NCBI GenBank assembly: GCA_050230475.1
Contig: JBFLGF010000048.1
Coordinates: 1-64,000, forward strand
Source: Ancylonema sp.
Taxonomy: Eukaryota
Length of the DNA: 64,000 bases
Direction: 5' to 3'
The translations under genes and the position numbers were made by a program. Shown piece by piece: positions 1 to 64,000 of this stretch (the stretch's first letter is position 1; each line of letters begins with the position of its first letter). Below the pieces are notes generated by a model. That model had not been told where the DNA came from. It did no database searches and worked only from the letters and a program-made list of their open reading frames with translations.

Positions 1-96
1 CTTTTGCACATCATTCTCTTCCTACTCTTGAATTTTGCAATGTGTGTAATTGTGCTTGTTATAAGCAAGGCATTCCTGCTTAGGAGCTGCCTTACA
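1..96 (+). repeat. 3' end of a chromovirus family-A LTR, inserted into a copia element
   Basis: Reverse complement of the start of LTR-A copies at 18459 and 47711; ends ...GCTGCCTTACA and is followed directly by copia protease-region sequence. Confidence 0.85.
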
Positions 97-3000
97 TGAT
101 GGCTGCAAACGTGAGAAAGGTGGCAGAGGTTGTGGAGTGGCTAGGAGACACGGGAGCTTCGAGGCACGTCTGCAACGACCTGTCCTTGATGAGGGACGTC
201 CGCACGAGGGAAAAGCCGATTTTGCTCCGACAACTTGCCGGAGATACACACGTCTACACCACTAGGACCGTGCAGCTGGACTAACCCAACAATTCTCGAG
301 GCAACACGGTCGTCAGCCTGCTCGACACTTGCTACATCCCCGACGCAAAAGTCTACCTCTTCTGTCTTCAGAAGCTGAGAAAATCTCTCTATGTGACAGA
401 GCAGGGTGAGAAACTCGGAACTCAGTGGGTGAGGAATCCTCAAAGGGAGTTTTTCATGGGAATGAAGGACCACCTTGCTGCCAGACAGTGCAGCCCTCCC
501 AGCCGAAATGGTGGAGATTGGGAGGGAGAAAGTGGAGGAGCCAAAAGGGGTGGCAGAGGAGGAAGAGAATGAGGAGGCACTGGTTGCTATAATCGATGTC
601 AAGGTTGCACAAAAGGGTGGGGCACTTGGGGAAGGTGGGGATGGAGAGGCTGGCTCGGGAGGGGCTAGTGAGGGGGCTGGAGGGTGAGGTGGTTGGGGAA
701 ATGGAAATGTGCGAGGGCTGTGAGTTGTCTCGTCCCCGACCTCATCCTCACCGACCTGTTGATCTCTCGCACCGATCCACTCGTCCACTCGAGCTTGTCC
801 ATGCTGATTTGGGAGGACCCATTTGTGTGCAATCTTGGGGGGGTTCCAAGTACATGTCTGTGCATGTCGATGACTTAAACAAAAAATCATGGGTGATGCT
901 GCTCAAGAATAAGGCCGAGGCTAGAGATCGCCTTAAGGAGTGCAAGGCCTTGGTGGAGAATGGGAGGGGGCTGAAGCTGGGGATACTTCGAACGGACAAT
1001 GGGGGGGAGTTTACGAGCACGGAGCTGCGTACCTGGCTAAAAGAGAAGGGGGTTACTTAGGAGTTTACTCCACCTCGGACACCTCAAGCCAATGGGGTGG
1101 CTGAGAGGTTGAATCGTACCCTTCAAGAAATGGCGCGCTCTATGATGCAGTCTACTGGGTTGAAAGGGGGGTGCTGGGGGGAGACTTTCCTAGCAGCCAG
1201 CTACTTGCGCAACAGGGGACTAGTGAGGGGTTTGCCGTCTACACCTCAGGAGATGTGGAGTGGGAAGAAGCCCTCCATCTCCCACCTTAGGGCTTACGGC
1301 TGCAAAGTCTTCAGCTCGATTGACAAGGTGCAGAAGGGGGGGAAGCTTGGGGCGGTGAGATACGAGGGGGTGCTGGCTAGGTATGCAAAGGATAGCCCCT
1401 CCTATCGGGTGTGGAACCCACTAAAACCCAAGAAGGTGGTGAGGTGAATGTGGGTGGGGCTGAGTTCGACGAGAGAGGATAGCTCGGGAGGGAGGAGCTG
1501 GAGGAGATTGGGGTGGACATTTTCTTGGACCCAGAGGGGTGGATGGGGCTAGCCGATGAGGTGGGGGGTGGGGGTGTACCCCAAGCCTCCTCAGCCTCCA
1601 GCCGCCTAGGTGGGGGCCAGCCGCTTGGCGGGGATGGGAGTCCCCCACCGAACAGTCAGCAGTCGCCGGATGGGGGGAATTTAAGCAATCTGGAGCAGCA
1701 GGAGGAGGAAGATGATCCTGACATGCCTCCCTTGCATGTGTGGGTTGACGAGCTTCACACGTGGGTCGTGTACGACTGTAACCTAGATGGAGAAGGGGGT
1801 GGAGATGGTGGGGATAACGGGGACCCACCAGCTCCTAGGACCAGCAACACAGCGAACAGAGGAGTGCCTGCCACTCGCTACGACGATGTTTTCGAGCTCG
1901 CAGCTGAGATCATGTGTCCTCCGACTGTGGCGATGGCTCTGGAGGGGGTGAAGGGAGCTGAGTGGGCTGCCGCTATGGAAGCGGAGCTGGATTCGTTGTG
2001 GGAGAACAACGTGTATGAGGAGGTGCCCCGACCCCAAGAGAGGAAGGTAGTTGGGACAAAATGGGTGCTAAGGGTGAAGACGGATGCTGCCGGAAACTTG
2101 GATAAGTACAAGGCTAGGGTGGTGGCAAAGGGGTTTAGGCAGGTGGAGGGGCTTGACTATGATGAGACGTATGCCCCCACTGCCCGTTTCGAGAGTGTGA
2201 GAGCATTGGTGGCCATGGCAGCTTCCTTGGGATGGAAGCTTGACCAGATGGACGTGGCCATGGCATTCCTGTACGCTGACTTGGAGGAGGAGACCTACGT
2301 GGAAATTCCAGAGGGGGTGGTGGCTGCAGTGGGGGTGTCGGGTGTGGAAGTTGCGCAAGTGCCTCTATGGCCTGAAGGAGTCGCCCAGATGTGGAACCAG
2401 ACCATAGACAGGCTACTGAAGAAGCTCGGGTTCGTGCAGCTGACGACTGAGCATGGCAGTTATGTAAAGGGGGAGGGAGAGAGCAAAGTCTTCTTGGCGT
2501 TGTATGTTGACGATCTCCTACTGGTGTGGATTGATGAGGGGAGCTTGCAGAGTGTGAAGTGGAGCCTCAGCGACAACTTCAAGATGAAGGACCTCGGGTC
2601 CGCGGAGTACCTCTTGGGGGTGGAGATCAGGAGGAGGCCTGGAGGGGGATACTTTTGTGGTGTAGGAGAAGTACGCACAGGAGGTGGTGGCGAAGTTTGG
2701 GATGGGGGAGGCCAAGGTGGCCTTGACCCCGTTCGAGCAATGGTGGGGTTAGTGCTGGTAAGGGCTGGGGTGGAGGGCAACCCAGCTATGGCTAGCATCC
2801 CCTATCGGAGCGCTGTGGGGAGTCTTATGTACTTGGCTGTGTGCACGCGACCAGATCTGGCAATGGCTGTTTCTGCTCTTAGCAGCTACTGCCAGTCACC
2901 CCAGCCGGAGCACTGGGAGGCTGTGAAAAGGGTGTTGCGTTACGTAAAAGGGTGGGGAGGGGCTGGGGTACAGTCCTGGGGAAGACCTGGCAGTCTCAGC

Positions 3001-3497
3001 GATGCCAGTTATGGGAGCGACGTGGAGACCAAGAGGGGGAGGAGTGGGTACGTGTTCTTGTAAGTGGAGGGGCAGCTATCAGCTGGGGCAGCAAGTTGCA
3101 AGATGTGGTGGCACTCAGCAGCACAGAGGCGGAGTACATGGCCATGGGCCATGCTGTGCTTTTGGGTTTTTTTATTGGTTATGGGTTTTTTTTTGGGTTT
3201 TTGGATTTGTATTTGCAGAAGTTGCAAGTTGAGATGGGGATTGGAGTTGAGGAGGGAGGGACTCTACTACTGTTGGATAACTAGCCAACTATCAAACTAG
3301 CTAAGAACCCAATTTTTCACAAGAGGAGCATGCACATTGCAATTAAATATCACTTTATTAGGGAGAAGTTGGAGAGTGGGCAGGTTACATTTGAGTTTGT
3401 TAGGACCCTTGCAATGGTTGCTGATCAGCTTACAAAGCATGTAGGGGTGAAAGTGCTGGGAGGAGGAATGACCCTTATGGGCATGTGTAGTGGCTAG
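97..3497 (+). mobile_element. Degenerate Ty1/copia pol (protease, integrase, RT, RNase H) with stops and frameshifts
   Basis: WLGDTGASRH protease, H-x3-GH...C-x2-C zinc finger, LELVHADL/RTDNGGEF integrase, KWVLRVK..YKARVVAKG, LYVDDLL RT, ALSSTEAEY RNase H, in copia order. Confidence 0.95.
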
Positions 3498-3530
3498 TAG
3501 TTAACTTAGCCACATTGTTGAGAGGGGGAT

Positions 3531-3965
3531 TGTGGTGTAGAGGCAACAATAATGCCTAAGTACTAGACCTGTCGGTTGGGCAGCCAACCGCACCTAGTTG
3601 GAGGCTAGGCGATATTAGATATGATGGCTAGGTTGGTCTCTTGACCACGTTTATTAGTCTTGGGAAGTTTGCTTATTTATTGACTAGTTTGCACGAACGG
3701 GAATATTTTGAGACTGTATTGACTTCAGACATCCTTGACCAACGGTTCACTTAAAGACTAAAAGTCCTCTGACAAGATTATGAGGCGACCGACCAAAAGT
3801 GTCGGGCACGAAACAAAGACCAGAATTGGTTTTTGGTAATCCTAATCTTTTATTCGGGAAATTCATGACTGCTCAGCGTATTGTGAATTCCAGATGTGTA
3901 TGGGCACCATGATTGATTCATATTAAGTGTAAAGGTGTTTTCCATAGCAATTGATCAGCTTTCAG
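3531..3965 (+). repeat. Copia 3' LTR (family F), preceded by PPT AGAGGGGGA at 3521-3529
   Basis: Starts TG right after the PPT; homologous in inverted orientation to 13800-14223; right end approximate. Confidence 0.75.
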
Positions 3966-4227
3966 TTATTGAGAATCATATAAGACAACTAGTACTTACA
4001 CATACCACAGCTGCACATACTTTTTGGGTACCCGCCGGTTCCAGGATCCGGAGTGGGCTTCGACCGGTTGCCAAAGATGAAAATGCCAATTTGGAGTGAG
4101 AGCCCTTCTAGGCTTACTGAAAGTGAAATATTTAGGGAAAGCAAAAAAAATCCAAGCACATCGAAAGTTTCCCCACGCCCTTTCCATAACATGGTAAAGT
4201 CTTGGCTCTACAGTGGAACCAATCACG

Positions 4228-4910
4228 GAAGTGTTGGGGAAATTATACGGCTAAGTCCCTAGGCCGGACTTAGAGCCGGCCGGTTGTGTTGGGGAGGAGA
4301 GGGGCTGGGATATAGCCTCGGTGAGGATTTGGCTTTATAGGAATAGAGTGCTACGAGCTATGGGAGTGACTCAAAGTCCATGAGGGGCAGGAGTGTACAT
4401 GTTTTTATGAGTGATGGTGCGGTTGTGAGATGGAGGAGCAAGCTACACGACGTGGTGTTGCTGAATAGCACAGAGGTAGAGTATATGACTATTAAGCATG
4501 CCATGTAAGAGGGCCTCTACTTCAAGATGTTGCGGGCTGAGATGGGGATTGAGGTCGAGGTGGGAGGGGCTGTGTTGTTCATGGACAACCTCTCTGCCAT
4601 CAAGTTGGCCAAGAATCATGTGTTTCACAAGAGGTCTAAGCATGTTGCTATTCTGATATACTGTATTTGGGAGAGGGTAGATGAGGGAAAATCTTACTTA
4701 GAGTTTGTTCGGACCCTTGGCATGGCAACTGATCAGCTGACCAAGCATGTGGGAGTGAAGATGCTTGAGATTGGGAAGTCCCTTATGGAAATGTGTTGTG
4801 GTAGAGAGCCACTTAGCTAAATTCTTGAGAGGGGAAATGAAGTGTAGGGGCAATATTATGGCCAAGTCCTTAGGCCGGACTTAGAGTGAGTTAGTCCGGT
4901 TGTGTTAGAG
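4228..4910 (+). mobile_element. Internally deleted copia remnant: LTR start, RT/RNase H end, PPT, second LTR start
   Basis: MDNLSAIKLAKNHVFHKRSKH; motif AAGTCC(C/T)TAGGCCGGACTTAGAG at ~4254 and ~4864; PPT GAGAGGGGAAA at ~4827. Confidence 0.7.
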
Positions 4911-7051
4911 TGGGTGAGCACGGGTGTGCAATATACGGGTATCTAGGTGTGCGGGCATGTTCCCGAGTTGTTGGGTATATATGATAACGCAAGATGTGGT
5001 GAGAGGTGGTGAACATCGGACTTGGACATTTGTGTCCATTCATATAAGACGCGTGGCACAAGTGATATAGGTGTATGGTCAAGATGAGATGAAATCTTGA
5101 TCTAGGGTGATTGATGTGTAACGCCTCCAATATTGTGTGGCGGCGTAAAAATGGGTTTATGCCATGGGAAGGACAAGATTCTAGTATTGGGACCTTGCTC
5201 AACTAATTGACTAAACGGGTAGCCATGGCTCCTCGTGTATGACTTGTATTCTTAGCTTGGACAATGCATGGGCATTGAGTTTTGATTCACATCGTTGAGT
5301 TGTCTAATTGCAATGAATAATTAAATCACTCTTTGTATTCCTCATTTTTTACAATTCCCACTTTTTATAAAATAACGTCCTTTTTGCGATATTATGCGGC
5401 GCCACTTCTTAGATCATATCAGACTTTGCAAATTAAATATTATAATTTTCGTCATAACACGTAAATTGAACGTCCGTAATACATGAACATGACGTGGCCA
5501 CACAAAATTGGTGTGTCGGTTTTTTGTGACAAATCATAAATCTAACCAAGAACTGGATTGTAATTGTTGGTGTGCGCCTGTACCACTATATTAAGCATTT
5601 TCGGTCATGTTGTTCGGCGATGCTAAAACATCAAAATCTGTAATATCATACAATACAAACAGTTATATTTGCGTTACCAACACTGCGAGTAATAAAGGAA
5701 CACTCACACATCTACATGTATTAATCATAACATGCCGACAAAAGTCCTTTTTATCTCATACCATGTCATCGACACATCACACCTATGTACGAGTGTAGCT
5801 GGCTCTGTCAATAGCTCTCGCTAGTGGGGTCGTGAACACTCCAGGCGAGTTTGTGTTGCTGCACACAGTCGAGCTTTTAGGGCTGCTACGTGTAGCGGCG
5901 AGCTCAACATGCGACACTCGTTATACAAATGCAAGGTACCATGCATACACAGTGCTATTTGTAAGGACTAAGTGCAAGTCTCGCAAGGTTGCGAGACTGC
6001 GAGAAAACGGTACAGGGTATACTGTCTCGCTAAGGTGCGGTCAACCTTGTTGACCAATGAGTGACTAGTTATCTAATGTGCTAGGTCACATCTACTCAAT
6101 AGAAGCGTCGAGTTATGCGTTGTGTCGGGTTTCGCGTCGGATGTCGCGTCACGTGTTGTTCTAAGGCTTCAAAATGAACGACACTAAGAACCGGTACATT
6201 AAAAAACGAACTTAGAACTAGTACGAGTCAATCGCGCACGACAGTGAGCTTGGTCTAATGGTCTGAGGGTCTGCCCGTCTGTGTAACACTGACTCCAAGG
6301 ACTGACTGGGAACGGGATCCACGGAGCCGATTGACTAGAACCTAAATGTAAAACGTAATAAACAAGAGTGCAACTAAGTCAGAGACGCATTGAGTCTCTT
6401 TTTACTCTAGGAGCATTATTGTGAAACCGGTCTTGTCCATCCGATGAGAATGAGTGTTTTCTAGTGATTTTCGGGCTATCAACATACCACACATACAAAC
6501 GTTAGCAAATGCAAGCCTACGGTCTCATTTGACATTCGACAATTGCTACCCAAGACATATGGGATGTTGCACCGGCTTGTACATATTGTACTATACACGG
6601 GGGGACATATTAGATCTTGGTCTGCATTATGGGCGCATTGGGCTCTATGTGTCCGGACTAATATATGCAAGTATATATCAAGTTGTAACCGCAACACTGG
6701 GTTTTGATTTTCGTTGGTTGCACCACTCGCCTTTGCTCTTTGCTTTCTATTCGCATTTGCATCAACAAAACGTTTTTTAACATTTTGATGTGCAAACAAA
6801 CGCCACTTGAATTCCGAGTAGTATCTGGGCTACATCCCCGCACCAGTGTCACATTATTCTTGCCACCACACCATACAAAGAAAAGCATTTCTTACAACCT
6901 TCTTTTGATGCCAAAAAAATATGACAAAAGCATGAACCCTTCTTCCCAAAATGCATTCACATTTGCTGGAACACAATTATTTGCTTTCCACTAAACCCTC
7001 CACCCAATTAGTTTTCTGTGCCCGCACCACCATCGACACCTTTGTGTGCTA

Positions 7052-10000
7052 TCACCCTAGATGGTCGTCCACGTAGTCCGGATTCTGCCTCAAAATCACA
7101 AACCCTTCCAGCACTGAAGTCAACCCAATGTACCTGCGCCCACCCCCCATCCCCATCCCTGTCCCCTGAGCCCCACCCTTGGCAACCTACGGGATCAGGC
7201 ACCTGCTTCTCACAACCAGGCCTCACTTGTTGGTGGCTAGTTCTGCCCGTTCCCCATAGGCCAGCAGCACGGGTGTGGAGTGGGTTTGCCCCCCAGTTAT
7301 CGTATTCGGCCGCCCAGCTTGGCCCACCACGTCCACCGCCATCCCCACCCGCACACTCACACTCAGGGGCTGGAGGCTCTCGTCCACAGTCAGCAACAAC
7401 CGCGGCTGGGGGTTGTGACAGGGACGGTTGTTGTCAGAAAAGACAGAGGATGGAGAGGACAACAAGGATGGCTTGATTGATGTTTTCCTTTTGAACATTT
7501 TTTACTCCTCCCCTAGTGCTCCACCCTCTTCTCACTTGTATAGCAGGAACGAGGTAGTAGAGGGCATAGTGGTACCGTCCCAGTATTATTCCCTTCATGT
7601 CTAAACAGCTGTGCAGAAACGCACTCAAACCTGCCAAGGCCGCACTGCATCCCCCTCCCGACACTTTGTCGAATCACAAAAAAGCTCAACAGCTCAACCA
7701 TGCACTGCCTTCCCCCCCCTCTATTTCTCACGGTGAGCATAGGAATTTTTCGGAGTGGGTGGGGTTGAGAGTTAGTAGTCCCTTGCCCATGTGAGCCAGC
7801 CCCTGTGCGATGCGCACAGCAAACAGGGCACTGGCATCTTTAGCATAGTAGCTACACAGACTGCGCAGCAAGGAGGCAATGCGCGCGTTGTTGGTGCCAG
7901 CACCGATCAGACCCAGACACACCACTGCACCCTGCACTCACAAACAACAAGGACACAGAGCAAATGGTCACCTAATACAGGTGAGGGTTGTTGAGAGAGA
8001 AGCCTGTAATGATGTTATCTGACAACGTGGATGATGTAAAAGAGAATCACAAGACCTGAAGAAACCGAATGAAGGCAGTTATGGTACCACTCATGCATTT
8101 GTACATATTTCCAGCCAACATTGGGACTGAGACCATGAGAGCAAAAGGTTGAGGGTGCCACAAACGACTTTTCCCCGAAAAAGTATTGAGGTACACCATG
8201 TCCCATTCGCTTGGAGCGTTGAAGGTTCAGCGTTTAACATGTAATTCAGGGTTTGTGTATCTGCTCTGAGGTTCCTGACCATGGCCACTTCGGAGTCAGT
8301 GTCGTGCGTCAGTCTGCTGAGTGCGTCCATCACGTTTATCTTTGGGTTCGACACTGCCAGCAGCCCCATGGCCAGAGGCACGGCCCTCCTCACAGGTGGG
8401 TCCCCGTACTGAAGGAGGTGGTGGAGGGAGCGCAGGCACATGTCGGTGCCCACCTCCTCCCCCTGTGCCACCAGGGCCAGTCCCAACACAGCAGCTGCCT
8501 GATGGTTGCTCACACCCTCCTCAGGGAGGTGGTCGCCGCAGAAAGACAGCAGCCACTGGATCTGGAGGAGGCGAAGGATGTGTGGGGTTCAGGGTCGGGC
8601 GCAGCCAACTAGGTGGCCTTTTTCAATGGAATGGTAGCTTTTACAGATTTTCGAGATTTCTGGGTTTTTAGATGTTCAACTTTTCAGGTTTGCCTTTTTG
8701 GGTAACTCCCACATTCACATACATAGTGACAGAGATGCTCTCCACTCCCTTGAATCTGCTATCCTGTACGTGAAACCCTTAACCCATCCCTTTTACCTTT
8801 AGCACGTTCCCAGTCCCTGCATAGGCCAGTGACTCCACTGTGATCTGGGTGTAGAGGCGGATGTGTTTGCTGAGCGTGGCTATCACTGGTAGGATGGCTA
8901 CAACGCCCCCCTGAGTCCCTAGAAACAGCAGGCCCAGCCCCACAGCAAGGTAGCGCGCACAGCACTCCCCCATCTCACTTTCCCGCTCCATCATTGCACT
9001 CAGGATGTGCGTTGCTGCCTCCTCATTGGCCGATCCCACGAACACCAACCCCAGCGCGACAGCTGTGAACCCCACCACGTCCAGGGGCGCCTTGTGGTCC
9101 ACCAGTATGGGGCACAGAAGCGACAAGAGGTCCTCTTTCTGTGACCCGACGTACGCCAGTCCCAACCCCATGATGGCTCCAATGCGCACACTGGTATCCT
9201 CTTTGTCCACCGCCTCCGACAGCAGGGCCATGGCGGGGTCATTGTCGTTGCGCACCCCACAGTTCAGTACCCCCACTGCCAGGTTGGCACCAGCCACAAT
9301 AGCACTGTCCGTGCTGTAGAGGTACTTGTCAATCACAGGGAGGCCCCCGTCCACGTCCCACAGCATAATAAGGCCCTACAAGACAACACCAGAATCGACA
9401 GGGTTGTGAGATCGAGATTGCATGGTGAGGGGTGTTAAGGGGACCATGAGGCTACAAAATTGAGGTTGGGGATTGGTGTTACCAGACTGGCTGTGGCGCT
9501 TATTTTCCCATGGTCCTTGTTCTTAAACAGCCAGTTGCTTGCAGTCTCTGCCTCTCTTCCACACAGCAGCTTGTCCTGAACCCCAAACCCCAGAAACCCC
9601 AGAAATCCCAGACCCCGATTCTGTCAACACCATATACCTGAATTGTGGTCACCCCCGGTCTCTCTGTTCTCCCTCCAGATATTGTAACATAGAGAACAAA
9701 CAAAGAAAATGAGAAAAGGAGAGAATTGTAAATCAAAACCTAAACCTGGATAAGCTGTATCTGTCCTGGATATAGCAGTCTATCTGAACTGCACAGTGTG
9801 TACCTGTCCAAACGCAGCGTTCACGAAGCCGTTGACAAAGGTGGTGGCCAGATTCTGACGCGCTGAGTCCACACTTGGGGCTGAAGACGCCCTACTGTCC
9901 AACAAATGGCTCTGAGGGAGGGGGAAAAGAAGATGTTTCTCCCTTGCTCTCCCACCTATTGCTGTTTGATGCTTGGCGCTAATATTCAAACTGCACCTCA

Positions 10001-12851
10001 ATAATTTCATACCTTCGTACCTTGACCTTCATTCAATTGTGACCTTAAATGATGGGGAAAACTTGAAACATTTATATTCAAGCGCCTCGTATTCTATTTG
10101 TGGCAGTCTAGGGTGATTCCTCCCATAAGTGCAAGCACAAGTTCTCCCCTCATATGACAAAAGTATCTGAATCTATAGATGTGTGTTAAAAGAGATACCT
10201 TGTAGATATCCTCTGCTGTTTTTGGCTCCATGACATCCAGGTCCCTGGCTAGCGTCATATACCCCCCTGTGACGTGGCAATTGTTCAGAATCTCCTGCAG
10301 GACCTCCTGCTCCTCTTCCTCCCCCTTCCACTCTGTCTGCTGGCTGAGGTGGACCACAAACCCCTGACGTGCAATCATGTATGCCAGCTGGCGCGACTCT
10401 ACCCCGGTGGAGGCTGCAAACGTGGACAGCACCAACTGCTCACAGCGCACAGGGCAGGGCTTGTGTGAATATGTATACACAAAGGGAGACATGTGGGGAC
10501 GTACGTGTACGTGCAGATGCTTTATGGTACACATGTTCTGTGGGCGTATGCAGCAGTGTCTAGATACACAATGGATGTACACAAATAAAACTATCAGTCC
10601 AGGAAAGCGTCTCTTACATGTGTATGTATTTTATATGGACACAAAGCCATACATATATTTTCACCTGTTCATCCAGATACGTGTAAACTTTCTCTGCACA
10701 ACAACCCTGTTCCCAGTAAACTTTCGCAAATTGTTGGTGCACCCATACAGCCACAGTAATACCTCCCTCTCACACCAAACCCCATTCTGTCTATGCCATC
10801 TCAGGTGTGGGAGGTGTTTCACCTCTCTGTTGTTCATCCTGAGCGCCAGTTGAATGGCGTCCGTGAGTTTGTTGAACTTGCGGTACAGGTCATAAGCCAC
10901 GCGCAGCACCACCACGTCATCGCCTTCTGATACATAACTGCCACAAACAAATCAACCACTTCTACCCATTCAGGCCGGGCTGCCCAATCGAAACTACATC
11001 TAAATCGCTATCTCTGCAGGTTATATGTACGTATACTTTTTTGCCCATCTTCTCCGTTTCTATCATTTCTGCCACGTCATCATTTCACCCCCCCCTCTCT
11101 GTTGCTGACCTGGCACAGCTGCTGAGATAGAGGCAGGTGCGGCCGTAGTTGGCAGGTGTCACCACATTGATCAGTTTGTCAAGCCTCTCAACCTGCACAA
11201 ACACCACCCCTCAGCTTTTTGTCCTGGAACCCTACATTCTCTTCAGTGCCTTCCTCTCCTTCCCCGCCCACCTCCATCAGCAGATCCACGGCCTCTGGCT
11301 CTGCGTTATGCTGCTCACACCCAAACAGGACACACTCAGAGACTGCTGTCAGGTCGCCACCTGTCCTCCCCCCCACCACCTCACCTCAATGTGGAAGGGT
11401 ACAATCTGGTCTACTAACCCCATCAGGTCCTCCACACTGCCTTCTGCCACCTGTGCACCCACGATGCTAAAGCGCATGAGAGACCTGCCAGAGATGCTGC
11501 CAGGCAACTTCCAGGCAGCTCTCTGCAGCTTCCTGCTCACCATCCTGTGCTGAAACTCTTGCCCTATCTCGCCCGCCAGATTCCTGCAATCCCCAAAGAT
11601 TATTCCAGCACGTTAGCATACCTGTGCCTACCTGCCACCTGGATGCATCCCCCCTGGCCATATACGTACCTCACGTATTCATGGCCCCAAGATCCTAACT
11701 CGCCAGCTGTCCCTAGCAGCCGAAACTCCAAGCTTTCCTGAACCCCGACCAACATATCAAAGGAGGTGGCACGAATTTGAATCCACATCGAGTCATTGCC
11801 ATATGCCATATGACAAAGGCGGATATCCCCTGAACCCTTGCCATCCCCTCGCTTGCTTGGTAACGCATTGGCGGCAACAGAGTGTGTGTGCCTTACCCTA
11901 GCTCCATCTTGAGACATGGTCATAGCCAGCACAGAGATCACATCCGCCAGGAGAGACTGCCAGCCCACCGGGAGAAGAAAACACGTTTGTCAGGTGCATT
12001 GATGAGAGTTTTACTCATCCCATGGCGAGCACTGGACTGATGTGAAGTGCTCACTCTACTGCATCAAAAAAATTGCCAAATTCCTCCATGTGTACTTCCC
12101 ATGACTACAACCAGAGAAGGTCAGCAACAGAGACAGGGTTTGGGTGACACCTTGTTTTCTGCTGCCACTGTGGCATAGGCTGCTTTCAGAGTCACGTAAT
12201 GTGGACGCAGAAACTTCAGTGGTTTGGGAACAGAGGTCATGGAGCTAGTTGCAGTCCGAATCTCCTTCCTGCATGCACACCAGTTACTCATTCTGAGTCA
12301 AGTGAGAGACTCAATGACGTTGCTTCTTATATTCATAGCAACATGATGCTTCTCGGGCACGATCACCCTTTCAACCACCACCAGAGTCGTACAAAGGTTT
12401 CGCATGTGCCATCACCAGCGCAATGTGCTTTGTGTGTGAGGCAAGGTCACCTGTGATGATTTTTGGTTTTATTTATCCTCATACCTTATGCTCTCAAGCG
12501 CCATGTTCTGCACCTGTGCTTCATGGTCCTGGATGCGCTCTACCATCAACTGCAGACCCTCTTTTTGAGCTTGATCTTCAGAACTCTGAACGTAGTAAGA
12601 GAGAGGTCAGTTCAGTGTAAGCATTCCGAATTCAACGGACATATCATGGAAAGGAAGTAAGTAAAACCACTCTTCAGCACGATACTAGTAATGAACAGGT
12701 CGATCCAGACTTTGGGAAGATCGATTGTAAGTGTTACCAACTGATCATCTTTTGGTGGTTCCTTCGCCGCTGACTTCGCCTTTTCAATAGGCATGGTGTC
12801 CTCATCCATCTTCTGAGGCGCACCCGCGGCCTCTTCGGCTTCAATTGCCAT
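7052..12851 (-). CDS. RPN1: 26S proteasome non-ATPase regulatory subunit 2 (RPN1/PSMD2), 19 exons, 891 aa
   Basis: Hand-spliced GT-AG exons: 12851-12738, 12585-12485, 12268-12151, 11956-11897, 11737-11670, 11583-11541, 11450-11385, 11310-11272, 11192-11110, 10937-10823, 10435-10199, 9911-9804, 9575-9483, 9375-8797, 8561-8280, 7931-7732, 7644-7536, 7405-7227, 7133-7052 (2676 nt, in frame). Motifs [82 protein letters not shown]. Confidence 0.96.
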
Positions 12852-13799
12852 ACTGGTAACTCACACTTGTCAAATTAGAAGTGAGTATTGCTCAACGCAA
12901 GGTAGGACGTTCCGAGATTGTAGAAATCTTGATTGCAGAAGGTGAAGCAAATTGAACAGTTTGCACGACGGAGACTCTGAGCGAGGGTCAGACCGCAAAA
13001 TATTTGACAAAGCCACTCGCGTCTTCCTTCTGCTTCCCCCCAAACCGCTCTGAGTAGCTTAGTAGAATAGTACGCCTTTTTGGCGTGGGGTTGGGGGGTT
13101 GGGTAGGCCAACCCGAGTTGCCCCCCATAAGCTGGATATTTTACGTCGGTCATTTTCCCGCTGTAATGAAATGGGATTCCTGTCGGTCTTTCATAATAAG
13201 GGAATCCACTCCACCGTTTCGTATCAACACTCGAGATTTCAAAAAATACCGTCCGCGCGTTCGGACGCGAAACGAATTTTACAGCACGCCGCCCGGTTTG
13301 ACGCGAACTTCAGTGCGCCTGAACTTCCGGGGGGGGTAAGTCCGCCCCGCCAAAATTATGGGGTGCTTTCTTTAATCATCGTAACTTTCGATTGACATAT
13401 CTAAATGAATTGCTTATTTTACTTAGTGACCTCATTGAGGAGCTAAGTTATGCGATCAGGTTCAAGGAGCTTAAGAGTCGTACAATTTTGGTGGTACAGT
13501 TGTACGGATGCTGACACGTCGGCAATGTGGACGGTCCAGATCTATTGTATCTTCGAAAATATTTCGATATTTTTCATCGATGATGACGTGTCGAGGTGCG
13601 ATTGGCTGGATTTTCGGAAAATTCTAAAAAAAAAAGCGTGTAATTCCCCCTTACCTTACATAGGGGGGTGGCGGAAGTAAGTGGGGAGTCACCACTTACT
13701 CCTCCGGGAGAATAAAATACAAAGGGAGTTCTTTTCATGCAATATATTGTGTGCCCCTCTAAAACCCATCATCGTAATCATTACACATATAATACCCTC

Positions 13800-14525
13800 T
13801 GTAAGTGACTCCATAGCGATGGAAAACACTTTTACTCCGAATATGAATCAATTATAGTGCCCATACACATCGAGAATTCACAGTACACTCGACAGCCATG
13901 AATTCTCTGATAAAAATATTAAAATTTCCAAAGACCAATTCTGGTCTTTGTTTCGTTCCCGACACTTTGGTCGGTCGCCTCATGATCTTGTCAGAGGACT
14001 TTTAGTCTTTAAGTGAACCGTTGGTCAAGGATGTCTAAATTCAATACAGTTTCTAAATATTCATGTTCGTGCAAACTAGTCAACGAATACAAATAACTCC
14101 AAAAGCTAATAAACTTGGTCAAGTGACCACGACATCTAATAACCAGCCTAGCCTCCAACTAGGTGCGGTTGGCCGCCCAACCAACTGGTTCAACACTTGG
14201 GCATAATTGTTGCCTTGCCCAACATCCCCCTTTCAACAATATGACTAAGTTGTTTCCTAGCCACTACACATTCCCATAAGGGTCTTTCCTACTCCCAAAA
14301 TCTTCACTCCCACATGCTTAGTCAATTGGTGTGCTGCCATCGTTAAAGTCCTAACAAACTCAAAGTTGAACTCCTTGTTCTCCACTTTTACCCTAATGAA
14401 GTGATATTTGATCGCAATGTGCTTGCTTCGCTTGTGGAACACTGGGTTTTTCGCCAACTTGATGGCCGATTGGTTGTCGAGCACCAGAAGTGTTCCTCCC
14501 TCCTTGGGCTCGATCCCCATCTCTC
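13800..14525 (-). mobile_element. Copia family F 3' end: RNase H fragment, PPT and 3' LTR (14223-13800)
   Basis: LDNQSAIKLAKNPVFHKRSKHIAIKYHFIR; LTR is an inverted homologue of 3531-3965. Confidence 0.85.
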
Positions 14526-16288
14526 TAGACTTTGAGAAGTCGACATATCTGTTGTGTCGACAATCTTTCAATGCGCATGCACACTTAGTAGCGAGCCATG
14601 GCTGACATGGAATATTGCTTAGGATGAATACTAGCGAAGTCAGCGAGCATACAAGTGGCTAAGTAGCTGCACAGAACTCGTAAGAGTTTGCGCGGGATTT
14701 GCTAAGCAGACGTGGCTAGTCTACACGAATGAACGAACAGGAAATATATTGACGATATGGCAGACGGAATCGCTGTCGGTCAGCTAAACTGACGACAAGC
14801 TTAACTAGGCCGGTTGGCGAACCGAGATGCTAGCACGTGTGACATTACTACACTCAACACACCCCCCTAATGTTATATGTGCTACATCGGTAATTAATAA
14901 ACAAAGAACCCCACCAAATTTAAAACATTCCCAACAACTTCTTGTTATATCGAAGAACCGCCACACTGGCATGTTTGGTCAGCATGTTTGCCCCCATCTG
15001 GTTTGCAGCGCATTTCTCCATTGTGATCTCCTTCTCCTGGTGCACTCTGTCCCTCACAAAATGATATCGTGCCAGAATTTGTTTCGTCAAGGATGATACA
15101 TGGGGTTGTGCACGATGTCAATGGCTGGCTGGTTGTCCATCAAGATGCGAATTGGACGAGCGACAGCAGCTTTTCCCGACATCTGCATCTGACGAGAAGG
15201 TAGCTGGCCTCCTGAGCTGCCAAGGTTAGCCCCATGTATTCGCTTTCGCAACTGTTGAGTGAAGCATTCCCTACCAATTTGCTTGCCCAACTGACTGCCC
15301 CTCTTGCTTCGATGAAAGCTGACCTTGCTCCGCTTCTGCCAGTGTCTGGACATGTCAGATGACTTGCATCGCTGTATCCCCAGATTTCAGTGCTGGCCCC
15401 TCTCTTATAACAGATCCCACCCCCTTTGGTTCCCCTTCCAGGTATTTCAAGACATGTTGAATGCCCTCCCAGTGTGCAGGCCCCGGGTTTGCACTAAAAC
15501 GAGCTAGTGAACTGATGGCTGCAAAAATATCCGGCCTGGAACACGTCGCCAAATACATCAGGCTGCCCAAGACTTGTCGATAAGGGATGATCGCCATGGC
15601 CTCCCGATCTGCGGCTGTTTGAGGGGAGTCCTCCATGTGACTTGCTGCCAGTAGGGAGTGGAGTGTTGACAGCTCGGCGGTCATTCATATCGAATTTGGT
15701 AAGGATCTCTCCGAGATACTTCTCCTGCAACAAGTGTATGTCCCCATTCGGCTGCAACCGAATTTCCATCCCGAGCAGCTTGACTGGGCCGAGATCTCAT
15801 CTTGAAGGTTTTGTTCAGATACTGTTTGATGCCTGCATGCAAGCTTCTCAAGCAATGCAGCAATCATAATCATCGACATAGAGTCCCAGCAGCACTCTCT
15901 CCTTCCCTTCCCCAATGATGTAGACACAGAAATCAGCCATCGGCCTTTTGAACCCACACTGACCAAGAACTTTGTCGATGTGCAGATTCCACATCCTGGA
16001 GGACTGTTTGAGGCCATACAGAGCTTTGAGGAGTCGGAGCAACCTTGCCAGGCATTGGCTGGTCGAACATCCCATCCGGGATTTCCATGCAGACTTCCTC
16101 CTCGAGGTTTGCGTACAGGAAAGCCGTGGTGACATCCATCTGAGCTGTGTGGAGGCCCTCTGCAGCAGCTTCATCCAGCATCATTCGAACGCTCTCACAC
16201 CTCACTGTTGGTGCAAAGGTTTCGTAATAATCTACCCCCTCCTCTTGAGTGAGTCCTCTTGCCACCACCCTGGCCTTATACTTCTCAA
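14526..16288 (-). mobile_element. Copia remnant (RT, RNase H, PPT, 3' LTR starting at 14859)
   Basis: KYKARVVARG..EGVDYYETFAP, KALYGLKQS, LYVDD, PYRQVLGSLMYLA, DNQPAI; PPT AGGGGGG followed by TGTTGAGTG on the minus strand. Confidence 0.88.
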
Positions 16289-17780
16289 CCACCCCACTGC
16301 ATCAGAGAGCCACAACCCTCAGAATGTGGGGCCGCACCAGCACCCCTAGGGTGTTGGTCACCTTCTTCTTGAACATGACGAAGTCACCCACGGAGAATGT
16401 GGTCTACGGACGGATGTATCCGCCACCTCGCACGTGCTGAGAGCGATTGCGGTCTCGTTGTTGGGCGATGGCGAGGTTGCGCATGGCCAGGGGCATGACC
16501 TTTTGTAGCACCGCCCCTTGGTGTGCGAGCTGTGTCCATAACTTTTGTATGCCCCCGGCCTAGAGGTCTATCTCTTCCACCTCCAAGTGTTGGATTTGGG
16601 CTAGGAAAAGGGGTTCCCTCCCATACAACATGAAGTAAGGACTGTACCCCAGCGCCTTTTGCTTTCTCATGCGATATCCCATCGCCACGTAGGGGAGTAG
16701 ATTGTCCAACTACTAGCCCTAGACCCCATCTAGCAGACAACGGCGAAGTCCTTGTTTAAGTGTATGCACCGTCCGCTTGAGGGTGCTCTCGAGATGCCAC
16801 CCGATGGGTTGGAGAGGAGAGTCTAGATATCCTCAAGCCTTGTCTTTCTCGGCTAGGGGGATCTGATGGTACCCTTGTCTCAAGTCCAGCTTATTGAATT
16901 TTTTTGCTCCCTGCATGTCCCTAAATATATCGTCGATGCGGGGAAGAGGGTATCGGTCCAGCGGGGATGGGACAATAATCACCACAGTGTCTGTAGTCGG
17001 TATACTCACCAGCCTCGTCCTTCTTTCTCACCACCACTGTCGCTGGCGCGTACTTGCTTTGTTGCGAAGGTCTCATCATCCCCAACGCCTCCAACTCCAC
17101 ACAATGTTTCCCCGAAAATCCCCATTCCGCCGCACTCAACCGATGGGTTGGCGTGAAAACTGCCTTCTTCGTGTCCACCTCTATCTCCATAGGCTCCCCC
17201 TTGTACTCCCCCAACTCCTTCACTGAGAAATCAAACTCACCCCGATTCGCCTCCAACACTCCCACCAACTCATCTTTCCCCGTAGCGGTTAGGTGTGCCC
17301 CCAACTTCCACTTGTACGTTTCTCCCAGCAGCGGCAATGGCCTAACCCTAGGCAGCGCGCTTGGCTAGAAGGGCATCCCTTCCCGTGCCTCTTGATCTTC
17401 TCTCAGCTCCTCCATTGCTAACACTGCCTCTACGTGGCCCCTCGACTGCTCCAACTTTACCTTCTCCATCCAAGTGCTTTGAAAGAGTCCCAATTCCTCT
17501 GGATTGTAATAAAATTCGACCGTCTCCTCCACGAAGTGCATTGCCTCAAACTCCTCCCGTACCCCCCCAATATTCCGCTTCCCCAGTCTTCTACCCACAA
17601 ACCAACGTTTTGGGGTGGGGTGCGGTCCCTATGGAAGGTTGACGGCCACCATGCCTCCCAAGCATGCCATCATGTGACGGTCCATACTCCTCCTGACCAG
17701 CTCGCACCTATCTCCGTGTCAGACACTACAAACTCGGCCGTGCAAATGCCCGGGGCCACTATGGGTGGCGCCCGACCGGG
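16289..17780 (-). mobile_element. Deleted non-chromovirus gypsy pol: putative DNMT C-terminus, linker, RT N-terminus, joined by deletion (~16780) to integrase C-terminal part
   Basis: SKYAPATVVVRKKD..DYR, YPLPRIDDIF, KLDLRQGYHQIP RT; LAMRNLAIAQQRD integrase tail; near-identical to 40084-40549 plus 46031-47060. Confidence 0.85.
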
Positions 17781-17888
17781 ATTGGATCATAGCCGTTCGC
17801 CCTAGTTATTTAAATATTTGCAATTGCGCCCGATTTAAATTTTTGGCACGTGCGGGGGTGTGGCGCAATCGAATGCCAACTTGGAAAT

Positions 17889-17956
17889 TGAGGATATTTC
17901 CACAGAGACCAATTCACCTCACGCGAGGTGAATTGGTCTCTGTGGAAATATCCTCA
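17889..17956. repeat. Perfect 32-bp inverted repeat with 4-nt loop
   Basis: TGAGGATATTTCCACAGAGACCAATTCACCTC-acgc-GAGGTGAATTGGTCTCTGTGGAAATATCCTCA. Confidence 0.97.
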
Positions 17957-18458
17957 CGCGATGCGCTTGCACTCGCAAGACGACAAGACGTCCGCCCAAA
18001 CCGCCGCAACAACCGGAGCAGCTAAGGCCGGAGGACCCTAGGAATTTTTGCTTGCTCAATACAAGGAGTTGAGGGGCGTGCACAGGATCGTTTGGGAGCT
18101 GCTAAAAGGGCGCAGCCGTTAAGCTAGGCGCAAGAGCGCGGAATGCATCACACCCAAAGCTTTGTAGTGCAGATGTGCGTAGGCAAAATGTAAGGTAGGC
18201 CCCCTTTCAACTAGTGTGTCAAGGGTGTCCAGCTCAGTGGGTCCACACCCTTATTTTTGAGCAGCCGCCAAGAATGCTCCAAACCAGCGCATGGTTTTGG
18301 CCATTTGAAGCGCGCCCCAAACGAATTCTTTTTTGGGCCTCTGCGACTTCGGCTATATTTGTGTCGCCCTCACGGTAGCCCACCTACATTTCCTTCACTC
18401 CAACGGCAAGCTCCTCCCACCGATTGCAGACGACGTTGAACACTCGGCCTTCCCGTGG

Positions 18459-20585
18459 TGTAAGGCAGCTCCTAAGCAGGATTGCCTTGCTTATAATAAG
18501 CACAATTACACACATCTCAGAATTCAAGAATAGGAAGAGAATGATGTTCAAAAGACATGAATTGATAAGAGCACTTGAGAGGACACCTCTCAAGTGCTTA
18601 AGTACAAAAGAGATTCACTAAGTGACAGAAAAGCGCGAACACACTAAACGACAAAAGGGTAGGAGTCGGAGAAACTAGAGAGTGAACATATATGACTATG
18701 GTTAACTAACTGAGGTTAGGAACACTCGCTAGCGGAATTAATGCTAGAGAGTGGATCCTAACGGATCCCCCATCAAAAGAAGGCCACGTGTCAGCGAGGC
18801 CGAGCGGATTTTTTTTATGAAAATCAGCGACCGCATCTTTGGTATTGTGCAGTGCACCTGCCGGCTCCCAAGTGCGATCAGATGCATCGTAGCCGAGATA
18901 CTCCAACTTGCGGAAGAGTTTGCGCCGTCGGATCTTGGAGTCCAGGATTGCCCGAACCTCAAACTCTGGAAACCCGTCCACTTGGATGGGGTGAGGAGCC
19001 GGCTGGATGCGTCCCGGGATTGTATTGGGTACATACGGTTTCAGGAGGCTGACATGGAAGACTGGATGGATGTGCATGGTTGTGGGGAGATTGAGTCGGA
19101 ACGACGAAGTACCAACTAGACCAATGACAATGAAGGGACCGAGGCGACGAACATCCAGCTTGGAGGAAGGACGGATTGTTCTGATGTTGCGCCGCAGGAG
19201 CCACACTTGAGCACCTAGCAGGAGGGTTGGGGCAGGCCGACGACGCCGATTGGCTGAAACCTCCATGGCTGTCCGAGCTTTGAGGAGCTCCCGCTGAAGA
19301 ACCACCTGGGCCTGTTGCAGCTGTTTGACATAGGAATCCGCGGCTGGGGTCCTGGAGTCGGGATTGGTTGGGAGAGGGACATGGTGGGGTGGAACCCATA
19401 GTTGGCGAAGAACGGGGACATGGGCCGAGAGTTGTTGTAGCTGAACTCTGCAGAGGGAGGAGGCTGGCCCAGTCGGACTGCTGATAGTGAGTATAGATTC
19501 GTAGATACTGCTCAAGCACTGAATTGAGGCGCTCCGTCTGGCCGTCCGTCTGGGGATGGAAAGCTGTAGATCGGTTGGCCTGAATGCCCAAGAGCGCCAA
19601 GATAAGTCACCAAAAGTATGATGTGAAGATTGGATCTCGATCACTCACGATGTTCTGTGGCAGACCGTGAAGCCGAATCACATGCTGGATGAAGAGTGAA
19701 GCGACGTCCAGAGCTGCCATCGATTTCGTCGTAAGGATAAAGTTTCCGCCTTAGATGAGACGGTCGACGACCACCAGGATTGCATCATGGTAGTGGCTGG
19801 GTGGCAAGTCTGTGATCCAATCCAGGGCGACGTGGGACCAGGGCCTAAAAGGGATAAGAAGGGGGGACAGGAGACCGTAGGGAGCATGTCGCACCACTTT
19901 ATTTCGTGCACATGTGTCACAACTGCCCACGTATTTAGCAACCGCCCCAGCGATTCCCGGCCATGTGTAGTACTGCGCTAGCAGCGCCTGGGTCCTCGCC
20001 ACCCTATAGTGCCCCGCCAACGGGCTGTCATGATATTGATGTAGGAGTTTAAGGACTAGGGTCCTGGAAGTGGGGGGGATGCACCTGACTATACAGCAGG
20101 CCCCCCCTAACCACATACTGACCCCATGAACTGCCCAATGGGCTGCTTGCTGGCAGTGCGGGGTTTGACTCCTTGCCAACTCCTCCCAAAACGATGAGGT
20201 GAGGGGTGTGGAATAGATAGGGAGCTGTGGATGGGGGCGGGAAGATGGGGAGGGAGGGGAGGGGAGGGGGTCCGAGGTTTGGCCGCCGCAACAAAGCATC
20301 AGGTTTACCATTGCTCGCACCTTTCTTGTAGGTGATAGTGTAGTGGTAGGCAGCTAAGGTGGCTGCCCACCGAGCATGTCGCCAGGAGGTAGTCCTGGCT
20401 CTCGAGAAATACTCCAGGTTTTTATGGTCCGTGTAGACTTGAGTAGGGTGTGTCGCTTCCTCCAAGTACACCCTCCAGTGTTTGACGCTGCCACCACCGC
20501 CAGCACTTCCTTATCGTAGATAGGATAGTTTAGTTTTGCAGGTGTAAATTTCCGAGAATAGAAACAGACGAGGTGCAGGGGAGGT
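18459..20585 (-). mobile_element. Chromovirus (Ty3/gypsy, family A) 3' half: RNase H, integrase, chromodomain, PPT, 3' LTR 18459-18762
   Basis: [67 protein letters not shown] chromodomain; PPT GATGGGGGATCC next to the LTR. Confidence 0.93.
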
Positions 20586-21144
20586 AAAACTCATGCCTTT
20601 GTGATTAGGGCAAAACCATTTTCTCTCTGGCACCTTCATCGATGGTGTATCCAAGCACCATATGTGATATCCCTAGTTCCACGTGCCACACAGCACCATC
20701 TTGCTGCCACGGTTTTGCATCCCACACACCCGGCAATGCAGGTTGGGTGCTTTGTAGAAGCGCTCAAGGTACATGTTATGATCCAGAATGGGCAGCTGAC
20801 TGTGCGCGACATTCTTCACTTGCTCCTCAACTCGAGCTACATCACTGCCTTCCAGCACCGCCACTCCCGATGGCTTGATTTCCACCACTCGCAGGATGTG
20901 CGGTCTTGTGGGTACGTCGAAGGTGTCCTGTAGCACTTGTCTCAGCAACACGTAGTCTCCCGGCTTGAAGGTTGCCTTGGGGCGATTCCAGCCCCCTCCC
21001 CTCACCGACCGGTACCGCTCTTTGTCCCGTTGTTGCGCAATGGCCAGGTTCCTCATTGCAAGTGGCATGACTTGTATGTAGAGTTGCATTCTCTCGTTAA
21101 GGAAGACTTGGAGTTTGAATGCCGACACTGTGGGGTCGAGCTCT
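20586..21144 (-). mobile_element. Gypsy integrase C-terminal region ending in a PHD finger (decayed)
   Basis: LAMRNLAIAQQRD...HCRVCG..SKMVLCGTWN*GYHIWCLD.P..KVPERKWFCPNH; homologous to 39782-40306. Confidence 0.85.
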
Positions 21145-22544
21145 TGTCGCATTGTATAGAATCGCATGCCTAGACGAGTAATATCTACCCCCAAGTTGTA
21201 ATATCCCCTCATGAGTAATGTCTATGCATGTCTTCCAATGCGAGGGAAAATGGATGAAAGTGCCAACATCAAAAGTCAAACTTGAGTCACCCCTAAAGGT
21301 ACTCTAGGCTGGTGACAGCCCGAGCAATGTCATTCAGTTGTGAATGAAAATCGATGCGCATAACAGGACGCACATAATATTCGCACATAGAATAGGGGTG
21401 CATGAAATTCTAACGAAGTGTTTAGAGACGCAATGCGTCTTTGAGAGCGATGGGCGAGTACATGTGCGACTGCCTTGCCTAGAATCGGCGCGTGTGCGTT
21501 GACCACAATCATCGGGAATCCCATCAATGAATGGTCCATCCCATGTAAAGTCCCTCGAATCCAAAGTCAACATAAGTCAATACCTGTTAGGACCACACTA
21601 GTGTGTGTCCCTAACTAGAGTGTGTAATCCGCTAGTCCACCCGACCGGGTGGGTGACCACTTAGTTTCGCTTTTACTTTCGTTTCGCTTAGCTTTCAAGT
21701 TTCGCACACTTAGTCATCATTACTACCCGACGTTGTTTCCGTTACCGTATTCGTTCGCTTTGTTCGCTTCATTAGTTACCGTTTTAACATTCGAGTTCCC
21801 TTCGTCCCTAGTTCACCACTAGTACTTATACACGATAAGAACGTCTATTCTCTCGTTCTTATCAACTCATGTAATTTGTGTTCTTTAAGTGTTCCCTTCC
21901 CTATATTCTTTTTTCCGCCACTCGTCCCTCGTTCCCTTTTTCCGTTCATTTTCCCTCTCTCCATTTAAATCCTCTCCTTAAAACCCTCAATTCCATCTAT
22001 CCGCATTAAGTCCATTCCTTACAATACCGGTCTCGGCTATCTATTACAACTAACATGTGTAAAATGTGGTAGATCTTGTGTACGCATGTCGTATCCCCAA
22101 CATCACCGCCAAACTCACTATAGGCACACTTGCGCTCGCCTTAAAGGAAAATATGACAGCGCCTACTCGTGTATATGCTACCGATTCCTCACAACACGAG
22201 AGCTGCCGCATTGTATAGAATCGCATGCCTAGAAGAGTACTATCTACCCCCAAGTTGTCATATCCCCTCATGAGTAATGTCTATGCATGTCTTCCAATGC
22301 GAGGGCAAATGGATGCAAGTGCCAACATCAAAAGTCAAACTTGAGTCACCCCCCCCCTGGAGAAGAGGAAAGCTCCCGCGTCCACCTCTACGTACAGACG
22401 CAATGCGTAGGGGTTGTTTGGCGAAGTCATCACCCTGGTGGCTGATCAATATACAACACAAAACAAGGAGTAAGTCATCACCCTCAACCCATAGTGCAGG
22501 TGGGGAATGGCCAAACTCCCCACCCGCAAAGAGTCAAAGGTAAC
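21145..22544 (-). repeat. Partial terminal repeat of the PHD-gypsy lineage, interrupted by solo LTR-B
   Basis: Colinear with 38524-39462, including the ~150-bp internal direct repeat starting TG(T/C)CGCATTGTATAGAATCGC. Confidence 0.7.
21585..22023 (+). repeat. Solo LTR, chromovirus family B
   Basis: TG...CA ends, perfect 5-bp TSD ATACC, homologous to 56070-56548. Confidence 0.95.
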
Positions 22545-22689
22545 GAAAGTGTCATGCCATAAACACTCGTGTGCTTATACGATGCCAATAAGGCGGTCAA
22601 CTCACATGGTACGGGTTGATGGTGCTTCTGACGACCAAATCCCTTCGGAGGAGGACAAAGAAGATGGCTACCATTGAATCCCACACCAG

Positions 22690-23092
22690 ATGGCAGCCAT
22701 CCGCCTACGAGTAGTTGAACTGCAAGTGGTGGTGGCCAGCCACCGTACACGACGGGAGAACGCCGTTCTTCGCCTCCAACAAGCCAAGCAACTCCATCCA
22801 GAACCCATCCACCCGACTTCGTCTTGGGTGGGGCAAGAGATGTACAACGCAATCCCAATCAACACGGCGACACGTCAACTTGCGCCCAAGTTCATTCAAG
22901 ACGGTCTCCATGTAGTGGACCTGTTTGGAGGGATTGGATTGGGAGTATTACGGTCTTCCTTGGCTGCCGGCCACCAGATTCGATGCTATACGTACGTCGA
23001 CAAGGATGACGTGAGCAAACGCGTGGCAGTTGCAGTTCTGCACAAGCTTCAAAATCAGTTTTCAGACCAGCTGCCGGACACAGCCATCCAAG
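22690..23092 (+). pseudogene. Truncated N-terminal half of a Dnmt3-like cytosine-5 DNA methyltransferase domain within a retrotransposon pol
   Basis: GLHVVDLFGGIG (motif I, FxGxG SAM-binding) then AAGHQIRCYTYVDKD (motif II acidic residue), spacing as in Dnmt3 (IRVLSLFDGI...LGIQVDRYIASE). Confidence 0.8.
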
Positions 23093-23915
23093 GAGTGGCT
23101 GGTTGTCCCTTTTGGCCTGACAAATGCGCCCCCCTACTTCCAACGGCGAATGGATAACATTCTAAGAGATCTCCCCTTCTCCACATGCTACATTGATGAT
23201 ATCATCGTGTGGTCCAAATCAACGGAGGAGCACATCCAACACTTGGAGGAGATTTTCAAGCAATTGCGGGAAGCAGGCCTTAAAGTGCATCCGGGAAATT
23301 GTGTCTTCCGAGAAGACGTCATGACTTCCTAGGACATCGCATTTTTGCCGACTCTTTGCAGCCCCAAGAGGAAAAGTTGGCAGCAGTTCGGGACTTGCCA
23401 GCACCCACCGACCTCCACAGCCTGCGTGCAACCTTGGGCTTCTTCTCCTACTACCGAAATTTTGTGCTGCACTTAAGTTCCATTGCCCACCCCCTCAACT
23501 AGCTGCTGAAAAAGGATGCACTGTGGCAGTGATACGACAAACAAGAAGAGGCATTTCAGAAACTCAAGTTGCAGCTGTGTTAGTCTCCCGTGTTGCAACT
23601 GCCAAACGCATACAAGCCTTTTATCCTCACGACGAACTGGAGCCACAAGGGGATGGGAGCGGTGCTGAGCCAACTTGATGAAGAAGGCGTGGAGCATCCA
23701 ATCTGCTATGCATCACGTTCTTGCAACCCTCCTGAGCATAACTATTCCTCCTTCGATGGTGAATGTCTGACGGTGGTGTGGGCCACCAACCATTTCTAGG
23801 CCTATCTCTTCGGTAACTCCTTCACCTTGGTCACCGATCACGAGCCCCTCCGATGGCTGATGACTGCATAGAAGTTGACCGGGAAAATGGCAAGGTGGAG
23901 CCTCCTACTCCAAGA
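23093..23915 (+). mobile_element. Gypsy RT core and RNase H, joined by deletion to the DNMT fragment
   Basis: EWLVVPFGLTNAPPYFQR, CYIDDII, FLGH, LGFFSYYR, GMGAVLSQ, ICYASR, TLVTDH. Confidence 0.93.
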
Positions 23916-24391
23916 AAAATGCTCCCATCCTGAAGTGGAGCCGGGGAGAAACTCCCATCTACCTCACGGTAGATTTACATCACGGGGGTATCCGCAGGAA
24001 TTCATTATTTATTCATAGGTTAGATTTTGTATTTTTTTCATTTTAGGTAGCGGCGTTGGATGGATTTTATTTTTTGGGGGTCTAGCATGCTGAACCAACG
24101 TGCATAGAAAATAAAACATTAATTGAAAGAAAAGGAGATATTGGAAAGTCAAACGATATGGTTTGTAATACCGGGGGTACTCAACTTTATATAGCTACAA
24201 TAATCACTGAGGGTATTGCGCCACGCGCAAAACGGGCAACCAACAACTAGTGTCCTCATGAAATTTCTCGACATCATGCTCGTCTTTTCGATGATACATC
24301 ACAAGCAGAGTGTTGTCCAATATTTCCTTCACCGATATCTAACAACATGTGTGCTTTTGTGTTACGACCGCAGCTCAAAGAGCTCTAAGAC

Positions 24392-24940
24392 TTGCTTTCA
24401 CGCAACAATCATTCGACACAAGAGGCATCTGATGAAAAACGCCAATTTGAGATTCGTTTCGACGCACTCGTCACCACTATCGAGGAAACCGATACACCAT
24501 CTTTGGTGCTCCTTGTTGCTCCGAAAGAAGCTCGACCTCTTGTTCCTGCATTTGATCTTGCCGCCACCGATACTGCATCGATGTCACAATCCTTGTGTCC
24601 ACAACCCATGGAGGAATGCAAACCGTCTCCTCCTGCGGCGGCAATCCTCGCTTCTACCACACCTTTCAATCCTCCTCTTCTTGTGGTTGCACCCGTGGAT
24701 CGTGTTGATACTCTGTGGATTGTTCCTACCCTCGATAATTCCAGGTTGGTCCTCACCATTTTTGGGCATGGTCCTCCCAAGCCTATCCTTGACACTAGTG
24801 CCAAACATGTTATGGTGGGTATGAACTTTGCCAAACAAATTGGGCTGATTGGTTCCAAGTTACATCCGGGAACAAAATACATCACAGCACCCGGTGCCAT
24901 TGAACGAACCTTAGGCAAATCCAAAGAAGCAACAAACTCA
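24392..24940 (+). pseudogene. Retrotransposon aspartic protease remnant
   Basis: PILDTSAKHVMVG..FA.QIGL resembles the D-T/S-G-A protease motif with G>S. Confidence 0.55.
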
Positions 24941-24968
24941 TTTGGCTTGGCTGCTGAGCTGCCAAATC

Positions 24969-25530
24969 TCAAGCTTGAGGGAGCCAAGCTGCTGAGGTTG
25001 GCTTAGGCCTTGGCTTTGAAATTCTCACCACTAACTCAGCCGCGGAGGTTTTGAAACGGGAACGAATTCTCTCAATATAAGCTTCGAACCCCTCCGGTTC
25101 TGTAGAGAGAGGAACAATAAGAGCAAGTTTGTTGTCTGAACGGCCTTGAATTCGGTAAAAGTACATATCGGCTCGATAGTATCTCCAAAGTTCACGGTTC
25201 TGTGTCTTGGTAAGACCACCTCTTTTTTCAAAAACGAATTTTGACCACAGCTTGTGAGCCTCGTGCTTAGTTTAAGCACCAAGGGTAAGGACGAGATCCC
25301 ATTCACAATAATCGGACCCTTTTTCTCGACTGTGGAGCTCATGATGAGTCCGACAAGCATCGATGAATTCGTCTTGCTATACACCAAGTTCCCCCGAGTA
25401 GATAAAGATAGGTGGTAGAGAAGACATGGTATCGTCAAAGAACGGGTCAAAGATAGCAGTTGGTGCTTCTTCTACGATAGATGTTTCACTATCAGGAATC
25501 GGAGTAAGGAACTTTTCGATTGTTGACTAA
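24969..25530 (-). pseudogene. Possible retrotransposon gag remnant with two internal stops
   Basis: One frame reads MSSLPPIFIYSGELGV*QDEFIDAC...EAHKLWSKF...FEAYIERIRSRFK; gag-like pattern by eye only. Confidence 0.4.
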
Positions 25531-26850
25531 CATTTGATGGTAGTAGAGAAAGTATCCGAAGAACTAGAAACGGAAAAAAATTATGCTACAATTTTGCTGA
25601 TGAGGGTGTCGAGAAGACGGAATTGACACTAGTCACCAACTGTTGTAGTCGAACTACACTTGTATGCAAAGGTGACTCAATGATGGCGGTATCGATTTTT
25701 ATCAGTATGTTAGTATTTGCCACATAAACAACAAAGATATCATAAATGGAGAGATGTGTTGCATCTCTTGTAACGATGTGTAGCAAAATATACAAAAATC
25801 AAACGAGGATATGCAATCGGCAGTGTTGCACGATGCGGCACTTTTGGTTGTCCGTTTAGCGTACCTGTACCGGCACGTACCGAACGGAGTGCGGTACGTG
25901 GTAATTTATGGTTTTTTTTCCTAGTATGTAAAATATTAATTCTCGTAAGTTTTACATAGAACCCGGGGGCTTTTTAACGTTCCTGTTTACATTATCACTA
26001 TCATGTCCGCAACTAGTGCTCATTTGTCCTTTTCCACGCGGCCACCTTTAGTCGCCTTTCTCACACGTATCTAAGCGACCTTTGGGCATCGCTATCACAT
26101 CTCTTTTACGCGCGTGAAGAATGAAGTATTTTTGGACGTCCCATTAGATTCACCGGTGTAGGAATCTTCCACCTCTCGTCGGTAGGTATTGTGCATTGCG
26201 AGATCCTGCGAGACCTTTTCAACAAACGAGCTGTCGGAGGCCAATTGAAACGCTCAAGCATCGGGCGGTTTTTGGGGAAATCGTACATCCAAGGTTTGAA
26301 TCTAGCTCTTGTCATTTATGTCCGTGAGATTGAGGTGCCGGACAACGGCAAAATTCGATTTTGTCGGTGGATTTAATTTACGGCTTTAAATCCACGGCAT
26401 GAATTGCAGAGGGAAAAAAAAAACCCAAATCCAATACGGCTCGCCATGCGTCCATTTAGCGTACTGATATCGGTACGTACCGGTCGCGTCGAACGTATCA
26501 TGCAACAGTGGCAATCGGGATGCACGGTAACGATGTGTAACACGATACATGGAGAGCAAACGGTGATGTGCATTCGGGATGCACGAAAACGATGTGTTGC
26601 AGGATACTCGAAAAAACGAACGTTTGACACTCAAAAATTCACACAATACTGGTAAGGTCGCTTACCGAATATTGTCGAGCAATTTACGCGCAATTGGAGG
26701 ATGACAGTACTGGAGACGAAGCTAGTAGCAGCCTTTTGCTTCAAGTTGAGAAGTCGATTGCTTGAATTGCAACACTAAGAACGCCTAGCTCTCAGCAGTA
26801 ATAATGCGGTGACAACACCGCGAGCGAGGTCGGCAGGCGAAGTGGGACTT

Positions 26851-29800
26851 AAATTGTGCTTAATATAAGCAAGGCAATCTTGCTTAGGAGTTTCCTTACA
26901 CTTTGATAAGAGAAAAAAATTCAGTTTTTGAATTCAACATTCATTACACTTCACAAGTCATATTTATGGCTGATTCAAATGATATTTTTCAAAACCTTAA
27001 TGAACACGGAGTTCAGCCACAAAATCAGGCACCCATCTCCAATCCAGCACCCCCACAACCTCCCCCCCCGGATCTGCCTACTCCTGAACCACTCCCCTTT
27101 TTGGGAGACCCTACAAATTTTGCTCGGTTTCAGCTTAAATTGATTCATTTTTTCTACAATCATGATACTTCTTTTCCTACTCCCTTCACTTGGGTTATGT
27201 TTACGCTAACTAAACTCGAGGGAGCTCCTGACAAATGGCTACTGAATCATGTCCATCCGACACGAACCTACTCCCCGCAAACTGGGATTACATGGAGGTC
27301 CTCTCAGAATTGCGGCTTTTTTTCGGTGGGGCTGCCACACTTCAGTCCCACGAACGTGACCTGCGTACCCTTCGACAAAACGGTTTTGTGTTAGACTTGG
27401 CTATTGCCTTTCAGACTATAACCCAGTCCTTTAACCCACGCTAGGGTGACCATCCTCTCATTTTTATCTTTTCAGAAAAGTTGAAAGAAAATATACGATT
27501 TGAGCTTGCGGCCAGGGGTGCCATACCTGCCAAATTCTCGGAGTACGTGAGTGCAGCCATTGCGGTGGAGCAAAATTAGGCTGCAGCGGTTCTCTCCAAA
27601 ACCCAGCAGCAACCTCGCTCTCCCTTTTCCCCTTAGCCCAATAAGCCTCCTTCCCCTCCCCTTCCGTTTCCCCCGTCACCCCCTCCTCTCTCCCACCATG
27701 TCCCCATGGATCTGGATGCTACCCGAGGTCCCGAGGCCCACTCACCCTTGATGAACGTCAACGCCGGGCTGCCACGGCTTGTGTGGTTATTGTGGTCAGT
27801 CGGGCATCTCATTGTTGCCTGCCCCGCTGCCTCCCGCGTGGCCCTCGTCTACAAGCCAGATCTGTTCAGCCCCTCCCCCAAAACCCGTATTACTCGTCGG
27901 CAAGTTTTCAGCCCTTACTTGCTGCCTACAAGTATATGCCAGCCCCACAAGGACCTTTTCCGGGTCCCTGGATGGCCCTTCCCTCTCCCCACACCTCCTT
28001 CAACCCACGTGCCCACCAGCCAAAAAACGATCAGCCAACCAGCCAGTAGGGGTCTAGGTGGGTGGCTCTCTCCCAATCCCCACACCCCTTCCCTATCCTC
28101 AACCTTGCATTTGTCTCTTCTAGTCCACCTCCTCGTCCCCAACCACCCTCCTATACCTGTTCGGGCGTTAGTCGATTCTGGCGCCTCGGCTAGTTTTTTG
28201 GATCCTTCCCTCCTCCACCAATACAACCTGCACCCTCTCCCCCACCCTCAGCCCATCCCTGTGCAGTTAATTGACGGCAGCAGTCCATCTACAGGACCCA
28301 TTACCCACTATTTCCGAGCCCACCTTCGGGTTCATGCCAGCCATTCCGAACACCTTTTCAGCTTACCCCCCTCGCTCATTTCCAGTTGGTGCTGGGTTTT
28401 CCTTGGCTGGCCCGCCACAACCCTCGTATTGACTGGAGTTTGGCAGGGTACCCTCATCTTTGCCTCTCCTTTTCGTTCTACCACCTGCCTCTTCCCTCCC
28501 CAAACACCCCTCCCCTTTCCCCCCCCAACCTCTGTCTCCCAGGGAGACACAAAAGAACCACCCAGGGTTCCCAGACAACCTGCACCGGAGCAAACACAAG
28601 AACCTCCGAAGGAGCACCCGCTCCACGCTCCTTCCGTGCCACCCCTCTCCCACACCCTCGCAGCCACCTCCTCTCCCAACCCCCCTTCCCCTCCGTCCCT
28701 GTCTTCTTTCCCTCCTCTTCTTCCCACCCCCCAACCTAATCCCTCCCTCTACGCCAAAATTCCCCAAGAATACCATGACTACCTGGACGTCTTCTCGGAG
28801 GCCCAGGCCAACGTCCTTCCTCCCCACAGGAAAGTACCAGTACGACCTGGAGATCCCTCTACAACCCGGCACGGCTCCACCCTCCCATCTACCCCATGTC
28901 TGCCCCAGAATTGGTTGAGATGAAAAAGTATGTCAAAACGTACCTCGCCAATGGCTTCATTCGGCCCTCCAAGTCGCCTGTAGCTGCTTCTGTCATGTTC
29001 GTCCAACGGCCCGATGGCAAGCTGCGGCTGGTTGTGGACTTCAGGGGGCTCAACAAGGTTACTGTTAAAAACCGCTACCCCCTCCCCCTCATACCTGAAA
29101 TGTTGGATCGTCACAAGGCCAGGATCTTCACAAAGAATTGACCTCAGGAATGCATACACCAAGTCAGGGTCAAGGAGGGGGATGAATGGAAAACAGCATT
29201 CTGATGCAAGGAGGGGCACTTCGAATATCAAGTGTGCTCCCAATGTTAGGGGCGACGAGATGGAAGAGACGCACCTAGCTATAACGATAAGCATGTTCAC
29301 AAGAGAGCGGAAAGGGAATGGGAATGATGGGTAATCAAGGGGTGAACTACATGAGTTGATTGGAGCAACTATAAGGTTGCTCCTATCGAGTATCTATACT
29401 AGGAATGAAGGTGAACACTAGACACACAATATGGGATAACTGAACTCGATATAACGATAGCTTACTCGGTATAGCAATAGATAAGCTCTCAAGGGAAAAC
29501 ATCACTCTAAATGCACACTCGCTATAAGAACAACTGAAACTCTAGAGGCACTCTAGTGCGAGTAGGCACACTCGTGGGAACACTAGTGACTAAAGAGAGT
29601 GGAGCCTAACACCCAAGGATCTACCAATGCGCCAGCCATGTTCCAGCATTTCATGAATGACATTCTCAAAGATTTTATGAGAGAGTACCTGGACCTCATC
29701 GCGGTGGGTATCCTCGATGACGTCATTGTCTTCTCTGAATCGCTCTCTGATCACGTTCTCCACGTGCGCAGCATTTTGGAGATCCTGCGACACCACAAAC

Positions 29801-30190
29801 TGTATGCAAAAGTGGAAAAATGTGAGTTTCACAAGGACCAGATGACCTTCGTCGGGTATCTGGTCTCAAGCATGGATCCAACTAAGGTTTCGGCTGTACT
29901 GGATTGGCCTACCCCTAAAACTGTGAAGGAAGTGCAATCTTACCTGGGATTTGCTAACTTCTACAGAAAGTTCATCAACAACTACTCTGCCCTCACTACC
30001 CCTCTCACCTCCCTTACCCACAAAAGCACCCAAATTTGTCTGGTCTCCAGAGGCGGAGGCGGCCTTCAAAACTCTGCAGCAGGCCTTTACAACAGCTCTC
30101 ATTCTGCAACACTTTCAGCCAACCCAGCCCCTGACAATCGAAGCAGACGCCTCCGACTTCGCCCTCGGCTACATCATGTCTTAGCCCTCG
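26851..30190 (+). mobile_element. Chromovirus family A 5' half: LTR end (26900), PBS, gag, protease, RT, start of RNase H; frameshifted
   Basis: ...CCTTACA then CTTTGATAAGAG; PEPLPFLGD gag; ALVDSGAS protease; GKLRLVVDFRGLN, NAPAMFQ, ILDDVIV RT. Confidence 0.92.
29244..29611 (-). repeat. Solo LTR, chromovirus family C, inserted in RT
   Basis: TG...CA, perfect TSD CCCAA, homologous to 60084-60453 and 56580-56882. Confidence 0.95.
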
Positions 30191-32659
30191 GCCTTTTCCA
30201 ACAAATCACTACACGGGGGAAATTCTGACTCCAGTCAGCCTCCAAGCCATGGTTGTGTATGGAGAATGCCCTTTGCGGTCCGTCTGCTTCAGATGAAGCA
30301 CTTGCGTCTATGTCTAGTGAGTAGAACAAGTGAGGTGGTACACCCATCGTTCGGTAATTCATGGGATCCAGGTGAAATGACACCCAGACTTGGGGGGAGG
30401 TTCACACACAATGACTAGAAAATACTTGTGTCATTGGGCAACCTCATGTATTGATCATCAATGACATATGTTGCAGGTCTCAACACTACTGTGTGAGACG
30501 TCGCCAACAAACACACTTGGGCTGTGCCACCTACTCGTGAGGAGTCGGACCCAGCCAGCATTGGGGTTGGTGTGCAATAACAAACATATTATTGCGGATG
30601 TGGAGACAATTTGAGTTGGAGTCATGACCCATCAATATGAATTGGCAGCGATCGTCACCATGTCATTCAATGGACACCCAAGTACAATTATGGTACACGA
30701 ATTCTCATTTGACATGAAATTCAATTGAAATTATTTTAAGCCACACCCTTATGACACAAGGAGACTCCAAGACATTTGCAAAGATTTCGGCGCGGGAGCA
30801 TGCCTTAGCTTTGGGGGGGGAGTTAGATCATGTTGTCATTTTTTGGCATGTGTGACCCCATACTTAGGGTATGGGAGAGGCTAGAGATGTTTTCAATGAT
30901 ACCTCACGCGTGTGAGAAGAGCCATACTTGTACATTTTGACCATTCGAGATGGATCATTTATAGTATTATTGGTGTGCACATGTGTGTCCATGACACGAT
31001 TCTATTCGGTACGACACATACTAAGAGTGCCGGGACGCTTATTAAGTGTTCGCTATGCCACACGTGCGAGTTGGAACGTGTGAGGTGGAATTCGGTATAG
31101 ACGATCTAGACGTTGTAAGAGGAATGAAGCCACGCGTGTGAGGGTGGTGTATTAGTGGTGTAGAGTCTACAATGCTAGCTTGCACGACAATTGTTATGTC
31201 ATATGCCTATACGGTATTAGTTTGCCGGTTAAATAACCTGCATGACGGCATAGTTGTACCTTCGGCTTATTTCGAGCAAAATGCACAACTAGTTGCAAAA
31301 TGCACTTTTGGTTGTGAAACGCATGTTTAGTTTAGTTTCGGAAAAACTCGATCTAAATTGGATTCGGGAGTTGGTTTAAGTTGTTCTTATAACGCGTAGT
31401 GACTTTAGTCTAGAGTACAATCATGACTTAGAGTCAGTCGTTTTAAACAAAAAGACGGAACGCGCGAGTGTTGGCATGATATGGGCAGCTATTGATTAAA
31501 CGGTCCCGCTAAGGGTGCGGCATCCCACGGATCTAGAGGGGCCACGAAATAATAGTCCCCCGAACAAAGTCGACCATTTGATCCATGCAACCTCGAATCA
31601 GCATGGCAAATACTTCAAACATTGTTGTGCAATTCGACCAAAAAACGTATAAGTGAAGGACAACTGAACTTGAGTCAAAATGGTGCGGCAGGTCGTGAAT
31701 TTCGAGGCAATCTTTCATGTTATTAAAGACACTCTTGCATGGGCTCACGCAGGGGAGCTTTACTTCTCTATGGGTGGTAGTTCAATATGTTTAATTTGCT
31801 AACGATTTGAGAACGATTTCAGATGCAAGGTGCATGAGGATGGTGTGGGTATAGTGTTCCCTCTTAGGTCAAGGTTGTACCACCTTGTACCACACGAGTG
31901 TGAGTGGCACGTGTGAAGCGTTGGGTTGTGTACCGCCGTAGGGCTCAACATGCTTGAGTTGGCACATGTGAAGTGGATGGCAGTGCATTGTGATAGTTAC
32001 AGCAGTGGCCACACATGTGAGGTGGGTGTTGAGACGATATGGTGAAATTAGTACGCGTGAGTTAGAGTATGCTATAACGAACGGCATGGCATATATAATG
32101 AGTGACTTGCTTTGTTATCTCCCCGTTTTTGGTCGATGTCTGCACATGTTATACCTTGACCTGACTCTATGAAGGCAAATATCAATTCTGACTACATGCA
32201 ACATGGTAAGTTGTGCCCATGCAAGTTCAATTTGGTGAGAGGTAGTTTGTTTCCGCCATTTTGGTGCGTACATCTCCAATCACAATCGTGATGGAGCGGG
32301 AAGTGCAACAGTGTCACTTCAGATAAACTTTGTATTGTGCTATTGATTTGATTGCCTTGGTAATTCATGTGTTTATATATTAGCACACTCCATACTCATG
32401 TGTGAAATCCATAATTCATTATTTGATTGCAAACTTCAATGGCTCTTTCGAAACATTTCTCATGTCCATAATATTTGTGTCAAAATATTTTTTCTTGTCA
32501 TACCTCCACAAGTCTTTGATTATTTCTTCAAACATCAGCTCAAACTTGACAATAGCACTAGCAATGTGATCTTGTGATAGATACACAGAAGTGGAAAGAT
32601 TCTTAAGAGATTGAAAACTTAAAGTCCTTGTGTTTCTTCCCCTTTCCTTCTTAAGAGAT

Positions 32660-35382
32660 TTAAAACTTGAAGTCCTTTTGTTTCTTCCCCTGTCCTTCTT
32701 TGTCATTTGCCTTCCTCTTCCTTTGCTTCTCCCTCTGCAACACATGAGCGGTGTGTGTCACCCTCCCTTCTTGGTCCATCCTCCCCCACTTACTTCCCTT
32801 CTCACCTCTGCCACCAAGTCGCTAAAATCTTCCCTCTCTGGACCCTTTTCCACTCGAGCTGCCTCAAACCTGCGCCCTTGCACCCAATCCTGTCACACAT
32901 CCATCCCTTTCCTGCCCATCCATACCAACCCCCCCCTCTATTCACTTTGCTCTGATGGCTGCGTCGTTCAAATCATCCAGCTCCTCTGGCCTCAGTGTGA
33001 TGTCCACCGGGGCTGAGGCCTGGCTCTTATGCACCGCCGCCTGCCCACCCACCGCCCTCTACCCACCTTAGCATCCTACAGGTGTGCCCATACACTTGGC
33101 TGGTCCCCACTCACCTTGGCAGCTGAGGTGGCTGCTGCCCCTGGTACCACATACCTGCACCACTCCCCACACCCCACACGGAAATCAGCTTTCATTCCAG
33201 CTAGAAGAGGGGCCATGGGGTGGGTATGCTCACGGTGGGTAGACCCCATGAGTGTGCCTGAGGCAATGCGCTCCTCGCGCTGCTCCAGCACTGTGTACAG
33301 CTCTGCCCCACTGTCCTTGCGCTGACCCTTGCGAAGGTCGATCACGTCTGGGGTCTCCACCCCAGTGGGCGTCCTGTATCCACACGCAACCACTCAGATG
33401 GACTTCTTCAACTACCATCTATGTTTCCCTCCCCCCCCCTTACGATGAGATGGTATCTACAGATGCCATGCCGGCTGCAATGTCTTCTGGTGCCAGCACT
33501 GTAGCCTCCTCTTCCTCTTCCTTCTCTTCCACTTCCTCCTCTTCCTCCTCCTCCTCTTCTTCTTCTTCTACCTCCAGATCTCCCCAGTGGGCTGTCTTAT
33601 TCACTGCCTCTTCCTCGTACTCCTCCTCTGCCACTTCCTGTGCTCCAAACACATCGCCATACAGGGGGCGACCAAACTCATCCACGGGCGGCTTCCCCCA
33701 TCCTCCAATGTGGTACCCAAAAGAGGAGCCGTAAGGGATGGGGGCGTTGAGTCCAGGGATTTTCAGGTGTGGGTAGGAGGGTGGGGGCCCATATCTTTGC
33801 ATGTTGATGAGCCAGGGCGATGGGGAGCCGTCGGTCATGCCCAGCGCCTCCCTGAGGTCGCGTGATATGTACCCGGGCTTCATGTCACGCAGCTTGGCTT
33901 CGAACTCCTTCCCCTCGTGGTACAGCTCGCCCAGCAGCGTGAGTTTGGGCTTGCTCTGGAAGCGGAAGAAGGCGTCGTGCAGCACCTGGTAGTCGATGTC
34001 CATCTTGCCCATCTTCGGCTGCATCTTCTCGCGCTGTTTGGCCTTCAGCTTCTTCGAGTCCTCCTTCTCGACGTACGCCTGACGAATCTTCTCGATCCCT
34101 GTGGCAGCAATGAAGTCAGGCAGCTGAAATGGGGTCTTCTCAATCCCCCTCTTCCCCTGAAGGAACTTGCGCTTCTGGCTCCAGTGACGGGGCACAGGCA
34201 CAGAGTTGCGGTACGCCTTCAGGAACACCAGCAGACGCGGGTCAGCCGCGGTGGCATCCCACACCTCGACCACGTCTGGACGGGCGCAGATCTGCTTCAG
34301 CTCGGCCACCTTCATGCGGCGCTGAAGCTTCTTCTTCTTATTGGACATGGAACCATCCAACTCATTCTCCTCCCCACCCTCCTCATCGCTGGAGTCTGCA
34401 TCTCTCCATGATGCCATTCCTGGCCGCCCCCACCTCCTCATCGGTCGCCCCCTCCTCCTGTCCTCCACCACAACTATTCTCAATGAAAATCCAGAGCTGG
34501 GGTTTCATTTTTGGGTGAGTAGGAACACAACATAAGGGACCTTGGTCTCTTCTTTTTCAACTTTAAGGTCAGGGTTTCACATTCAGGTTTTAGGTTCCAG
34601 GTATCTGATTGCAGGTTCCAGGCAACACGCTTCAGATTTCAAGCTACTCCCTGGGGTTGCAGGTTTTAGGTACAGGGGAAAGAGAGTGTAAGACTTTTGA
34701 CCACATATTTCCCAGTTTCCGTTCCCGATTCAAAAATATGTTAAACTAGAAATCCCAGTGCGGCGTGCAATAGGGGTAAGGCGCACTGGTTGGGAGAGCT
34801 GCGTCGTGAATTTTTTAAACACTCTCAAAAAGTCTTCATAGCCGGCATCTGCAGCAGAAGTGGGATCAATGACCGGAGCTTCAGCCACATACTCTATTTC
34901 TATGCTGGTAGGTACCTGACACACCAAAAAAAAAAAGAAGAGGTTAATTCCCTTACGAGGGTGCGATAGAGGAACTCTATTATGCAAGAACAAAGTGGAT
35001 AATGAAGGTAGTTATGATGCAGGCCCGAGCCAATGACGCTGTAATGACAACAAAATTGTAACTGGCGTGAACTAAAGTGCAATTGCCAGCTTCCCAATTA
35101 CGGGGGTGCGTCTAGCTTATTGTCAAAAACTGTGTCGAACGATGGACTGGAAGTCCCCGGACGCATCCGAAGTGATAACCTCACCTCCTCCACATTTCGG
35201 TCACCGTCGCCTGCCTTGAAAGGCTCTTCATCATCTCCTCCGACTCTATGAACTGCATGCGTCCCCTTCTTCTTCTGCTTCCGTCTCCGACGTCGTCTTT
35301 CAACCTCATTTTCTTTACCACTCTGCTTTTGGACTGCATCTACAGTTGTCCCAGCGCCTGTACCATCTGATTTAACAGCCAT
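32660..35382 (-). CDS. SF3B2: Splicing factor 3B subunit 2 (SF3B2/SAP145/CUS1), at least 8 exons
   Basis: Exons approx 35382-35185, 34915-34787, ~34457-33444, 33373-33234, 33154-33115, 33040-32946, 32869-32806, 32734-32660. Motifs PDVVEVWD..A.DP.LLV.LKA.RN.VPVPRHW, MDIDYQVLHDAFF, PWLINMQRYGPPPSYP.LKIPGLNAPIP, GGWGKPPVDE, EDFSDLVAE, KDFKF*. Two junctions have unresolved phase. Confidence 0.93.
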
Positions 35383-36153
35383 GCAATGACACTTCAGGCA
35401 GTGTCTAGCACAGCTGACAACCTACTACGTTATAGAATAAATCGGTGCAAGCGACCGCGCACAGAACTGAGGGACTCGTGTACCGCAACAGATATCAGAT
35501 TCAGAGCAACTCCGAGATCCGAGCTCCGTTCTGACCTCACTTTGGACAAGTCAAGTTTGAGTCAAGTTGGATTTGCTGACGTTTTGGCGTATATCAGCGT
35601 GGCCTTTGGCGATCCAACTTGCCCGACCAGTGGACTCAACCAGGTTTTTTTAGCGGGGATTACTCAGAGCAGGATTTATGGGCGTTCAGATTTACCGTTC
35701 GTTAGAGATCAGATTGGCCGATAACTCGAGCTATTCTGGTCGCGGTTATCGGTTGATCAGGTCGAATATCCTGAGGTTTCTTTGCTGTCAAGTTATGGTC
35801 ACGCTCAGTTTCAGGCACCGTCGTTGGTTCGATCTACATGTGACAGAAGACGCGGAGATATTTGGTCGAGTGCGATGGCACGTCAGCAATTTACACGAGA
35901 CAGAGAACGTCGTGCGTGCACCACGGCATCATTTTGAGTTCGGTTCATTCCGATCTTTGCTCAGATTTGGGGTATATTCTGAGCGCGGATCGAAAATTTG
36001 GTCAAGATCGGAACGAAAAAGTCTGAAAAGTGGATCGGATCCCGCCCATAACTTCATTCCGCACCGCGCGCTCAGTTTATATCAATCTGAACCTGCGATC
36101 TGAACGCCCATAACATCGGCTCATAACTAGGTCTCCTTCAGGGAGCTAAGATA

Positions 36154-36758
36154 CCGTAGAAACCGGATTTAATAACCCACCCGGGCCAAATTTAGTTATT
36201 TTATGTACACCCCGGATGGACTAAGGGTTATTCAAAAATACCCCACGCCAATACCCCACCATCGTGAATTCAAATTATTATCATGTTTTCATACCCCACG
36301 CCTACCTACCACCCCCACCACCCATCCCTAACCTTTCTACTACAATTCTTGCCATGGGTGTACTACTCCAACTTAAATGCAACTTCATATCGATCGTCAC
36401 TTGCAAGATGGTGATATGTATGTTAACAACACAATCATTGAAGAGTTTATGCATTGAGATTCACTTGTTCATTGCAAATGTCATTGTTAGCATACAGACA
36501 CGAATCCAAATCATTCCTTAATTACTCGACCGCTCAAACATGATCGATTTTACAAGGTTTCCCCCAACCAACTCATGAATTAGCTTTGTGTTACCTTTCC
36601 TTTCCTTTGAATTAATTTACACAACACCCCAAAAAACCCGTAATAATTATTTTAGGATTTCACACCTCACCCGAGGCCAACGAAAAATAAATATATATGT
36701 TTACCATACCCCACGCATTCTTAATTAATTAGTGGGGTATTCATTCCGGTTTCTACGG
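36154..36758. mobile_element. 605-bp MITE of Tc1/mariner type
   Basis: 27-bp TIRs CCGTAGAAACCGGATTTAATAACCCAC / GTGGGGTATTCATTCCGGTTTCTACGG (3 mismatches), TA on both sides, internal ATACCCCAC repeats, no ORF. Confidence 0.85.
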
Positions 36759-38523
36759 TATATTGCTTAGCTCTCTTGGAAGAGCTAAGAATATCGGTTG
36801 CTTTGGTCGTTTGGGGTGTCGTACAGTTTGGTCCGTACATTCGTGACAAGTCAGCACTGTTCGCGTTTCGGATTGGCGGATCCGACTTGCGTGTATCGAT
36901 TTCGGGTTGAAAATTTTGAGAACGCCGGAACTGATTCATGATGTTATTGTTTCGTAAGTGTGATGGCGTTGTCTGATTGGCTGGAATTCGCCGTTTTCGT
37001 CCATTGTTTGAAAAAAGAAGCGTGAGATTCCCTTGTACTTTAGGCATATGGAGGTGGTGCAAACGGGGTCCCACCAATTGCGCCGACCACGGGGGGTTAA
37101 AAGAGTTCATTCACATGCGTGGCAAATAAGGTGTGAGGCCCCCTTCTACAACCCATCACTTTCTACTAGTGCTGATTACAAACCCTCATTCCTGTGGGCC
37201 GTGCGTTGTGTTTGAAAAGGGTTCTGACTATCCATTTGGCACTTCAAGCCAGGACCCTCGTGGCACACATAATGAATATTGCCTTTTTGTTACAAGTATT
37301 TGTTATTAGATTTTTTTTATTCAATCTATTATGATATTCAATTTATTCAATGACTCGTTCTCTCATCCATGTCAGACACCATGAGGTGTTGAAAGGAGCA
37401 TGGCTTTTCACAACGCGTTGAGCACATAAATCTTAGCGCATGTGTAGATAGTTTGATCACAATCACAATACAAGTAGGAAGTTTATACAAATATTTCTTA
37501 TCTTTCTCTTTCTCCTCTCTTTCTCTACGCTAACAATCATTGATTCTTAGTATGGAATGTTCATGAATTAAATTGATATATTCCTCTTCATCAACCGTTT
37601 AGCAATATTCACATGGACATTCACATCAATGATACGTCATTGACATACACAATTAGACAAATACACAACTATGCGTCAGCACGCATGCTCAAGTCGCACC
37701 GATCGCTTCTTGACCACACAGTGCAATACCAAAAGCGAAGGCACAATACATCATGTCAAGACTAAAAGGAAGTATCTCAAAATGTCAACAATGCCCTTAA
37801 AGACATTCAAAGCACCGATGGAGTCACTGACATACACACTCATACAAACACACATCTAGACATACACATTAGTTCGTGTCCGCCTAATCTTTATCGTAGT
37901 CCGCGTACTCAACCTCACACGCACTATATATGAGATAGGTATGGGCAGGTTTCTTCAGGGTTTCTAGGCATATTATCTTAATAAATATGGGCATCACACA
38001 CTTATAGTCAAACTAAATACAATGTGAATTGAATAGATTTATAGCGGCATAGCAGCAGCATAGCAGCGGCGCAGCAACATGTATTCATACAAAGCAAGTA
38101 GTTTAAGAAAGAGCAAGGTTTAGGTATGTGCTGAAAGAGTTCACTATGATGTTCATTCAAAGTTGATGTTCATTCAAAATTCAGCAACCCCCTTTCGTGA
38201 CTCACTACGGTAAATCGTTGGAGTTGCGACGAACAACATTTTGTGTATCTGTCAATCAGTTCAAAATTTATCCAACAATATATAGAGAGGGAGACAGTGC
38301 GTTATTAACGTAAATTTGTGCATTATAAAAACAAGCAATGGCAATGGCAACAAGAAACGAGCAAGAGGCCACACGCGTTGGCGTTCGGGCTTCACCTTTG
38401 GAGATTCCGAAATAATTTTGAATACCATGGACTACTTGCGACGTCAGGTGGTCGCGTGCGGGCATACCAGTTGTAAGCAATATACTGCAACATGCCATTT
38501 GTACCATAATCACGGCTGGGGGG

Positions 38524-39572
38524 TGTTACATTGTATAGAATCGCATGCCTAAATGAGTAATATCCACCCCCAAGTTGTAGTATCCCCTCTTGAGAAATGT
38601 CTATGCATGTCCCCCAATGCGAGGAAAAATGGATGCAAGTACCAGCATCGAAAGCCAAACTTGAGTTACCAGGTACTCTAGTTTCACAGCCCAAGCAATG
38701 TCATGTGAATGAGTGTAAATGCGCATGACAGGACGCACATAATATTCGTAGACAAGATGGGGGTGCATGAAATGCTAACGGAGTGCTCAAAGACGCAATG
38801 CGTCTCTAAGAGCGATGGGTGAATACATGTGGAAATTCCTTGCCTATAGTTAGCGCATTATTGTTGACCCCAATCATCGATAATCCCATCAATGATTGGT
38901 CCGTCCCATGTAAAGTCTCCCGAACCCAAAGTCAAATGTGAGGTGATATCGGTCTCGGCTATCTATAACATCTGACATGTGTAACATGTGGTAGATCCTG
39001 CGCGCCCGTGTCGTATCCCCAACACCGCCGCCAAACTTAGCATAGCACACTTGCGCTCGCCGTACAGGCAAATATGAAAGCGCCTACCCGTTTATATGCC
39101 ACCGATTCCTCACAGCACGACAGCTGTCGCATTGTATAGAATCGCATGCTTAAATGAGTAATTTCTACCCCCAAGTTGTAATATCCCCTCTTGAGCAATG
39201 TCTATGCATGCCCCCCAATGCGAGGGCAAATGGATGCAAGTACCACCATCGAATGTCAAACTTGAGTCACCCCCCCTGGAGAGGGGGAAAGCTCCCGCAA
39301 CCCCCTCTACGTATAGACACAATGTGGAGGGGTTGTCCGGCGAAGGCATCAACTTGTTGGATGAATTAGACAGCACGAAACACGGAGTAAGTCATCACCC
39401 TCAACTCATAGTGTAGGTGGGGAATGGTCAAATTCCCCACTCACGGAGAGTCAAAGGTAACACAAAGCAAGCAAGCAAGTAACAAGATGAGTCCGCATCA
39501 AGATGATTGAGTACAACGGCACGATGAGATAAGGAAATCACCCAGTCTCCCTAGGAGTAGTACGTAGGTACA
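38524..39572 (-). repeat. Probable 3' terminal repeat (LTR) of the PHD-gypsy element, with internal ~150-bp direct repeat
   Basis: Downstream of the PHD-integrase stop; minus-strand PPT-like GGTAGGAGGGGG (39588-39577) then TGTACC; ends ..TAACA; second copy at 21145-22544. Confidence 0.65.
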
Positions 39573-39781
39573 AAAACCCCCTCCTACCATTTGTTAGATG
39601 GATTTATATGGCTTCGACAGCCGGATTCCAACTTTTTCGGCCGAGGGCGCGAGCCTTTAGGAATTTCAAACATGAATCACAGTAAGGGTTGCGTATGAGC
39701 ACTTAGATATGACCATCATGTGCATTTTAGACCCGTCGGTCTCACATAAAACAACATGTCTAAATGTTGATCCATTATGTA

Positions 39782-40549
39782 TCACAACACCCACTTCATA
39801 CACGGATGCATGAAGCTTACCATGTGTTCCTCACAAATCCAGTGGCCAACAAGGACCTCCGCTAGAGCGGTTGGGAAACACCACGTGTAAAAACCGCGGT
39901 GGCAGGTGTCGCACAACAACATCACCGCTTTGTCCTTCCAGGACCCGCACACCTGGCAATGTACCGCATTGGTGCGCACGTACTTCTCCGGATAGATCCG
40001 AGTGTCCGGCACAGGAGTGGAGCAGGGGGCAAGTTTAGCCACTTGATGAGTGATGGTCTGACCGTCAGACCCCTGCAAGACCGCCACCCCACTGCATCGG
40101 AGAGCCACAACCCTCAGAATGTGGGGCCGCACTAGCACCCCTAGGGTGTTGGTCACCTTCTTCTTGAACATGACGAAGTCACCCACGGAGAATGTGGTCT
40201 TCGGACGGATGTATCCGCCACCTCGCACGTGCTGAGAGCGATTGCGGTCTCGTTGTTGGGCGATGGCGAGGTTGCGCATGGCCAGGGGCATGACCTCTTG
40301 TAGCACCGCCCCTTGGTGTGCGAGTTGTGTCCGTAACTTTTGTATGCCCCCGGCCTAGAGGTCTATCTCTTCCACCTCCAAGTGTTGGATTTGGGCTAGG
40401 AAAAGGGGTTCCCTCCCATACAACATGAAGTTGAAGTATGAAGTACCTTTTGCTTTCTCATGCGATATCCCATCGCCACGTAGGGGAGTAGGTTGTCCAA
40501 CTACTAGCCGTAGCCCCCATCTAGCAGACAACGGCGAAGTCCTTGTTTA
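39782..40549 (-). mobile_element. Gypsy integrase C-terminus with PHD finger
   Basis: HCQVCGSWKDKAVMLLCDTCHRGFYTWC.P..L.EV..GHWICEEH, a PHD-type Cys/His pattern with conserved W. Confidence 0.88.
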
Positions 40550-43500
40550 TGTAGAGTAAGGCAATCAATAATAGCCTTAAAACTAGGTTTGAACAATTTA
40601 GGTTACATTTTGTTATAAGAGAAGTTATTTAGCTCGTTATAAAGCGACCAGTTATTCAGGTATTCGTTATAGTGAATTTCGGTCAAGTTTGACCGACCGG
40701 GCGCATATTTGGTTTAGAACAGACATTGACTGTTACGAAAAGAGACGTTTGACCACGGCGGTTGAACGTGACAGTTGAACGTTTTGGGCGTGTGTGGGCG
40801 CGTATGTCAGTGTGCCGTCAATAGTCGTCAAAGCTTTTACAGTTTGATACTTGTATGCGTCCGCACATGATTAAAGATAATTCATTCTGTGCACGTCGTT
40901 GTTATCGTGTATCATTTTGAATGTTTTCATGTCAGCAGTAAAGCTGCAAAGAACAGTTCGGGGTTGACCCGGATCTGGTTCAGAGAAGAATATATCAGTC
41001 CAGATGGCTGAATATTCTACAATAGGTATCAGAGCGAATGGTGACCTGGATGGTTATCAAAGGCCAAGACTCGTCCTGAAGGACGGGAACTATCGTTGGT
41101 GTTCTACGGTGATCGAGCAGTCGCTACGAGAGAAGAAAGTCTGGGGTCACGTCCAAGGGACTGTGGCAGTACCTGGACCTATTCTAGTACTCGGAGCCGG
41201 CCGCGACACCTGCCATTCCTGCAGTAGCAGCAATCCCTTTGCCGCAATGGGCGTCGCGCCCGTTGCCGCCATTCCAGCCGTCGTCGAATCTGGGCGTTAC
41301 ACAAGTACAAGTGGACGCCTCCCGAGTGTGGCTTTTGAGCAGTACTCTGTCAATGAGGCTAAGGCCAACTCAATGATTCTTCTTACCCTTGAGCAAAAGG
41401 ATGTGCTTACATTGCTTGCATTTCCTAGTGCCCGGAAAGTGGACAAAACTTTCTGCAGACCATGTTTCAATCACTCAGTCAAGAGCAATCAATGCTCATC
41501 AGAAATTTCAGTCATTTGCATTTATTGCTGGAGAGCATGTGTATCAGATCAGACAACGTTTTGACGGTCTGGTTACTGAGTGTATTCTGCAAGGTATCGT
41601 CCTGACGGAGAACCAGAAATCAACGGTGCTATTGACGCACCCTAGCGAGCGATGGCGACTTACCATCGACATCTCTATGCAAGTCCCTCTTCCTACGACT
41701 GCAGCGATTTTCGTTTCGAGCAAATGATCATCCTCCTCAACGAGAAGTGGGAAGCCAGAGATGACAAGGAGCACACGGAGGCTAATATGGCGGACTACCG
41801 TCGTCAGAGCCAGAAGAACCGTGGGGAGCAGTACAACTCGAAGCAGCTGACAACAAAAGGAGGTCTTCAGCCCGGAGCTGCAAATCCCTGTTTCTGCTGC
41901 GGAAGCAGCCAACATCTCTTCAAGGACTGCAACAAGAAGGGTCTGAGCAACACTTGCAGGAAAAGACATCTGGCCCACATGTGCAACAAAGGAGGCGCGT
42001 CATCAACAGCATACGTGCAAAAGGCGTCTACCTTCAACTCTTCAGTGATCGAGGGCAAGCCAAAGAAAGTTGACTTTTCCCGTGGGACAAAGAAATCATC
42101 AGCTCTTAAGAATGCCAATGAAGGAATGACAGCTGAGATTATCGATGCCAATACTGGAGATGTTTCAATTTATGAGAGCAATGAGTGGTTGGCTGATTTT
42201 GGTGCAAGTAGGCACATTTGTAATGACATTCGCATGCTGTGGAATGTCGGCAGTTAGATAAGCCGGTGATTGTGAGGCAGCTTGTCGGAGAAGTAGAAGT
42301 CACAACATGTGGTACTGTCAAAAATTGAGTGTGAAAATGAGCTTGGAATTGAGGTGCAGATCGATCTATATGATGCACTTTTAGTTCCTGATCTCCGAGT
42401 AAATTTGTTCAGCTTACAGAAAATGAGGCACGCATGTGTGAGGCTAGAGTATCCAAAAGAGTTAGTTAGGTACAGATTGGATGCTCAATAAGTCAGGGGA
42501 ATACATAGGTAGTCTAGATGAGAGTACTGTCGGACGACCAACCCTGAACTGCCGTACACTTCTTAGCGAACAAGATGACTACCCTCTTCCTTCTCTTCCT
42601 GTGGTGAATTCAGGTCCAGGTGCTGCTGCTGCCGTCGTGGAGCCCGGTACCGCCTCTGCTGTGTTGCCACAGGGGGCTCACCAGTTGTCGTACCCGCTCC
42701 CTCCGTTGTTCTATCAACAGAGACCGCAGCAGCCCCATCTGGACAGTGAGGAGGCCCACCCGGCGATATCCATCCGATTCTTCTGCATCGTCGCACCGGT
42801 CACACCGCCATGACTACCTTGAAGCGGCTCACCGGTTGGCAACACCTTGTTCGTGGCTTAGAAGGAGGCACAACCGGCACTTTGGGTGTATGCCGAGGCT
42901 GCATGCTAGGCAAACCATTGGCCAAGCCGCATCGACCGACCGACCCCACAATCAGGGCCGGCCAACCTCTCGAACTCGTACATGCTGATTTGGCGGGGCC
43001 AATCAAGCCAGCCTCGTGGGGAGGCGCTCGCTACTTGTTCGTGCTCACCGACGACTATTCTCGAAAATGTTGGGTAATTCTCCTTACTTTGAAATCCCAG
43101 ACCGAGAACAGGATCAAGCAATGGGTTGCCAAAGTCGAGCGTGAGTGCGGAATGTCCTTGGGTCGACTAAGGACTGACAACGGTGGCGAGTTCACGAAGC
43201 AAACTTTGAAGGAGTGGTTGTCAACAAGGGGGGTCACTCAAGAATTTACCCCTCCTCGATCGCCACAAAGCAACGGTGTAGCCGAACAATGAATCGCACC
43301 CTACAAGATAAGGCCCGATCGATGATGGTGCAGTCCGGTTTGAAAGGAGGGAGCTGGGAAGAAGTATTTTTGGCAGCATGCTATCTGCGCAACCGAGGCC
43401 CTGTCTCCTTCTAACTTCTAACCCCTCAAGAGCTGTGGACCGGGAAGAAACCCACAGTGGCGCATCTCCGATCTTTCGGGTGCAAAGTTTTCAGCCCTAT

Positions 43501-46030
43501 TCGACAAGGGGATGAGAGGGGCAAATGGGTGAGGTGAGGAAAGAGGGGGTGCTAGTGGGGTACTCGGATGAAAGTCCCTCCTATCGAGTATGGGATCCAG
43601 TAAAGGGGAGGTGCTAAATGTTGGAGGGGCTGACTTCGATGAGGAGTGGAGCCGGGGTGGTGGAGAAAAGGGCGAGGTGGGGGCGACACTCAAAGAGGAG
43701 GAGCCAGTGGAGTTCCCTGATTTGGCCATTGTTGGAGCCGATAGCGACTCCCTTCCCCCTCCTCCTCCCCCTCCCCCTCCCCCTCCTCCTCCTCCTTCCT
43801 CTCCCCGAGCAGATGATGGAGAAGAAGAAATCCCAGAACTATTGGAGGACGACTCCAGATAACGAGGGGGACGAAGATGACATCCTCCTCCACCCCGAAG
43901 AAGTTCAAGGACCAATCGGGGAGTGCCGCCTCTCCGCTACTCGACGACGTGTTTGAGGCAGCCGTCGATCTTATTTGTCCACATCGACAGTGGAGGAGGC
44001 ACTGGGTGGCGATCAGGCGGAAAAGTGGGCAGAAGCCATGGACAGTGAGCTTGAGTCGCTCTGGAAGAATGGGGTATATGTGGAGGTGGCGAGGCCTATC
44101 GGCAAGAAAGTCATAGGCAGCAAGTGGGTGTGCTCCGAATTAAAACAAACTCAGCCGGAAAGGTCGACAAGTACAAGGCCAGGGTGGTCGCAAAGGGGTA
44201 CCGGCAGATGGAGGGTTGACTACTATGAGACATTCGCCCCCACCGTCCGGTTTGAGAGCCGGAGAAGTCTGATCGCTTTTGGGGTAGCAGAAGGTTGGAA
44301 CTTTGATCAAATGGATGTGTCGACAGCATTTCTCTATGCTGATCTTGAGGAGGAAACATTTGTGGAGGTGCCAGAGGGAGTATCAGGTGTGGAAGGCATG
44401 GTGTGGAGGCTCCTAAAATGTTTGTATGGTCTGAAACAGAGTCCACGAATGTGGAATCGACTATCGACAAAGTCTTGAGTGGAGATAGGATTTGTTCGAC
44501 TCAAGACAGACCATGGGGTGTACGTTTTCGGGGTGGGGGATGGGAGAGTTTTTATCGCCCTGTATGTGGATGACCTCCTGATGGTGTGGAAAAGGAGGGA
44601 GGTGCTGGAGATGGTGAAGAGAAGGCTTCATGAGAAGTTTGAGATGAAGGATCTCGGGGTCGCAACTTTTCTCTTAGGGATAGAGTTAAGGAGGCATGAG
44701 GGGGGTGATCTCTTCTTGGTGCAGCAAAAGTATGCTCTTGAGGTGGTCGACAAGTTTGGCATGGGGGATAGCAAGCCAGCATCGACCCATTCGAGCGGGA
44801 TGCATTTTGGGGGTAGAGGGATGCCCACAGAATGAGGAGGAGAGGGCTGCAATGGAGGTAATTCCCTATAGGTCCTTGGTGGAGCCTAATGTATCTGGCG
44901 TCTGCACTCGACCTGATCTAGCCATGGGAGTTTCGACACTCAGCCGTTTTCCAGGATCTAGGAATGCTACATTGGGAGGCAGCCAAGAGGTGCTAAGATA
45001 TGTCAAGGGTAGTGCTGGGGATGGGCTGCTTTATGGCAAGGGAGAAGAAGTGGGGCTATGGGGATATAGCGATGCAAGTTATGGTAATGATCCAGAGACC
45101 AAGAGGGGGAGATCTGGCTTTATCATGATGAGTGGTGGTGCTGCAATTAGTTGGGGTAGCAAGCTTCAGGAGGTGGTGGCTTTAAGAGTAGCACAGAAGT
45201 TGAGTATATGGCACTCACCCATGCAGCCCAAGAGGCATTGTACTTACATCAGTTGCAAATGGAGATGGGAGTAGATCATGAGGGGAAAGGAAAATTCTCT
45301 TGTTGTGTGACAATCAGTCTAGCATGAAGATAGCTCAGAATCCTGTCTTCCATAAACGCAGCAAGCACATTTTATTCGGTATCACTTCATCCGGGAGAAG
45401 GTGGAAAGTGGGGAGATTGAACTTCAATTTGTTGAGGACAAAGGAGATGGCAGCCGACCAGCTTACAAAGAATGTGGGAGTACAAGTGTTGGTGGCTGGC
45501 AAGGAGTTGATGGGCATGATTAGTGGCTAGAGGGAAAGCCATTAGTGATTGAGAGGGGGATTGTGGCAATCAATAATAGCCTTAGAACTAGGTTCGTACT
45601 ATGAACAAGTTAGGTTACATTTTGTTATAAGAGAAGTTATTCAGCTCGTTATAAAGCGAACAGATATTCAGGTATTCGTAATAGTGAATTTCGGTTTGAC
45701 CAACCGGGCGCATATTTGGTTTAACAGACATTGACTTTTATGAAAAGAGACGTTTGACCACGGCGGTTCGTGACAGTCGAACGTTTTGGGCGTGTTTGGG
45801 CGCTATCTCAGTGTGCCGTCAATAGTTGTCAACAGAGCTTTAACAGTTTGATACTTGTATGCGGCCGCACATGATTAAAGACAATTCATTCTGTGCACGT
45901 CGTTGTTATCGTGTATCATTTTGTGAATGTTTTCATGTCAGAGCAGAAGTAAGGCTGCAAAGAACAGTTCGGGGTTGACCCGGATCTGGTTCAGAGAAGA
46001 ATTTCAGTCCAGATGGCTGAATATTCTACA
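40550..46030 (+). mobile_element. Full-length but frameshifted Ty1/copia element (family E); LTRs 40550-41021 and 45562-46030
   Basis: TG...CA LTRs, PBS AGGTATCAGAGC (tRNA-iMet type), gag with CFCCG..H...C knuckle, protease, integrase, RT, RNase H, PPT GAGAGGGGGA; TTTA duplicated at the ends relative to the empty site at ~16755. Confidence 0.96.
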
Positions 46031-47710
46031 TTTAAGTGTATGCACCGTCCGCTTGAGGGTGCTCTCGAGATGCCACCCGATGGGTTGGAGAGGAGAGTCT
46101 AGATATCCCCAAGCCTTGTCTTTCTCGGCTAGGGGGATCTGATGGTACCCTTGTCTCAAGTCCAGCTTATTGAATTTTTTTGCTCCCTACATGTCCCTAA
46201 ATATATCGTCGATGCGGGGGAGAGGGTATCGGTCCAGCGGGGATGGGACAATAATCACCACAGTGTCTGTAGTCGGTATACTCACCAGCCTCGTCCTTCT
46301 TTCTCACCACCACTGTCGCTGGCGCGTACTTGCTTTGTTGCGAAGGTCTCATCATCCCCAACGCCTCCAACTCCACACAATGTTTCCCCGAAAATCCCCA
46401 TTCCGCCGCACTCAACCGATGGGTTGGCGTGAAAACTGCCTTCTTCGTGTCCACCTCTATCTCCATAGGCTCCCCCTTGTACTCCCCCAACTCCTTCACT
46501 GAGAAATCAAACTCACCCCGATTCGCCTCCAACACTCCCACCAACTCATCTTTCCCCGTAGCGGTTAGGTGTGCCCCCAACTTCCACTTGTACGTTTCTC
46601 CCAGCAGCGGCAATGGCCTAACCCTAGGCAGCGCGCTTGGCTAGAAGGGCATCCCTTCCCGTGCCTCTTGATCTTCTCTCAGCTCCTCCATTGCTAACAC
46701 TGCCTCTACGTGGCCCCTCGACTGCTCCAACTTTACCTTCTCCATCCAAGTGCTTTGAAAGAGTCCCAATTCCTCTGGATTGTAATAAAATTCGACCGTC
46801 TCCTCCACGAAGTGCATTGCCTCAAACTCCTCCCGTACCCCCCCAATATTCCGCTTCCCCAGTCTTCTACCCACAAACCAACGTTTTGGGGTGGGGTGCG
46901 GTCCCTATGGAAGGTTGACGGCCACCATGCCTCCCAAGCATGCCATCATGTGACGGTCCATACTCCTCCTGACCAGCTCGCACCTATCTCCGTGTCAGAC
47001 ACTACAAACTCGGCCGTGCAAATGCCCGGGGCCACTATGGGTGGCGCCCGACCGGGATTGGATCATAGCCGTTCGCCCTAGTTATTTAAATATTTGCAAT
47101 TGCGCCCGATTTAAATTTTTGGCACGTGCGGGGGTGTGGCGCAATCGAATGCCAACTTGGAAGTTGAGGATATTTCCACAGAGACCAATTCACCTCACGT
47201 GCCGTGAACGCGATGCGCTTGCACTCGCAAGACGACAAGACGTCCGCCCAAACCGCCGCAACAACCGGAGCAGCTAAGGCCGGAAGACCCTAGGAATTTT
47301 TGCTTGCTCAATACAAGGAGTTGAGGGGCGTGCACAGGATCGTTAAGGAGGTGCTAAAAGGGCGCAGCCGTTAAGCTAGGCGCAAGAGCGCGGAATGCAT
47401 CACACCCAAAGCTTTGTAGTGCAGATGTGCGTAGGCAAGATGTAAGGTAGGCCCCCTTTCAACTAGTGTGTCAAGGGTGTCCAGCTCAGTGGGTCCACAC
47501 CCTTATTTTTGAGCAGCCGCCAAGAATGCTCCAAACCAGCGCATGGTTTTGGCCATTTGAAGCGCGCCCCAAACGAATGCTTTTTTGGGCCTCTGCGACT
47601 TCGGCTATATTTGTGTCGCCCTCACGGTAGCCCACCTACATTTCCTTCACTCCAACGGCAAGCTCCTCCCACCGATTGCAGACGACGTTGAACACTCGGC
47701 CTTCCCGTGG
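46031..47710 (-). mobile_element. Continuation of the duplicated gypsy fragment (RT N-terminus, putative DNMT C-terminus, non-coding stretch)
   Basis: Near-identical to 16755-18458. Confidence 0.9.
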
Positions 47711-49746
47711 TGTAAGGCAGCTCCTAAGCATGATTGCCTTGCTTATAATAAGCACAATTACACACTTCCCAGAATTCAAGAATAGGAAGAGAACTATGTG
47801 CAAAAGACATGAATTGATAAGAGCACTTGAGAGGACACCTCTCAAGTGCTCAAGTACAAAAGAGAGTCACTAAGTGACAGAAAGCGCGAACACACTAAAT
47901 GACAAAAGGGTAGGAGTCCGAGAAACTGGAGAGTGAACATATGTGACTATGGTTAGCTAACTGAAGTTGGGAACACTCGCTAGCGGAACTAATGCTAGAG
48001 AGTGGATCCTAACAGGATCCCCCATCAAAAGAAGGCCACGTGTCTGCTAGGCCGAGACGGATTTTTTTTATGAAAATCAGCGACCGCATCTTTGGTATTG
48101 TGCAGTGCACCTGCCGGCTCCCAAGTGCGATCAGATGCATCGTAGCCGACCCAATCCACCAGATACTCCAACTTGCGGCGCCGAACTCGCGAATCCAGAA
48201 TTGAGTGGACCTCAAACTTAGGGACACCATCCACTTGTAAGGGTGGAGGAGGGGCCACGATTCTCCCCGGGAAAGTGTTGGGAACATGTGGTTCCAAGAG
48301 ACTCACATGAAAGACTGGGTGGATTCGAACGGTGGAAGGCAACTGCAAGCGATAAGCTGAGGAGCCGACTTGGCCAATGACAGGATAGGGACCGAGTCGA
48401 CGAACATCTAGTTTCGACGAGGATCGGGTTGTGGTGATGTGGCGCCTCAACAACCATACTTGTTGACCCACGACGAAGAGTGGAGCCGGCCGGCGTTTCC
48501 GATTGGCCGAAACCTCAATGGCTTTGCGGGATTTGAGGAGTTCCCGTTGCAAAATATCTTGGGCCTCCCGAAGTTGCGCGACATAGGAATCGGCAGCACG
48601 GGTGCGGGAGGCTGGGGCTCGGGGGAGCAGGGACACCCGGGGATGGAAACCGTAGTTGGCAAAGAATGGGGAGATTGTTGTGGCAGAGGGAGGAGGCTCG
48701 CCCAGTCGGACTGTTGGTAGTGAGTATAGATTCGCAAGTACTGCTCCAGCACCGAATTCAACCGCTCCGTCTGCCCGTCCGTCTGGGGATGGAAAGCTGT
48801 AGAGCGGTTGGCCTGAATGCCACACAGCTCCAAGATAAGTCGCCAAAAATATGATGTGAACACCGGATCTCGATCGCTCACAAGGGTGTCAGGAAGACCA
48901 TGAGCCCGAACCACATGCTGGAGGAAAAGTGAAGCTACGTCCAGAGCTGCCATGGATTTTGTCGTAAGGATAAAGTGGGCCGCCTTAGACAGTCGGTCGA
49001 CGACCACGAAGATAGCATCATGGTAGTGGCTGGGAGGAAGATCAGTGATCCAATCCAGGGACACGCTGCTCCAGGGCCTAAAAGGGATAAGAAGGGGGGA
49101 CAGGAGACCGTAGGGAGCAAGTCGCACCACTTTATTTCGTGCACATGTGTCACAACTGCCCACGTATTTAGCAACCGCCCCAGCGATTCCCGGCCATGTG
49201 TAGTACTGCGCTAGCAGCGCCTGGGTCCTCGCCACCCTATAGTGCCCCGCCAACGGGCTGTCATGATATTGATGTAGGAGTTTAAAGACTAGGGTCCTGG
49301 AAGTGGGGGGGATGCAGAGCTTGCCCTGACTATACAGCAGGCCCCCCCTAACCACATACTGACCCCATGAACTGCCCAATGGGCTGCTTGCTGGCAGTGC
49401 GGGGTTTGACTCCTTGCCAACTCCTCCCAAAACGATGAGGTGAGGGGTGTGGAATAGATAGGGAGCTGTGGATGGGGGCGGGAAGATGGGGAGGGAGGGG
49501 AGGGGAGGGGGTCCGAGGTTTGGCCGCCGCAACAAAGCATCAGGTTTACCATTGCTCGCACCTTTCTTGTAGGTGATAGTGTAGTGGTAGGCAGCTAAGG
49601 TGGCTGCCCACCGAGCATGTCGCCAGGAGGTAGTCCTGGCTCTCGAGAAATACTCCAGGTTTTTATGGTCCGTGTAGACTTGAGTAGGGTGTGTCGCTTC
49701 CTCCAAGTACACCCTCCAGTGTTTGAACGCTGCCACCACCGCGAGT

Positions 49747-52700
49747 TGTAAAGAGTCAAGCTTGGTCAAGGATGGAATGGGGAAAGTAATCAATATAGGA
49801 AGCAAGAATTACATGAGTTGATAGGAACGAGAGGAACTACGTTCCTATCGAGCATAAGTACTAGGAGATAGAATAGATAGGAACGGGAAGTAGGCCGACG
49901 AACGGTAATGTCTAATGAACGGGAATAAACGGGAATACGCACTAAACACGCACTAGACACGCACTAAGCACTAAACACGCACTAGGGGAAATAGGGGCGC
50001 ACTAGGGGCAATAGGTAGGGGCGCACTAGGGCAATAGGAACGCACTAGGGGCAATAGGAACGCACTAGAGGATAGGGACACGAACTAGAGGAGCACTAGT
50101 GACAAAAGGGAGGGGTCCTAACAGTACCCCCGTTAAAAGAGTAAAGAAGATCACGGGGAACGAGGCGTATCGGGGTACGTAGCATGAAAGTTGGAAATTG
50201 CCACCGAGTCATTTAAAAGATTTGGTTGGAGGGGTTCGACGCAACGGCTGGGAGGGAAAATATGGCGGCTGGGGCGGGCAAGACGGCGGAAAGGGATTTG
50301 GGTTTTGGAGTGTTCGGAAAAAACTTGTGGTGCGCCATTGGATCCCGGGGAACGGCCACCGAAAGGCGAACGTTTGGAGAAGGCTGCGAAACGAATCTGT
50401 GAACGCAGTGCTAGCGGAGGAAGACTCTTTGATGTGAGTCGTGACGCCAGGAAGCGTTGACGATGGAGCTTCCTGGTTGGCGACGCTACGAGGAGGGGAG
50501 AGGACAGGCAACAAAAGGTAAGGACGAGTGTGAATAATCGCGCGCATGATTACAAAGGAACTCTGCGGGATGCCAACAGCATAAGCTGTGTGACCGGGGT
50601 TCGACTCCTCCCCGGGGGGTAAAACAGTGAAAAAGAATGTAAGCAAGGAAACGAAAAGGTACACAGAATTGAACTGCATTGAAGTGGGTTTGGTTTGTGC
50701 TGGATACGACAGCAGAGAGAAGAGGGTTTATTTTCAGGGCAAGGAGACGAGCGAGGGAGCTCGTCCGGTAGTGGAAAATGGACGGCTTGGCATGACGGCG
50801 GGACTGGGGTTTCTTTTTGGTGGGGAAGGTGATGGAACGGGGGGCGGCATGGGCGAGACCCAGCTGCTAGAGGGGAGGAGAAGAAGGGATTGGGACCAAA
50901 TGTGGTTCTCGTTCTGATTCAAGTTCGGATTTTGGTCTTGTTTTTTGCAGCGGGTTTTGGTTCTCGTTCCGAGTCAAGTTCTGGTTCCGGTTCTGAAGTG
51001 GTTCTGGTTTTGGTCTTGGTTTTGCAGCTTGTTGTGGTTCTGGTTCCGATTCAGGTTCTGGTTCCGATTCAGGGTCTAGGACTGGTTGCAAGACTAGAGC
51101 TCAAGGCGCGATCTGAGGTGAGACTGGAGTTGGAGCTGGATCTGGGTCTGGGACTAGGGATGGGTTTGGACTGGTTGAAGGACTGCAGCTCAGGGCGGGA
51201 CCTGAGCTGAGACTGGAGCTGGAGCTGGATCTGGGTCTGGGACTGGGGATGGGTTGGGACGGGTTGTAGGATTGGAGCTCAGGGCGGGACCTGAGGTGAG
51301 ACTGGAGGTGGAGCTAGATCTGGGACAAGGGATGGGCTGGGACTGGTTGCAAGACTAGAGCTCAAGGCGCGACCTGAGGTGAGACTGGAGTTGGAGCTGG
51401 ATCTGGGTCTGGGACTAGGGATGGGTTTGGACTGGTTGCAGGACTGCAGCTCAGGGCGGGACCTGAGCTGAGACAAGAGCTGGAGCTCGATCTCGGTCTA
51501 GAACTAAGGATGGGTTTGGGGATGGTTGCAGGATTGGAGCTCAGGGCGGGACCTGAGCTAAGACTGGAGCTGGAGCTCGATCTCGGTCTCGGACTGGGGA
51601 TGGGTTGGGATTGGTTGTAGGATTGGAGCTCAGGGCGGGACCTGAGGTGAGACTGGAGCTGGAGCTGGATCTGGGACTACGGATGGGCTGGGACTGGTTG
51701 CAAGAGTTTAGCTCAGGGCGGGACCTGAGCGGAGACTAGAGCTGGAGCTGGATCTGGGTCTGGGACTAGGAATGGGTTTGGACTGGTTGCAGGACTGGAG
51801 CTCAGGGCGGGACCTGAGCTGAGATTGGAGCTGGAGCTGGATCTGGGTCTCAGACTGGGGATGGGTTTGGACTGGTTGCAGGACTGGAGTTGGGGCGGGA
51901 CCTGAGCTGAGACTGGAGCTGGAGCTGGATCTGGGTCTCGGACTGGGGATGGGTTTGGACTGGTTGCAGGACTGGAGTCAGGGCGGGACCTGAGCTGAGA
52001 CTGGAGCTGGAGATAGATCTGGGTCTGGGACTGGGGATGGTTTGGGACTGGTTGTAGGATTGGAGCTCACGGCGGGACCTGCGCTCGGAGTGGAGCTGGA
52101 GCTGGATCTGGGTCTCGGACTGGGGATGGGTTGGGACTGATTGCAGGATTGGAGCTCAGGGCGGGACCTAAGCTAAAATTGTTGGTGGACAGAAGAATGT
52201 CGTGTAGAGAATAGTAGGAAGTAGAGAAGAAGAGTTTGCATGAGGGGTAAGAACAGAATGTGTAGAGAAGAGTAGGAAAGTAGCATAGTTTTATTTTTAT
52301 TTTCGGTGTATATTTGTTGTCCATAAAGTATTGAATGATTGCAATAAATCGCCAGCCTCTATGTGTATGTGAATTTTGAATGATGCGATGAAAACTTTGA
52401 AAAACACTGAGAATGGAGACGGAACTCCAAAATAACTAATAATGAATATTGGAAATGATGATGAAAATGATGATGGAAATGATGATGATGGAGAAATGAT
52501 GATGGAAATGGATGGATGAAGGCGGGGCTCCCAGAATTTGGGAGCCCCACCATTTTTTTTCCTATCAAAGTGTAAAGAGTCAATCTTGGTGAAGGATGAA
52601 TGGGGAAAGTAATCAATATAGGAAGCAAGAATTACATGAGTTGATAGGAACGAGAGGAAGTACGTTCCTATCGAGCATAAGTGCTAAGAGGTAGAATAGG

Positions 52701-52943
52701 TAGGAACGGAAAGTAGGCCGACGAACGGTAATGTCTAATGAACGGGAATAAACCGGAATACGCACTAAACACGCACTAGACACGCACTAGAGCACTAAAC
52801 ACGCACTAGGGGAAATAGGGGCGCACTAGGGGCAATAGGGGCGCACTAGGGCAATAGGAACGCACTAGGGGCAATAGGAACGCACTAGAGGATAGGGACA
52901 CGAACTAGAGGAGCACTAGTGACAAAAGGGAGTGGTCCTAACA
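49747..52943 (-). mobile_element. Non-autonomous LTR retroelement (family D), 3.2 kb; LTRs 49747-50123 and 52571-52943
   Basis: TG...CA LTRs differing by about ten substitutions and a few indels, TSD CGAGT/CGAGC, PBS-position CTTTGATAGGAA, PPT ACGGGGGTAC, no recognisable gag/pol. Confidence 0.92.
51070..52175. repeat. Tandem array of ~12.5 units of 83-90 bp (mode 89), built from GGAGCT/GGATCT/GGGACT-like hexamers
   Basis: Unit starts at 51122, 51211, 51300, 51383, 51472, 51562, 51651, 51734, 51823, 51911, 51999, 52088. Confidence 0.95.
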
Positions 52944-55820
52944 CGAGCAGTTCCTTATCGTAGATACGATAGTTTAGTTATGCAGAAGTAAATTTCCGAG
53001 AATAGAAACAAACGGGGTGCAGGTCTCCGTTAGCTGAAGGCTGAGACAAGATGCAGCCGAGGGCGAAGTCGGAGGCGTCTGGTTCGATTGTCAGGGGCTG
53101 GGTTGGCTGAAAGTGTTGCAAGATGGGAGCTGTTGTGAAGGCCTGCTGCAGAGTTTTGAAGGCTGCCTCCGCTCTAGAGACCAGGCAAATTTGGTTGTTT
53201 TGCAGGTAAGGGGGGTGAGAGGAGTAGTGAGGGCAGAGTAGTTGTTGATGAACTTTTTTTAGAAGTTAGCAAACCCCACGTAAGAATGCACTTCCTTCAT
53301 AGTTTTAGGGGTAGGCCAATCTAGTAAAGCCGAAACCTTAGCTGGATCCATGCCTATCCCCTCTTTTGAGAACAGATACCCGACGAGGTCATCTGGTCCT
53401 TGTGAAACTCACAATTTTTCCACTTTTGCATAAAGTTTGTGCTGCCGCAAGACCTCCAAAATGCTGCGCACGTGGGGGATGTGATCAGAGAGCGATTCAA
53501 AGAATACGATGACGTCATCGAGGATCCCCACCGCGATGAGGTCCAGGTACTCCCTCAGAATGTCGTTCATGAAATTCTAGAACGTGGTTGGCGCATTGGT
53601 AGGTTCCTGGGGGCACACTTGATATTCGAAGTGCCCCTCCTTGCATGTGAATGCCGTTTTCCATTCATCCCCCTCCTTGACTTTGACTTGGTGGTATGCA
53701 TTTCGGAGGTCAATCTTTGTGAAGATCTTGGCTTTGTGGAGGCGGTCCAACATTTCAGGTATGAGGGGGAAGGGTTATCGGTTTTTGCCGGTAACCTTGT
53801 TGAGCCCCCTGAAGTCCACAACCAGCCGCAGCTTGCCATCGGGCCGTGGAACGAACATGACACGAGCATCTGCAGGCGACTTGGAGGGCCGAATGAAGCC
53901 ATTGGCGAGGTACGTTTTTACATACTTCTTCGTCTCTACCAGTTTAAGGGGAAACATGGGGTAGATGGGCCCCCAAGGTGGAGCCGTGCCGGGCTGCAGG
54001 GGAATCTCCAAGTCGTATTTCTTGTGGGGAGGAAGGACGTTGGCCTAGGTCTCCGAGAAGACGTCCAGGTAGTCAGGGTATTCCTGGGGGATTTTGGCGT
54101 AGAGGGAGGGATCAGGTTGGCGGGTGGGAAGAAGGGGAGGGAAAGAAGGCAAGGAAGGAGAGGAGGGGGGGTTGGGAGAGGAGGTGGCTGCGAGGATGTG
54201 GGAGAGGGGTGGCACGGAAGGTGCAGAGAGGGAGTGCTCCTTCGGAGGTTCTTGTATTTTCTCCGGTGCAGGTTGTCTGGGAACCCTGGGTGGTTCTTGT
54301 GTGTCTCCCCAGGAGACAGAGGTTGGGGGGGGAAAGGGGAGGGGTGTGTGGGGAGGGGAGAGGCAGGTGGTAGAGCAGAAAGAGGAGGCAAAGGTGAGGG
54401 TACCCTGACTCTAGTCAATACGAGGGTTGTGGCGGGCCAGCCAAGGAAAATCCAACACCAACTGGAAATGAGCAAGGAGGGTAAGTTGAAGAGTAAGGTG
54501 TTCTGAATGGCTGGCATGAACACGAAGGTGGGCTGGGAAGTAGTGGGTAGATGGACTGCTGCCGTCAATTAACTCCACAGGGATGGGCTGAGGGTGGGGA
54601 TGTTAGGATCCACTCTCTAGCATTAATTCCGCTAGCGAGTGTTCCTAACCTCAGTCAGTTAACCATAGTCATAGATGTTCACTTTCTAGTTTTCTTCGAC
54701 TCCTATCCTTTTGTCGTCGAGTGTGTTCGCGCTTACCCTTTTGTCGTCTAGTGTGTTCGCGCTTCTCTGTCACTTAGTGACTCTCCTTTTGTACTTAAGC
54801 ATCCTCTCAAGTATGGGGCTGAGAGGGAAAAGGAGAGCGAGGGGAGTACTCCGAGAACCTGGCAGGTATGATACCCCTGGACGCAAGCTCAAAGCGTATA
54901 TTTTCTTTTAACTTTTTTGAAAATATAAAAATGAGAGGGTGATCCCCCCAGCGTGGGTTAAAGGACTGGGTGATAGTGTGAAAGGCTATAGCCAAGTCTG
55001 ACACAGAACCAGTTTGTCGGAGAGTACGCAGGTCACGTTCGCGGGACTGAAGTGTTGCAGCCCCACCGAAAAAAAGCTGTCCATGAAATCCCAGTTTGCG
55101 GGGAGTAGGTTTGTGTCCGGATGGACATGATTTAGTAGCCATTTGTCAGCAGCTCCCTCGAGTTTAGTGAGCGTAAACGTAACCCGAGTGAAGGGAGTAG
55201 GAAAGGAAGTCTGATGATTGTAGGAAAAATGAATCAATTTAAGCTTAAACCGAGCAAAATTTGTAGGATCTCCCAGAAAGGGGAGTGGTTCAGGAGTAGG
55301 CAGATCCGGGGGGTGTGGAGGTGTGGAATTTGAGATTGGTGCTGGATTCCGTGGCTGAACTCCATGGACATTAAGATTTAGAAAGATATCACCAGAATCA
55401 GCCATAACTATGACTTTGGAAGTGTAATGAAATGCTGAAATTTAAAAACTGAATTTTTTTCTCTTATTAAAGTGTAAGGCAGCTCCTAAGCAGGAATGCT
55501 TTGCTCATAACAAGCACATTTACACACATATCAGAATTGAAGTGTAAAGGAGAAATTATGTGCAAAAGACATGAATTGATAAGAACACTTGAGAGGACAC
55601 CTCTCAAGTGCTTAAGTACAAAAGAATAGTCACTAAGTGACAAAGAAACGTGAACACACTAGGCGACAAAAAGGGAAGCGCGAACACACTAGACGACAAA
55701 AGGATAGGGGAGTCGGAGAAAACACTAGAAGAAAGTGAACATATTTGACTATGGGGTTAACTGACTGAGGTTAGGAACACACTCGCTAGCGGAATTAATG
55801 CTAGAGAGTGAATCCTAACA

Positions 55821-56548
55821 CGCAACGTGGCCCCTCCCCCTCCCCTCCATGTGGATGGTCTTCCAAAATTCGAGGTGCACAAGATTCTGGACTCCAAGTT
55901 CCGCCGGCGCAAGCTACAACACTTCGTCGATTGGGTTGGTTACCCTATTTCGGAGCGCTCGTGGGAGCCTGCAATTAACTTGTTAAATGCTCAGCTTGCT
56001 ATAGATGCCTTCCATTTAGGAGTTTCCTCTAACTCGTCCTCCTGTAATTTCCAATTAACGGAGGGATACTGTTAGGACCACACTAGTGTGTGTCCCTAAC
56101 TAGAGTGTGTAGTCCGCTAGTCCGCCCGACCTGGTGGGTGACCATTTAGTTTCGCTTAACTTTCGTTTCGCTTAGCTTTCAAGTTTCGCACACTTAGTCA
56201 TCATTACTACCCCGACGTTGTTTACCCCGACGTTGTTTCCGTTAACGTATTCGTTATTAGTTACCGTTTTATCATTCGAGTTCCCTTCGTCCCTAGTTCA
56301 CCACTAGTACTTATACACGATAAGAACGTCTATTCTCTCGTTCTTATCAACTCATGTAATTTGTGTTATTTAAGTGTTTTTCTTCCTATTCTTTGCCGTC
56401 ACTCGTCCCTCGTTCCTTTTCCATTCATTTCCCTCTCTCCATTTAATCCTCTCCTTCTATTTCCTTCTTTCCATTCCAATCTTTCCTTTAATTCCTTTCT
56501 TCTCATTCCTTTCTCAATTCCATCTATCCGCACTAAGTCCTCCTTACA
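55821..56548 (+). mobile_element. Chromovirus family B 3' end: chromodomain, PPT, 3' LTR 56070-56548
   Basis: FEVHKILDSKFRRRKLQHFVDWVGYPISERSWEP; PPT ACGGAGGGA; LTR matches 21585-22023. Confidence 0.9.
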
Positions 56549-56579
56549 GTAGGGTGACCGAAAAGAGTGGAGCCTAACA

Positions 56580-59500
56580 TAAAATGGAAACGGAAATGAT
56601 GTATAATGAGGGGGTGAACTACATGAGTTGATAGGAGCAACTGTAAGGTTGCTCCTATCGAGTATCTATATTATAAATGAAGGTGAACACTAGAAACACA
56701 ATATGGGATAACTAAACTCGATATAAAGATAGCTAACTCGATAAAACATTAGCTAAGCGCCCAAGGGGAAACGTCACTCTAAGTGCACACTCGACATAAG
56801 ATTAATTGAACTCAAGAGTACTTTAGTGCGAGTTAGGCACACTCGTGGGACCACTAGTGACTAAACAGAGTGGGGCCTAACAGGACCCCCCCATCAAGAA
56901 GAGACCACATGTAGACGGGGACGAGATGGATATTTTTTTGTAAAAATTCTGGATGGCGTCGGTTGCATTTGTCAAGACAACAGCCGGCTCCCACGAACGG
57001 TCAAAAACGTAGTAGCCGACCCAATCCACATAGTACTGCAACTAGCGGCGCCGACTTCGGGAATCAAGGACAGAATTGACTTCAAATTCCTCCACACCGT
57101 TCACTTGGAGTGCTAGAGGAGGGGCCACGATGCGGCCAAGGAAAGGATTTTCCACGTGGGGCTCCAAGAGGTTGACATGGAATACGGGATGGATTTTAAT
57201 GGCAGAGGGCAAGGCGAGGCGAAACTTCGATGATCCAATCTGCTCCAGGATCGCAAACGGGCCAAGGCGACGGACATCCAGCTTGCTGGAGGGACGAGTC
57301 ATGTGGACGTGGCGACGCAGTAGCCACACTTTTTGGCCCACCACCAGATATAGGGCCGCACGGCGACGCTGATTCGCCGAGCGTTCCATGGCCTTCCTTG
57401 ATTTTTTGAGCTCCTGCTGCAAAATATCTTGAAACCTCTTGGAGTTGATGGACATAGCAGTCGGGTGGAACCCGGGGAAGGAGGCAGGAGGGACATTCGG
57501 GGATGGAAGCCATAGTTGGCAAAAAACGGGGTGAGGGAAGTCGCAGAATGTTTCGAATTATTGTATGAAAATTCTGCTAGTGGCAGGAGGCTGGCCCAAT
57601 CGGTCTGCTGGTAGTCCGTGTAGATTCGCAGGTACTGTTCCAGCACGGAATTCATTCGCTCCGTTTGGCCATCCGTCTGGGGATGGAAGGCAGAAGAGCG
57701 GTTGGTCCGTATGCCACAGAGCTCTAGCAACCTTCGCCAAAAATTGGATGTGAACACTGGATCGCGATCACTGACCAGCGTTTCTGGAAGGCCGTGAACT
57801 CTGATTACGTGCTATAGAAACAGAGTTGCGACATCCGGAGCCGCCATGGATTTTGTGGTAGGGATGAAGAGCGCTTGCTTAGTGAGGCGATCGACTACCA
57901 CCAAAATTGCGTCATGATAGTGGCTAGGAGGGAGGTCCGTAATCCAATCCAGGGCTTGGTAGGGATAGGTAGAAACGAGAGAAGCCCATAGGGCGCATGC
58001 CGGACCACTTTGTTGCGGGCGCAAGAGTCGCAGCTGCGCACGTAAGTGTCGACAGCTCTGGCCATCCTTGGCCTAACGTAGTACTGAGCCACTAACGCCT
58101 GAGTTCTAGCCACCCCGTAGTGTCTCGCTAACAGGGAAGGGGGGTGGGAAGGAGGGGGAAAGTGGTGGCTGTTAGGGTGTGGGATAGGGGTGGCACAAAA
58201 GGAGCGTGTGGGGGGTGCTCCTTCGGAGGTTCTTGTGTTTGCTCCGGTGCAAGTTGTCAAGGAACCCTGGGTGGTTCTTGTGTGTTTACCCAGGAGACAG
58301 AGGTTGGGGGGGAGGAGGGGGGGGGTGATTGGGGGGGGGAGAGGAAGGTAGAGGAACAGAGCGGGGAGGCGAAGGTGAGGGTGCCATGCTCCCAATCTAT
58401 GCGGGGGTTGTGCCGTGCCAGCCAAGAAAACCCCAGGACCACTTGGAAATAGGCTAGCCTCGTGACCTAGAAAGTAAGGGTTTCCATATGGGTGGCATGG
58501 ATGCGCAACCGGGTAGGGAAGCAGTGGGTGATTGGTCCAGTGGAGGGACTGCTGCCATCGATTAGCTCCAGTGGGATGGGGTGGAGGTGGGGGATGGGGT
58601 GCAGGTGATGGGAGACAAGGATGGAGGGATCCAAGAACGAATCGGAGGCCCCCGAGTCGACCAGGCCTGCACAGATATAGGTGGGTGGGTTTGGGACGAG
58701 GATGTGTACTAGAAGGGCGAGGTGGCAGGGGTGGGGATAAGAAAGAGGATGGGGAAGGGGAAAAATACCGCCGAGCCAGACCCCTACAGGGTGGGGAAGT
58801 CATTTTTTGGAAGGGCTGGGAAAAAGGGGGTGTGAGGGGAGGGAACAAGTGTCCACGGCCCTGGGTAGGACCCCTAGGAGGGAAGGGAGAGACCTGTGGG
58901 CAAGAGCTGGTAGCTCGCAAGGACGATCTAGGAGTTGGGAATGAGATGATAACCCGAGGGGGGGGTCGGGGGACTTGGTGGCAGGTGAGTGGCTCTGGCT
59001 TGCACGTGACGGTGGTTGGGGCACGTGGCAAGAATGTGACCAGCCTGACCACATTACGCGCAGAGCCCAGCCTGGAACCAACGGCGTCGTTCCTCGAGGG
59101 AGAGTGACCCACGAGGCCCGCGAGTACCGTCCAGATCCATGGGGACATGCTGGTTTGGGAAAGGGGGAGGGAGGAGTTGGAGTTGGGCACGTGGTTGGGG
59201 TGGGGAAGGGGGCTGGTGAGGATGTGGGGCAAGGGAGATGGGCGGATGGGAGAAGGGGGGGCGAGGAGGGTGGGGTTTTTTCTGATTTGCAGCCGTGCTT
59301 GATTGTGCTCGATGGAGATGGCGGCGGCAACGTAAGCTTGGAATGTGGTAGGGACATTCCCCCTTGCTATTAACTCATAACGGATAGGGCTATTATTTAT
59401 CCGAGAAAAAGAAGATGAGTGGATGGTTTGGCTAGAGATCTGGAAATGTATTGGTGATGTTTTGGAAAGCCACCGCCAGATTTGACACGGAGCTGGTTTG

Positions 59501-60453
59501 ACGCAGATTTTTGTAGTCGCGTTCCGTGGAGTGGGTTGTAATTCCCCCCCCCAAAAATTGCTTCAAGGGTTGCCATAAATGTCGTCAAGTCCCAAGATGA
59601 GGGAAGATGGAGAGTGGAGGAATCAACCTAGGAGTTGTACCACATTGGAGCCTGGCCTTCCATTAGATTTACAGTGTAAAGGAGTTGCTTAGAGGCTGTA
59701 TCATAGAGGCCAGGACTACCGCTGAAAAAAATGTGGAGTTTATTTTGAAATCATGTAGGGCTATAGCAGCCCCATTAAATGGAGCACGAGGCGGATTGTG
59801 TAGGTCACCACCTGTAGGATTTCCAAGAGCATAGTAATGGATTGGCTGTCTTTGATTGTCACTAAGTACCCGAACTTCCTCCACCAGCCTTTGATTATCC
59901 GATTGTAACTGTGTGAGAAAATATTCAAGATTGCCCACCCTATCTCGCTGAAACTGCTGGTCTGGATTTTTTGGCATTTGATTATCAAGTTGTGCCATGA
60001 ATGGAGGGGAATGAAAATGGAAAATAAAGAAAGCCAAAGGCGAGTTTCCAAAAAATAAAACCCTTAACTTTCTCCTATCAAAGTGTTAGGGGCGACGAAA
60101 TGGAAGAGACGCACCTAGCTTATGAAGATAAGAAAGTTCACAAAAGGTCGGAAAATGGAAACGGAAATGATGTATGATGAGGGGGTGAACTACATGAGTT
60201 GATAGGAGCAACTATAAGGTTGCTCCTATCGAGTATCTATACTAGAAATGGAGGCGAACACTAGAAACACAATATGGGATAACTAAACTCGATATAAAGA
60301 TAGCTAACTCGATATAACAATAGCTAAGCGCCCAAGGGGAAACGTCACTCTAAGTGTACACTAGATATAAGAACAATTGAACTCAAGAGAACAACTAAAC
60401 TCAAGAGTACTTTAGTGCGAGTTAGGCACACTCGTGGGAACACTAGTGACTAA
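56580..60453 (-). mobile_element. Chromovirus family C element lacking RT/RNase H (deletion at ~58135); 5' LTR 60084-60453, 3' LTR 56580-56882
   Basis: PBS CTTTGATAGGAG, gag and protease remnants joined to integrase ([23 protein letters not shown]) and chromodomain, PPT GATGGGGGGGTCC. Confidence 0.88.
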
Positions 60454-61690
60454 GGAGTATCGGAAGTAATATTATTTTCCAAAAGCCTGCTACCTGCTCC
60501 AAACATGCTTGCCATATGTGTTCTATTTTTCTTGAGGTACGCGTTGCATTGTGTAAAAGTATAGGTGGTGGTACCCAAAAGCTGCAGACTTGTAATATGA
60601 GGATCATGCATGTAAAGTTTGCTATAGTTGTATGTCTCTAGCATATGCAGCAAAATAAAATGAGCATCAAAAAGAGTGGCAGAACCAAACCCAGAATTAT
60701 TATACGTCATATTCACATGCTCGCCACCAACTTGCTACACGCCTCTCTTATATGATATGCTTTTAATATCCCTGTTGCCTAGAGAAATATAATTATCATC
60801 CAATCGAATAAGATCAAACACATCATCGTAAGTGCTTTTTCACTCGTAAATCACTCTCTTGTTGTGATTGCATGCAGATCAACAGCGACGGCGATGAATA
60901 TCGCCCCTTCCCCTAAAACTTGCCTTATTCTTGTATCTTGGACACTCATGGATACGTATACCGCATATGGAAACGACAAGATATTGTGAAAATGAAACAA
61001 CTTGAAGATAATGAAGACAAATCATGAAAACATGCAACACGTGCCGTTGCCAAGAACACAAACAGTCAATTTCGTACATTAAGCTAATATCCGTATACAC
61101 GTATCAATTGAATATGCGTACGCACGTACGCATGAATATGTGCGCGTATCTTTTTTTTTTTTGGTAAATTGCATAGATGTATACGCCAAAAACGCGAAGC
61201 AAATATGATATACTCAATGTATAACGGAGTAACAACAGCCCAAAACATGAAACATATGTTGTGTAAGGCACCACCTAAGCAGGTGTGCTATGATTAGAAA
61301 GATGCACATTCACACACTTAATGAAACACTCAAGAAAATAATCATGAATATTGAAAGGGTGAAAGTACATGAATTGGTAGAAGCACTTGAGAGGGCGTCT
61401 CTCAAGTGCTTATATACGAAGTGTCAACATTTAGCTAGAGGACAGAAGGGGAGTGAACATCTCAATCTAAGGGGGAAACATAGCTAAGGGCGGAATATGG
61501 TTTCTAAGGGTAGATCGACTCTAAGGTCTATCTAAGGTTAGGAACACTCTCTAGGAGAAATCTAATGACAATAGAAGTGGATCCTTAGCAGGATATCCCG
61601 TCAAAAGGAGACCACGTGTCAACGAGGTTTGGCTGGATTTTTTTTGTGAAAGGCATCCACTGCCTTTGTGGCATTGCGCAGTGCATCTGC

Positions 61691-62164
61691 TGTAGAGTAA
61701 GGCAATCAATAATAGCCTTAAAACTAAGGTTTGAACAATTTAGGTTACATTTTGTTATAAGAGAAGTTATACAAGAGAAGTTATTTAGTTCGTTATAAAG
61801 CGAACAGAGATTCAGGTGTTCGTTATAGTGAATTTCGGTCAAGTTTGACCGACCGGGCGCATATTTGGTTTAACAGACATTGACTTTTATGAAAAGAGAC
61901 GTGTTTGACCACGGCGGTTGAACGTGACAGTTGAACGTTTTGGGCGTGTGTGGGCGCGTATGTCAGTGTGCCGTCAATAGTTGTCAACAGAGCTTTTACA
62001 AGTTGATACTTGTATGCGGCCGCACATGATTAAAAGATAATTCATTCTGTGCACGTCGTTGTTATCGTGTATCATTTTGTGAATGTTTTCTTGTCAGCAG
62101 TAATTCAGAGAAGAATATATCAGTCCAGATGGCTGAATATGCTGAATATTCTACAATTGGTATC
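61691..62164 (+). repeat. Copia family E LTR (61691-62155) plus PBS remnant ATTGGTATCA
   Basis: Matches 40550-41021; flanked by duplicated GCATCTGC. Confidence 0.92.
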
Positions 62165-62581
62165 AGCATCTGCCCGCTCCCACGAAGTGTCAAATGCATC
62201 GTAGCCCACCCAATCCACGAAGTACTGAAGTTTGCGGCGCCGCATTCGCGAATCAAGGAAGACTTGCACCTCGAACTCAGGGGCACCATCCACCTAGATA
62301 GGCGGTGGGATGTCCACGACACTTCTCGGGAAGGTGTTGGTCACATGTGGCTTTAGGTGACTCACCAGGAAAACATTATGGATTTTTATGGACGAGGGGA
62401 GTCCCAAGCGATAAGCCGAGGACCCAACCTGGCTACAGATATGGAAGGGTCCAAGTCTGCGGACGTCCGATTCGGATGAGGGTCGAGCTGTACTGATATG
62501 GCGCCACAACAGCCATATTTTTTGTCCGATGACAAGGGGTGGGGCTGGTCGGCGACGCCGATTGGCTGAAACCTCCATAAT

Positions 62582-62994
62582 TTTTAGGTATCACTCTCTA
62601 TAGTCACTAGTCTTCCTCTAGAGAGTGTGCCTAACTCGCTCTAGTGTGCTCTTAGCTTTAGAACATGAGTCATACCCTTAAAAATGCACTAAGCCTTAGA
62701 ATATGACTTTCCCTTTATACAGAGTTCAGTTCTTGTTACATCGAGTTAGTTTCCCCTATTGGTATATCGAGTTAGATATCGTTATGTCGAGTTCAATTAT
62801 CCCATATTGTGTTCATCTAGTGATTCCCCTCTTTTCTAGTATAGATACTCGATAGGAGCAACCTTATAGTTGCTCCTACCAACTCATGTAGTTCACCCCT
62901 TATTATCCATCATTTCCATTCCATTTTTATCCTTGTGAACATGCTTATCTTTGTAGCTAGGTGCGTCTCATCATCCATTTCGTCGCCCCTAACA
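62582..62994 (+). repeat. Solo LTR, family C-like, decayed left end
   Basis: Reverse complement of 29244-29611; ends CGCCCCTAACA; integrase continues on both sides. Confidence 0.85.
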
Positions 62995-63350
62995 ATAGCC
63001 TTCCTAGATTTTTGGAGTTTCCGCTTCAAAATATCCTGGGCCTCCCGAAGTTGACGAACATAGGAATCCGCTGCAGGGGTGGGGGGGTCTGGGGCTGGGG
63101 GTAGGAGGGTCATGCGAGGACGGAAGCCATAGTTGGCAAAAAACGGGGAGAGGGTAATGGCAAAATGTTTGGAGTTTTGAATTCTGAATTTTGCCAGTGG
63201 GAGAAGGCTGACTTAGTCGGACTGCTGGTAGTCTGTATGGATGCGGAGGTATTGTTCCAACACCGAGTTCAACCGTTCCGTCCGGCCGTCCGTCTAGGGG
63301 TGGAATGTCGTGGAACGGTTGGCCCGAATGGCACACAGCTCCAACAACCG

Positions 63351-64000
63351 CCGCTCCAACAGGTCAGGCATGTTGGGGTCAATATCCTCCCCCTTAGCGT
63401 CCTCCAAGTTCCCCATCCCATCCACCGATAGGCCTAGATTGGGTGGCCCACCCCCTCCAGGCGGCTGGCCTCCACCCGGGGCGGCTGGGGGTTCCCCCCC
63501 ACCCACCCCATCGGCTAGGGCATCCCCATCCCCTTGTGCATCCGAAAAGATGACCACCTCTATGTCTGCCGGGTCCTCCACTCCCAGCCCACCTCTCCAC
63601 CATACCTTCCCCACCGACTCATTAAACTCCGCTCCCCCCACGTTGGCCTCCTTCTTGGCCTTGAGGGGGTTCCACACCTTGTAGGAAGGGTTGTTCTCAG
63701 CATACCCCACCAGCTCTCCCACATACCGCACTAGAACTAGATTGCCCCCCTTCTCCATTTTGTCGATGAGATAGTACACCTTGCACCCATAGGCCCGGAG
63801 GTGGGAGATGCTGGGCTTCACCCCACTCCACATCTCTTGTCGTGTCGATGGAAGGTCCCTCACCGGACCTCGGTTGCAAAGGTAGATAGCAGTTAGAAAT
63901 ACCTCTCCCCAACTTCCTCCTCCAAGTCTTGTAGACTGCATCATCGATCTCGCCATCTCCTGCAGGGTGCGGTTCATTCGCTCAACTACTCCATTGGCTT
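63351..64000 (-). mobile_element. Copia integrase and linker fragment, same family as 97-3497, running off the window
   Basis: MNRTLQEMARSMMQST, WSGVKPSISHLRAYGCKV, SYKVWNPLK. Confidence 0.92.

Follow-up and report, generated by a model that had tools for sequence, protein, structure and literature searches.

A fossil gypsy retrotransposon copy that joins a Dnmt3-like methyltransferase fragment to reverse transcriptase, and the probable two-ORF family to which it belongs

The window, meaning the whole 64,000-nucleotide stretch of DNA that was analysed, holds on its forward strand a locus in which part of a cytosine DNA methyltransferase (DNMT) runs directly into a gypsy reverse transcriptase (RT). 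The features of this locus and its immediate 3' neighbourhood are the following:

22600-23094, + strand: linker between protease and DNMT, then the first (N-terminal) third of a Dnmt3-like C5 methyltransferase (homology; 81.7 bits with our own profile)
23092-23095, + strand: deletion junction, out of frame, with 2 letters common to both sides
23093-23323, + strand: back half of a gypsy RT, with YIDD at 23189-23200 (RVT_1, E 6e-19)
23323-23950, + strand: RT thumb and RNase H, truncated before the integrase (RT_RNaseH_2, E 3.4e-22)
24674-24934, + strand: protease fragment of a related element, 3' of the DNMT-RT locus (33-40% identity to the proteases of P0003, P0007 and P0014)

The C5-methyltransferase motifs I and II that the original prediction had placed in a forward ORF were found there. 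ORF 22678-23157 (+), which follows a stop codon in the protease-DNMT linker (22675-22677), reads LHVVDLFGGIG (motif I) at 22906-22938 and IRCYTYVDKD at 22978-23007. The fragment retains motifs I-III, and motifs IV-X are deleted. In a comparison with proteins it matched 11 of 188 candidates (P0001-P0011) with 54-75% identity and a best E of 5.6e-34, and PF00145 was present in 7 of these 11. The check proposed with the prediction, a scan of the fragment alone against DNA_methylase (PF00145), gave no match at E up to 0.05. The DNMT homology runs out at 23094-23097, which corresponds to about position 66 of a DNMT profile 327 positions long. Since the alignment to P0003 (1204 aa) breaks off at residue 937 and the RT-side alignment to P0184 begins at residue 235, the deletion at 23093 should span about 500 codons or more (some 1.5 kb or more), with about 267 codons of the DNMT and about 234 of the RT ORF missing. 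These alignments bear out the predicted internal deletion near 23093. The further claim, that the DNMT abuts RT and RNase H, held only in part: both lie on the same strand, with RT homology from 23093 and RNase H 3' of it at about 23584-23916, but the DNMT and RT frames differ at the junction, and the RT-RNase H part carries a frameshift near 23320 and five stops. Because motifs IV-X are deleted, the locus can make no methyltransferase; judged by its reading frames, it is a fossil able to encode neither the DNMT nor the RT enzyme. As to family identity and architecture, we regard it with high confidence as a defunct Ty3/gypsy retrotransposon copy with an internal deletion.

The protein relatives of the two halves of the locus form two sets. 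On the DNMT side, the longest relatives (P0003 and P0007) combine a zf-CCHC zinc knuckle, a protease and PF00145, and the ORFs of P0003, P0005 and P0006 all end 4-6 residues past the DNMT domain, at the same point after motif X. On the RT side, 58 of 71 candidates matched, the best 50 of the 58 with 65-84% identity; seven of the 58 are RT-RNase H-integrase-PHD proteins of 966-1091 aa that have neither a protease nor a DNMT. The Gag-protease-DNMT and RT-RNase H-integrase-PHD sets complement each other, which argues for two separate ORFs in the intact family. Intact members are therefore likely to read Gag, zinc knuckle, protease, DNMT, stop, RT, RNase H, integrase and PHD. We infer that ORF1 and ORF2 stand on one element from the way they complement each other and from degenerate copies that belong to a more distant subfamily.

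The domain order protease-DNMT-RT-RNase H-integrase-PHD that the original prediction had assigned to the intact element is found complete on two metagenome loci, L001 and L003, which also present protease, RT, RNase H and integrase in the order of Ty3/gypsy elements; in the nearest relatives, though, a stop ends the ORF after the DNMT domain, so that the order would be divided over two ORFs. The expectation of copies with a catalytic PC motif in frame with RT was not borne out by these relatives, in which motif IV reads WECQ, with E where C5 methyltransferases usually have P, and PF00145 was found in 0 of the 58 RT relatives. DNMT and RT share one ORF only in more distant relatives, for example P0052, P0163 and L065. 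No DNA locus of the nearest relatives was obtained from metagenome contigs with P0005 as query, nor from prokaryote genomes with alignment A1; a search of viral contigs with P0197, P0003 and alignment A1 confirmed one stretch and recovered no locus.

Further pieces of the family lie elsewhere in the window:

16290-18512, - strand: second degenerate copy, of another subfamily, from DNMT C-terminus to integrase C-terminus
20586-21155, - strand: integrase C-terminus and PHD finger (20735-20600, one stop), 47-67% identity to 7 whole ORF2 relatives
21145-22544, - strand: 3' end of a family element, comprising 3' region, polypurine tract and LTR 22348-21145 (sequence comparison)
21585-22023, + strand: solo LTR of another high-copy element, inside LTR 22348-21145, with TG...CA ends and target duplication ATACC
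38524-40552, - strand: continuation of the third copy, with integrase C-terminus, PHD, 3' region, polypurine tract and LTR (homology)
40560-46030: degenerate copia element inside the third copy, LTRs 40560-41021 and 45565-46030, 90% alike
46031-47767, - strand: third copy, a duplicate of the second, with DNMT C-terminus, stop and RT front (homology)

The motif IX/X fragments and PHD fingers that the prediction had drawn upon are real, but they are parts of other copies on the opposite strand. In the second copy, DNMT motifs IX-X (18512-18254, -) are followed by a TAA stop (18253-18251), the front of RT (17343-16836), a deletion, and the integrase C-terminus (16809-16290); the roughly 0.9 kb between the DNMT stop and RT gave no protein match beyond its two edges. 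The third copy has its motif IX/X-like fragment at 47767-47506 (-), a PHD finger at 39958-39833 (-; PHD, E 1.8e-6) and, after integrase-PHD, an LTR at 39269-38524 (-) with a 145-nt repeat at either end. DNMT and RT are collinear in both copies, as had been anticipated for further copies of the element, and in both the DNMT terminates where those of P0003, P0005 and P0006 do. The two lie in a 3.8 kb duplication (16755-20503 and 46031-49745, 29.2 kb apart, 91% alike and 98-100% in parts) and, being products of one duplication, are not two independent witnesses. They represent a more distant subfamily, with 42-64% identity to the nearest ORF2 proteins over RT and integrase. The integrase-PHD piece at 20586-21155 belongs to the same subfamily as the RT at 23093, on the opposite strand. 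In both second and third copies, one chromodomain gypsy element adjoins the DNMT C-terminus upstream.

LTRs with TG...CA ends and a polypurine tract were found twice, at 22348-21145 and 39269-38524 (-). The former starts with TG, ends with CA and carries at either end a 145-nt repeat, the two being 96% alike; the solo LTR inside it is accompanied by a near-empty-site joint (21570-22024) in 4 of 4 sequencing runs. The 145-nt repeats are 96% alike within one copy as against 86-90% between copies, and 90% alike within the other copy. Concerted change of the repeats, seen in one copy and not in the other, is therefore no proof. All 5' ends of family elements have been lost within the window. By CpG depletion, the element could not be told apart from a host exon. 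A DIRS identity was considered and rejected, the family having a DDE integrase.

The metagenome search confirmed 322 stretches, from which 80 loci (L001-L080) were kept. The DNMT lies on the RNase H side in 55 of them and on the protease side in 8, with 17 unplaced. In the 8 protease-side loci, the ORF breaks between DNMT and RT in five, runs through both in one (L065), and cannot be followed in two from which RT is absent. The break is an in-frame TAG in all five cases (L001-L004 and L047). In four of them the TAG is followed by CAR-YYA, and the fifth reads TAG TAG CCA; the background frequency of CAR-YYA after TAG was 27 in 4537 TAGs overall. The five loci are relatives, with 66-91% mutual DNA identity, and so count as one origin. 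UAG-CAR-YYA is the tobamovirus type I readthrough signal (PMC3542737), and the exact motif stands at the DNMT/RT border of these four sister-lineage loci. The window's own copies differ from the viral signal, with TAA GGG TGT after the DNMT of the second and third copies and no readthrough motif. We predict that the second ORF of the sister lineage is made via UAG-CAR-YYA readthrough. In the window's lineage and the sister lineage alike, the DNMT stands on the Gag side of the stop.

What kind of enzyme the domain represents was judged from its motifs, profile scores and fold. P0003, P0005 and P0007 score above the cut-off for PF00145, and the DNMT motifs are not permuted, in contrast to those of DRM. 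By sequence search alone, HaeIII, DRM, HhaI and DNMT3 score alike and weakly, with no preference for DNMT3, and the Atlas's second cluster for the DNMT is viral. The designation Dnmt3-like therefore rests on the fold search, in which the predicted structure of P0005 (pLDDT 81) gave Foldseek matches that, among those listed, were all DNMT3A/B/C (best E 3.4e-15). All 42 full DNMT domains recovered with the loci retain the catalytic C, the EN of motif VI and the RxR; C and RxR formed part of the search patterns, and EN did not. Across the family, motif IV reads ECQ in 43 and PCQ in 26 of the 73 loci where it can be read. The dN/dS ratio was 0.04-0.30 in the 7 measurable pairs out of 861, none of them from the window's own lineage. 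In motif I (FxGxG), the last glycine is a cysteine in 25 of the 42 full domains. For the PHD finger, the nearest solved structures include MLL3, ATXR5, BAZ2B, KDM5B PHD1, KMT2D and WSTF. The fingers of ATXR5, BAZ2B, KDM5B PHD1 and WSTF are readers of unmodified H3 tails, and several of the MLL3, ATXR5, BAZ2B, KDM5B and KMT2D fingers bind H3 that is unmethylated at K4.

With P0005 as query, a wider search at E up to 0.001 yielded 1158 representatives, and the best 150 of them were taken. In a set of 174 proteins, the DNMT was on the protease side in 21, between RNase H and integrase in 66 and ambiguous in 1; 81 were DNMT-only and 5 had no DNMT match. The position was checked by Pfam on 30 of these proteins. 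Of 20 representatives checked, four could be assigned to an organism: Closterium NIES-53 and NIES-65, with the DNMT on the protease side, Scenedesmus PABB004, with the DNMT on the RNase H side, and Cymbomonas. K. nitens had no name match among the 20. A quick DNMT tree of 108 rows, which excludes pieces shorter than 280 aa and four near-copies, places all 65 RNase H-side DNMTs inside one 85-row clade (support 97) and the window's kin in a clade of their own (support 99). The position classes separate again in a tree of RT-RNase H (47 rows, among them 2 outgroup rows and 26 of the 50 RNase H-side rows, with the window fragment excluded as too short); here too the window's kin group in a clade apart (100), without being resolved as sister to the other protease-side elements. 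A single origin followed by relocation and two separate captures would fit these trees equally.

Several individual elements deserve mention. At L071:9428-12514 (37% GC) a protease is followed by a DNMT in four pieces over 2.5 kb, and the interruptions could be introns, as in a domesticated copy, or decay. The contigs of L005 and L065 have identical 122-127 bases at start and end, as in circular or collapsed whole elements. Protease and RT ORFs lie in different frames in the RNase H-side elements L005 (4314-4326), L015 (1115-1148), L019 and L050, which suggests that such elements use a frameshift after the protease instead of readthrough. In P0050 and P0123, a G-patch domain lies between DNMT and integrase.

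Many divergent copies of the family exist. In run X1 the summed depth over the DNMT part was about 1,900 against about 10 for the exact unique flanks, a figure that is not a copy number, and 35 contigs of this run have a different letter at 23030. The unique flank 23871-24280 was matched without mismatch in the ice metagenome run X3. Very high summed depth was also seen at 22550-22650, with many joints at 22549-22559, just before the DNMT linker; these joints are perhaps the end of another high-copy element. Two host genes were recognized:

8094-10630, - strand: exons of the host gene for a proteasome regulatory subunit (matches to PC_rep and HEAT), which we take to be RPN1-like
33443-34504, - strand: host SF3B2, a long single exon (DUF382, PSP)

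SF3B2 shares 78-85% identity with its best land-plant matches and 71% with K. nitens. In a quick tree of 25 rows, none of them a zygnematophyte, it groups with land plants and leaves Klebsormidium outside (support 92). The host thus appears to be a streptophyte nearer to land plants than Klebsormidium is; together with what is known of algal ecology, this makes a glacier alga among the zygnematophytes the likely host.

The explanation that best covers these observations is a two-ORF family, Gag-protease-DNMT and RT-RNase H-integrase-PHD, in which the DNMT marks the element's own new DNA copies. To this explanation as a whole we assign a probability of about 0.6. The sequences themselves show the domains and their order, the stop after the DNMT, the conserved catalytic residues and, for one relative, a predicted Dnmt3-like fold, whereas enzyme activity and target are inferred. 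Made together with Gag, the DNMT would be packaged in the particle and freed by the protease, and because it is made with Gag it should be far more abundant than RT and integrase. The second ORF would be expressed only sparingly; for the sister lineage (L001-L004 and L047) the predicted route is UAG-CAR-YYA readthrough. After reverse transcription, the DNMT would methylate the cDNA, probably at CG. The PHD finger of the integrase would bind an H3 tail, predicted to be unmethylated at K4, and so lead insertion away from active promoters, and the new copy would arrive pre-marked with 5-methylcytosine and be hidden or kept quiet. Self-methylation of the cDNA was put forward as a hypothesis by the 2018 study of a comparable element (PMC5890265). 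Taken by itself as the job of the DNMT, it is a tentative assignment, which we hold to be slightly short of an even chance.

The best-placed alternative concerns that job: the DNMT might act in the nucleus on chromosomal DNA, i.e. on older copies, on competitors or on the element's own LTR, and in this way limit harm to the host. Self-limitation is raised as a possibility in the text of PMC5890265, a Gag-level amount of enzyme would exceed the need of one cDNA, and the conserved catalytic residues and apparent purifying selection fit this role equally well. We nevertheless consider it unlikely, since the domain lies within a protease-processed polyprotein, and since most loci in the family (55 of 80) place it between RNase H and integrase, with the cDNA machinery.

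Somewhat less probable is a different origin of the locus itself, in which the join at 23093 would be a chimera or an assembly error between two elements and not a deletion within one copy. Fragments of either orientation are heaped up in this region, the join does not keep the reading frame, and among the longest assembled pieces listed for the four sequencing runs no contig spans it. Against this, both halves come from a family with DNMT before RT, and the neighbouring join near 23950 is confirmed by exact-match contigs in 3 of 4 runs. Even if the join were artificial, the conclusion at the level of the family would stand.

Less credible again is the notion that the domain does not methylate DNA at all, and instead binds DNA or RNA or methylates RNA, with WECQ as the mark of a changed activity. 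It takes its support from the E that stands in motif IV in place of the usual P and from the inactivity of the Klebsormidium domain in yeast (PMC5890265). In that same yeast test, however, DNMT3B failed too (PMC5890265); some members of the family have E and others P, with C, EN and RxR invariant throughout, and the predicted fold of P0005 matches DNA-acting DNMT3. The idea of a host DNMT3 or DRM gene fragment lying by chance next to a retrotransposon can be rejected as very improbable, because the fragment is intronless, lacks the permutation of DRM and starts within a protease-DNMT linker, its long relatives are Gag-protease fusions, collinear copies occur in the window, and L001 and L003 carry the complete order.

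If the two-ORF family with a self-marking DNMT is extended to all its relatives, it is tempting to speculate that Dnmt3-plus-PHD gypsy elements are an old and wide family of chlorophytes and streptophytes instead of a peculiarity of Klebsormidium. The DNMT would sit at one of two places, at Pol level after RNase H or at Gag level after the protease and before a stop (with UAG-CAR-YYA in one lineage), in the latter case abundant in the particle and methylating the cDNA before PHD-guided integration, with its dose an evolving trait set by recoding. To this broader proposal we give somewhat less credence than to self-methylation as such.

The kinship with Dnmt3 retrotransposons of charophyte algae that the original prediction had pointed to is a fair proposal. 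KnitGypsy-Dnmt3 of Klebsormidium nitens is a gypsy element with Dnmt3 (de Mendoza et al. 2018, PMC5890265). As described there, it has in common with the window family that it is a streptophyte gypsy LTR element whose Dnmt3-like domain lacks introns and permutation and retains the catalytic residues. For the purifying selection on its DNMT, the low dN/dS of 7 pairs of relatives may be the counterpart here. Set beside it by this published description, the window family would work in the same way. The differences lie in the placement of the DNMT, which KnitGypsy-Dnmt3 has in its Pol ORF together with RT and RNase H and which here ends the Gag-protease ORF; and in the host, K. nitens there and another streptophyte here, with the 71% SF3B2 identity given above. 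The terminal repeats of KnitGypsy-Dnmt3 are DIRS-like (A-coding-B-A-B), and the 3' B-A-B shape that occurs twice here is reminiscent of them. Among fetched loci at least 6 kb long, comparison of each with itself revealed no full A-coding-B-A-B. The main text of PMC5890265 has 0 mentions of a PHD finger; its figures could show one. Because DNMT and RT are not in one ORF, we keep the window family apart from KnitGypsy-Dnmt3 proper. The K. nitens enzyme gave no methylation in yeast, a result that its authors called inconclusive (PMC5890265).

Dinoflagellates have SymbioDIRS-Dnmt3 as well as SymbioLINE-Dnmt, of which those of DIRS type methylate CG de novo in yeast (PMC5890265). Retrotransposon-borne cytosine methyltransferases and the coexistence of two domain orders are common to them and to the present family, but they are tyrosine-recombinase or LINE elements as described in the same paper; the window family, for its part, encodes a DDE integrase and shows a polypurine tract and TG...CA ends. 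The EpiLTRs of Cymbomonas and Euglena likewise unite a methylation writer and a chromatin reader on each LTR element (bioRxiv 10.64898/2026.05.21.726589); by that account theirs are an enzyme related to DNMT4, an adenine methyltransferase and a chromodomain, as opposed to Dnmt3-like and PHD here, and the same 2026 preprint gives Gypsy-DNMT3 for streptophytes only. Gypsy-7a_cRei of Chlamydomonas is also a green-lineage gypsy element with a PHD finger and LTRs that have sub-parts, and together with other PHD-bearing Chlamydomonas gypsy elements it shows a bias to intergenic insertion (PMC9940879). It differs in that the text of PMC9940879 reports no methyltransferase for it and the figure legend puts its PHD before the integrase. 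PHD fingers on retrotransposons are described as widespread (PMC6673714, PMC9940879).

In the literature searched, which was short on subscription papers, Repbase and theses, a search for this type of element matched PMC5890265, bioRxiv 10.64898/2026.05.21.726589 and PMC6453930; PMC12344493, PMC11244446 and PMC6338049, as far as their text goes, cite the 2018 work on Dnmt3 retrotransposons without addition. The same search found no Dnmt3-plus-PHD gypsy outside Klebsormidium, no Gag-side DNMT, no pair of alternative DNMT positions, no readthrough at a DNMT/RT border, and no mention of the Closterium, Scenedesmus and Cymbomonas relatives or of the present host. The kind of element is already known from KnitGypsy-Dnmt3 (PMC5890265), and the host, the named relatives, the DNMT positions and the readthrough signal are apparently unreported.

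The 2018 study of transposon-borne cytosine methyltransferases, in its text, records no activity for the gypsy enzyme (PMC5890265). Intact versions are now available as the ORF1 and ORF2 proteins of the window's lineage and as the whole elements L001 and L003. With such intact, apparently selected versions and with relatives in culturable algae (Closterium, Scenedesmus and Cymbomonas), self-methylation of the cDNA becomes directly testable. Natural comparisons would be those of Gag-side with Pol-side versions and of WECQ with WPCQ versions. If the host is a zygnematophyte, Dnmt3-gypsy elements extend to the algal sisters of land plants.

The rest of the window is also rich in repeats. Chromodomain-type gypsy elements lie in both orientations at 18709-20510, 48028-49808, 26888-30225, 53033-55521 and 56867-59562; we considered these chromodomains as part of the DNMT element and rejected the idea, as they belong to separate chromoviruses. 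Further copia pieces occupy 593-3063 and 63297-64000, and a G-rich tandem array at 50905-52189 consists of units of about 83-89 bases with higher-order periods.
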